From the NCBI RefSeq assembly GCF_963921235.1, contig NC_086101.1:14632001-14696000 (forward strand): a stretch of 64,000 nt of DNA. Reading direction: 5' to 3'. Both the position numbers and the translations under genes were made by a program. The stretch comes from Mobula hypostoma. Its lineage: Eukaryota. Positions 1 through 64,000 of the stretch are shown here, piece after piece (position 1 is the stretch's first letter; each line of letters begins with the position of its first letter). Under the pieces are notes generated by a model. The model saw only the letters and a list, made by a program, of their open reading frames with translations. It ran no database searches and was not told the origin of the DNA.

Positions 1-59
1 AAGATGAGGTATGGCATATAAAGGCGAAGTAATTAGGCCAAAACTGTCTTCAATAGAAT

Positions 60-260
60 TCACACACTCAAAATGCTGGAGGAACTCAGCAGGCCAGGCA
101 GTATCTAAGGAAAAGGGCAGAGCCGATGTTTCGGGCTGAAATGTTACATCAGGACTGGAGAAGCGTCTCGGCCTGAAACGTCGACTGCCTGGATTGCTTG
201 GATTTCCAGCATCTGCAGATTTTCACCTCTTTGTGATCCTGATGAAGGAAGTAAAACCTC
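60..260 (-). mobile_element. Penelope-type 3' tail fragment
   Basis: aaaatgctggaggaactcagcaggccaggc...cctgatgaag is the reverse complement of the 3' tail of the GIY-YIG element at 19857-21302. Boundaries approximate. Confidence 0.7.
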
Positions 261-629
261 ATCGAAGGGAGAGATTTCAGGTTGTATACTGTATACATTC
301 TCTGACATTAAAATGAACCAATGAACCATTGAATTACAGGAGCATTCACTTCAACACAGTACGTGAAAGATGCGATAAAACTGAGAATAGTTAGAAGGGC
401 TTAACAACGTTTCTGGCATTGGAAATAAGTAGTTGTGAGGAAACATTGTCCCCCTCTCCTTTTAACAGAGGATACTTAAAAGGTATTTACTTCAGCCATA
501 TAAATTATTATTAGCTGGAGTAAATGCGAAGTATTTAAGAACGGTATCAGAGCCGTAGAGTTAGACTAATTGATAAAATATCTTATGGAGAGGTAGCTAC
601 TCTCCTCAAACTGGTGATACAGGCCGGTC

Positions 630-900
630 CATCACAGTCAAAGCCCTTCCCACCATTGAGCACATCAACAAGGATCACTGCCAGAAGAAAGCATCATCTG
701 TCATCAAGGGCCCTCATCATCCAGGCCAGGCTCTCTTATCCCTGTTGCAATCGGAAAGGATGTACCAGAGCCTTAGGTCCAACAGCACATAAGGCTCCTA
801 CGGAACAGTTATTACCCTTCAAACACCAGGCTCCTGAACCAACGTGGACAGCTTCAATCGTCTCAATCTAAACTGATTCCACAACCTATGCCACTCACCA
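630..900 (+). mobile_element. Rex1/Babar-like LINE 3' fragment, degenerate
   Basis: Resembles the C-terminal coding region of the element at 22484-23637 (atcaagggccctcatcatccagg..., aacagttattacccttc). Boundaries approximate. Confidence 0.55.
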
Positions 901-1119
901 GCCTGCCAGAGAAAATATCTCGTCTGTACAAGATGACACAGCTACATGAGTGGCGTGGGGCTATTTTGATATCATGTTAGTGAATTGAGGTGTAAGTTTC
1001 TTTTCTTTGTTAATTCAAATCCAAGCAATTTAAAATTTGGCGAAGGAAAATAAAACTTAGCATTTAAAAATTACTGTATGAAGTCTATGGAATTAAGGGA
1101 AACAAGTAGTGAGATCTTG

Positions 1120-2750
1120 GAAACTGTACAGATTGAAAAGAAGGAGGTGCTTGCTATTTGAGGCAAATTAAAGTGGATAAGTCCCCAGGATCTGACAGAG
1201 TATTCCCTCGGACCCTGAAGGACACTAGTGTTGAAATTTTCAGGGGCCCTGGCAGATTTATTTAAAATGTCGGTGTCTACTGGTGAGGTGCCGGAGGATT
1301 GGAGAATGGCTCATGTTGTTCCGTTATTTAAAAAGGATCAAAAAGTAATCCGGGAAATTATACACCGGTAAGTTTGACGTCAGTCGTGGGTAAGTTATTG
1401 GAGGGAGTATTAAGAGACAGAATCTATAAGCATTTGGATAGACAGGGACTTATTAACGAGAGTCAACATGGCTTTGTGCGTGGTAGGTCATGTTTAACCA
1501 ATCTATTGGAGTTTTTCGAGGAGGTTACCAGGAAAGTGGATGAAGGGAAGGCAGTGGATGTTGTCTACATGGACTTCAGTAAGGCCTTTGACAAGATCCC
1601 GCATGGGAGGTTAGTTAGGAAAATTCAGTCGCTAGGTATACATGGAGAGGTGGTAATTTGGATTAGACATTGGCTCAATGGAAGAAGCCAAAGAGTGGTA
1701 GTAGAGGATTGCTTCTCAGAGTGGAGGCCTGTGACTAGTGGTGTGCCACAGGGATCAGTGCTGGGTCCATTGTTATTTGTCACCTATATCAATGATCTGG
1801 ATGATAATGTGGTAAATTGGATCAGCAAAATTGCTGATGATACAAAGATTGGAGGTGTAGTGAACAGTGAGGAAGGCTTTCAAAGCTTGCAGAGGGATTT
1901 GGACCAGCTGGAAAAATTGGCTAAAAATGGCAGATGGAGTTTAATACAGACAAGTGTGAGGTATTGCACTTTGGAAGGACAAACCAAGGTAGAAAATACA
2001 GAGTAAATGATAAGGCACTGAGGAGTGCAGTAGAACAGAGAGATCTGGGAATACAGATACAAAATTCCCTAAGAGTGTTGTCACAGGTAGATAGGGTTGT
2101 AAAGAGAGCTTTTTCTACATTGGCCTTTATTAATCAAAGTATGGAGTATGAGAGCTGGAATGTTATGATGAGGTTGTATAAGGCATTAGTGAGGCCGAAT
2201 CTGGAGTATTGTGTTCAGTTTTGGTCACCAAATTACAGGAAGGATATAAATAAGGTTGAAAGAGTGCAGAGAAGGTTTACAAGGATGTTGCCGGGACTTG
2301 AAAAATTCAGTTACAGAGAAAGGTTGAGTAGGTTAGGACTTTATTTCCTGGAGCGTAGAAGAATTAGGGGAGTTTTGATAGAGGTATATAAAATTATGAT
2401 GGGTATAGATAGAGTGACTGCAAGCAGGCTTTTACCACTGAGGCAAAGGAAGAAAAAAACCAGAGGACATGGGTTAAGGATGAAGGGGGAAAAGTTTAAA
2501 GGGAACATTGTGGGCGGGGGGCTTCTTCACACAGAGTGGTGGGAGTGTGGAATGAGCTGCCAGACGAGGTGGTAAATGCGGGTTCTTTTTTTAACATTTA
2601 AGAATAAATTGGATGGATACGTGGATGGGAGGTGTATGGAGGGATATGGACCGTGTGCAGGTCAGTGGGACTAGGCAGAAAATGGTTCAGCACAACCAAG
2701 AGGGGCCAAAAGGCCTGTTTCTGTGCTGTAGCTTTTCTATGGTTTCTATG
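1120..2750 (+). mobile_element. CR1 LINE, 5'-truncated, frameshifted RT
   Basis: ORFs 1374-2006 (QHGFVRGRSCLTNL, DFSKAFDK, GVPQGSVLGP, ADDTK) and 1934-2575 (LYKALVRPNLEYCVQFWSP); 3' tail ttttctatggtttctatg. Confidence 0.95.
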
Positions 2751-3562
2751 TTATCCGGTATACTTGTTACAGTATCATCAAGATCTGAATTTCCCATTCA
2801 CCCATACTTCCCTGGGCCATTTTTATGGAATTGGCACAATTCCAGAAGATTTCTAAATATACTATATCTTTTTGACCAGCCTAGAATGTATCTGTATGAT
2901 TAGGTTAGCTTTGTTCCTTTTCTCTGCCTTTAACCCACTGCCTTTCACCCACCAGTCCAGATCTCAGTGGGTTGGGGGCAGATTTGCATATGCACCTTGT
3001 ATACTACATATTGTGGTTTGTACATGGACTTATTTGGGCGCCGGATTTATTGTGTCCAAATATACTGGTCCATATACAAATACGGATCTATATATTTGGG
3101 CAGAAGAAGTTCGGATTTTAACGTGACGACCAGATTTTTCATGAAATGGTGAATCAATAAATTGTAAATTTTCCGTTACAGAGTTACAGGACGGGGGAGG
3201 GGACTTTTAAAAACTATCATCAGCATCATTACGTGCCGTGTCGAATGACGTGGGTGATCATGGTCTATGGCCATGATTGTTCTTGGCAAATTCTACAGAA
3301 GTGGTTTGCCACTGCCATCTTCTGTGATGTGCCTTTTCAAGACAAGTGAACCCAGCCATTATCAATACTTTTCAGGACTTGTGATATGCACCAGCTGCTC
3401 ATACAACCAGCCACCGTCTATAAAATTCTATGCAATAGTTTAAAGTGCTTTAATGTGAGTGGAGTTACGAAGAAGATTGGTAATCTTCAACAACACAATC
3501 ATATTATTTAGTGAACTACATTAATGTGTGGCCAAGTGATGATCTTCAGTCTTCATTTACAG

Positions 3563-3619
3563 GTGGCCGCCAAACCATGCTGTGGAGTACGATTGTTTTG
3601 TCAGTGCTGTTGTTCAACA
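3563..3619 (+). CDS. Leader (signal peptide) exon of NCR3/NKp30-like gene 1; ATG at 3577, MLWSTIVLSVLLFN plus a phase-1 base
   Basis: Acceptor cttcatttacag (AG 3561-3562), ccATG start, 14 mostly hydrophobic codons, donor A|gtaagt at 3620. Same 57-nt length, ATG offset and phase as the gene 2 leader exon (49870-49926). Confidence 0.75.
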
Positions 3620-4029
3620 GTAAGTAATGATATCACCGAGTCTCTTCCCACATTGCAAAGACATATTGGTTAGTACGTTAGATGGCCATTTTTAATTGAC
3701 TTGTGATTAGCCCAGGGTTGAATTGGTAAGCTGTTGAGCGTCGCGGCTCGTTGGGCCAGAACGGCCTGTTCAACGATGTATCTCCAAGTAAACGAGCGAA
3801 TATAAAAATAAGAATATGTATACTGTATACACACACACACACACGAGTAATAACAGATAGCAGGTACATAATTTCCATATCAAGCACGCTACATGACGCC
3901 CAGTTAAAGTATTATAATCTGCTGCGACTCGCTTGTTTAGTTTTGTAAATATCAGTTATTAGCCAGTATTTTCACAAAGAGCCCCGTATTTCCATGAGTA
4001 TCGAACAGTGACGTTACATATTAAGAAGT

Positions 4030-6020
4030 GATACCTATTTGAACTGTAGTGTACAAAGGATGTTGCAAATCTGGTCAAGAAGTAAAGGAAAGCTTATGAA
4101 AGGTTCAAAAAGCTGGGTAATGATACAGAGCTAGAAGATTAAAAGACTAGCAAGAAGGAGCTCAGGAAAGACCTTGGCGGACAGGATTAAGGAAATCTCC
4201 AAGGCATTCTACAAGTATGTGAAGAGCAAGAGGATAAGATGTGAGAGAATAGGATCAATCAAGTGTGACAGTGGAAAAGTGTGTATGGAACCGAACAGAT
4301 TGCAGAGATACTTAATGAGTACTTTGCTTCAGTATTCACTACGGAAAAGGATCTTGGCGATTGTAGGGATGACTTACAGCGGACTGAAAAGCTTGAGCAT
4401 GTAGATATTAAAAAACGTGGATGTGCAGAGGGCTTTTGGAAATCAGCAAGTTGAATAAGTCTCTGGGAACGGAAGAGATGTACCACAAGCTACTGTGGGA
4501 GGCGAGGAAGGAGATTGCTGAGCCTCTTGCAAGGATCTTTACATCATCAATGGGGACAGGAGAGGTTTTGGAGGATTGAAGGATTGCAGTTGTTGTTCCC
4601 TTATTCAAGAAAGTGAGTAAAGATAGCTCAGGAAATTATAGACCAGCGAGTCTTACTTCAGTGGTTGGTAGGTTGATGGAAAAGATCCTGAGAGGTAGGA
4701 TTTATGAACATTTGGAGAGGCATAATATGATTAGGAATAGTCAGCATGGCTTTGTCAAAATTAGGTCGTACCTTACGAGCCTGATTGAATTTCTTGAGGA
4801 TGTGAGTAAGCACATAGATGATGGTAGAGCCGTAGATGTACTGAATATGGATTTCAGCAAGGCATTTGATAAGTTCCCCCATGCAAGGCTTATTGAGAAA
4901 GTAAGGAGGCATGGGATCCAAGTGAACATTGTTTTGCAGATCCAGAATTGGCTTGATCGCAGAAGGCAAAAAGTGGTTGTAGACGGGTCATATTCTGCAT
5001 GCAAGTCGATGACCATTGGTGTGCCTCAGGGATCTGTTCTGGGACTCCTTCTTTTCGTGAAGTTTATGAATGACCTGGATGGGGAAGTGGAGGGACGGGT
5101 TAGCAAATTTGCTGATGACGCAAAGGTTGGGTGTGTTGTGTATAGTGTGGAGGGCTGTTAGAGGTTACAGCGGGACATCGATAGGTTGCAAAACTGGGCT
5201 CAGAAGTGGCAGATGGAGTGCAACCCAGATACGTTGAAGAGGTTCATTTTGGTAGGTCAAATACGATGGCAGAATATATTATTAATGGTAAGACTCTTGG
5301 CAGTGTGGAGGATCAGAGGGATCTTGGGGTCCGAATCCATAGGACACTCAAAGCTGCTGTGCAGGTTGACTCTATGGTTAAGAAGGCATACGGTTCATTG
5401 GACTTCATCAATCGTGGGATTGAGTTTAATAGCTGAGAGGTAATGATGCAGCTATATAGGACCCTGGTCAGACCCCACTTGGAGTACTGTTCTCAGTTCT
5501 GGTCGCCTCACTACAGGAAGGATGTGGAAGCCATAGAAAGGGTGCAGAGGAGATTTACAAGGATGTTGCCTAGAATGGGGAGCATGCCTTTTGAGAATAG
5601 GTTGAGTGAACTCGGCCTTTTCTCCTTGGAGTGATGGAGGATGAGAGGTGACCTGATAGATGTGATAAGATGATGTGAAACATTGACCGTGTGGATAGTG
5701 AGAGGCGTTTTCTCAGGGCTGAAATGGCTAATACGAGAGGGCACAGTTTTAAGGTGCTTGGAAGTAGGTACAGAGGAGTTGTCAGGGGTAAGTTTTTTAG
5801 GCAGAGAGAGGTGAGTGCATGGAATGGGCTGCCAGCGACGGTGGTGGAGGTGGATACTATAGGGTCCTTTCAGAGATTCCTGGACAGGAACATGGAGCTT
5901 AGAAAAGCAGAGGGTATGAGTAACCTTAGGTGAAAAATTCTAAGTAAGTCCTGTTCGGCACAGCTTTGTGGGCCGAAGGACCTCTATTGTGTTGTAGGTT
6001 TTCTTTGTTGCTATGTTATC
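4030..6020 (+). mobile_element. CR1 LINE, 5'-truncated, degenerate
   Basis: ORFs 4613-5161, 5206-5436, 5443-5634 and 5691-5933 carry RT motifs (QHGFVK, DFSKAFDK, GVPQGSVLG, FADDAK); CR1 3' end gggccgaaggacct...ttttct. Confidence 0.93.
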
Positions 6021-6319
6021 AAAAAAGGCTATGCACATACCGGTTCTCCAGAGTTGGTTCAGAAGCGACTGGCTAGGAATAAATTCAGTACCCTGTAACT
6101 TGATTTCAGATTTTAACTCTTTCTACTAAAACGGTCGGGTGGGATGGGGCGGGGGCGGGGTGCGGTGGGCAGAGACAATGCAATTATACAGGACTTAGAA
6201 TTAACTTCTGCAGCCTTCAGGTAATTCATGTTGCTGGGATATAAGATATTGTTTGGATTGACCAATCTCCCCCTGCTTTTAATTGCAGGTGTGTAACAAT
6301 TAAAAGTGTTATCGCAGTT

Positions 6320-7846
6320 AGTCATAGTCATACTTTATTAATCCCGGGGGAAATTGGTTTTCGTTACAGTTGCTCCATAAATAATAAATAGTAATAGAAC
6401 CATAAATAGTTAAATAGGAATACGTAAATTATGCCAGTCAATTATGAAATAAGTCCAGGACCACCCTGTTGGCTCAGGGTGTCTGACCCTCCAAGGGAGG
6501 AGTTGTAAAGTTTGATGGCCACAGGCAGGAATTACTTCCTATGATGCTCAGTGCTGCATCTCGGTGGAATGAGTCTCTGGCTGAATGTACTCCTGTGCCC
6601 ACCCAGTACATTATGTAGTGGATGGGAGACATTGACCAAGATGGCATGCAACTTGGACAGCAACCTCTTTTCAGACACCACCATCAGAGAGTCCAGTTCC
6701 ATCCCCACAACATCACTGGCCTTACGAATGAGTTTGTTGATTCTGTTGGTGTCTCAGCCTGCTGCCCCAGCACACAACAGCAAACATGATAGCACTGGTC
6801 ACCACAGACTCGTAGAACAGCCTCAGCATCGTCCGGCAGATGTGAAAGGACCTCAGTCTCCTCAGGAAATAGAGACGGCTCTGACCCTTCTTGCAGACAG
6901 CCTCAGTGTTCTTTGACCAGTCCAGTTTATTGTCAATTCATATCCCCGGTATTTGTAATCCTCCAGCATGTCCACACTGACCCCCTGAATGGAAACAGGG
7001 GTCACTGGTGCCTTAGATCTCCTCAGGTCTACCTCCAGCTCTTTAGTCTTTTTCACATTAAACTGCAGATAATTCTGCTCACACCATGTGACAAAGTTTC
7101 CTACCGTAGCCCTGTACTCAGCCTCATCTCCCTTGCTGATGCATCCAACTATGGCAGAGTCATCAGAAAACTTCTGAAGATGACAAGACTCTGTGCAGTA
7201 GTTGAAGTCCGGGGTGTAAATGGTGAAGAGAAAGGGAGACAAGACAGTCCCCTGTGGAGCCCCAGTGCTGCTGATCACTCTGTCGGACACACAGTGTTGC
7301 TAGCACACGTACTGTGGTCTGCCAGTCAGGTAATCAAGAATCCATGACACCAGAGAAGCATCCACCTGCATCGCAGTCAGCTTCTCCTCCAGCAGAGCAG
7401 GGTGGATGGTGTTGAACGCACTGGAGAAGTCAAAAAACATGACCCTCACAGTGCTCGCTGGCTTGTCCAGGTGGGCGTAGACACGGTTCAGCAGGTAGAC
7501 GATGGCATCCTCAACTCCTAGTCAGGGCTGGTAGGCGAACTGGAGGGGATCTAAGTGTGGTCTGAACATAGGCCGGACCAGCTCCAGAACAAGTCTCTCC
7601 AGGGTCTTCACGATGTGGGAGGTCAATGCCACCGGTCTGTAGTCATTGAGGCCGCTGGGGCGTGGCGTCTTCGGCACAGGGACGAAGCAGGACGTCTTCC
7701 GCATTACAGGAACCCTCGGGAGCCTCAGGCTCAGGGTGAATACATGGCGAAGTACTCCACATAGCTGAGGGGCACAGGCTTTGAGCACCCTGGTGCTGAC
7801 ACCATCCGGTCCTGCAGCCTTGCTTGGGTTGAGACGTTTCAGCTGT
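6320..7846 (-). mobile_element. Rex1/Babar-like LINE, 5'-truncated
   Basis: ORFs 7522-7788 (DYRPVALTSHIVKTLERL, LDPLQFAY) and 6862-7290 (GAPQGTVLSPFLF, FSDD); 3' end gtcatagtcatactttatt. Confidence 0.85.
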
Positions 7847-8984
7847 AACCCTGGAGTTACAAATAAGAAATAAATATGTTCACAGCAAAGTACATCAGAT
7901 TCACGCCGCTATAGATTCTTCCTGATGCACAGACAGCAAGTAGGATGTGATTTGACTAAGCAACACAGAAGCTAAATAGGTATGGTTTCCTTGGCGCCAA
8001 ATAGCAACAGGGTAATAGTAAAATTACGAACTTATAGTCAGTTTTTGTTTAGCAACATATGTTAGTAGGTCAGCATTGCCCTTTACGCGCTAGAACATGT
8101 GCTTGGGAGGAGATGTCGGGAGAACTCGTCCGGTGTTCCTTTACTTTAGACAGATCAAAGGAATATATGGACTTGGGAAATCGAAGCCTGAGGCTGCGAA
8201 TCCACGAGTCCACAGGAGACTGCAGTCCTGGGGTTAAGGCATATAAGTGGCAGGGAGAAGGGAAGGAGGAACGTGGCTTGTACTGCTGCTGTTGCTTTAT
8301 CCCTTGTCATGTTCTGTTTGTCCTGTTTTGTGTTGTTCGCCTCAGCATGGTGGACATGCTATTAGCGCTGGAGTGTGTGGTGACACTGACGGGCAATTCC
8401 CCCGCAAGTCCTGGTGTGGGTTAGCCGTTAACTCGAATGACGTAGTTCTCTGTATGTTTCAATATACGTATGACAATTGTATCTTAATCACAAACAGAAG
8501 GTATCAACTGGCCGCTTTACAATAACCACTCCATGGAAAGTTTTGTTACTGTTGATACCTGGATGACAAGTTGAAATCTAGTGTAAAAGCCTTAAGCTGT
8601 TCTATGCACGGTTCAGTAGTAGTCCAGACAACTCGATGAAAAGTTTCAAAGAAGGGGGTTTAGCTAATTGTGTTATTGCAACTGCTATTGCCCAATTAAA
8701 GAATATCTTGTAATTAATCTTAATCTTAAATAAGCAGCTTGGCGATTTTATATCGCTGAATGTGTCCTCCCCCACGTCAGATAGATGCAGCAGTTGAAAG
8801 AGCAGCATCTATTTTTTTTGTACTATCACAGTAACCTGGCTTGGAAAACGCAACCTTTTATCCCCATTCGTGCTTAGCTGGGCGCAGAGTATCATGGCGC
8901 TGAAATTGTGACTATTAGCGACAGGCGAGGGACCGAACTTTTGGAGGATACCTTTCTTGTTCCGCTGCCTAGGTAAGGCTTTCA

Positions 8985-10330
8985 CAATAAATCAGGAAAT
9001 TATAAGGCGGTGAACCTGACATCAGTAATGAACGTTATTGGAAGGTATCCTAGAGAAACAGATATATATATATTTGGAAAGAAAAAGAGGAATTAGTGAT
9101 GGTCAGCATGGCGTTGTCTGTGGTATGTCCTACCTAACCAATCTTATAGTTTTTCCCGAGGACGTAACCAGAAAAGTTAATGAAGGTAAGACGATGGATG
9201 CAGCCGACATGGACTTCAGCAAGGCACTTGGAAAGATTCCACATGGGAGTTTGGAAACGTTCGGACGCTTGGTATTCACAATAAGGTAGTAAATTGGATT
9301 AGACATTGTCTTTGTGGGAGAAGCCAGAGAGTGGTAGTAAATAATTGCTTCACCAACTGGAGGCCCATCATTAGGGGTGTCACAGGGATCAGTGTTGGGT
9401 CCACTGTTTTTTGTCATCTATATCAATGATCTGGATGATAACGTGGTTAATTGGATCAGCAGATTTACGGGTGGCACCTAGATTGGGAGTGTAGTGGACA
9501 GCTCAGGAGACTTTTAGTGCTTGAAATAGGATTCGGACCAGCTGGAAGTATGGGCTGAAAAATGGAGACAAGTGCGAGGCGTTGCACTTTGGTGGGACCA
9601 CCCAATGCGGGTCTTACACTGTGAAAGAGTTCAGTAGAACAAAGGGATCAGGGAATACAGGTCTATAGATTAATTAAATTGGCGTCACGGGAAGATAGGG
9701 TCATAAAGAAAGCTTTTGCCACGTTGGCCTTCATAAATGACAGTATTGAGTACAGGAGATGGGATGTTATATTGAAATTGTACTTGATGTTGATGAGGCC
9801 TAATTAGGAGTATTGTGTGCACTTACCTATAGGAGAGGTGTAAACAAGATTGAAAGAGTACAGAGAAAATTTCACAGAATGTTGCCGGGACTGGAGGGCC
9901 TGAATTATAAGGAAAGATTGAATAGGTTAGGACGTTATTTCTCGGAACGTAGAAGATTGGGGGGAGATTTGATAGCTGTGTACAAAATGATGAGGGATAT
10001 GGATCGGGTAAATGCAAGTTGGCGTTTTCCACTGAGGGTGAGTGGGACTACAACAAGTCGTTGGTTAAAGGTTAATTGGTACATGAGGGGAAACTTCTTC
10101 ACGCAGAGATCGTGAGAGTCTGAAATGTGTTGTCAGCGTAGGTGGCGCATGCGAGCTCGATTTCAACGTTTAAGAGCGGTTTGGATAGGTACGTGGATAG
10201 TAGAGGTATTAATGGCAATGGTCCGGGTGCAGGTCGATGGGACTAGACGGTTTAAATGGTTCTGCACGGACTAGATAGGCCGAAGGGCCTGCTTTCTGCT
10301 GTAATATTCTATCATTCCATGACTCTGTAT
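8985..10330 (+). mobile_element. Old degenerate CR1 LINE ending just upstream of the V1 acceptor
   Basis: ORFs 9038-9289 (DFSKALGK) and 9813-10115 (IERVQRKFHRMLPGLEGL); 3' end gggcctgctttctgctgtaatattctatcattccatgactct. Confidence 0.85.
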
Positions 10331-10340
10331 CTAGTTTTAG

Positions 10341-10685
10341 GAACCGCCGGCATCCCAATAACAATCAGGCAATCGCCGCAGCGTGTTACCGTTGCCGAAG
10401 GAGAGACGGTGGAACTATATTGTACTTATATCCGAAATGCAACCCACTTCAGGGGAAGTGTGACTGGAACATTGAGTTGGTACAAAGACGTGGAAGACCG
10501 TTCCGATTGCTGCACATGCAGAGGGTATAAAGGTCGCGTTCAGCAAAACAATTTTCCGGATTTTCAAAGGTCATCTATCAGAATCACCCATCTCAGAATG
10601 AACGATTCGGGAGTGTATTACTGCCAACTGAATGTTTCCCTTGGTGGAACATATCTTGGAAACGGGTCAGGAGTCACAGTCATAC
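10341..10685 (+). CDS. NCR3: Ig V-set (joined VJ-type) exon V1, NCR3/NKp30-like
   Basis: Acceptor ttttag| at 10340, donor C|gtaagt at 10686, 345 nt, phase 1-1. V-set hallmarks: EGETVELYC, SWYKD, GRV, LRMNDSGVYYC, J-like LGNGSGVTV in the same exon. Family assignment is by motif resemblance, not a search. Confidence 0.85.
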
Positions 10686-11146
10686 GTAAGTTTACGCGAT
10701 GTTACCTTCGGGTTCTGTGCTTTACCCACCATTATCAGAATTTGCCCAGTCGGGTTCATGCCGTGGTAGAAACACAACTACAAAATATATTTTCATCCAT
10801 CCTCGCTTTGGGTCCCACTTCCGTACGTTATAACACCAGGATTACTCTGCCAGGCACTACTGTTAATTTCTGGATTGCAAGTTGAAATCCAGAGAGAAAG
10901 ATAATTACAGTAGCCTGAAACTCTTTCTTGCGTAGTTCAGTGATAGTTCAAGCATCTCGGCGAAAAGAAATTATGAAGAGGGTTTAAATAATTGTCTTGT
11001 TTCAACCGCTGATTCTTTCTTGGTGTTTCGGCCTTGAACTACCTTTGAAATAACGTTTTGTTACTAGTACAATTAACGTTAAGTGTCGTATCAATTAACT
11101 TTGCATCCATGTTCCCCAAGGTTATGACCTTTCTGCTAAAGGAAAC

Positions 11147-11675
11147 ATACTCAGTGGATCTTTTACACCTGTACACCTGCTACTTAATGCAAATATCTAA
11201 TCAGCCAATCAAGTGGCAGCAACTCAATGGAGACACAGTCAAGTGGTTCACTTAACCGTGGGGAAGAAATGTGACATAAGTGATTTTAACTGTAAAATTA
11301 TTGTTAGTGCCAGGCGGAGTTGTTTGATATCTCAGAAAGTGTGGATCTCCTGAAAATTTCCCTCGCCACTGCTTCTAGAGTTCACAGAGAATGGCGAACA
11401 AATCTTAAAAAAGTAAGCGGCACTTCTCTGTATCTAAGCGCGTTGTTAATGAAAGGGAACATAGGAGAATGGCCAGAATGGTTCAAGCCGACAGGAAGAC
11501 AACAGTAACTCAAATAATCACGCGTTACAGTATTTCCAAAGAGCATCTCTGAACGTACAGTACGAAGACGAGCCTTCAAATCAATGGGCTACAAAAACAG
11601 AAGTTTATGAACGTAAGCTTAGTGGCCACCTCGTTAGGTACAGGAGATATCTAGCAAAGTGCCGCTGAGTGCGTA
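11147..11675 (+). mobile_element. Tc1-like DNA transposon remnant
   Basis: Terminal repeats ta-ctcagtgg ... gctgagtg-cgta; ORF 11320-11508 and flank resemble the Tc1 N-terminal DNA-binding region (GKKCDI...ISES.DLL..S....SRVHREW). Confidence 0.75.
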
Positions 11676-11816
11676 TTTTCGGTCACCCTCCCTGCCGGTC
11701 CCATATCTGCGGGTTACAACATTAAAAGTATTCGTCCGGGCACTTTTTAGGTGCGGTTCACGAGGAGCACAGCCGAACAGCTTTGATATTGAAATTGACA
11801 TTATGTCGGGATTCAG

Positions 11817-12085
11817 GAACTGGTGGTGTGCGAAGAACTATCAGGCAATCACCTCAATGGGTTACTGTAGGCGTGAAGGGTGTGGGGGCTGTGCAGCTGA
11901 CTTGCTCTCTCAGTTGGACTGCAAGACCTTCGGGAGGGGTGGTGCGGGGAGGGGGGGAGAACAATTATAAATGTCAGCCTGTAAAACGAAGTGGAAAGCC
12001 ATTCCTTTTGCAACACATGCAGCGGGTATAATGGTTGCGTTTTTTATTCTGTTCGGAAACGGAAATGGAACTGCAATCTTGCCGT
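11817..12085 (+). pseudogene. Degenerate V pseudo-exon paralogous to V1/V2
   Basis: Acceptor attcag|GA at 11816, then TGGVRRTIRQSPQWVTVG..AVQLTC. After a frameshift it reads SL*NEVESHSFCNTCSGYNGCV (equivalent of SWYKDVEDRSDCCTCRGYKGRV). The E/F strands are missing, and it ends in FGNGNGT. Confidence 0.75.
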
Positions 12086-12619
12086 CAGGTACAATGTTCT
12101 ACCTACCAGCATCAGAAGTTGTCCCATCAGATTCAGGCTGTTCTGAATGTCGACCACTACTGTCCACGTATCACTCCCCAGCTTCACAATTCAACCCCCT
12201 TTTCCACAACTCACTTCCATAGATGCTGCCTGCCCTGCAAAGTTACTTCAGAATTTTGTGTGTGGGAGACCATTACCGTCCCTTGTCTAAATATATTTAC
12301 AACTATACTTTATCTCGGTTCCATCGTCGCAGATAACCACGCATGAAATGTCCAGCGAGGTACTTTGTAGACAGGGTTCATGCTTCTGCCTCCAAAGAGT
12401 TAATTTCGTAGTGTGCTGACACCGACACAATTAACATGAAAAAAATGTCCTAGTAATTGCCTTTGTACTCATGTATCCCCAAATTATAACTTTTCCACTA
12501 ATTGTAATAAGGTCTTCCTTCACTCCTTATGTCGCTCCTGTCAACAGTATGCACCTAAACCAGCTGTAAAACCGACATCGGTTGAGCTTATTTTATTTAT
12601 AGATATAAGTGCATAAATT

Positions 12620-12931
12620 GTGTGGGCACGTGGCCAAGTGGTTAAGGCATTGGACTAGCGACCTGAAGGTCGTGAGTTCGAGCCCAGCCGAGGCAGTGTG
12701 TTGTGCCCTTGAGCAAGGCACTTAACCACGCGTTTCTCTGCGACGACACTGGTGCCAAGCTGTGTGGGTCCTAATGCCCTTCCCTTGGGCAACATCGGTG
12801 TCGTGGAGAGAGGAGACTTGCAGCATGGGCAACTGCCTGTCTTCCATACAACCTTGCCCAGGCCTGCGCCCTGGAGAGTGAGGACTTTCCAGGCACAGAT
12901 CCATGGTCTCGCAAGACTAACAGATGCCTTA
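12620..12931 (+). mobile_element. tRNA-derived SINE with 13-bp target-site duplication
   Basis: A box tggccaagtggttaagg, B box gagttcgagccc; aagtgcataaatt flanks it at 12607-12619 and 12932-12944. Confidence 0.9.
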
Positions 12932-13843
12932 AAGTGCATAAATTATTACTCCTTATGATTTAAACCTGAATTAAAGCCAAATGGTATTGAATTCGTTCAG
13001 AAAGCAGGATAATGCTTATGGCAGAATGATAGGGTTAACGTATGAAGAGCGTTCGATGATTCTGTCCTGTACGCACAGGGGTTTAGAAGAACGGTGGGAG
13101 TGGGGGGGGTAGGGTGTCTCATTGAAACCTATTGAATATTGAACAGACTAGATAGAGTGGATGTGGAGAAGATGTTTCCTATAGTATTGGCGTCTAGGAC
13201 CAGAGGGTACAGCCTCGGAGTAGAGGAATATCCCATATATCCCATTAGGACAGAGATGCAAGTTCTTGCTTCTCCCTTCCTTTTTATACTGGCTATGTCT
13301 TCTGTATCTTTCAGTCCTCTTGAAGAGTCTTGATCGAAACACTGAAGACATAGGTGTAATTGGCCGACTCGGGCTTGTTGACCAGGAAGGGCTAGTTTCC
13401 GTGCTGTCTAAAAGTACATTTATTATCCGCAAACTATGGACTGATTTCCTATGGAAACAAGTTTGCCCCATTCACTCTGTCTGATCACTATTAATTTCAT
13501 ATACCTAAATAAACAATAAAGCCGACATAACAGCTATGCTTGTTTAATCTGTAGATATGAGTGCATAAATTGAACTAGGACAGAGGTATTATTTATAAAT
13601 AGGACAGAATCTAATCCGAAGGCCAGGCAATGTTTATGACAAATGAGATGATGTAGAGTTATGCTTGCTGTTTACTCCACTTCTATGGAAGGCCATTGCC
13701 GTAACCCGGCGTGGGAAACGCAGCTATTAATCTACATTCATGTTTAACTCATTTGAGAACCTTATAGTGCAACATTCTGATAATTCATGACGAAGACAGC
13801 CACCAAACATTGGCATTCAAATTGTGATTGTTTTTACTTCCAG

Positions 13844-14188
13844 GAAACGTCGGAGTCCCAATAACAGTCAGGCAGTGGCCTCTGTGGGTCACTGTTACTG
13901 AAGGGGAGACGGCTAAATTGAATTGTACCTTCAGCCAGAATACAGTCCATTCGGGACGCAGACTAATCGGAGCCATCAGTTGGTACAAAGACGTGAAAAG
14001 CCGATCCGTTTGCAACATGTGCAGTGAGTATAGTGGTCGCGTTCTGGAAAACACTTCATTTGGCATTCCAAGCGCAACTATCGAAATAAGCGACCTCACG
14101 GTGACAGATACAGGAAGGTATTACTGCCAAGTGGATATATTATTGGAAGGAAAACATTTTGGAAACGGGACGGAAGTCACAGTCATAC
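13844..14188 (+). CDS. NCR3: Ig V-set (joined VJ-type) exon V2, NCR3/NKp30-like
   Basis: Acceptor ttttacttccag| at 13843, donor C|gtaagt at 14189, 345 nt, phase 1-1. EGETAKLNC, SWYKD, DLTVTDTGRYYC, FGNGTEVTV. 53/114 residues identical to V1 by manual gapless alignment. Confidence 0.87.
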
Positions 14189-14419
14189 GTAAGTTTGCAA
14201 TAATTTGTCTTCATTTCCATAGTTCTACCCACCAATATCGTTCTCCCACAAGATGAAAAACAGCTGCATCAATTTAAAAATAAGCGACAGATATTTGGAA
14301 TATAATTAATATTTAAAGGTGGTTACTACTGTTCACAAAGTGAGCTAGATGTTCACTTGGACGAGGTTATCGTGCTACTGGTAATGACAAATTGAATAGA
14401 GACTGGCATTACCACCTTT

Positions 14420-14760
14420 TTCAAATTATTTATTAATTTACGGGATGTGGGTATCGCCACCTCAACCAACATTTATTGCCTGTCCCCAGTTGACCTTGAG
14501 AAGGAGATGATGGGCTGTCGTCTTGAACCGCTGCAGTCCCTGAGGTGTGGGTACACCCACGGTGATCTTAGGGAGGGAATTCCATGATTTTGACCCAGCG
14601 ACAATTAAAGAATGGCGATATGTTTCCAAGTCAGGATGGTGAGTGACTTGGGGGGTGGAATTCAAAGTGGTGGTGTTCCCAAGTATCTGTTGTTCTCGTC
14701 CTTCTAGATGGTACTAGTTGTTGATCTGGAAGGTGCTGCCTTAGGAACATTGGTGTGTTG
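14420..14760 (-). mobile_element. CR1/L2-type LINE 3' fragment
   Basis: ORF 14462-14665 (SKSWNSLP...QRFKTTAHHLLLK) is typical of the CR1/L2 C-terminus. Confidence 0.65.
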
Positions 14761-15439
14761 TTGCAATATATTGGACAATTTGTCAGTGGGGAATGTTTTA
14801 CCCGAACTTTCTAACTAGGCAACAGACGGAATCGCACAACACACGACACAATTTTACAATAGAGGTAATAACTATAATGTTGAGAAAGACGTCAATATTC
14901 TGATCCCGCAAGTTTTTCGATAGTTTTTAGATTAAAGTAAGAAAGCCACATGCATGTTGGTTCATAAAAGTAGATATTGAACAATACTCTGCTTGGTCTA
15001 GGAGCTTGATATCACCTTACAGCCCTTATTAAGATTTGATCGTCATTTCAAACATAGGAAGCTATTTATTCTGGTTATTGGAGCATGTGGCTGCTGAAAT
15101 TGCAGTAATCCTTACCAAACTAATGGTTGCTTTCTAAAGTCATATCCTCCTATTAGGAATTTAAAACAGAGTCGCAAGAACAAACGTAAGGACATAATCG
15201 TAAAGATACCGTGCAAAAAAAAATACATGGGTCTCCGGAGCATTAAAACTAGCATGACAGCCGTTTTTTGTGGGCGAGTTTTTCAGGGCAATTGAGGCAG
15301 AGTAAATGGCAGAATATGACATCTGGGGAAGTTACGTCCAGGTAGTTAACTGCATCTGGATGAAATGGCTATAGTCCACTGTTGCATACTACAATGTACG
15401 TCTCCCTTTATTAGAAGTTACTATGATACTCAAACCACC

Positions 15440-15650
15440 TGTCTGGCACCAACAATCATTCCACGGTCAAAGTCTTTTAAATCACATTTTCCTCCATTCT
15501 GATGTTTGGTCTGAACAACAATTGCACCTCTTGACCATGCCTCCATGCATATATGCATTAAGTTGCTTTCACACGATTGGCTGATTAGATACTTGTATGG
15601 ACGAGCAGTTGTATAGGGGTGACTAATAAAGTGGCTGCTGAGTGTATGTT
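15440..15650 (-). mobile_element. Tc1-like remnant
   Basis: GGKCDLKDFDRGMIVGAR in ORF 15430-15711; terminal repeat ctaataaagtggctgctgagtgta. Confidence 0.75.
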
Positions 15651-17013
15651 TAGCGGTGCACATTAGGTTGAATTTGCTCCACTTGTGTCTCCCTGTTGCG
15701 CGCACAATCAAATTCTGCGAATAGACAATTCTGAAAATAGCAAATAAAACGTTTGTATGAAGGGGTTAGCACTAGCTGAGAAATATTTTTAATGACTCGA
15801 CGTGCATAAAATATTTTTGGAATGCAATGTGACAAGCGCTTCTTTAATTAGGCATACAACATCACGCGTCCATCTGCGGTCAATCTGATTGCAAAACAAC
15901 GCAATATGCCGGTGATCAGAGATAAGACTGCTTTTCCTTTCTATGATAGACATGTCATCTTTAATTTCAAACAATCAAATTAACAGTCCGGAAGTAAATG
16001 GGGAATAATTATGGTTCGAAATGTTCAGTGAAAGTCTGTCGTATAAGCAGAGTACTTGGCAGGGAGCTCAAAAGCAAGAGCAGAGAGAAGTGTAGGGAAC
16101 AGGCAGACAGGCATATACAGAGAGCAAGAGAGAGAGCGAGAGAGAGGGAGAGAGAGAAGAAAAGAAAATGGATAGATAAGACAGGGGTCGGGCAATGTGT
16201 ATCCTACGTCATTAGCTGTCAAATGCGCCATAGAACGATAAATGACCACAAGATTAAATAATCAGTACAATAAAAACTCAATTACTAATCTCGATAGAGA
16301 AAAATTGCTTTAATTGTATTCAATATTCAATCAATAAATTTACTAGAAAATTAAAACAGGACATTTCAAAATGTTGTCTTATCTCATAGAATGAACACTT
16401 GTCAAATCGGAAGTCATAACTATTCGTTGTTGCTGCACAAAACATGGATGCTGTGGAAATGTTTTGGAAAATAATAAAAAATGTGAATATGAAAGTACTA
16501 TTAATCAGGGGAGAGAAACAGGTTGCAAAACCTGAGCAGACTTACACCAACCCTAATATGGAAAAGTCCCGTGTTCCTATACAACATAGACGGAAGCCAC
16601 TTGGTTTATATGTTCTATGCTGGCCCACGGACTAGACCATTTTTCACTAAATCCTCCTGAAACCGACTCTTCCATATTCCTATTAATTATGCTTCACACT
16701 ATAGGTAATATGCAGTTGTGAACTAACTTACAAATCCGCGTCCTTGGCATGAAAGAGGAAACTGGCACAACTGGGAAGAAACCCATGCTGTAACAGAGAT
16801 CTTAGTCTGTACGAAAAATGGGGTGGAGAGGGATAATAAATTTGCCATGGTGAAATGGGGGATAGACTGGAAGGGCCGAATGGTCTTCCAGGGATAGTAG
16901 CTGTGCTAGATACGCTGCTTCCCACGCTCTTGATCTGTGTTAGTATTTTCGTTTATGTAGAAAGATGTAGGCCTCAGAAACGTAGTTAGTGATTCTGATT
17001 GTTTTGTTATCAG

Positions 17014-17174
17014 CAGGCATGAAGGCAACAAACAGCGGTGGAAGGAGCTTATGTTGGCAGCTACTTGAAATGGGAGTGAAACTTATAATATTTCTTGTGA
17101 TCAACATTATAACGGTTCTCTTCATCCGTTCCCAGAGGTCTCGTGGAATTGTCAACAGGAACAAATTAATCTAA
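17014..17174 (+). CDS. Terminal stalk/transmembrane/short cytoplasmic tail exon of gene 1
   Basis: Acceptor ttgttatcag|cag (NAGNAG; both choices phase 1). Encodes GMKATNSGGRSLCWQLLEMGVKLIIFLVINIITVLFIRSQRSRGIVNRNKLI*: a hydrophobic span followed by basic residues and a stop. Confidence 0.75.
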
Positions 17175-17619
17175 CATGGAATTTCCAAACGGAATAGTAG
17201 ACTGCTTTTGATGTTGTGTTTATTGCTAATGAGTGAGAATAACTGCATATCTAATTATTAAATACAGAAAAGGACTGTGTATTTTATTGCCTTTCAGAAT
17301 ATTGCTCTGTAACACAGCACATGGGTATTTTTCAGATAAATATATTACATCCAACGATAGCATCAAAAGATCACGTCAATATATATTAATCCCATATGCC
17401 GCTTTAGGCCCGAATACCTCCACGCATTTCCTATCGACTGCCGAAACTACGTATGAATATCGTAATTATATCTGCCTCTATTGTCTTCTCTGGAAGGCCA
17501 TGACAGATATTAACCACATATGACATGCTTATATGATATCTTACTAAAAGCTGTATTTTACTAAATATGATTATCCAGTTTATTCTGACTGACCGCGATG
17601 GTTAATGGCAGTCGTACCG

Positions 17620-17749
17620 AATAAAAACCAAAACCTTCCATCTTGAGGGAAGAGAATTACTTGTTGAGCAGCAACAGGGAAAAAAATAACCACGGAAATA
17701 ACGGGAAACAATCGACAGCCTGGACAGCCCAGACTTGGAAATCAATAAA
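17620..17749 (+). terminator. Candidate polyadenylation signals of gene 1 (AATAAA at 17620 and 17744)
   Basis: Two AATAAA hexamers 450-570 nt after the stop codon; both are retained in the duplicate copy. Confidence 0.45.
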
Positions 17750-17929
17750 ACTTTAATCTAACGTGTAATTTTAAACGGTTGTGTGTGTGTATATCACTAA
17801 CAAGAGATAGCGTGCAATTTTCGATTCAATAAAATGCTAATATCCACCGAAATGACAATATATATATGCCCTCAGTGGCTTCGAGAAGGTGCCTCCTGTA
17901 TGTGTACAATCATGAATTTCTGCTACTGT

Positions 17930-18760
17930 TGTCATAAGGGCGGTGGCTCGGAACGGACCCAAGTGCAAGACACAGACACTGAAGTACTAGGGACAGGACT
18001 AGGATACAGGGTGAGGTGAAGGACATGGACACGAAAACCGGAAACCCGGAACAGGACTGGACAAGAGAGCTAGCAGCCCGGGCTTGGACTCCGAGCCAGA
18101 GACTGGACAAGAACCCAGTACCTCGGTCTTGCCTCTGGCTCGGACCCCAGAACTAGGCAAGGACGAGACTTGGCAGGCAGGCAGGACGAAGCTGAAGTCT
18201 TCAGGCTTGAGGCTAGGCAGGCTCCTCTTGGCCAGGGCACGGTTCACCTGGACAGGACGCGGTACTCCTGGGCAGGGTGCGGATCACCACCCGATGGAGG
18301 CATGGGACAGGAAGGGACAGAACCAACCGCAGGTAACGGCGAGACGGCCTGGCTTACCTGACGGAGACAAGGGACAGGAAGAGAGCTAGTTACAGGGTGT
18401 CTCCAGGACAAGACTGCAGGCGAGACGAGGTGAGAGTTACCAGCAAGACAAGGCAAGGCTTCAGGCAATGCAAGGCGAAACGAGAACTTCAGGTGAGGCG
18501 AGAGTTACCGGCAAGACAAGGCAGGGCTGCAGGCGAGGAAACAGAAGGCAGAGGAAGGGATACAAGGAGTAAGGACAAGAACAATCCAGCAGCCACGCCC
18601 TGGTCTCTGGAGGTATTTATGCAGCCAGCCCCAACGAGCATCAGCTGCCTCAATTAAAGCTCAACAAGAACAGAAACAGGGTAGACAGGAAAACCTGGAG
18701 CAAGGATAGAGGGTCCGGACCGTGAACCGGAATACGGACTGCACGGACCGGACCATAACA
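17930..18760 (-). mobile_element. Solo LTR (TGTCAT...ATAACA) with 5-bp TSD ACTGT
   Basis: actgt at 17925-17929 and 18761-18765; TGT...ACA termini; TATA-like ataaatac on the minus strand near 18613-18620. Orientation inferred from that motif only. Confidence 0.8.
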
Positions 18761-19034
18761 ACTGTAGCACATCCACTTCAAAGCTCGACTGTCCCCTTCC
18801 TGTTAGCTTCAACCAGCTAAACCATTCTCCTCTCACCCCTTTCATTACCAAGGCGATTTCACCCACAGAACTGCCGCTCACTGGATGTTTTGTTTTGTTG
18901 TTGTTGTTTCATGCACCATCCTCTAAACTCTAGAGACTGTCTATTTGTCTGTCTATCTATCTATTTATTTATTTTTCTGCCCATCTGTCCACTATTTATT
19001 GATCTATCTATTATTCATTCATTTATTAATTACT

Positions 19035-19306
19035 GATGGGTACAACGCGGAATAGTCCCACTGAGCCGCACCACCTAGCGACCCACCTATTTAACCCTGG
19101 ACTAATCACAGGACAGTTTACAATGACGAGTTAACCTACTAGTCGTTTTGTCTTTCAACTGTGGGAGGAAACCAGAACATCCAGAGGAAACTCATGCATT
19201 CACGGGGAGAAACGGACACACTTCTGACAGACGACGTCGGCATTGCACTCCGAATTCCGAGCCTGCAGCTATAATAGCGTCGCGCTGACAACTACGCTAC
19301 CATGGC
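19035..19306 (-). mobile_element. tRNA-derived SINE (HE1/V-SINE-like)
   Basis: Minus strand reads gccatggtagcgtagttgtcagcgcgacgctattatagctgcag..., a tRNA-like head plus core. Family name tentative. Duplicate at ~55915-56185. Confidence 0.65.
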
Positions 19307-19856
19307 TGGTAAGATATTTACATTAACAAGCAGGTCTACATGTGTACCCTAATAAAGTGGTCACTGAGTGCAGTTTCACTGTGCATTTTTTCTAAATTAA
19401 TAGGCATTAATGTAGTCAAACGCGATAGCGCCCAGTGACCGCACAGCAATTCACTTCTGCACGGATTTGAGTCACGCCGTGCAGCCTCTAGGTGTCGCCA
19501 GATCTCATCTACAGTCCACTGCAGAAATAGAGCAATACAAAAACTAGAGCACAGTACACATAAATCAGCCGCAACGTCTGCAATTAAAAAAGAAAATTAA
19601 ATAAAAGCTTTGAAACACTTAACACGTCAGGCTCATTTGGAGACAAGGAAACAAAGTTGAGTTTCTAGATTTTTTTCAGAACTTAATTCATATATTTTCG
19701 CCACGTTCAATTTGATGCAGTCACTGGCGCTTCTTGAGTGAGATACATCTGGTCATTAGTCCCAGTGTTTCATTGCAATTCCACATCATCCCCCATTCTA
19801 TGCTGTAGTGAGCGATGTTCTAATCTGATCCATAAGGATTTGGTCCAAACAAATCC

Positions 19857-21302
19857 TTTCACCCTGCCCTCAAGTTTTGCCTCCAACTTTCACTCTGCCC
19901 TCGTTTACTTGGTCCATTTCGGACACCTCCCTCCCCTTTCTAGATCTTTCTGTCTCTGTCTCTGGAGACAGCTTATGCACTGATGTCTACTATAAGCCTA
20001 CTGACTCTCACAGCTATCTGGACTATTCCTCTTCTCACCCTGTCTCTTGCAAAAACGCCATCCCCTTCGCACAATTCCTCCGTCTCCGCCGCATCTGCTC
20101 TCAGGATGAAGCTTTTCATTCTAGGACGAGGGAGGTGTCCTCCTTTTTTAAAGAAAGGGGCTTCCCTTCCTCCACCATCAACTCTGCTCTTGAACTCATC
20201 TCCCCCATTTCACATACATCTGCTCTCACTCCATCCTCCCACCACCCCACTAGGAATAGGGTTCCCCTGGTCCTCACCTACCACCCCACCAGCCTCCGGG
20301 TCCAACATATTATTCTCCGTAACTTCCGCCACCTCCAACTAAGCACACCTTTCCCTCCCCCACTCTCTCTCTGCTTTCTGCAGGGATCGCTCCCTACGTG
20401 ACTCCCTTGTCCATTCGTCTCCCCCATCCCTCCCGACTGATCTCCCTCCTGGCACTTATCCGTGTAAGCGGAACAAGTGCTACACATGCCCTTACACTTC
20501 CTCCCCTACCACCATTCAGGGCCCCAAACAGTCCTTCCAGGTGAGGCGACACTTCACCTGTGAGTCGGCTGGGGTGATATACTGCGTCCGGTGCTCCCGA
20601 TGTGGCCTCTTATATATTGGCGAGACCCGACGCAGACTGGGAGACTGCTTTGCTGAACACCTATGCTCTGTCCTCCAGAGAAAGCAGAATCTCCCAGTGG
20701 CCACACATTTTAATTCCACATCCCATTCCCATTCTGACATGTCTATCCATGGCCTCCTCTACTGTAAAGATGAAGCCACACTCAGGTTGGAGGAACAACA
20801 CCTTATATTCCGTCTGGGTAGCCTCCAACCTGATGGCATGAACATCGACTTCTCTAACTTCCGCTAAGGCCCCACCTCCCCCTCGTACCCCATCTGTTAC
20901 TTTTATTTACACACATTCTTTCTCTCACTCTCTTTTTTCTCCCTCTGTCCCTCTGAATATACCCCTTGCCCATCCTCTGGATTCCCCCCCCCCAACGTCT
21001 TTCTTCCCGGACCTCCTGTCCCATGATCCTCTCGTATCCCTTTTGCCAATCACCTGTCCAGCTTTTGGCTCCATCCCTCCCCCTCCTGTCTTCTCCTATC
21101 ATTTTGGATCTCCCACTCCCCCTCCCACTTTCAAATCTCTTACTCACTCTTTCTTCAGTTAGTCCTGATGAAGGGTCTCGGCCTGAAATGTCGACTGCGC
21201 CTCTTCCTACAGATGCTGCCTGGCCTGCTCCATTCACCAGCAACTTTGATGTGTGTTGCTTGAATTTCCAGCATCTGCAGAATTCCTGTTGTTTGCATCT
21301 TT
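19857..21302 (+). mobile_element. Penelope-like element (RT C-terminus + GIY-YIG endonuclease), 5'-truncated, present only in copy A
   Basis: ORF 19877-20401 (LPFLDL, YYKPTDSHSYL, FLRLRRICS) and ORF 20541-20867 (VIYCVRC..CGLLYIGET.R.L...FAEH). aaatcc flanks it at 19851-19856 and 21303-21308; the empty site is at ~56624. Confidence 0.92.
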
Positions 21303-22483
21303 AAATCCACAACAAATCCTTAACCTGAAAAGACACTCCTCTCCGTGCTCATCAAATACTTTGAAAATATGATGCCATTCACTTTCACTATGTTTCCAGG
21401 CAACGTGTCTTAGAATTGCAGTTGAAAAAATGCCCCTTCTCCGTAATCCATAAATACTATTACTTCGTATCAATGTCTGGTAGTTTTGTTTCGCTGATGT
21501 GAAAGATTTATTTCCTATATATGTGACCTCTAGTTATCCCTTACTTTTCCACATCTCAGCGAAGATTTTTACTAAAGCACATACCAGCTAATCTCTTCTC
21601 ACAGAAACCTAGTAACGTAGAACATAGAAAACCTACAGCACAATGCAGGCCCTTTGGCCCACAATCCTGTGCCGAACATGTACTTACTTTAGAAATTATC
21701 CAGGGTTACCCATTGTCCTCATGATTAGTAGTTTGTAAGTGTTGGCATCACACTTGAACTCGGTTACTATACTGACCCAACCTTGCTAATTCCGTGTCTT
21801 GGTATCGTAGACCTATTGTACGCTAAGCCTCGGCGCAGCAGGGTTCTCAGGAGGTAAATGGGCCTCAGATTGTAGAACCAGACATTGAAAATAATTTGTG
21901 AAAAGATTAAATCGGTTAGAGCAATAAATTGCTGAAATTGAGCTCACATGCATTACTTACGCTAGTGGCTCGTTCAACACTCTTACGAGACCCTGAGTGA
22001 AGAAGTGTTCCCTTACTTTCCCCGTAAACATTTCACGTTCCACGCTTAACCCATGATCTCTAGTTGTAGTCCCACTCAAATTCAGTGGAAAAAGCCTGCT
22101 TGCATTTGCCCTATCCTTCATAATTTTGTACACCTCTACCAAATCTCCTCTCACTTTTACGTTGAAAGGAATGAAGTCCTTACCGACTCAATCTTTCCTT
22201 ATAATGCAGGTCCTCCAGTCCAGACAACATAGAAACATAGAAACATGGAAACGTAGGAAATCTACAGCGCAATACAGGCCCTTTGGCCCACAGAGTTGTG
22301 CCCAACATGCCCCTACTTTAGAAATTACTAGGCTGACCTATAACCCTCTATTTTACTAAGCTCCATGTACCTATCTAAAAGTCACTTAAAAGACCCTATC
22401 ATATCCGCCTCCACCATCGTTGCTGGCAGCCCATTCCACGCACTCACCATTCTCTGCGTAAAAAACTTACCCCTGACATCTCC

Positions 22484-23637
22484 ATCATCCATCATCCCGC
22501 AGAGACTAGTGGAGAAACTGTCGCTGCTTGGCCTGAGCACTGCCATGTGTCGCTGGATTCTGGATTTCTTGACGGAGAGACCACAGTCAGTCCGTGTTGG
22601 CAGGAACATCTCTGACTCCATCACACTGAGCACTGGATCCCCACAAGGCTGTGTGCTTAGCCCATTGCTGTTTACACTGCTAACACATGACTGTGCAGCC
22701 AGATTCAAGGAGAATCTGATCATTAAATTTGCAGATGATACCACAGTGGTGGGGCTCATCAGCAAAAATGATGAAACTATGTACAGGGAGGAGGTCAAAC
22801 ACCTAGCGAGCTGGTGCAGGGATAACAACTTGATGCTTAATGTCACCAAAACCAAGGAGATGATCCTCGATTTCAGACGGTCTCAGCCTGAGCACACACC
22901 CCTCAGCATCAGTCGCTCCACAGTGGAGGGAGTGGAAAACATCAAGTTCCTTGGGGTGCAGATCTCGGACAATCTCACCTTGTCCAGGAACACCACTGGA
23001 ATTGTGAAACGGGCCCAGCAGAGATTGCACTTTCTGAGGAAGCTTAAACAAGCATCACTCCCCACTAACATCTTAACTACATTCTACAGAGGCGTGGTTG
23101 AGAGTGTGCTGACCTTTTGCATCACAACTTGGTACTCCAGCTGTAGTGATGTCGACAAAAAAGCCTTGCAGAGGGTGGTTAGGGGAGCAGAGAAGGTTAT
23201 TGGGGTCTCCCTACCTTCTGTCCAAGACCTCTTTCAGAGTCGATGCCTCCAGAAGACACGATACATCATTAAAGACCCCTCACACCCTCTACATGAACTG
23301 TTTGTTCTTCTGCCATCAGGCAAACGTTACAGGAGCATCAAAACTAAAACCATAAGGCTACTAAACAGCTTCCTCCCACAGGCAGTCAGACTGCTAAATA
23401 GCTGCTCCACCTGACTCTGCTTTGGACACTTTTAACTTGCACTGGACACTTATAACTTGATTTTAACTGACATGTGGCTGTTGTGTTTTACTATTTATTG
23501 TCATGTTTATTATTTAGTGTTGCGTTTGTTATGTTATGATTGCACTGCCCCTGAGAAACGCTGTCTCATTCTGCCCTGCAGAGCTGATGTACGGTTAGAA
23601 TGACAATAAAGTTTTCTGAATCTTGAATCTTGAATCA
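22484..23637 (+). mobile_element. Rex1/Babar-like LINE, 5'-truncated, intact RT C-terminus, inserted in a CR1 tail, present only in copy A
   Basis: ORF 22365-23414 ([28 protein letters not shown]); AATAAA then (TCTTGAA)n tail. Copy B reads ...acatctcc|tctgtacc... uninterrupted at ~59935. Confidence 0.9.
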
Positions 23638-24894
23638 TCTGTACCTTGTAAATTGTACCTGTAAACATCCTTGTAAATTGTCTCTATACTCTTTCAACCA
23701 TATCTACCCCTTTCCCCTTGATTAGTGACCAAAACTGCACACAATACTCCAAATTAGGCCTCATCAACGTCTTATATATCTTCAATATTACATTGCATCC
23801 CCTCTGCTCACTAACAAGAGGAATTCTGCAGATGCTGGAAATTCAAGCAACACACATCAAAGTTGGTGGTGAACACAGCAGGCCAGGCAGCATCACAAAG
23901 AAGAAGTACAGTCAACGTTTCGGGCCGAGACCCTTCGTCAGGACTAACTGAAAGAAGAGCTAGTAAGCTATTTGAAAGGGGGAGGTGGAGATCCAAAATG
24001 ATAGGAGAAGACAGTTTCATTAGGGCACCAGCAATTTCTGCACTTGCCTCCCAGCAGGTCCGAGGGAACACCTTGTTAGGCCTGGAGATTTATCCACCCT
24101 GAGCCAGCAAGGACTTCCTCCTCTGTAATCTGTATGGGGTATATGGCCTCGCTGTTTGTCTTAATTCTACAGACTCTGTGTTCGTCTCCTGAGTAAATAC
24201 AGATGCAAATATAAAATCTACATTTAAAATCTCGTCATCTCTTTTGACTCCACACATGGATTACCAGTCTGATCTTCTAGAGGACCAATATTCCCCCTTG
24301 TAATCCTTTTGCTCTAACACGTCAGTAGGATATGTTAACGATTCTCTTAGGATTTGACTTTACTTTGTCTGTTAGGGCAGGCTTATGCCTTGTGTTAGCC
24401 CTTATAATTTGTTTATTGTGTTCTCCTTAGCAAACATGTGGAAGTTCAGACAGCCTATCCACACCCTCTCCAGTACTGCTCTTTATCATATAACAAGAAC
24501 TGCATTCTAGCCGTGGCACAGCTGGAGGACAGGGTTTAGATATGAAAGATGTAGCCGCAATTTTTATGAGAATCATAGTGGGCATCTTGTAATCTTAAAT
24601 TTAATTTCAGCATTTGTCAACATGCATATTCGAAATTTCAAACTACGCATAGAAATGAAATGTTCAAACATTCCAAGTTTTTATACATCAGTAAGTTATC
24701 CCGGCCTCTGCGCTTCTTAGAGCTCATCAATAAAGCAGGCCATAAACACAAGAGATTCTGCCACACTTGAAATCCAGTTGTGTGTGTTGCTTTTAATAAA
24801 ACTTTCAACTGGTTTATACGCTAACTCAATTGTGGTTTCATATGTTTCAGTTAACTTGTGGCTCTTTTTCTTTTTATCTGAGAACTGAGAACTT

Positions 24895-25260
24895 TTTCTG
24901 ATGTGTACAAGGTAATGAGAGGCATTGATCATGTGGATAGTCAGGGGCTTTTCCCCAGGGCTGAAATGGCTAACACGAGAGGGCACAGTTTTAAGGTGCT
25001 TGGAAGTAGGTACAGAGGAGATGTCAGGGGTAAATTTCTTACGCTGAGAGTGGTGAGTGCGTGGAATGGGTTGCCGGCGGCGGTGGTGGAGGCAGAAACG
25101 ATAGAGTCTCTTAAGAGACTCCTGGATGGCTACATGGAGCTTAGAAATATAGAGGGCTGAGGGTAAAGCCTAGGTACTTCTAAGGTAGGGACAGGTTCAG
25201 CACAGCTTTGTGGGCCGAAGAGCCTGTATTGTGCTGTAGGTTTTCTATGTTTCTATATGT
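24895..25260 (+). mobile_element. CR1 3' fragment
   Basis: ORF 24903-25160 (RGHSFKVLGSRYRGDVRGKF) and ttttctatgtttctat tail. Confidence 0.85.
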
Positions 25261-25964
25261 TTGTAACTGCTACTCTGTCACCCAATTCACACTTTAATCG
25301 ATTGGTTGGCCTTTCATAAACTTCAGATAGTATTTCCGCCCAACTAACCCAGGCCAACCAGTGGGCTCCCATTGGCCTTGATCTCATTGCCCAGCATCTG
25401 CCCAGAGTTTTCAAAGCTGATTACAGTGCTCATCTGAGCACTTCTTAATGTTCTAGGTTACTATGCTTCTAATAGTGACACTGCCATTGAATTACAAGTA
25501 CTAGCCACATTCAGGGTAAAAAAAGGTCCTCCTTGGATTTCTTACTCCTTACCCAACATCTATGTCTGTATTTTTAATAAGGGGAATACTTGGCTTTCCA
25601 GTCTATCTGAACTGACGTTTCAATTGTCCAAACACCGGATAGGGCCTTGCTCTAGGACCCAGACCCCGGCGAAGCAACACAGTTTGGCTGCCCAGCCCGA
25701 AGCCGTTCTCGATTGGCTTGGCGCTTGGAATGATCCAACCTTACACCTGGGTTAGGTGGACGAACAACGAAACTTTTCCTCATCGAATACGCTCCAAATC
25801 GGAAACAAGGAGGGAGACTGGGGCTAAGAGGGAAAACAGATCAGCCATGGCGAAATGGGGAGTAGGTTTGATGGACAAATGGCTTATTTCTTTTGGTCTT
25901 TTAAGTTAATCATACCGTTACAAGAAAGAACACAATTCGATCAGAACATTTCAGGGCAAAGTAT

Positions 25965-28900
25965 ATAACATAGAAACACAGAAACATAGAAAGCCTACAG
26001 CCCAATACAGGCATTTCGGCCCACAAAGCTGTGCTGAACATGTCCTTACCTTAGAACTACCTAGGATTACCTATAGCCCTCTATTTTTCTAAGTTCCATG
26101 TATCCATCCAGGAGTATTTTAAAACACCCTATCATTTCCACCTCCACCATCATTGCTGGCAGCCCATTCCACGCACTCACCACTCTCTGCGTAAAAAACT
26201 TACCACAGATATCTTCCCTGTACCTACTTCCAAGCAGCTTAAACTATGTCCTCTCGTGCAAGCCATTTCAGCCCTGGGAAAAAGCCTTTGACTATCCACA
26301 CGATCAATGCCTCTCATTATCCTATACAACTCTATCAGGTCACCTCTCATCCTCCGTCGCTCCAAGAGGGAAAGGACGAGTTCACTCAACCTTTTCTCAT
26401 ATGGCATGCTTCCCAATCCAGGCAACATCCTTGTAAATCTCCTCTGCACCCTTTCTATTGTTTTCCCGTCCTTTCTGCAGTGAGTTGACCAGAACTGAGC
26501 ACAGTGTTCCACGTGGGGTCTCACCAGTGTCCTATACAGCTGCAACATTACCTCTTGGCTCCTAAACTCAATCCCACGGTTGATAAAGGCCAATACACCG
26601 TATGCCTTCTTGACCACAGAGTGAACCTGCGTAGCAGCTTTGAGTGTCTGATGGACTTGGACCCCAAGATCCTTCTGATTCTCCACACTGCCAAGAGTCT
26701 TACCATTAATGGTATGTTCTGCCATCATATTTGACCTACCAAAATGAACCACCTCACGCTTACCTGGTTTGAACTCCATCTGCCACTTCTCAGCCCAGTT
26801 TTGCAATCTATCGATATCCTGCTGTAACCTCTGAGAGCACTCCACACTATCCACAACACCCCCAATCTTTGTGTCATCATCAAATTTACTATCCCATCCC
26901 CACACTTCCTCACTAGGTTATTTATAGAAAATCACAAAGAGTAGGGGTCCCAGAACAGATCCCTGAGGCAGATCCCTGAGGCACACCCCTGGTCACGGGA
27001 CTCCATGCAGAATATGACCCATCTACAACCAGTCTTTGTCTTCTGTGGGCAAGGCAGTTCTGGATCCACAAAACAATGTCCCCTTGGATCCCATGCCTCT
27101 TTACTTTCTCAATAAGCCTTGCATGGGGCACCTTACCAAATGCCTTGCTGAAATCCATATACACGACATTTACTGCTCTTCCTCCATCAATGTGTTTAGT
27201 CACATCCTCAAAAAATTCAATCAGGCTCGTAAGGCACGACCTGCCTTTCACGAAGCCATGTTGACTATTCATAATCATACTATGCCTCTACAAATGTTCA
27301 TAAATCCTGCCTCTCCAGATCTTCTCCATCAACTTACCAACTACTGAAGTAAGACTCACTGGCCTATAATTTCCTGGGCTATGCCTACTCCTTCTCGTGA
27401 ATAAGGGAACAACATCTGCAACCCTCCCATCCTCCAGAACCTCTTCCATCCTCATTGATGATGCAAAGATTATTGCCAGAGCCTCAGCAATCTCCTCCCT
27501 TGCTTCTCACAGTAACCTGGGGTACACCCCGTCTGATCCCGGTGACCAAACCAACTTATTGCTTTTCAAAAGCTCCAACACATCCTCTCACTTAATAGGT
27601 ACATGCTCAAGCTTTTCAGTCCACCACAAATCATCCCTACAACTGCCAAGATACTTTTGCGTAGCGAATACTGAAGCAAAATATTCATTTAGTACCTGTG
27701 CCTCCTCCGGTTCCATGCACACTTATCCACAGTTACACTTGATTGGTTCCATTCTCTGACATCTTATCCTCTTGCTCTTCACATACTTGTAGAATGCCTC
27801 GGGGTTTTCCTTAATCTTATCCCCAAGGCCTTCTCATGGCCCCTTGTACCTCTCCTAATTTCATTCTTAAGCTCCTTCCTGCTAGCCTTATAAACTTCTA
27901 GATTCCTATCGTTACCTAGTTTCGTAAGCTCTTCTTTTCTTCTTGACTGGATTTACAACAGCCTTTGTACACCATGGATCTTGTACCCTACCATTCTTTC
28001 CATGTTTCATTGGAACGTACTATCTCAGAACCCCACGGAAATATCCCCTGAACATTTGCCACATTTCTTCCGAACGTTTCCCTGAGAACATCTGTTTCCA
28101 ATTTATGCTTCCAAGTTCCTGCCTGATAGCATCATATTTCCCCTTACTCCAATTAAAAGTTTCCGTAACCTGTCTGTTCCTATCCATCCCTTATGCTATG
28201 GTGAAGGAGATAGAATTGTAATCACTATCTTCAAAATGCTCTCCTACTGAGAAACCCGACACTTGACCAGGTTCATTTCCCAATATCAGATCAAGTACAG
28301 CTTCTCTTCTTGTAGGCTTATTTACATATCGTGTCAAGAAACCTTCCTGAACATACCTAGCAAACTCCAGCCCTTCTAAATCCCTCACTCTAGGGAAATG
28401 CCAATCAATATTTGGGAAATTAAACTCTCCCACCACAACAACCCTGTTACTATTACACTTTTCCAGAATCTGTCTCCCTATCTGCTCCTGAAAATTCCCT
28501 GTTACTGTTGGGCGGTCTGTAAAGAACACCCAGCAGAGTTGTTGTCCTCTTCCTATTACTGAATTCCACCCACAGAGACTCCGTCGACAACCTCTCCATG
28601 ACTTTCTCTTTCTCCGCAGCTGTGACACTATCTCTGATCAACAGTGCCACGCCCCAACCTCTTTTGCCTCCCTCCCTGTCCTTTTTGAAACATCTAAAGC
28701 CTGACACTTGAAGTAGCCATTCCTGCCACCTGCACCATCCAAGTCTCTGTAATGGCCACAACATCATAGCTGCAAGTGCTGATCCACGCTCTAAGCTCAT
28801 CTGCTTTATTCATAATACTCCTTGCATTAAAATAGACACATGTCAAACGGTATGAGTGCATCCCTTCTCTATCACCTGCCTATCCTCCCTTTTGCATTGT

Positions 28901-30085
28901 CTCCAAGCTTTCTCTATTTGCAAGCCAACCACCCTTTCCTCCGTCACTTCAGTTTGGTTCCCACCCGCCAGCAATTCTAGCTTAAACTCTCCCCAATAGC
29001 CTTTACAAACCTCCCCGCCGAGATATTAGTTCCCCTCACATTCAAGTGCAACCCATCCTTTTTGTACAAGTCACACCTGCCCCAGACGAGGTCCCAATGA
29101 TCCCAAAATCTGAATCCCTGCCCTCTCCTCCAATCCCTCAGCCACGCATTTATCCTCCACCTCATTCTATACCTATACTTACTGTCACGTGGCACAGGCA
29201 GTAATCCCGAGAATACTACCTTTGAGGTCCTGCTTCTCAAATTCCTTCCTAACTCCCTGCAGTCTGCTTTCAGGAGCTTCTTCCTTTTCCTACCTATGTC
29301 ATTGGTACCAATACTTACCGCGACCTCTGGCTGTTCTCCTTACCAGTTCAGGATATTGCGGACACGATCAGAAACATCCCGGACCCTGGCACCTGGGAGG
29401 CAAACTTCCATCCGCGTTTCTTTCCTGCGTCCACAGAAGCATCTGTCTGACCCCCTAACTATAGAGTCCCCTATCACTGCTGCCATCCTCTTCCTTTCCC
29501 TACCCATCTGAGCCACACGGCCACTGTTACTTTCTCCGGGTAGGCCGTCTCCCCCAACAGTAGTTAAACAGGACTGGGGTACTGTCTAGCACCTTGCCCT
29601 TCCCTCTCCAGACTGTTACCCACTTATCTGTCTCCCCAGGCCCTGGAGTGACTACCTGCCTATAGTTCCTCTCTATCAGCTCATCACTCTCCTTGACCAG
29701 ACGAAGGTCATCGAGCAGCATCTCCAGTTCCCCAACGCGGTCCCTAAGGAGCTGCAGCTCGATACATCTGGTGCAGATGTGGCCGTCCGGGAGGCTGGGA
29801 GTCTCCAGGACCTTCTCCATCTGACACCGAGCACAGAACACCGGCCTCACACACATTCGCTCTGTCAGCATTCTAAACAGATAACCTACCTCTCCTCGAC
29901 CCGTTAACGCTTAAGCCCCATTGAGCCAAAGCGTTCCTACTCAGTCTCCCACGACTCCTTCGCCCGCTCCTCCGACGACTGCTCTGTAAATCTGTCTTCT
30001 TTTTAAACTTTTCCCGCTGTTCTCACTGGCCGACCTTCACGCGCTTGCGCAGTTGTGCCCTGTTCAAATCGCTGAAGAAAACTTT
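25965..30085 (-). mobile_element. Near-full-length degenerate CR1 LINE (ORF1 zinc finger + SGNH esterase; ORF2 APE + RT)
   Basis: ORF1 pieces 29527-29871 (CxxC...CxxC) and 28977-29240 (SGLLPVP...DGLHLN); endonuclease pieces 28191-28800; RT pieces 26177-27278; (CATAGAAA)n tail at 25965. Confidence 0.92.
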
Positions 30086-30134
30086 CAAAAATTGTCAAAA
30101 TCTTTCCAATGTTCCAATGTTTTCTAATCATTAA

Positions 30135-30730
30135 GGACCTTCATAATGCAGGACATGCCCAGGTCGAGCACCTCCGCTCCGTCCGCCACAACAGACAGAA
30201 TCTCCCGGTTGCCACCCACTTGAACTCTTCTTCCCATTCCCATTCGGATATGTCCATACATGGCCTCCTCTACTGCCATGATGAGGCTAAACTCAGGTTG
30301 GAGGAGCAACACCTCAAATACGGTCCAGGTAGTCTTCAGCCCCTTTGTATGAACATAGAATTCTCCAACTTCTGCTAATTCCGAACCCCTCCCTTCCCCT
30401 ATCCCTATGTCACTCTGCCCCCTCCCCCAGCTGCCTATCACCTCCCTCATGGTTCCGCCTCCTTCTACTACCCATTGTGTTTTCCCTTATTCCTTCTTCA
30501 CCTTTCCTGCCTATCCCCTCCCTGCTTCCCCTCCCCCACCCCTTTATCTTTCCCCTTACTGGTTTTTCACCTGGAACCTACCAACCTTCTCCTTCCCACC
30601 TTCCCCCCACCTTCTTTATAGGGCCTCTGCCCCTTCCCTCTTCCATCCTGACAAAGGGTTCCGGCCCGAAACATTGACTGATCGTTTCCACGGATGCTGC
30701 CCGACCTGTTGAGTTCCTCCAGCGTGTTGT
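30135..30730 (+). mobile_element. Penelope-like 3' fragment (GIY-YIG C-terminus + tail)
   Basis: ORF 30109-30378 EHLRSV...VATHLNSSSHSHSDMSIHGLLYCHDEAKLRLEEQHL, homologous to 20541-20867. Confidence 0.88.
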
Positions 30731-30974
30731 GAGCAAAGAACAGGAAAGTGTCATTTTTAAAGCACTTCCTCTATTTCATTTTTGAAAATGAAATCAATCC
30801 CACGGGTATCCTGTGAACCTCACATGACAGTAAAATGAATCAAAGAAACAGTTGGCTATTTACTATCCACAGATGTTTTGTCATTTAGAGGGGTAACAGC
30901 TACTTAGCATCAATTACTTGTTCCAGCCCAGTGACACGTGCTTCTCTCAAAGATATCGATCATTTATTGGTCTA

Positions 30975-32280
30975 TACAGAAAAACATAGAAAACATAGAA
31001 AACCTACAGCACAATACAGGCCCTTCGGCCCACAAAGTTGTGCCGAACATGTTCCTACCTTAGAAATTACTAGGCTTACCTATAGCCCTCTATTTTCCTA
31101 AGCTCCATGTACCTATCCAAAAGTCTCCTTAAAGACCCTATCGTATCCACCTCCACCACCATTGCCAGCAGCCCACTCCATGCACGCACCACTTTCTGAG
31201 TAAAAAACTTACCTCTGACATCTCCTCTGTACCTGCTCCTAAGCACCTTAAACCTATGCCCCTACAACCAGGGTCCTATATAGCTGCAACATTACCTCCC
31301 AGCTCCTAAATTCAATTCCACGATTGATGAAGGCCAATATACCATATGCCTTCTTAACCACAGAGTCAACCTGCACAGCTGCTTTGAGCGTCCTGTGGAC
31401 TCGGACCTCAAAATCCCTCTGATCCTCCACACTGCCAAGAGTCTTACCATTAATACTATATTCTGCCATTATATTTGACCTACCAAAATGAACAACTTCA
31501 CACTTATCTGGGTTGAACTCCATCTGCCACTTCTCAGCCCAGTTTTGCATCCTATCAATGTCCCACTGTAACCTCTGACAGCCCTCCACACTATCTACAA
31601 CACCCGCAACCTTTGTGTCATCAGGAAATTTACTAACCCATCCCTCCACTTCTTCATCCACGTCATTTATAAAAATCACAAAGAGAAGGGGTCCCAGAAC
31701 AGATCCCTGAGGCATATGACTGGTCAGCGACTTCCATGCAGAATATGACCCATCTACAACCACTCTTTGCCTTCTGTGTGCAAGCCAGTTCTGGATCCAC
31801 AAAACAATGTCCCCATGGATCCCATGCCTCCTTACTTTCTCAATAAGCCTTGCTTGGGGTACCTTGTCAAGTGCCTTGCTGAAATCCATATACACTATAT
31901 TTACTGTTCTTCCTTCAACAATGTGTTTAGTCACATCCTCAGAAAATTAAATCAGGCTCGTAAGGCATGATCTGCCCTTGACAAAGCTATGCTAACTATT
32001 ACTAATCATATTATAACTCTCTAAATGTTCATAAATCCTTCCTCTCAGAATCTTCTCCATCAACTTACCAACCACTACAGTAAGACTCACTGGTGTATAA
32101 TTTCCTGGGCTATCTCTACTCCCTTTCTTGAACAGGGGAACAACAACGCAACCCTCCAATCCTCCGGAACCTCTCCCGTCCTCATTGGTGTTGCAAAGAT
32201 CATCGCCAAAGGCTCAGTAATCTCTTCCCTCGCCTCCCACATAAGCCTGGGGTATATCTCTTCCTGTCCCTGTGACTTAT
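30975..32280 (-). mobile_element. CR1 LINE fragment with an internal deletion
   Basis: ORF 31254-31934 with RT motifs; jumps directly to the 3' tail near 31260. Confidence 0.9.
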
Positions 32281-33700
32281 AGAAACATAGAAGCATAGAA
32301 AATAGGTGCAGCAGTAGGCCATTCGGCCCTTCGAGCCTACATCACCATTCAGTATGATCATGGCTGATCATCCAACTCAGAACCCTGTACCTGCCTCCTC
32401 TCCATACCCCCCAATCCCATTAGCCACAGGAGCCATATCTAACTCCCTCTTAAATACAGCCAATGAACTGGCCTCAACTGTTTCCTGTGGCAGAGAATTC
32501 TACAGATTCACCACTCTCTGTGTGAAGAAGTTTTACCTCATCTTGGTCCTAAAAGGCTTCCCCTTTCTCCTTAAACTGTGACCTCTCGTTCTGGACTTCC
32601 CCAACATCGGGAACAATCTTCCTGAATCTAGCCTGGCCAATCCCTTTAGAATTTTATACGTTTCAATAAGATTCCCCCTCAATCTTCTAAATTCCAGCGA
32701 GTATAAGCCTAGTCGATCCAGTCTTTCTTCATATGACAGTCCTGCCATCCTAGGAATCAATCTGGTGAACATTCTTTGTGCTCCCTCCATAGCAAGAATG
32801 TCTTTCCTCAGATTAGGGGAACAAAACTGCACACAATACTCCAGGTGTGGTCTCACCAAGGCCTTGTACAACTGCAGTAGAACCTCCCTGCTCCTGTACT
32901 CCAGTCCTCTTGCTATGAATGCCAGCATACCATTCGGCTTTCTCACCGCCTGCTGTACCTGCATGCTCACTTTCAATGACTGGTGTATAATGACACCCAG
33001 GTCTCGTTGCACCTCCCCTTTTCCTAATCTGCCACCATTCAGATAATAATCTGTTTTCCTGGTCTTGCCACCAAAATGGATAACCTCACACTTATCCACA
33101 TTAAATTGCATCTGCCATGAATTTGCCCACTCACCTAACCTATCCAAGTCACCCTGCATCCTCTTAGCATCCTCCTCACAGCTAACACTGCCGCCCAGTT
33201 TCGTGTCATCCGCAAGCTTGGAGGTGCTGCATTTAATTCTCTCGTCTAAGTCATTAATATATATTGTAAACAATTGGGTCCCAGCACTGAGCCCTGCGGT
33301 ACCCCACTAGTCGCTGCCTGCCATTCTAAAAAGGTCCCGTTTATTCCCACTCTTTGCTTCCTTTCTGCCAACCAATTCTCGATCCACATCAAGACCATAT
33401 CCCCAATACCCAGAACCCCACGCAAATATCCCCTGAACATTTGCCACATTTCTTCCGTACGTTTCCCTGAGAACATCTGTTTCCAATTTATGCTTCCAAG
33501 TTCCTGCCTGGCAGCTTCATATTTCCACTTACTCCAATTAAACGCTTCCCTAACTTGTCTGTTCCTATCCCTCTCCGAAGCTATGGTAAAGGAGTTAGAA
33601 TTGTGATCTGTATCTCCAAAATGCTCTCCTACTGAGAGACCTGACATCTGACCAGGTTAACTTCCCAATACCAGATCAAGTACAGCTTCTCCTCTTGTAC
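32281..33700 (-). mobile_element. CR1 fragments: second subfamily (32281-~33410) joined to an endonuclease-region fragment of the first subfamily (~33410-33700)
   Basis: ORF 32533-33273 closely resembles the end of ORF 57235-59247; ORF 33246-33647 switches from the linker/endonuclease region (EHFGDTDHNS) into RT (DMVLMWIENWL). Confidence 0.85.
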
Positions 33701-34099
33701 TGGTCTGTTTTCACTTCCCATTCTCTGTTACACTGGTAACGTTCTGAGACCATTGAACAATTTTGGGAGCGTCATTTTGTTTCTAAGTTAAATTTCCCAT
33801 ATTGTGAAACATTTCACAGTTCCTCCTGCTGACGGCAACATCAGCAGAAGTGTTCCATCGTAGTTGTTTCTCAAGAAACCCCCTGAGTTCTGCATCAACA
33901 AGATATTGTCTGTATTTCGCCTGGTTGTGATCTTAACCTAAAGTTAACAGAGGAAAAAAAAATCAGGATCAAGTGTATGAACACTGACGTATGTAGTAAA
34001 ATTTATTGTTTTACGGCACCAGTACGGTGCAATGCATGCAATATAAGGGAGGGGGGAGGGAGAGAGAGAGTGGGGGGGGAGTCTGTCTCTCTGTCTGTA

Positions 34100-34198
34100 C
34101 CTTGTTTTACGGCGGTTGGCATCCAGCTTAATGGTGCATTACCGCCACCCTCTGCTCCAGAATGTGCACGAGACATACATTCTAAATCCCTTCACCCA

Positions 34199-34236
<38 letters not shown>

Positions 34237-37200
34237 CTACACTTCACCCTCCCATCTTTGACCATCCTAGTATCCTATTCCTGTTTATTCATCATATTCT
34301 ATAAAAAACCCCTGTACCCCTTAAAAATGCTAAAAATACCCGGACTTGTGCTCTCTCACGTGTGCCCAGCAACCCTTTTAATGTGAATTCCTGCATCCCC
34401 AACTCCCTTAATTTATTTCTCATCATCTCGCTCTGTATCCCATACTTCCTGCAACACAAAACTACATGGTCTACTGACCCCTCTTCCTGACATTCCTCAC
34501 ACAATCCTGTCTGGTGTTTCCTTATCATTTTCAATGTTTTGTTTAATGCACAATGCCCCAGCCTTAACCTAGTCCACACAATTTCCTCTCTTCTGTTTCC
34601 ATTACCTACCCTAGTAACTGCAACACTCTTTTGTATTTGATATAAATGCCCCCCTTTCCCCTCCCTGTCCCATCTTTCTTGCCACATTCGGTTGACTTTT
34701 TCCCAGATTACACACTTAACCTCTGCTTTACTGATACTAATGTGCATTTCCACATTTTCTTTCTTTAATGCCCTCTTTGCCAACTCATCCACCCTCTCAT
34801 TCCGCTTCACCCCTACATGTGCTGGAACCCATAGAAATTTTACCTGACCTCCCTGATTTGCAATTCTTGTAACTAACTGAAGGACTTCATAAAGTACATC
34901 TTGCCGACTGTTTGTGTGAAAAGACCTTAAACTTGCTAGAACTGAGGATGAATCTGAACATATCAATGCTTTGGCTTGTCTGGCTTTCTGCACCCATCGC
35001 AACGCAACCAACACTGGCAGCATCTCCACTGTAAACACCCCTAACTTATTAGATGTTCTTCTGCTGATTCTAATTTCTTTTGCTGGTATTACCACCCCAA
35101 ACCCTGTCACTCCTGTTTCAGGTTCCTTCGCACCATCCGTATAAATGTGAGTATAATCACTATACTTTTCCATCACATGACAGTTAAATGCATTTACCAA
35201 ATCTGTTTTATATCTTTCTTTCCTTTTTACCTCTAACAAATGCCAGTCTATGTCAGGCCATACAAGCTTCCATGGAGCTACAACCGGATAAACTACTGAA
35301 GGACTTATCCTCAGATCAAATACTCCACATTCTTTCGCGATATCATTCCCTACCCGACTAAAGGTATCCCTCTGAAACCTCCCATTTTCCCAGCACTCCT
35401 GCAACACTCCTTTAGTAGGGTGAGAATCATTGTGCCCCTGCAAGTTAGCCCAGTAGTTTGCCATCAGTTGCATCCTTCTTAGTTCCAAAGGCATTATTCC
35501 CATTTCTACCTGTAGTGCTGACACTGGTGACGTTTTAAAAGCCCCACTGCACACTCTCAAGGCCTGAGCCTGAATCACATCCAGTTTCCTTATAAGAGAC
35601 CTAGCTGCTGATCCATATACTATATTTCCATAATCCAATACAGATCTTACTAAAGCCACATACATTCTCTTCAAAGCTGAACAACTTGCTCCACATTCCT
35701 TACCAGTCAAACATCTCATCACATTTATTACTTTTTTACATTTCTCCTCAACTTTCCTGATATGGTCTGCCCATGTTAATCGTGAATCAAATATAACTCC
35801 CAGAAATTTAAATGATGCAACCCTTTCTAATTCAACCCCATACATCCTTAACTTCTTCCCTACCTCAACCCTTTTCCTGGTAAAAAGTATAGTTTGAGTT
35901 TTGTCTACTGAAAATCTACATCCTCAATCATAACCCCAATCCACCACTTCATCAATTGCTTCTTGTAGTTTCCTGATTATATGGTCCATGTTCCTGCCTC
36001 TTTTCCACAAGGCCCCATCATCCGCAAACAGTGACCTACCTATATCCACTGGTACCTTTGTGAAGACATCATTGATCATAATGATGAAAAGTAACGGGCT
36101 AATCACACTACCTTGAGGTGTGCCATTTTCCACTATGTACTGTTTTGATAATTCTGATCCAATCTGAACTTGAATTTTTCTACCAAACAAAAAATCTTTA
36201 ATCCAATTAAAAACTCTCCCACCAACCCCCATCTTGTGCAGTTTAATTAATAATCCTTCCTTCCACATCATATCATAGGCTTTTTCAATGTCAAAGAACA
36301 CTGCCACTACTGACTCTCTATTTGCCTGGGCCTTCCTTATTTCAGTCTCTAACATAATCACTGAGTCCATGGAATTCCTTCCCTTTCTAAAACCACTCTG
36401 ATAACTTGCCAGCATTCCCCTTTTCTCAAGCTCATATGATAACCTTTCTGTTATCATCCTTTCCATTATCTTACATATACTTGATGTTAATGCAATTGGT
36501 CTGTAGCTAGTGGGTTTTGACAGATCTTTGCCAGGCTTCCTTATTGGAATTACTACTGCTTCTTTCCATGCACTTGGTAATCTTCCCTCCTCCCACACTC
36601 TGTTATAAAAATGCAGCAACTTCAAGAGCGCACCTTCTCCTAGATTTTTTTTAGCATCACAGAGCATATCAGATCTTTCCCTGGGGAGGTTGGTCTCGAT
36701 CTCTTTATTGCTCTCACCATTTCTGCTAATGTAAATGGATCATCAATTATATCATCTGTTCCTCCCCTCCTGCTTAACACACCTGGGTGTTGGCTCATTA
36801 TTCTTTCCCTTCTTCTTCTCTCTTCTTCAGACAAATTTTCTGAACTGTGTATCAGTACAAGTGACTTGGCCATGACCTCAGCCTTATCCCTACTGGAGAC
36901 AGCAGTTTCCTCCTCAGATATCATTATTGGATATTCCCATTCCCTTCTATCTCCTCCCATCCTCTTAATCATTCCCCGTATCTCTCCCACAGGTGTTGTT
37001 CTTCCTACCTTGTCGCAAAATCTCCTCCAACTTGCCCTTTTAGCTTGACATATAGTTCTTCTCACCACTGCCTGTGCTTTCTTATATTGAACCAAATGCT
37101 GCATATTATGGGTTCTTTTAACTAGCCTGAATGCTCTATTTCTGTTTTTTACAGCCTGACAACATTCCTCTGTCCACCATGGTACCAGTTTTCTATTCAT

Positions 37201-39455
37201 CCTATTTTTACTCCTAGGTATAGATCCTTCTGCTGCCATGATAATTGCTGAAGTCACCTGACTGTTTAATTCATCTACATTTCCAGAAATATCAATCTTT
37301 GTCAACCCTTCTTCACTCAACTTCTGGAACTTACCCCAATCAGCTTTTTCAAACACCCACATTGGGGTTCCGCCACCTGGTCTTACTTCAACTCTTTCAC
37401 CCACTGAACACAAAACTGGGTAGTGATCACTGCCAACTGTTGAAGCAGTCCAAACTCCCCAGTTACTAATGCCAGCCAAGGTATTAGACACTAACGTAAT
37501 ATCTAACACTGACTCAGTTCCTGTTGTTATATCTACCCTTGTGCCGCTACCATCATTCATACAAACCAAATCCCTTTCTTCCATCAAATCTTCAATTACC
37601 TTTCCATTTGGATCTGTAATCTGATCCCCCCCCCCCCCCGCATATTGTGCTATGAGCATTGAAATCTGCACACCACACTACTTTATGTCTGTTTTGTCCT
37701 TGTATCTTTAATAGGCTGTCCAAATCCAACCTTTTACATGGATTGTAGTAGTTAATTATAACCACTCCCTCCCCTCTCTCCCACACTTCCACCACTATGT
37801 ATTCCTGATCATCTCCTTTTTCCAGTACCCTATATGGTATACCTTGCTTGATTAACATAGCACAACCCCCTCCTCCCCCTAGATTTCTATCTTTCCTTAT
37901 CATTGTATACCCATATACCACAAAGTCTAAAGTTGGTTTTAACCAAGTTTCCTGATTACACACTACATCCGGTTTTACAACCATTTCTTTAGTAAAGTGC
38001 TTGAATTCCTGGCTATTGGCCAGTAAGCTCCTTGCATTCCATTGTAAAAGAATCACCATAATTAGTATTAACCAACACATGACACTTCCTGGCTTGACTG
38101 ATTACTGAGGTTCTCCCTCACTTCCTCCCATGTCAGTCCTACTAACCCTAAATGGTTTACTGCTGCTTTTACCACCAGCTGAATTTTGTCACTTTTTGAC
38201 TTTACCTCAGCCATACTATTAATCACTCCTGCAATGAATGTTACTAGAGCCTTTTTGTCTACATAAATCCTGTCATTTGTTCTTTGTTGCATCTCTCGTA
38301 TCCCTATTGCTCCCTGTTCATTAGGAACATTATTCTGTTCTCCTGACATTCTTACAGCTTCTGCATAAGTGATCTTTCTTTTCACTCTTATTTCTTGAAT
38401 TTTAGTCTCCCGTCTGACAACCTCACACCCACTATATGCAACATTATGAGCTCCTCCACAATTGCAATATTTTGGTTGAACTCCTGTTCCGCACTTTCCA
38501 TATTCATGATCACCCCCACATCTAGCACATCTCCTCTGCCTTTTACAGTTTTTAGCTATGTGTCCAAACCTTTGACAATTATAGCACCTCAATGGCTTTG
38601 GCACATACACCCTTACTGGGTAACTCATGAAACCCAGGAACACCTTCCTTGGCACTCTTTCTCTTCAAATTCAATCAATACTGATTCACTTTGCTTTTTC
38701 ACTCCTTCCTTTGTTGTTTTCAGTCTTTGAACATTCATTACTTTCCCTCCTTTGATATTCCTCTTTATCTCCTCCATATTTATACTCATTAGTATCCCTG
38801 TGATCACTCCTTTACAACCACTGTTTTGTGCTCCCACCCTCCCAGTGTATTCCAACTTGCATTTTCCTATCTCTTTTAGCTTGAGTGCTTTCTCAAGTTG
38901 TTCCTCATTCGCACATCTTACCAATAAGTTGCCATCATTAAGGACTTTTGCAAATACTATTTCCCCTACCTTATTTGTCAGAGTTGTTGTTAGCACAAAC
39001 GGGTTAATTTTCTTCATATGTCCCTGAGCCTTCTCATTAAACCTAATAATGACAACACCTCCTCTCTGAGCTTGTTCATCTTCCTCACTTTCAGAGCTTT
39101 CTCCACTATCATTTCTTATTCTTTTATTCCCTTTGTCTTGGTTTTTATTCATCCGACCCCTCACTACCTCCTCATTCCCTTTATTTCTCCCTTCACAATA
39201 ATTCACCGCTCCCCAGCTGCCTACCTCTGGTCCCAAGTCTCTATCCCTCTCCTTCTCCACTTTCTTTCCCTCAACCCCACCTCTTATCTTGTCCGCCGTT
39301 ACCGGACCCACACGACCCCCTCCCAGCAATTTCCGTTCCTTCCCCACTCTCTTTCCCTCAACAGGTTCCAAACCACATTCACGCATCAAGCAAAACACAG
39401 CCAGCATCCAGTCGAGCCAATTCAGCCGGCCTCCTCCTCCCCCTTCTCACTCCCC
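34100..39455 (-). mobile_element. Near-full-length I-superfamily (Nimb/I-like) non-LTR retrotransposon: ORF1 gag with CCHC knuckles; ORF2 APE, RT, RNase H, C-terminal Cys/His motif
   Basis: ORF1 38625-39407 + 38068-38655 (CYNCQRFGHIAKNC, CARCGGDH, CNCGGAH); APE 37592-38080 (ILLQWNARSL, QETWL) and 36640-37671 (GSDHYP); RT 35924-36667 (QSGFRKGR, FFDIEKAYD, GTPQGSVISP, FADD); RNase H in 34292-35845 (IYTDG, ICSDS, WVPAHVG). Confidence 0.92.
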
Positions 39456-39519
39456 TGAGACGGGGGGGGGGGGGGGGTGGACAGAGAGAGAGAGAAAGGA
39501 GCGCAAAAAGAGGGCAAAA

Positions 39520-40350
39520 ATGGTGAGGGTGTGTTCGTGGGTTAGTTCACAGTCGGTTTTGAAATCTGATGGCTGAAGAAAGGAAGCTGTTGCTAAGCTG
39601 TTCTGAAAACACGGACTGCGTTTCAGGCCTTGTACCTCTAATGGTAATAATAAGAACAAGGCGTGTCCTGGTTGCCAGGCGTCTTTAATGATGGGTGCCA
39701 CTTTGGCATAGCCTTTTGAAAATGTCCTCAATGGTGGGAAGGTTAGTCCATGACGGAGTTGTCTGATCGTACAACCTTCTGTAGATGTTTCCGATGGTAT
39801 GCAGAAAAATAACAAGCGGCGATGCAACCAGTTATAATACTCTCCAAAGTACATCTGTAGAAATTTGGAGAGCGTTCGGTGACATAACAAATTTCATTAA
39901 ACTCCCACTGAAATATAGCCTTAGGCATGCACTCGTAGTAATGTTATTAATATGTTGGGTCCACATGTGTAGATCTTCAGAAATGTTCGCACCGAGGAAT
40001 TTGAAACTACTCGACCTTCCCGCTGCTGACGCCTCGATATGCACTAATTTTTATTCCCTCGACTTTTCCTTCTCGAAGTCAGTCCACAATTGTTCTTAGT
40101 CTTGACGTTAAGTGCAAGGTTGTTGTTGTGACAGCAGTGAATCAGCCGATGTACCTCACTTCTGTTCACCTCTTCGTCGCTGTCAAAGATTCCGCCAAAG
40201 GCTGCGTCATCGGCGAATTTATAGATGGTGTTTGCGCTGTGTCGAGTTACACGGTCATGAGTGCAGAGAGAATAGAGGAGGGGGCTACATACGCATCGTT
40301 GAGGTATTGATCTGTTAGCAAGAAGGAGATGTTGCTTCTGTTTCGTATTA
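39520..40350 (-). mobile_element. Rex1/Babar-like LINE fragment, degenerate
   Basis: ORFs 40044-40418 (SPLLYSLCTHD, KFADD, LALNVKTK) and 39832-40044 (SFKFLGANISEDL). Confidence 0.8.
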
Positions 40351-41571
40351 ACTGTAAATTCCCGATTAGGAAGTTGAGGACCAGTTGCAGGGGGAGGTAC
40401 CGAGGCCTTGAAGCTCATTGATTAATACTGAAGAGATGATGCTTACTTCAGAAATGACCCACTGAAGTAGTTGCAGCGTTTCAACGACCGTCCCGAATTC
40501 TCTGAGAGGTGGTCATTGACGCCATTCTTGTCATAGAATGTAGGTAGAGAACTTCTTATACCGAGACTGAAAACCCGCCCAGATGACGTAGCTACTCACT
40601 ATACTTCTAATTCGGAGTGCTGCATAACAGGGTTGTTTCTTCTACGTTGGAGAAACCAGATACATTTGAGTGACATGATGGCAAAGCACCTCCGTATAGT
40701 TCACCGAGCGACCCTAAGCTTTTTGTTGTCTGACATAATAATTCTCCACCCACTGCCACTCTGGGCTCTCTTCTTTTGGCCACTGATACTATCCAATAAA
40801 GTTTCTTGAGTGAGTTCCGCACCTTCTGTCTGGGTTCATTGCACTATTCAGGACTGAAAAGAAAATTCAGTAATTCCGTCAAAAGGAATTCCGTCTGCAT
40901 TTGAAGCGCAGCTTTTGATGAAAATTGATCTGTTGTAAGATTAACTTTGCTTTCCCCTCCCCTCCCCTCCCTCCCTGATGCTCTCTGAACCTTTATGCGC
41001 GCGCGTGTGTGGGTACGTGTTTTACAGAGATCTCCTTTGTTTTAGGTTAACAAGGGTGCAATTTTATTTCCTAGTGTTTTATTTTTATTCTCTTCTACTT
41101 ATACTTGTCGCCTACTTTCGTTGCCTCTGCCTAAACCAATTTTAGCTAAATTGGCTGTCCTGATGAAGGGTCTCAGCTCAAAACGTCGACTATTTACTCC
41201 TCTCCATAGATGCTGCCTGACCTGCTGAGTTCCTCCAGCATTTTGTATTTGTAGCTCTGCGTATTATTCTCTACTTTGGAATTCTCTGTACCGGGGGTGT
41301 GTGGATGCTTCACTGATATGTTAGCTGGCACATCCACTATAGGTGTATTCCTATCCCACGTGTTCTCCATCATGCCAAAGTGATAATTTTTTAATCACTT
41401 TCGGCTTCTTTGCAAAGTTATGTTTCAGTTTTTAACTGTTGCGATTCTCTCAAGAGGGAATGTACTCTCCTCAGCTACTTTTTGACTCGTTGAGCATTTT
41501 CGATGAGAATGACATCGATTATTCTGCATTCTGAACTGCAGATCCAGTTCCTCAGTTGCTGATAACATTTA

Positions 41572-41858
41572 GAGAGGGAGGGGGGAGAAAGNNNNNNNNN
41601 NNNNNNNNNNNNNNNNNNNNNNNNNNNNNNNNNNNNNNNNNNNNNNNNNNNNNNNNNNNNNNNNNNNNNNNNNNNNNNNNNNNNNNNNNNNNNNNNNNNN
41701 NNNNNNNNNNNNNNNNNNNNNNNNNNNNNNNNNNNNNNNNNAGAGAGTGTGTGTGTAGAGAGAGAGACCGAGAGACCGAGAGACAGAGAGACAGGGAGAC
41801 AGAGAGACAGAGAGACAGAGAGACAGAGAGACAGAGAGACAGAGAGACAGAGAGACAG
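41572..41858. repeat. GA/GACA-rich microsatellite spanning an assembly gap (N 41592-41741)
   Basis: (agagacag)n tract flanking 150 N. Confidence 0.9.
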
Positions 41859-42579
41859 ATTATTTAGATAACGTCTACCCGAAACCTTTCATGTTTTCAC
41901 ACAGGTGTCGATGAGCCGCTGGACATTTTCCAACATTTTTCTGTTTTATTTTACAGCTCTTTAAAATCACAGATGGTTTATCTCACCAAAGGCTTGGGAA
42001 ACGAGAAGTGTGCTTTGTGCTGTAACCAACGGTTATGCGCAACATGCACATTACTATATAAGGAAACCGGAAGTGCTATAAGTAAAACTAAGATTAGGTT
42101 GTGTGCATAACGTCTGTGCTTTGTGGTACAAAGCTTGGGCTTAAGAAACCACGGAAGGATTTAGATTCGGCAGCGATTTTGAGAACGGTAAGTGCTCCTT
42201 CACCGAGTATTGGGGAAATCTAATGGCGTTAGGCAGGGTCTTAAGAGATCGTTTGTCGTTGAACCGGGCTTTGAAGGGGGTGAATGTCTCTGAGCCTGGT
42301 GTCCGTGACTCTGACCTTACTTGAAGCGGGCTCTGAGGACTTTGGGGCGGATAAATTTCCCGATCCAAATTTTGGGAAAGAGTTCCAAACCTGGGATTCG
42401 GGAAGAGTGGGTTTCCAGCTTCTGGAGAGTCCTTGGGTCAGATTTTAGATTCAGTGGCTCTGAGCCTGGCAGTTAGTAGGGCGAGTGTGTCTGGCCGGGC
42501 TTCGGTGAAGCTGCGTGGGGCTTGAGCGGTGGCTTGGGGAAGACACAAGAGAGGGCAGATGCTGCATTCTGAATAAAAA

Positions 42580-43200
42580 CAAACTGCTGGAAGTACTCAG
42601 CGGGTCGAGCAACCTCTGTACGGGGGCGGGGGGGGGGGGGCGGGTGAAGTGGAGGGTCGATCCTGTATCGGGACTGGCCAAGGTGAAGTAAGAGCCGGAA
42701 TAAAGAGAGGAGGGAGCGCGGTAAAGACATGATATAGCAGTTGATAGGCAAGGAGACGCGAAGGATAAGGGGCAGATAGAGCCAATTTTCAAAGGAGTAA
42801 TATAGATGGGAGACAGAGGCAGGTGAGTGATGGGTGGAAACAGGCAAAGGGATGAGATTGCCCCTCCCCCGAGGGGAGGGTGAAAGCGGAGGCAGCTGCT
42901 GGAAGGTGATTGGCTGGAACACAATGGCTACCAGTGCTTGGGGTTAATGTAAGCAAAGCGACAGCGTGAACCATTGATGGTGGGATGGGCAGTTAGAGGC
43001 AGATGGAATGATATGGAGGAGGGACTCCGGCTCATGAAGCATGTGGTTAATATGTGGTATTAACCAGGATGGCGAAGGGGGCAAAAATGAGCCGACTCAT
43101 ATATCTCTGCCACCGGATTCCCTTCTCATATATCTTCAACCGCTCCCTTAATGGTTCCCAGCATGGCCGTAATTATTAGATTCCAGCACTGCTCGGAATC
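42580..43200 (-). mobile_element. Penelope-type tail fragment, degenerate
   Basis: aaaacaaactgctggaagtactcagcgggtcgagcaacctctg followed by a purine-rich tract, similar to the reverse complement of the tail at 30400-30730. Confidence 0.6.
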
Positions 43201-43869
43201 GTTTTCCCGCTCATCGCCCCCCCCACCCCACCCCATCCCCTGGCACCGGTCTCCACTTTCAACATTCTTCCCCCACACGCCCTCGTCTGCCTTTATTATT
43301 TCCCCCTTTGTCAACTTGCATCTATCATCTATCTGCTAGTACAGTATTTCTCATTTCCAGCAATGTCCCTGCCCAGATCGTTAGATCTGCCCCTGATCTT
43401 TCATCCCTCTTTGGTCCCTATCACATTCTGGCCCCTGTCTCACTACTTCCCCTTTCCTAGTTATACTGGCTATTTTACCACTCCAGTCTCAGTCCTATGG
43501 TGAGCTTTCGATCCAAAACGTCAGAAATCCTCTCTTCCAGGTGGCTGTTACTCGACCCGCCGACTTCCACCAGCAGATGGCTTTTTGTTTGAGCTTCCGG
43601 GAGGATGACTATTCCTGAGCCGAGCTGAAGGTTGCTGTTTCCTTCCGCAACGCAGCCCATTACCCTGCCCCTGTCTAAATCAGTCCCATCCTTTGTACCA
43701 ATTCGCCTTCAGTGGTCTACAGTTCAATGAGTAATGACGACATATGTTCACTGTTCGTTCGCCTCACTGAGTGAAGGAAAATGAAATTCAGTGTAATTCT
43801 TCAGTGGCCCTGCAGCCTGGCTGTTTTTAGAGCGCGGCTTTGCCGCTGAAATTCCTGTAAAACTGGCCC

Positions 43870-46800
43870 ATGAAGCACATCGATGTCTTTACCTAGAGTG
43901 GACATGGAGAGGATGTGGTCTGTTCTGGGTGAGTCTCGGACCAGATGGCACAGCCTCATAATAAAAGGACATCCTTTTAGAACAGAGATGACGGGGACTT
44001 TCCTAGGGACTGTAAAACGATAAGATATAGGAGCAGAATTAAGCCATTTGGCCCATCGAAACTACTCTGCCACTTCATCATAACTGATCCATTCCCATCT
44101 GAGCCCAATCTCCTACCTTTTCCCCATATCCCTTTACTCCCTGATTTATCAAGAATCTATCAACCTCTGCCTTAAACATACCCAAGGACTTCAAAGGTTC
44201 AAAGGTTATTTATTACCAAAATATACAACTTTGAAATTCTTCTACTCCAAATAGCCAGGAAAACAAGAAAGAGAAGTAAAGCAGTACGCTCATTAACCCC
44301 CAAAGTACTCCTCACAGCACTGAAAAATCAAACAAAAATGGAATAAGTACATCGACCCTCAAATACCCCAACCCACGACACAAAAATCAAGAAAGAAAAC
44401 ACATAACTGAAAAACACTTAAGTCTGAAATATAAAAGTCTGTAGTCCATGTCCATATCCAAAATGCAGAAAACCTGGGTAACATTCTTCGTGCACCTGAT
44501 CTCCACAGCCGCATGTGGTAACGAGTCCCATGCATTCACTACTCTTTGGATACAGAAATTCCTCCTCATCTCCGTTCTAATTGGACGGCCCTCCACCTGT
44601 CTTCGTATCATCCGCAAACTTGGCCGCAAAGCCACAAATTTCAGCATCCAAGCATTGAAGTATAACATAAAAAGAAGCGGCCGCAGCACAAACTGCTGTG
44701 AAACACCACTACTCACAAGTAGCCAAGTGAAAAAAGGCGCCTGTTGTTCCCAGTCGTTGCTTCCTGTCAATCAACCAATCCTCTGTCCATCCTAGTATCT
44801 TCCCTGTAATAGCATTGGCTCCTTTTCCCATAAGGAAGCCAGAGGCTATGGACCATTCAATCGTGTGCCTCTAAGTCGCCCGAAACCACATCCTTAGCAA
44901 TCGACTCCAACATCTTCACAGCACTGAAGTCCCACTAATGGGCCTGTAATTTGTTCTCCCTTCTTGAAGAGTGTAGTCACATCTGCAATTTTCCAGACCT
45001 CCGAAACAGTGCTAGAATCCACTGAGTTTTGAAGGAACATTACGAATGCCTCCACAATCTCTTCAGTCACCTCTTTCAGAACCCTGCAGTGTGGACTGTC
45101 CAGACCAGGTGACCGCTCTGCCTGCACACCTTCCACTTCCCTAAAGCATCACACAATTCTTCCGTTAACAGTCTCGAACAACTGCATACTGCTAGTGTCT
45201 TCCACAGTGACGAATGATGCAAAATACGTAGTCAGTTCGTCCGCCATTTCGTTGCCACCATTACTACCTCTCTAGCATCTTTTCCAGCAGTTCGATATCA
45301 ACTCTCGCTTTCTTTTACGTTGCATACAGTATATGAAGAAACATTTTTCTCTCTTTAATACGATTGGCTGACCTACCTCTGGTGTTCTATCTTCCCATTC
45401 TTTATGACGTTTTAATCGCCTTCTGTTGATATTTAAAATGTTCCCAATCCTCTAACTTCTCGCGAGAGTGTAGTGTTTAGCACTAAACTTTACAGTGCAG
45501 ACAACTCGGGTTTATTTCCCGCCGTTGTCCTGTCTGCCGATTGTACGTACACTCCGTGGCTGTGTGGGTTTGCACCGGATGCTCCAGTACCCTCGCACAG
45601 TCCAAAGACGTAGCCGTGGGCAGTTTACTTAGTCTTTGGAAATTGCCCCGTGATTAGACTCCGATTAAATCGCGGGAATTGCTGGGTTGGAAGGGCCAGT
45701 TTGGCGCTGTATCTCAATAAATAAATTTTGCTCTGGTATAGGCCCTCCTTTTGGATTTTATGTTGGCTTTCACTTTTCTTGTCCGCGTCATCCTGCCTTG
45801 AGAATGCTTCTTCTTAGACCAGAAGATATCGGTACAGCATTAGGCCTTTTGCCCCTCGAGTCTGCTCCGCCGTTCAATCATGATGATCCTTATTTTTCCC
45901 CGTCTCAGGACTACTCTCCGGCATTCTCCATGAAACCTTTGATGCCGTGGCCAATCAAGAACCTAGCAATCTCCGCGTTAAATACACCCAAAGAGCTTGC
46001 CCCCACAGCTGCCTGTGGTAACAAATTCCACAAATTCTCCACCCTCTGGCTAAAGCAGTTGCTCCGTGTATCCATTTTAAATGGATGCCCATCCATTCTG
46101 AGGCTGTGCCCTCTTGTCCTAGACTACCCCGCAATGCGATACATCCTTTCGAATCTACTCTTTCTATTACCTTCGAAAGATTTCAATGAGATCCCCTCTC
46201 ATCCTTCTAAATTCCAATGATTACGGTGTCAGAGCCATCAAACGTTCCTCTATGATCAGTCTTCCTTCCCGCAATTATCCTTGTGAACGTCCTGTGAATC
46301 CTCTCCAATGCTAGTACATCTTTTCATAGAACATAGAATAGTACAGCACAGTACAGGCCCTTCAGCCCACAATGTTGTGCCGACCATCAAACCCTGCCTC
46401 CCATATAAGCCCCCACCTTAAATTCCTCCATATACCTGTCTAGTAGTCTCTTGAACTTCACTAGTGTATCTGCCTCCACCACTGACTCAGGCAGTGCATT
46501 CTACGCACCAACCACTCTCTGAGTAAAAAACCGTCCTCTAATATCCCCCATGAACTTCCCACCCTTTACCTTAAAGCCATGCCCTCTTGTGTACAGCAGT
46601 GGTCCCCTGAGGAAGAGGCGCTGGCTTTCCACTCTATCTAATCCTCTTATTATCTTGTACACCTCTATCATGTCTCCTCTCATCCTCCTTCTCTCTAAAG
46701 AGTAAAGCCCTAGCTTCCTTAATCTCTGATCATAATGCATACTTTCTAAACCAGGCAGCATCCTGGTAAATCTCCTCTGTACCTTTTCCAATGCTTCCAC

Positions 46801-47600
46801 ATCCTTCCTATAGTGAGGTGACCAGAACTGGACACAGTACTCCAAGTGTGGCCTAACCAGAGTTTTATAGAGCTGCATCATTACATTCGTAGATGAGGAG
46901 CCCAAAATTGTTCACAATACTCAAGGTGATATCTCACCAGTGCCTTACAAAGCCTCAGCATCACATCACTTTTTTTTAATATTCTAGACCTCTTGAAATG
47001 AATGCTAACTTTGCATTTGCCTTCCTCAACAGCGAATCTACCTGCAAGTTATCTTTCAGGGTGTTTTGCACAAGGACTCCACAGTCTCCTTGCATCTCAG
47101 ATTCTTAGTTTTTCTCCCTGTTTAGAAAACAGTCTGCACATTTACTTCTACTCCCAAAGTGCATGGTCATCCATATTCCAACACCGTATTTCCTTTTCCA
47201 CTTTCTTGCCCAGTTTTCTAATCTGTCTAAGTCCTTCTGAAGCCTTCCTGTTTCCTCAATACTGCCTATCCCTCCACAAGTCTTCGTATCATCTCTAAAT
47301 GGCAACAAGGCCATCTAGTCCATCATCTGACTCATTGATATACAGCATAAAAAGCAGCGATGACAACACTGACCCCTTCCGAACACCACTATTCACTGGC
47401 AGCCAACCAGAAAGGATCATTTTATTCCTACTCGCTGCCTCCAATCAATGGGTTCATAACTTGGTAAGCAGTTTCATGTGTGGCACCTTGTGAACGGTCT
47501 TTTGAAAATCCAAATATACAATATCCACTACATTCCCTTTATCTATCCTAACTGCAATTTCCTCAAACAATTCCAATAGGTTCATCATACAGTATTTTCC
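43870..47600 (-). mobile_element. Cluster of CR1 fragments (mostly minus strand) with an interspersed plus-strand SINE at ~45460-45720
   Basis: ORFs 44894-45136 (SPGLD...RVLKEV), 45911-46096, 46501-46905 (LYKTLVRPHLEYCVQFWSPH) and 47105-47314. Confidence 0.8.
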
Positions 47601-49869
47601 CTTTAGTATGTGGGTGTGTTTCTAAAAATGTCAAGGCAGAAGGAAAGTAAAAGTGTTGTAACTTCAACACCTTAACGGCAATTAGAATGCAACTTAAGGA
47701 TCTCAAAATAGCAGAAAACAAAATCTTGGTGACTCTTCAAATCTTATTTTCTATGGTCACAATTTGACGAAGTTTAAGTATCAATTTGACTTTGGCCTAA
47801 CCTCCATGACTGCTTCTTGAGAAGCGAAAACAGCCAAGGAAAAATCATGTTCAGAAGTAAAAATATTCGTTATTTCATAACCATAGATTCGTATAAATTT
47901 AACTTTCTTTCTAGCATTGCTGATTAACTGTCTCGACGTGGTGATGTGGCGCTAACGCTGGAACCGGGGGATCTGTTTCGATGCTTCCAGTCTGGAGCTT
48001 GCCCACGTGGCATCGTTATTTGTCCCCGTGCGTTCCCATGCCCTGATTGTTAATTGGTTAGTATAATTTCGGTTTATTGTACTCGGGTTGAGAGCGATTG
48101 GGGATGTTGTAATGGGTGAAGTTGATGGGTATGTAGCAGAGAAGAAAATACAAAGTTGATCGCATGTCAGAACACCTCTACTTCGTTCATAAGAGCGACA
48201 ATGAGCATTCTGTTGGCTGGAGGGGTGGGGTGGGGATTACTCTGATAGCTAGGTGAGATACTATGGCCTGAATGGAATCTGAACTCCCACACCACCACAT
48301 TCACGAACAGATAGTATCCTTTAACCATCAGGCTTTTAAACTAGCGAGAGTAACTTCACTCGCCTCAATTCTGAAATGATTCTACAAGCCATGGACTCAC
48401 TTTCAAGAACGATAACATGTTCTCGGTATTATTTATTTACTTATTTATTTCTGATTTTGTTTTTGTATTTGCATAGTTCGGTTTCTTTTCTATATTAGCT
48501 GCACATCCGACATTAATTTTCAGCATTCTGGCATCTGCCCCCTTCCTTTACAGTCTTGATAAACGGTCTCGACCTGAGATAGCGACAACTTGTTCCCCTC
48601 CAAGAATGCTGTCTGAGTCCCTCCAGCATCTTGTGCGCCTTTCTCTGGATTTCCATGTAGAATCTATGGACCAGAGTGCACTCGCAGTTTCGGGTCGAGA
48701 CCCTTTAATCAGTCCTGATGAAGTGTAGTCTTTTCCATAGATGCTGCCTTGGCTGCTGAGTTCTCAGCATTTTGTGTCTGTTGCTTGGATTTGCAGTATC
48801 TGCAGATTTTCCCCTGTTTGTGATCTGCAGAAATCCCTGTGTTTCTAAGAGTTGCTTAATAGTAAGGTCTATACCAAAAGTTTCAAGAGTAGCTTAAGAG
48901 TAAGGTCTATACCAAAAGCTCCCGGCAGTATTTTTAAAACATTGTCTGAACATTGCCTATACAAAAAGGGAAATAGATACCAAACTTCAGTTGCTAAATG
49001 ATGATAGTTAAATTGTCCCAAGGGCTCAAACTTCTTTAAGTTTTGCTGATGAAACAAAAAAATGTAGAAATGAGTTGCGATATTTAAAATTCGGAAGCTA
49101 TTTTTTTTTTCATTATTACCATCAAAGGAAGAACATCTTCTGTCCTAGATCAGGTACGACAAGACGAACCTCCTGCTACTTCGTTAAATGACATCGAATA
49201 GCATTAAGTTCATTGTGACTTGCTTTTGTCCGCTGTGTAAAATGCAGTACGTGATTCTATTCATCTTTGATCAGGTACAATTCAGACAGGTGCACGATAT
49301 TTTAATCAGATTACTTATGTTTTAACATTCAGTATTTATCCGTTAAGTCTAACCCACAACTGCAAGATCAAGCACAACCATCTGCAAAATCAGACAAGGA
49401 ACACCACGCTTCAGGTCAAAGACATTCAGAAAAACTGGGAACAAAGAGGAAATCTGCTAGCTTTAAGTTGCAGAGAATGCACGGAAGGATTCGGTAGGAT
49501 AAAGGGAATATTTTTTCTAAGAGGGTAGCTGCAGCGACAAGTTATTAATGAAACCATTTTCTGGAGATGAAACAAGGAAACTGACGTAAAAGTTGCAAAA
49601 TGCAGCTCAGAGCTGTAGGACATGCCAATCAGATTAGGCAGTGTTGGTGGGGGGAAAGCTTCAGTAAATAAAATAAAAACGAAAGCCATTTGTATGAAAT
49701 TACTGAAGATGACACTCAGTCCCGAAGACGACTATTTCTTTGGTGAAAGATTTTCTTTGGGCATTCTTTTCTATTTCAGACTTCCGGCATAAGGACTTCA
49801 GACTGTATTTCTATTTTTTTTTACAATATTTACAATATTTATGTTCATTTGCATCTCTTTTTTCTATAG

Positions 49870-49926
49870 GCATCCGCCGAACTATGACGTGGTATGAGTT
49901 CGTATGTTTATTGCTGTTGTTCTCTG
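49870..49926 (+). CDS. Leader exon of NCR3/NKp30-like gene 2; ATG at 49884, MTWYEFVCLLLLFS plus a phase-1 base
   Basis: Acceptor tttttctatag (AG 49868-49869), 14 codons, donor G|gtaag at 49927; 57 nt like the gene 1 leader exon. Confidence 0.75.
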
Positions 49927-49931
49927 GTAAG

Positions 49932-50499
49932 NNNNNNNNNNNNNNNNNNNNNNNNNNNNNNNNNNNNNNNNNNNNNNNNNNNNNNNNNNNNNNNNNNNNN
50001 NNNNNNNNNNNNNNNNNNNNNNNNNNNNNNNNNNNNNNNNNNNNNNNNNNNNNNNNNNNNNNNNNNNNNNNNNNNNNNNNNNNNNNNNNNNNNNNNNNNN
50101 NNNNNNNNNNNNNNNNNNNNNNNNNNNNNNNNNNNNNNNNNNNNNNNNNNNNNNNNNNNNNNNNNNNNNNNNNNNNNNNNNNNNNNNNNNNNNNNNNNNN
50201 NNNNNNNNNNNNNNNNNNNNNNNNNNNNNNNNNNNNNNNNNNNNNNNNNNNNNNNNNNNNNNNNNNNNNNNNNNNNNNNNNNNNNNNNNNNNNNNNNNNN
50301 NNNNNNNNNNNNNNNNNNNNNNNNNNNNNNNNNNNNNNNNNNNNNNNNNNNNNNNNNNNNNNNNNNNNNNNNNNNNNNNNNNNNNNNNNNNNNNNNNNNN
50401 NNNNNNNNNNNNNNNNNNNNNNNNNNNNNNNNNNNNNNNNNNNNNNNNNNNNNNNNNNNNNNNNNNNNNNNNNNNNNNNNNNNNNNNNNNNNNNNNNNN
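49932..50499. other. Assembly gap in the predicted leader-V intron of gene 2
   Basis: 568 N starting 5 nt after the leader donor site. Confidence 1.
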
Positions 50500-52949
50500 A
50501 GAATGAGGAGAATGAGAGAGGGGGATAGAAGAATATTGGAAGCATTAAGGTGTTAGGGTTCTCCTCAAGATTATTTTGACAATCACTTAGATTATCACTA
50601 ATCTAAGGCCTAATTGCTCATGCTCACATATTATTCGTTAGTGAAACAATTCAGTCCTTTTTTGAGGGAAGGGCAAGTTCAAAGTAAAATTTGTTATCAG
50701 AGAACATACAGTATATATCACTATATACTAATCTGAGATTCATTGTCTTGCAGGCAGGACAAGGAAAGCAAAGTTTTAGTGCTTTAATGTTCCAAACGGT
50801 ACAGAGAGGGGGTAAAAGAGTCGGTGGAGCCGCATTATTAAAAGCGCATGACTAAACATCTGCAATTAGAGAGATCATCTTGGAAGGGCATCCAGTGAGG
50901 CGACTTGGGCAAAATTTAGGATGGGGTCACGGTGGCACAGCTGTTGTGTAGTTAATTAGAGCACCCAAGAATGAAAACGCAATGACGTAACAAAAAGAAT
51001 CAGCCGATTCGTTCCATCGTGGCAATTAGATCGTATTTTGGAAGAAGCGCGTATTTGGCATTTTGCAATGTTAGCGGCTCTCCCCAGCACAGAGGCTTTG
51101 CTTCAGTACCACCTCTGTGCACTGAATCTGTAAGTTCTCTTAATAGCTAAACATGCATCAATGTCTTCTATAAATATGTTCAGTAAGTGAAGCTCCTTGA
51201 TCTCCTTGGCGAGAGAATTTCAGAGATTTACCAGCCCAGGGGAGATGATATTTCTTCTCATTTCTCCCCCGAACGAGTAGTAATCTTTTTTAAGACCGTA
51301 AAACTTCATTCTTTCTTTTTCAATATTTTTATTAATTACTTGCATTCTAAACTTCTGAGCAGGGAATATTAATCTGCCATTTAGCTTGCTAAACGACGCA
51401 TTATCTTTGTGTGCATCATTTAGATCACCGGTCATTCGTTCAAACAGTAGAGAGAATAACTCCATTCTGTTTAATCTGTCCTCATTCTGCTATGTTCGGG
51501 AGCCGGGACTCTTTCAGAAGTTCCAAAATCAAACTCTCCAGTGCTCTATCTAATGCAGAAAAAGTGCGGTACCGAGTGTCCAAGATAATACAAAAGAGAA
51601 ACAGTGCCCCAAGACATCACTGTGATATAACCATTAGACATGGGCGCAGAATTAATTCATTTGGCCTTTTGAATTCTCTCTGCCTTTTCATCATGTCTGA
51701 TCCATTTTTTTTCTCCAACCCATTCTCCTGCCTTCTCCCAATAACCGTTCACATCCTATCTAATCAAGAACTTATTAACCTCCACCTTCAGTGCACCCAG
51801 TTACCCAGCCTCCACGGCCGCCTATGGCAACGAATTCCACAGGTTCAGCACACTGTGGTTAAAGAAATTCCACCTCATCTCTGTTCTAAATGGACGTCCC
51901 TCCATAGTATAATCAGGTCATGACTGACCTGAATGTATGGATGGATCGGTGGATTTTCAGCTTTGCATTTCCCTGACAGAAGGTTCAATTACGTAAGCAT
52001 CAATTATATAAAAGTTCTGGGATAGATTTGGTGACTGAACAAAATATTACAGAGAAGGTTATTTATATTGTAAATACACATCTCTCACTTGCAGCATACA
52101 GATTAAAGAAAAATCGCCTTCCATGTTTGATTCAATGAAAACGTAACGAATCAATTTTCTGATGCTCAGTGACGAGGGAAAGTTTCCAAGGTCCGGCGAT
52201 GAAAAATGAGATTTGTGATTATTATTGATAATGGGCGCTGTTGTCAACAGCAACAGGCAATGGCAAATGACATTTGGGGAAGCAAACCATAGCAGAACGC
52301 ACGCAATATCTGGGAGGCCTCTGCTGAGTATTAGTGAGCTGAGGGACGTCAGGCTGTAAGTCTGTAGAATACTCAAAGTGACAGCAGAAGTGGATAAAGT
52401 GGATATTCGAATGTCTGCCTTCATTGCCGTGTCATTATTAGTAATAATTGGGACGTTAGTTTACAGCTTCTTAAAACATTAGGTAGACCTCATCTCGGTT
52501 ATCGTCAGCGGATTTGGCCCCTACATTATAGGAAGAATGTTATTGAGCTGACAGGATGCAGTTGCAGCTGATTAAGTTAGAAAGTGATGATTTGTAGATG
52601 GCGACAATCTTTATTCCATGACCGGTGTGTTGAGAAACAATGACATAATTTTACTGTGAGAGATGGGAAGTTCGAGAACCTATAGGGATTCCTTTCAGAC
52701 AGGTGGTGGTTTAAAACTGGGAGGTACTGTCTGACGAAGTGGTGGATTGGGATGTACTGTCTGACGAGGTGGTGGAGACAGGTACTGTCGCGATATTTAT
52801 AAAGGCATCGAATACTTGAATCGCCACAGCAGAGAAGTCTATGGACAAGATGTGGGTAAATGAGATCAGCGTAGTTCTGTACAACTCGTGGGTTTGATAT
52901 GTCGGGCCGAAAGGAAGGTATGAGACTATGAGATTATTTCCGGTTACAG

Positions 52950-53291
52950 GAGCTGCCAGAGCTAACGGAATAAGCCACCAATGGCCGGAGCGGATCATGG
53001 TTACTGAAGGGGGCACGGCGCAGCTGAGTTGTGCTTACATCAGTAATATAAACGTTGCAAAGAAGTGGGTCGGATCCCTTACCTGGTACAAAGACGAGGA
53101 ACGCGGTACCGTTTGCAACAAGTGCAGTGGGTTTCATGGTCGCGTAACGACGAACAGTTCAGGAGGCTTTCTTCACCAAACTTTACAAATCGTTAACGTC
53201 AGAATGAACGATACAGGAAAGTATTACTGCAAAGTACAAATTTTCGACAAGGGAAGTTATCTTGGCAAAGGGACAGAAGTTCAAGTCACAA
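52950..53291 (+). CDS. NCR3: Ig V-set (joined VJ-type) exon V3, NCR3/NKp30-like
   Basis: Acceptor tttccggttacag| at 52949, donor A|gtaagt at 53292, 342 nt, phase 1-1. EGGTAQLSC, TWYKD, GRV, VRMNDTGKYYC, LGKGTEVQV. Confidence 0.87.
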
Positions 53292-53710
53292 GTAAGTTCG
53301 TATTATTTTGCATTTATATTCGATGTTTGATGCGCAGTTCTCAACTTCTGCAATAAAGTGTACCTCGATACAAATTTAGACACAGAAATTCGGGATGTCG
53401 TTGACATATTGATTTTGAACTAACTTACAAATCCGCGTCTTTGGCATGAAAGAGGAAATTGGCACAACTGGGAAGAAACCCATGCTGTAACAGAGATCTT
53501 GGTCTGTACGAAATATGTGGTGCAGAGGGATAATAAATTTTCCATGAAGAGATAGCGGATAGACTGGAAGGGCCGAATGGTCTGCCCGGGATAGTAGCTG
53601 TGCTAGATACGCTGCTTCTAACACTCTTGATTTATGTTAGTATTTTCGTTTATGTAGAAAGATGTAGGCCTCAGAAACGTAGTTAGTGATTCTGATTGTT
53701 TTGTTATCAG

Positions 53711-53871
53711 CAGGCAGGAAGGCAACAAAAAGCGGCGGAAGGAGCTTATGTTGGCAGCTACTTGAAATGGGAGTGAAACTTATAATATTTCTTGTGATCA
53801 ACATTGTAACGGTTCTCTTCATCCGTTCCCAGAGGTCTCGTGGAATTGTCAACAGGAACAAATTAATCTAA
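53711..53871 (+). CDS. Terminal stalk/TM/short-tail exon of gene 2
   Basis: Acceptor ttgttatcag|; GRKATKSGGRSLCWQLLEMGVKLIIFLVINIVTVLFIRSQRSRGIVNRNKLI*; 4 nt and 3 aa differ from the gene 1 copy. Confidence 0.77.
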
Positions 53872-54552
53872 CATGGAATTTCCAAACGGAATAGTAGACT
53901 GCTTTTGATGTTGTGTTTATTGCTAATGAGTGAGAATAACTGCATATCTAATTATTAAATACAGAAAAGGACTGTGTATTTTATTGCCTTTCAGAATATT
54001 GCTCTGTAACACAGCACATGGGTATTTTTCAGATAAATATATTACATCCAACGATAGCATCAAAAGATCACGTCAATATATATTAATCCCATATGCCGCT
54101 TTAGGCCCGAATACCTCCACGCATTTCTTATCGACTGCCGAAACTACGTATAAATATCATAATTATATCTGCCTCTCTTGTCTTCTGTGGAAGGCCATGA
54201 CAGATATTAACCACATATGACATACTTATATGATATCTTACTGAAAGCTGTATGTTACTAAATATGATTATCCAGTTTATTCTGACTGACCGCGATGGTT
54301 AATGGCAGTCGTACCGAATAAAAACCAAAACCTTCCATCTTGCGGGAAGAGAACGACTTGTTGAGCAGCAACAGGGAAAAAAGTAACCACGGAAATAACG
54401 GGAAACAATCGACAGCCATTTATTGGTCTCTAGACATGGAAATCAATAAAACTTTAATCTAACGTGTAATTTTCAACCGTTGTGTGTGTACATCACTAAC
54501 AAGAGACGTCGTGCAATTTTCGATTCAATGAAGTGCTAATATCCACTGAAAT

Positions 54553-54596
<44 letters not shown>

Positions 54597-54664
54597 CTAT
54601 ACCCTCAGTGGCCTCTTGAGAAGGTGTCTCCTGTATGTGTACAATCATGAATTTCTGCTACTGT

Positions 54665-55628
54665 TGTCATAAGGCGGTGGCTGGGAACCGACCAGAGTGC
54701 AAGACACAGACACTGAATTACTAGGGACAGGACTAGGATACAGGGTGAGGGCAAGGACATGGACATGAAAACCGGGAACCCGGAACAGGATTGGACAAGA
54801 GAGCTAGCAGCCCGGGCTTGGACTCCGAGCCAGAGACTGGACAAGGGCCCAGTACATGGGTCTTGCCTCTGGCTCGGACCCCAGAACTAGGCAAGGACGA
54901 GTCTTGGCAGGCAGGCAGGACGAAGCTGGAGTCTTCAGGCTTGAGGTTAGGCAGGCTGCTCCTGGGCAGGGCACGGTTCACCTGGGCAGGGCGCCGTACA
55001 CCTGGGCAGGGCGTGGATCAGCACCCGACAGAGGCATGGGACAGGAAGGGACAGAACCAACCGCAGGTAACGGCAAGATGGCGTGGCTTACCCGACGGAG
55101 GCAAGGGACAGGAAGGGACAGAACTAACCGCAGGTAACGGCAAGAGGTCCTGGATTACCCGACGGAGACAAGGTACAGGAAGGGACAGAACCAACCACAG
55201 GTAACGGCAAGACGGCCTGGCTTACCTGGGCGGAGGCAAGGGACAGGAAGGGAGCTAGGTACAGGATGCTCCAGGACAAGAGTGCAGGCGAGACGAGGTG
55301 AGAGTTACCAGCAAGACAAGGCAAGGCTTCAAGCAATGCAAGGCGAGACGAGAACTTCAGGCGAGGCGAGAGTTACCGGCAAGACAAGGCAGGGCTTCAG
55401 GCGAGGAAACAGAAGGCAGAGGAAGGGATACAAGGAGTAAGGACGAGAACAATCCAACGGCCACGCCCTGGTCTCTGAAGGTATTTAAGCAGCCAGCCCC
55501 AACGAGCATCAGCTGCCTCAATTAAAGCTCAACAAGAACAGAAACAGGGTAGACAGAAAAATCTGGAGCAAGGGTCGATGGACCGGACCGTGAACTGGAA
55601 TACGGACTGCACGGACCGGACCATGACA
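54665..55628 (-). mobile_element. Solo LTR, copy B (TGTCAT...ATGACA), TSD ACTGT, with an expanded ~58-bp internal repeat
   Basis: actgt at 54660-54664 and 55629-55633; perfect 6-bp inverted termini. Confidence 0.8.
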
Positions 55629-57128
55629 ACTGTAGCACATCCACTTCAAAGCTCGACTGTCCCCTTCCTGTTAGCTTCAACTAGCTAAACCATTCTTCTC
55701 TCATCCCTTTCATTACCAAGGCGATTTCACCCACAGAACTGCCGCTCACTGGATGTTTTATTTTGTTGTTGTTGTTTTATGCACCATCCTCTGAACTCTA
55801 GAGACTGTCTATTTGTCTGTCTATCTATCTATTTATTTATTTTTCTGCCTATCTGTCCGCTATTTATTTATCTATCTATTATTCATTCATTCATTCATTT
55901 ATTAATTACTGATGGATACAACGCGGAACAGTCCCACTGAGCCGCACCACCTAGCGACCCACCTATTTAACCCTAGACTAATCACAGGGCAGTTTACAAT
56001 GACGAGTTAACCTACTAGTCGGTATGTTTTTCAACTGTGGGAGGAAACCAGAGCATCCAGCGGAAATTCATGCATTCATGGGGAGAAACGGACACACTCC
56101 TGACAGACTACGTTGGCATTGCGCTCCGAATTCCGACGCCTGCAGCTGTAATAGCGTCTCGCTGACAACTACGATACCATGGCGTCCTTGGCTGCTAAGA
56201 TATTTACATTAACAAGCAGGTCTACATGTTGTGACGAATTTGAGTCACGCTGTGCAGCCTCTAGGTGTCGCCAGATCTCATCTACAGTCCACCGCAGAAA
56301 GAGAGCAATACAAAAACTAGAGCACAGTACACTTAAATCAGCCGCAACGTCTGTAGTTAAAAAAGAAAATTAAATAAAAGGTTTGAAACACTTAACACGT
56401 CAGGCTCACTTGGAGACAAGGAAACAAAGTTGAGTTTCTAGATTTTTTTCAGAACTTAATTCATACATTTTCGCCACGTTCAATTTGATGCAGTCACTGG
56501 CGCTTCTTGAGTGAGATACATCTGGTCATTAGTCCCAGTGTTACATTGCAATTCCACATCATCCCCCATTCTATGCTGTAGTGAGCGATGTTCTATTCTG
56601 ATCGAAAAGGATTTAGTCCAAACAAATCCCACAACAAATCCTTAACCTGAAAAGACACTCCTCTCCGTGCTCATCAAATACCTTGAAAATATGATGCCAT
56701 CCACTTTCACTATGTTTCCAGGCAACGTGTCTTAGAATTGCAGTTGAAAAAATGCCCCTTCTCCGTAATCCATAAATACTATTACTTCATATCAATGTCT
56801 GGTAGTTTTTTTTCGCTGATGTGAAAGAGTTATTTCCTATATATGTGACCTCTAGTTATTCCTTACTTTTCCACATCTCAGCGAAGATTTTTACTAAAGC
56901 ATATACCAGCTAATCTCTACTCACAGAAACCTAGTAACATAGAACATAGAAAAACTACAGTACAATGCAGGCCCTTCGGCCCACAATCCTGTACCGAACA
57001 TGTACTTACTTTAGAAATTATCTCGGGTTACCCATTGTCCTCATGATTAGTAGTTTGTAAGCGTTGGCATCACACTTGAACTCGGTTGCTATACTGACCC
57101 AACCTTGCTAATTCCGTGTCTTGGTATC

Positions 57129-59258
57129 ATAGAAACATAAAAACATAGAAACATAGAAAATAGGTGCAGGAGTAGGCCATTCGGCCCTTCGAGCCTGCAC
57201 CGCCATTTATTATGATCATGGCTGATCATCCAACTCAGAACCCTGCACCAGCCTTCCCTCCATACCCGCTGATCCCCGTAGCCACAAGGGCAATATCTAA
57301 CTCCCTCTTAAATACAGCCAATGAACTGGCCTCAACTGTTTCCTGTGGCAGAGAATTCCACAGATTCACCACTCTCTGTGTGAAGAAGTTTTTCCTAATC
57401 TCGGTCCTAAAAGGCTTCCCCTTTATCCTCAAACTGTGACCACTCGTTCTGGACTTCCCCAACATCGGGAACAATCTTCCTGCATCTGGCCTGTCCAATC
57501 CCTTTAGGATTTTATACGTTTCAATCAGATCCCCCCTCAATCTTCTAAATTCCAACGAGTACAAGCCTAGTTCATCCAGTCTTTCTTCATATGAAAGTCC
57601 TGCCATCCCAGGAATCAATCTGGTGAACCTTCTTTGTACTCCCTCTATGGCAAGGATGTCTTTCCTCAGATTAGGGGACCAAAACTGCACACAATACTCC
57701 AGGTGTGGTCTCACCAAGGCCTTGCACAACTGCAGTAGTACCTCCCTGCTCCTGTACTCGAATCCTCTCGCTATAAATGCCAGCATACCATTCGCCTTTT
57801 TCACCGCCTGCTGTACCTGTATGCCCAATTTCAATGACTGGTGTATAATGACACCCAGGTCTCGTTGCACCTCCCCTTTTCCTAATCGGCCACCATTCAG
57901 ATAATAATCTGTTTTCCTATTTTTGCCACCAAAGTGGATAACTTCACATTTATCCACATTAAATTGCATATGCCATGAATTTGCCCACTCTCCCAACCTA
58001 TCCAAGTCACCCTGCATCCTCTTAGCATCCTCTTCACAGCTAACACTGCCGCCCAGCTTCGTGTCATCCGCAAACTCGGAGATGCTGCATTTAATTCCCT
58101 CATCCAAGTCATTAATATATATTGTAAACAACTGGGGTCCCAGCACTGAGCCTTGCGGTACCCCACTAGTCACTGCCTGCCATTCTGAAAAGGTCCCGTT
58201 TATTCCCACTCTTTGCTTCCTGTCTGCTAACCAATTCTCTATCCACATCAATACCTTACCCCCAATACCGTGTGCTTTAAGTTTGCACACTAATCTCCTG
58301 TGTGGTACCTTGTCAATAGCCTTTTGAAAATCCAAATATACCACATCCACTGGTTCTCCCCTATCCACTCTACTAGTTACATCCTCAAAAAATTCTATGA
58401 GATTCGTCAGACATGATTTTCCTTTCACAAATCCATGCTGACTTTGTCCGATGATTTCTCCGCTTTCCAAATGTGTTGTTATCTCATCTTTGATAACTGA
58501 CTTCAGCAGTTTCCCCACCACCGACGTTAGGCTAACCGGTCTATAATTTCCCGGTTTCTCTCTCCCTTCTTTTTCAAAAAGTGGGGTTACATTAGCCACC
58601 CTCCAATCCTCAGGAACTAGTCCAGAATCTAACGAGTTTTGAAAAATTATCACTAATGCATCCACTATTTCTTGGGCTACTTCTTTAAGCACTCTGGGAT
58701 GCAGACCATCTGGCCCTGGGGATTTATCTGCCTTTAATCCCTTCAATTTACCTAACACCACTTCCCTACTAACATGTATTTCGCTCAGTTCCTCCATCTC
58801 ACTGGACCCTCTGTCCCCTACTATTTCTGGAAGATTATTTATGTCCTCCTCAGTGAAGACAGAACCAAAGTAATTATTCAATTGGTCTGCCATGTCCTTG
58901 CTCCCCATAATCAATTCACCTGTTTCTGTCTGTAGGGGACCTACATTTGTCTTTACCAGTCTTTTCCTTTTTACATATCTAGAAAAGCTTTTACAGTCAG
59001 TTTTTATGTCCCCTGCCAGTTTTCTCTCATAATCTTTTTTCCCCTTCCTAATTAAGCCCTTTGTCCTCCTCTGCTGAACTCTGACTTTCTCCCAGTCCTC
59101 AGGTGAGCCACTTTTTCTGGCTAATTTGTATGCTACTTCTTTGGAATTGATACTATCCCTAATTTCTCTTGTCAGCCACGAGTGCACTACCTTCCTTGAT
59201 TTATTCTTTTGCCAAACTGGGATGAACAATTGTTGTAGTTCATCCATGCAATCTTTAA
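57129..59258 (-). mobile_element. Young CR1 insertion with an uninterrupted 670-codon RT ORF, present only in copy B
   Basis: ORF 57235-59247 has no stops or frameshifts; (CATAGAAA)n tail; copy A has the empty site ggtatc|gtagacc at ~21806. Confidence 0.95.
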
Positions 59259-62094
59259 ATCGTAGACCTATTGTACGCTAAGCCTCGGCGCAGCAGGGTT
59301 CTCAGGAGGTAAACGGGCAACAGATTGTAGAACCAGATACCGAATATAATTTGTTAAAAGATTAAATCGGTTAGAGCAATAAATTGCTGAAATTGAGCTC
59401 ACATGCATTACTTGCGCTAGTGGCTCGTTCAACACTCTTACGAGACCCTGAGTGAAGAAGTGTTCCCTTACTTTCCCCGTAAACGTTTCACGTTCCACGC
59501 TTAACCCACGATCTCTAGTTGTAGTCCCACTCAAATTCAGTGGAAAAAGCCTGCTTGAATTTGCCCTATCCTTCGTAATTTTGTACACCTCTACCAAATC
59601 TCCTCTCACTTTTACGTTGAAAGGAATGAAGTCCTTACCGACTCAATCTTTCCTTATAATTCAGGTCCTCCAGTCCCGACAACATAGAAACATAGAAACA
59701 TGGAAACGTAGGAAATCTACAGCGCAATACAGGCCCTTTGGCCCACAGAGTTGTGCCCAACATGCCCCTACTTTAGAAATTACTAGGCTGACCTATAACC
59801 CTCTATTTTACTAAGCTCCATGTACCTATCTAAAAGTCTCTTAAAAGAGCCTTTCATATCCGCCTCCACCACCGTTGCCGGCAGCCCATTCCACGCACTC
59901 ACCATTCTCTGCGTAAAAAGCTTATCCCTGACATCTCCTCTGTACCTTGTAAATTGTACCTGTAAACATCCTTGTAAATTGTCTCTATACTCTTTCAACC
60001 ATATCTACATCGTTGCCCTTGATTAGTGACCAAAGCTGCACACAATACTCCAAATTAGGCCTCATCAACGTCTTATATATCTTCAATATTACATCCCATC
60101 CCCTCTGCTCACTAACAAGAGGAATTCTGCAGATGCTGGAAATTCAAGGAACACACATCAAAGTTGGTAGTGAACGCAGCAGGCCAGGCAGCATCTCTAG
60201 GAAGAGGTACAGTCGACGTTTCGGGCCGAGACCCTTCATCAGGACTAACTGAAAGAAGAGCTAGTATGCGATTTGAAAGTGGGAGGGGGAGGGGGAGATC
60301 CAAAATGATAGGAGAAGACAGTCTTTTAAGTATTTCATTCGGGCCCCAGCAATTTCTGCATTTGCCTCCCAGTAGGTCCGAGGGAACAGCTTGTTAGGTC
60401 TGGAGATTTATCCACCCTGAGCCAGCAAGCACTTTCTCCTCTGTAATCTGTATGGGGTATATGGCCTCGCTGTTTGTCTTACTTCTACAGACTCTGTGTT
60501 CGTCTCCTGAGTAAATACGGATGCAAATATAAAATCTACATTTAAAATCTCGTCGTCTCTTTTGAATCCACACATGGATTACCAGTCTGATGTTCTAGAG
60601 GACCAATATTCCCCCTCGTAATCCTTTTGCTCTTAACATGTCAGTAGGATATGTTACGGATTTGCATTAACCTATCCAAACCCTCTCCAGGACTGTTCTT
60701 TATCATATAACAAGAACTGCATTCTAGCCATGGCACAGCTGGAGGACAGAGTTTATATACGAAAGATGCAGCTGCAATTTTTATGAGAATCATAGTGGGC
60801 ATTTTGTAATCTTAAATTTAATTTCAGCATTCGTCAACATGCATATTCGAAATTTCAAACTACGCATAGAAATGAAATGTTCAAACATTCCAAGTTTTTA
60901 TACATCAGTAAGTTATCCCGGCTCCTGCGCTTCTTAGAGCTCATCAATAAAGCAGGCCATAAACACAAGAGATTCTGCCATGCTTGAAATCCAGTTGTGT
61001 GTGTTGCTTTGAATAAAACTTGCAATTGGTTTATACGCTGTATCAATTGTGGTTTCATATGTTTCAGTTAACTTGTGGCTTTTTCTTTTTTTCTGAGAAC
61101 TGAGAACTTTTTCTGAGGTGTACAAGATGATGAGAGGCATTGATAGTGTGGATAGTCAGAGGCTTTTCCCCAGGGCTGAAATGGCTAACACGAGAGGGCT
61201 ATGGTTTTAAGGTGCTTGGAAGTAGGTGCAGAGGAGATGTCAGGGGTAAGTATTTGTGGGCCGAAGAGCCTGAATTGTGATGTAGGTTTTCTATGTTTCT
61301 ATACGTTTGTAACTTGTCAGGGGTAAGTATTTGTGGGCCGAAGAGCCTGTATTGTGCTGTAGGTTTTCTATGTTTCTATATGTTTGTAACTGCTACTCTG
61401 TCACCCAATTCACACTTTAATCGATTGGTTGGCCTTTCATAAACTTCAGATAGTATTTCCTCCCAACTAACCCAGGCCAACCAGTGGGCTCCCATTGTCC
61501 TTGATCTCATTGCCCAGCATTCGCCCAGAGCCTTCAAAGCTGATTACAGTGCTCACCTAAGCACTTCTTAATGTTCTAGGTTACTATGCTTCTAACAGTG
61601 ACACTGCCTTTGAATTACAAGTATTAGCCACATTCTGGGTAAAAAAAAAAAAAAGGTCCTCCTCGGATTTCTTACTCCTTACCCAAAATCTATGTCATGT
61701 AATTTTATTAAGGGGAATACTTGGCTTTCCAGTCTATCCGAACTGGCGTTTCAATTGTCCAAACACCGGATAGGGCCTTGTTCTAGGACCCAGACCCCGG
61801 CGAAGCAACACAGTTTGGCTGCCGAGCCCGAAGCTATTCTCGACCAGCTTGGCGCTTGGAATCATCCAACCTTACACCTGGTTAGGTGGACGAAGAACGA
61901 AACTTTTCCGCATCGAATCCGCTCCAAATCGGAAACAAGGCAGGAGACTGGGGCTAAGAGGGAAAACAGATCAGCAATGGTGAAATGGCGGAGTAGGTTT
62001 GATGGGCAAAAACGTTATTTCTTTTGGTCTTTTAAGTTAAGCATACCGTTACAAGAAAGAACACAATTCGATCAAAACATTTCAGGGCAAAGTA

Positions 62095-64000
62095 TATAAC
62101 ATAGAAACACAGAAACATAGAAAACCTACAGCCCAATACAGGCCCTTTGGCCCACAAAGCTGTGCCGAACATGTCCTTACCTTAGAACTACCTAGGATTA
62201 CCGATAGCCCTCTAATTTCCTAAGCATGTATCCATCCAGGAGTATCTTAAAACACCCTATCGTTTCTGCCTCCACCATCATCGCTGGCAGCCCGTTCCAC
62301 GCACTCACTACTCTCTGCTTAAAATACTAACCACAGATATCCTCTCTGTACCTACTTCCAAGCACCTTAAAATATGTCCTCTCGTGCTAGCCATTTCAGC
62401 CCTGGGAAAAAGCCTTTGACTATCCACACGATCGATGCCTCTCATCATCTTATACACCTCTATCAGGTCACCTGTCATCCTCCATCGCTCCAAGGAGGAA
62501 AGGCCGAGTTCACTCAACCTATTCTCATAAGGCATGCTTCCCAATCCAGGCAACAGCCTTGTAAATCTCCTCTGCACCCTTTCTATGGGTTTCCCGTCCT
62601 TTCTGCAGTGAGGCGATCAGAACTGAGCACAGTGCTCCACGTAGGGTCTCACCAGCGTCCTATATAGCTGCAACATTACCTTTCGGCTCCTAAACTCAGT
62701 CCCACGTTTGATGAAGGCCAATACACCGTATGCCTTCTTGACCACAGAGTGAACCTGCGTAGCTGCTGGAATTCCTGTTGTCTGCGTAGCAGCTTTGCGT
62801 GTCCGATGGACTTAGACCCCAAGATCCTTCTCACCGTCCACACTGCCAAGAGTCTTATTATTAATGGTATGTTCTGCCATCATATTTGACCTACCAGAAT
62901 GAACCACCTCACACTTATCTGGTTTGAACTCCATCTGCCACTTCTTAGCCCAGTTTTGCAACCTATCAGTATGCTGCTGTAACGTCTGAAAGCACTCCAC
63001 ACTATCCACAACACCCCCAATCTTTGTGTCATCATCGAATTTACTAACTCATCCCCACGCTTCCTCGCCAGGTTATTTATTAAAAAAATCACAAAGAGTA
63101 GGGGTCCCAGAACAGATCCCTGAGGCACACTACTGGTCACCGGACTCCATGCAGAATATGACCCGTCCTCAACCACTGTTTGTCTTCTGTGTGCAAGGCA
63201 ATTCTGAATCCACAAAGCAATGTCCCCTTGGATCCCATGCCTCTTTACTTTCTCAATAAGCCTTGCATGGGGTACCTTGCTGAAATCCATATACAGGGCA
63301 TCTACTGCTCTTCCTCCATCAATGTGTTTAGTCACATCCTCAAAAAATTCAATCAGGCTCGTAAGGCACGACCTGCCTTTCACGAAGCCATGTTGACTAT
63401 TCATAATCATATTATGCCTCTACAAATGTTCATAAATCCTGCCTCTCAGGATATTCTCCATCAACTTACCAACTACTGAAGTAAGACTCACTGGCCTATA
63501 ATTTCCTGGGCTATGCCTACTCCTTCTCTTGAATAAGGGAACAACATCTGCAAACCTCCAATCCTCTGGAACCTCTCCCGTCCTCATTGATGATGCAAAG
63601 ATTATTGCCAGAGGCTCAGCAATCTTCTCCCTCTCTTCTCACAGTAACCTGGGGTACACGCCGTCTGTTCCCGGTGAACAAACCAACTTATTGCTTTTCA
63701 AAAGCTCCAACACATCCTCTCCCTTAATATCTACATGCTCAAGCCTTTCAGTCCACCGCAAATCATCCCTACAACCGCCAAGATCCTTTTGCGTAGCGAA
63801 TACTGAAGCAAAATATTCATGTAGTACCTGTGCCTCCTCCGGTTCCATGCACACTTATCCACTGTCACACATGATTGGTTCTATTCTCGGACGTCTTTTC
63901 CTCTTGCTCTTCACATACTTGTAGAATGCCTCGGGGTTTTCCTTCATCCTATCCGCCAAGGCCTTCTCATGGCCCCTTCTGCCTCTCCTATTTTCATTCT
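62095..64000 (-). mobile_element. CR1 LINE, duplicate of the element at 25965 onward, cut by the window end
   Basis: ORFs 62308-62577 and 62880-63410; same flank and tail as copy A. Confidence 0.9.

Follow-up and report, generated by a model that had tools for sequence, protein, structure and literature searches.

The window analysed here, a stretch of 64,000 nucleotides of Mobula hypostoma DNA, contains two NCR3-like genes and, besides these, only retrotransposon ORFs. In the first gene (Table 1) one leader exon is followed by an intact V-set exon (V1), a dead V exon, a second intact V-set exon (V2) and one exon encoding stalk, transmembrane (TM) segment and tail. These five elements had all been recognized in a first-pass annotation of the sequence, and they were confirmed with small corrections of coordinates. 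The second gene lies downstream and possesses a leader, a V exon (V3) and a TM exon of its own, the last being 94% identical to the TM exon of the first gene.

Table 1 Exons of the two NCR3-like genes in the window
Feature	Position	Strand	Remarks
Leader (signal-peptide) exon, coding part	3577..3619	+	ATG at 3577; 43 coding nt, phase 1, donor gtaagt
V1 exon, VJ-type V-set	10335..10685	+	Pfam V-set E 3e-13; contig starts, splice joint, collinearity
Dead V exon	11817..12088	+	272 nt; homologous pieces in three different frames, with stops
V2 exon, VJ-type V-set	13844..14188	+	Pfam V-set E 1e-11; contigs in runs X1-X3
Stalk/TM/tail exon	17014..17174	+	Tandem acceptor 17014 or 17017; stop 17172-17174
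Downstream gene, leader exon	49884..49928		
Downstream gene, V3 exon	52950..53291		
Downstream gene, TM exon	about 53711..53871		

The translation of the leader exon, MLWSTIVLSVLLFN, is identical in sequence comparison to the N-terminus of isoforms X1-X3 of the Mobula birostris gene discussed below, and the exon may start at an acceptor near 3564. As first delimited, V1 and V2 were both intact 345-nt V-set exons of phase 1-1. V1 is indeed present and intact, but its acceptor, formerly placed at 10341, is located at 10335 by RNA; this adds six in-frame nucleotides, the junction reads N-I-L-G-T-A-G and the resulting product is collinear with the proteins P0158 and P0155. In both V1 and V2 the V segment and a J-like F/L-G-x-G-T/S-x-V-T-V motif lie together in a single non-rearranging exon of 345-351 nt, as in VJ-type domains (the C-termini are YLGNGSGVTVI in V1 and HFGNGTEVTVI in V2). 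The two domains share 47% identity, in line with the earlier estimate of about 46%. V1 keeps all canonical V residues (both Cys, the Trp, YYC and the GxG J-motif) and is intact in two Mobula species; its donor is good and matches the V2 donor exactly. The dead V, on the other hand, has lost its D-F strand region, including the second Cys, and its YYC region.

The TM exon begins with a tandem cag|cag acceptor (NAGNAG), used at 17014 or 17017. Translation verified that all three combinations L-V1-V2-TM, L-V1-TM and L-V2-TM are in frame; the first is a real product of 299 or 298 aa, rather than of the 297 aa originally predicted, and L-V2-TM is 182 aa long. In the two-V isoform V1 is membrane-distal and V2, which is part of every annotated isoform, is membrane-proximal. 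As the first-pass annotation had maintained, tblastn of the leader and TM exons detected no further copy of either in the 3.6-17 kb region, and the interval 10686-13843 between the V exons contained no leader- or TM-like sequence.

Transcripts and the orthologue in M. birostris

Contigs from public RNA runs were aligned to positions 10300-16299 of the window, so that V1, the dead V and V2 were covered; the leader and TM exons lie outside this stretch, and the junctions L>V1, L>V2 and V2>TM were deduced from the RefSeq isoforms together with the length of overhangs and single matched bases. Contig coverage sits on exons while non-repeat intron bins are empty, which indicates that the runs are RNA. 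Where contigs and window differ in a base, the resulting residues are precisely those found in the M. birostris proteins and, judged by these differences, runs X1-X3 are from M. birostris or match it. The RNA support comes from the sister species and not from M. hypostoma itself; the one run labelled as M. hypostoma (X11) yielded an unspliced piece of V1 only, with no V2.

The joint 10685>13844, by which V1 is spliced directly to V2, was among the junctions proposed for verification and was found, with GT..AG ends, in contigs of runs X2 and X3. A run X3 contig of 1140 nt comprises about 390 nt upstream, V1, V2 and then 51 nt. Contig alignments in runs X1 and X3 begin at 10334, and contigs extend one matching base past 14188, which fits the acceptor at 17017. 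Another contig, from run X1, consists of 28 unplaced nucleotides followed by V2. The first base that it matches is compatible with a leader whose last base is G, which is the case in M. birostris, and the contig probably represents the L>V2 junction. The k-mer depths of V1 and V2 contigs, to be taken only as a rough guide, are alike (11.6/19.3, 7.0/8.6 and 14.5/14.5), suggesting that V1-containing RNA is not rare. Over the dead V (11700-12099) contig depth was zero and no joint touched this exon, so that its use in these transcripts was rejected.

RefSeq annotates in M. birostris one gene with three isoforms: X1 (299 aa, XP_072113490.1) and X2 (298 aa, XP_072113491.1), both L-V1-V2-TM and called 'polymeric immunoglobulin receptor-like', and X3 (182 aa, XP_072113492.1), which is L-V2-TM and called 'NCR3-like'. 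Translations of the window have the same lengths as X1, X2 and X3, are collinear with them and differ by 9, 9 and 5 residues respectively, and X1 and X2 differ from each other exactly by the NAGNAG choice (PGM versus RM). This gene is the orthologue, with the same exon plan, the same isoform lengths, a similar span (coding sequence over 13,961 bp in M. birostris and 13,598 bp in the window) and 97% identity. It should be noted, however, that it exists as an automatic model only, whose two-V isoforms bear a misleading name, and that RefSeq may have drawn on these very RNA runs, in which case the two lines of evidence would perhaps not be independent. The M. hypostoma protein set apparently has no model of the gene, the 90% cluster consisting of M. 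birostris members only.

Between the two Mobula species V1 shows four replacements and two silent changes, and V2 one of each, counts that are too few to separate selection from relaxation. Three of the four V1 replacements are in loop regions (CDR1-like, C'-C'' and CDR3-like) and not in the core.

Family placement of the V domains

The NKp30/NCR3-like identity proposed from the sequence was borne out by profile, by sequence matches and by the tree. V2 matches human NKp30 chains (3NOI, 3PV6, 6YJP and 9FWW) with E about 2e-8, and V1 matches nurse-shark NCR3 (P0052, QTT61904.1) with E 8e-9 and 42% identity. In the phylogeny both domains group within the elasmobranch NCR3 clade and do not form a lineage of their own: they nest in a starred clade of 17 rows (99/95) together with Heterodontus NCR3-like, outside which stand looser, unstarred clades with great white (92/82) and with nurse shark and sturgeon NCR3 (93/94). 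A further CxxC occurs in the C'-C'' region of each batoid V. V2 is 89% identical to the NCR3-like protein of H. akajei, where only L-V2-TM is annotated, so that the use of V1 may be restricted to Mobula. The branch of V1 is long, and among annotated proteins its orthologues are confined to Mobula.

The pIgR name given to the two-V isoforms was rejected. The tail has 15 aa, whereas pIgR has a long cytoplasmic one with sorting signals; leader, V2 and TM are common to the NCR3-like isoform, and the V domains cluster with NCR3; matches to pIgR D1 (E about 6e-9) are no better than generic V-domain matches.

The AlphaFold prediction (mean pLDDT 76) shows a TM helix besides two V-type beta sandwiches, the geometry between domains being unreliable at a pTM of 0.42. 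A Foldseek search of this model against the PDB retrieved only scFv/diabody chains, with a fit of 9-12 Å rmsd for diabody/triabody versus about 22 Å for scFv, a difference that, at that pTM, carries no weight for the arrangement of the domains.

Interpretation and comparison with known receptors

We interpret the locus as a two-V receptor gene of the NKp30/NCR3 family in which V2 is a constitutive exon and V1 a cassette that can be skipped, a reading to which we assign a probability of about 0.72. Of the two readings initially put forward for the gene, that of a two-V NKp30 relative agrees with both RNA contigs and RefSeq isoforms, whereas mutually exclusive V choice is unsupported, since no L-V1-TM was found. 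What stands of the proposed alternative V-exon use is the existence of L-V2-TM, as RefSeq isoform X3 and probably as the run X1 contig.

V1 could instead be a decaying duplicate exon, its inclusion being splicing noise that happens to keep the frame and the only functional product being the one-V form. The single one-V annotation in H. akajei, the long branch and Mobula-only orthologues of V1, its larger amino-acid change between the two Mobula species and the neighbouring V copy that is already dead are all compatible with decay; nevertheless we judge it unlikely, given that V1 is intact in two species with every canonical residue, has a donor as good as that of V2, is assembled at depths like those of V2 and is modelled in RefSeq isoforms X1 and X2, and that its replacements fall mostly in loops. 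Less probable still is a free or mutually exclusive choice of V exons, in which L-V1-TM and L-V2-TM would serve as one-V alternatives that bind different ligands, the two-V form being a minor product. The frame permits every combination, L-V2-TM is annotated, and a V1>TM junction would fall outside the stretch to which contigs were aligned. However, no L-V1-TM isoform appears in M. birostris RefSeq, none of the proteins of 63-200 aa among 5.8 billion shares at least three 5-mers with V1, and V1 is joined to V2 in two runs, a single contig of run X3 spanning both exons, with depths (as a rough guide) that are similar for the two. The Dscam-like logic of exactly one array exon per mRNA was rejected, considering that V1 and V2 occur in one contig and that no L-V1-TM product was found. 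Finally, V1 and V2 could be parts of two genes, divided by a leader or TM exon that escaped recognition. One-V NCR3-like genes in tandem are common in the cluster, and the downstream gene comes with its own leader and an almost identical TM exon, but this idea is rejected by the direct V1>V2 splice with canonical ends, by the lack of leader- or TM-like sequence in the interval between them and by the single leader and TM exon common to the three RefSeq isoforms.

Under the two-V reading, tandem duplication of a V exon would have produced V1, the now-dead V and V2. Splicing of leader, V1, V2 and TM would give a type I membrane protein whose two VJ-type V domains are joined at the exon boundary by roughly one residue, skipping of V1 would give a classical one-V NKp30-like chain, and the tandem acceptor of the TM exon would add a one-residue variant. 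The TM segment holds a Lys, with a Glu shortly before it (...EMGVKLIIFLV...), and the tail of 15 aa has no ITIM or ITAM. Mammalian NKp30 pairs with an ITAM adaptor, either CD3zeta or FcRgamma; from the TM lysine and the short, motif-free tail it is predicted that the Mobula protein is an activating receptor, most likely signalling in the same way through an ITAM-bearing adaptor.

With V1 included, the tip farthest from the membrane would be a different V domain, one that changes faster. As the CDR-like loops of a V domain adjoin its N-terminus, V1 would cover just this face of V2, and the isoforms should consequently differ in ligand or reach. Since the linker between V1 and V2 is nearly absent, the two V domains would not pair within one chain, and the two-V form might assemble head-to-tail in a diabody-like manner. 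More tentatively, inclusion of V1 could be a regulated switch by which one germline gene provides two receptors for NK-like or T cells, a RAG-independent diversification by cassette V exons, and the repeated, independent occurrence of two-, three- and five-V NCR3-like genes among sharks and rays could reflect a general strategy of the family; we regard this as possible rather than probable.

To our knowledge NKp30 stands alone among NK receptors in being conserved between sharks and humans, and it may be a relative of the V domain invaded by RAG. A literature search, with incomplete coverage of the shark NCR3 literature, returned nothing relevant on NKp30 V domains in cartilaginous fish or on Mobula NCR3. 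The gene is already modelled in the public annotation of M. birostris and is a modest variant, not a new kind of system; it offers nonetheless a concrete example, open to testing, of an ectodomain diversified through exon duplication and splicing in the oldest jawed vertebrates. Annotation problems come to light as well, as automatic pipelines name such genes pIgR-like and this one is apparently absent from the M. hypostoma protein set.

With mammalian NKp30 and nurse-shark NCR3 the Mobula gene has in common a non-rearranging V with a J-like GxG in the same exon, the leader-V-TM plan, a basic TM residue and a short tail. The differences are in the TM charge, which is Lys here and Arg in human NKp30, and in the ectodomain: textbook NKp30 has a single V domain, whereas the main Mobula transcript encodes two in tandem, the first of them optional, and only the 182-aa isoform with V1 skipped has one extracellular V per chain. 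The locus of the sawfish Pristis pectinata (L001) has a one-V gene with no second V within 10 kb on either side. Other elasmobranch NCR3-like models likewise have a single leader followed by several NKp30-type V domains, namely a five-V model in M. hypostoma (XP_062903898.1), two-V models in Pristiophorus and Scyliorhinus and a three-V model in Heterodontus; the Pristiophorus X1 model ends with a similar Lys-bearing TM segment. In the tree the V domains of these models fall outside the batoid clade holding V1 and V2, so that the duplications were independent. The extra V of the Mobula gene described here is old, divergent and demonstrably optional.

Exon structure and splicing of gene 1

Gene 1, the NKp30/NCR3-like gene, is one gene with an optional V1 exon, a constitutive V2 exon and a NAGNAG variant at the TM exon. 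The leader, V1, dead V (a disrupted copy between the two intact V exons), V2 and TM exon described in the first-pass annotation are all present in the window sequence (see table). Both intact exons match the Pfam V-set model (E 3e-13 for V1, 1e-11 for V2) and are only 47% identical, against ~46% estimated earlier. A tblastn search of 3.6-17 kb with the leader and TM peptides found no extra copy of either, in agreement with the claim that no second leader or TM exon lies amid the V exons. Homology among the V units reaches a short way into the flanking introns, which fits tandem duplication of a V exon together with its flanks.

Features of the two NCR3-like genes and of the rest of the window (window coordinates)
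Feature	Position	Remarks
Leader, gene 1	ATG 3577, exon end 3619	donor gtaagt; 43 coding nt, phase 1
V1 exon	acceptor 10335, end 10685	open, phase 1-1, donor ATAC/gtaagt
CxxC in V1	10505-10520	DCCTC
Dead V	11817-12088	272 nt, three recognisable pieces in three frames, stops, second-cysteine region absent
V2 exon	13844-14188	open, phase 1-1, donor ATAC/gtaagt, same as V1
CxxC in V2	14008-14023	VCNMC
TM/tail exon, gene 1	stop 17172-17174	short stalk, TM segment with lysine, 15-residue tail
Leader, gene 2	49884-49928	adjoins N run at 49932
V3, gene 2	52950-53291
TM exon, gene 2	~53711/53714-53871
CxxC in other batoid V		V3 VCNKC; sawfish VCATC; H. akajei VCNKC
Retrotransposon ORFs	22365-23414, 32533-39407, 57235-59247	reverse transcriptase, RNase H, endonuclease

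Contigs from three small public RNA runs of one organism (runs X1-X3), aligned to window positions 10300-16299 only, contain both V1 and V2 in each run. They span these exons and leave the non-repeat intron bins empty, from which it follows that the runs are spliced RNA (the run label itself is guessed). The junction 10685>13844, proposed earlier as a check, was found with GT..AG ends in runs X2 and X3, and a 1140-nt contig of X3 carries ~390 nt of upstream sequence, V1, V2 and then 51 nt more; V1 and V2 are therefore exons of one mRNA. For the dead V, coverage and joints in these contigs were both zero. One contig of run X1 has 28 unplaced nt followed by V2 alone, and since it first matches at a G, the base on which the M. 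birostris leader ends, it probably carries the leader>V2 junction, that is, skipping of V1. Alignments to V1 in runs X1 and X3 start at 10334, which moves the V1 acceptor from 10341 to 10335 (ctag/TTTTAG); at the TM-exon acceptor cag/cag, the downstream member fits V2 alignments extending one base beyond 14188. All base differences of the contigs give the M. birostris residue, so the RNA organism is M. birostris or cannot be told apart from it.

Interspersed repeats within the introns (11100-11700, 12500-13300, 14500-14900 and 15300-15700) are also covered, in each of the four runs aligned, at k-mer depths ranging from thousands to tens of thousands. Joints between opposite strands connect ~11229 with ~15489-15548, which points to a single, abundantly transcribed repeat family present in inverted copies.

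The orthologue of gene 1 is already known as an automatic model in M. birostris, where one gene with three isoforms was recovered using the H. akajei homologue as query, the isoforms being of 299 and 298 aa (X1 and X2, named pIgR-like) and 182 aa (X3, named NCR3-like). Translation of the window sequence gives exactly these lengths when acceptor 10335 is combined with 17014 or 17017, and the products differ at 9, 9 and 5 residues respectively; the CDS spans 13,961 bp in M. birostris and 13,598 bp in the window. The two-V receptor anticipated by the first-pass annotation is thus borne out by the V1>V2 splice and the two longer isoforms, at 299/298 rather than 297 aa. Its alternative V choice held in part: leader-V2-TM is annotated (182 aa), but no leader-V1-TM isoform is annotated in M. 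birostris and no protein of 63-200 aa among 5.8 billion shares at least three 5-mers with V1. A mutually exclusive exon system is not supported for this gene, in which one contig carries V1 and V2 together. In H. akajei only leader-V2-TM is annotated (181 aa, V2 89% identical), over a similar gene span of 11.85 kb. The 90% identity cluster of gene 1 proteins has M. birostris members only, so gene 1 seems absent from the protein set of M. hypostoma.

Family placement of the V domains

The NKp30/NCR3 identity proposed earlier is supported by matches of V2 to human NKp30 structures (E about 2e-8) and of V1 to nurse-shark NCR3 (QTT61904.1, E 8e-9), and by a maximum-likelihood tree built from 38 V domains. 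In this tree the batoid V domains all fall together (100/99), and with Heterodontus NCR3-like they lie inside a starred clade of 17 rows (99/95); NCR3 of great white, nurse shark and sturgeon is added only in wider, unstarred clades (92/82, 93/94). V2 clusters with H. akajei, V1 has a long branch and is present in Mobula only, and the single sawfish V is about equally far from V1, V2 and V3. The V domains of Pristiophorus (two V), Heterodontus (three V), Scyliorhinus (two V), a five-V M. hypostoma gene and a frog two-V gene fall outside the batoid clade, which indicates that V multiplication happened repeatedly. The pIgR identity was rejected because of the short tail, the NCR3 V domains and the exons common with the NCR3-like isoform.

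In the C'-C'' region every batoid V domain of the clade has an additional CxxC pair, which may form a further disulfide or a metal site. In a representative library the best HMMER match of V1 came from the archaeon Methanolapillus millepedarum, a 7,432-aa protein named 'immunoglobulin domain-containing' (E 3e-64, 34 matched stretches, the best covering query residues 2-36 only), an odd giant Ig-repeat protein whose score is probably repeat-inflated.

Gene 2 and the rest of the window

V3 and its TM exon are parts of a separate one-V NCR3-like gene. Its V domain is identical to M. hypostoma XP_062903490.1, the gene also matches the isoforms of that protein, and its span of 3,988 bp is that annotated in GCA_963921235.1; the window is accordingly assigned to the lesser devil ray. 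The two TM exons are 94% identical in protein while V3 is only ~42% identical to V1/V2, suggesting recent exon copying or gene conversion. A stalk cysteine (17040-17045, ...RSLCWQ...) is present in both window TM exons and is arginine in both M. birostris genes; judging from the sequence, this membrane-proximal free cysteine could allow disulfide-linked dimers in M. hypostoma only. Outside the two genes are retrotransposon ORFs, one of whose reverse transcriptases also matches the ALKBH8_N Pfam model.

Proposed function and comparison with known systems

NKp30 and other activating receptors are the basis for inferring adaptor pairing from TM charge and tail. By this analogy, the TM lysine and motif-less tail would make the product of gene 1 an activating receptor that pairs with an acidic ITAM adaptor. 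V1 and V2 meet almost without a linker (...VTVI-R-NVGVP...) and the N-terminus of a V domain adjoins the CDR-like loops; V1 is therefore expected on the top face of V2, as a putative distal recognition module, and the one-V and two-V isoforms likely differ in ligand or reach. The AlphaFold model (pLDDT 76) comprises two sandwiches of V type and a TM helix, with unreliable domain orientation (pTM 0.42), and Foldseek against the PDB matched scFv and diabody chains only. Comparison of the two Mobula species shows four replacements in V1, three of them in loop regions, and two silent changes, and in V2 one of each; the pattern is suggestive, but these counts are far too small for a test.

No description of two-V NKp30 genes was found in the literature searched, which did not extend to Kinlein et al. 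2021. Gene 1 would act much as NKp30 does, and it fits the NKp30/NCR3 family by every sequence criterion tested save the one-V architecture, a plan that its main, two-V isoform breaks.
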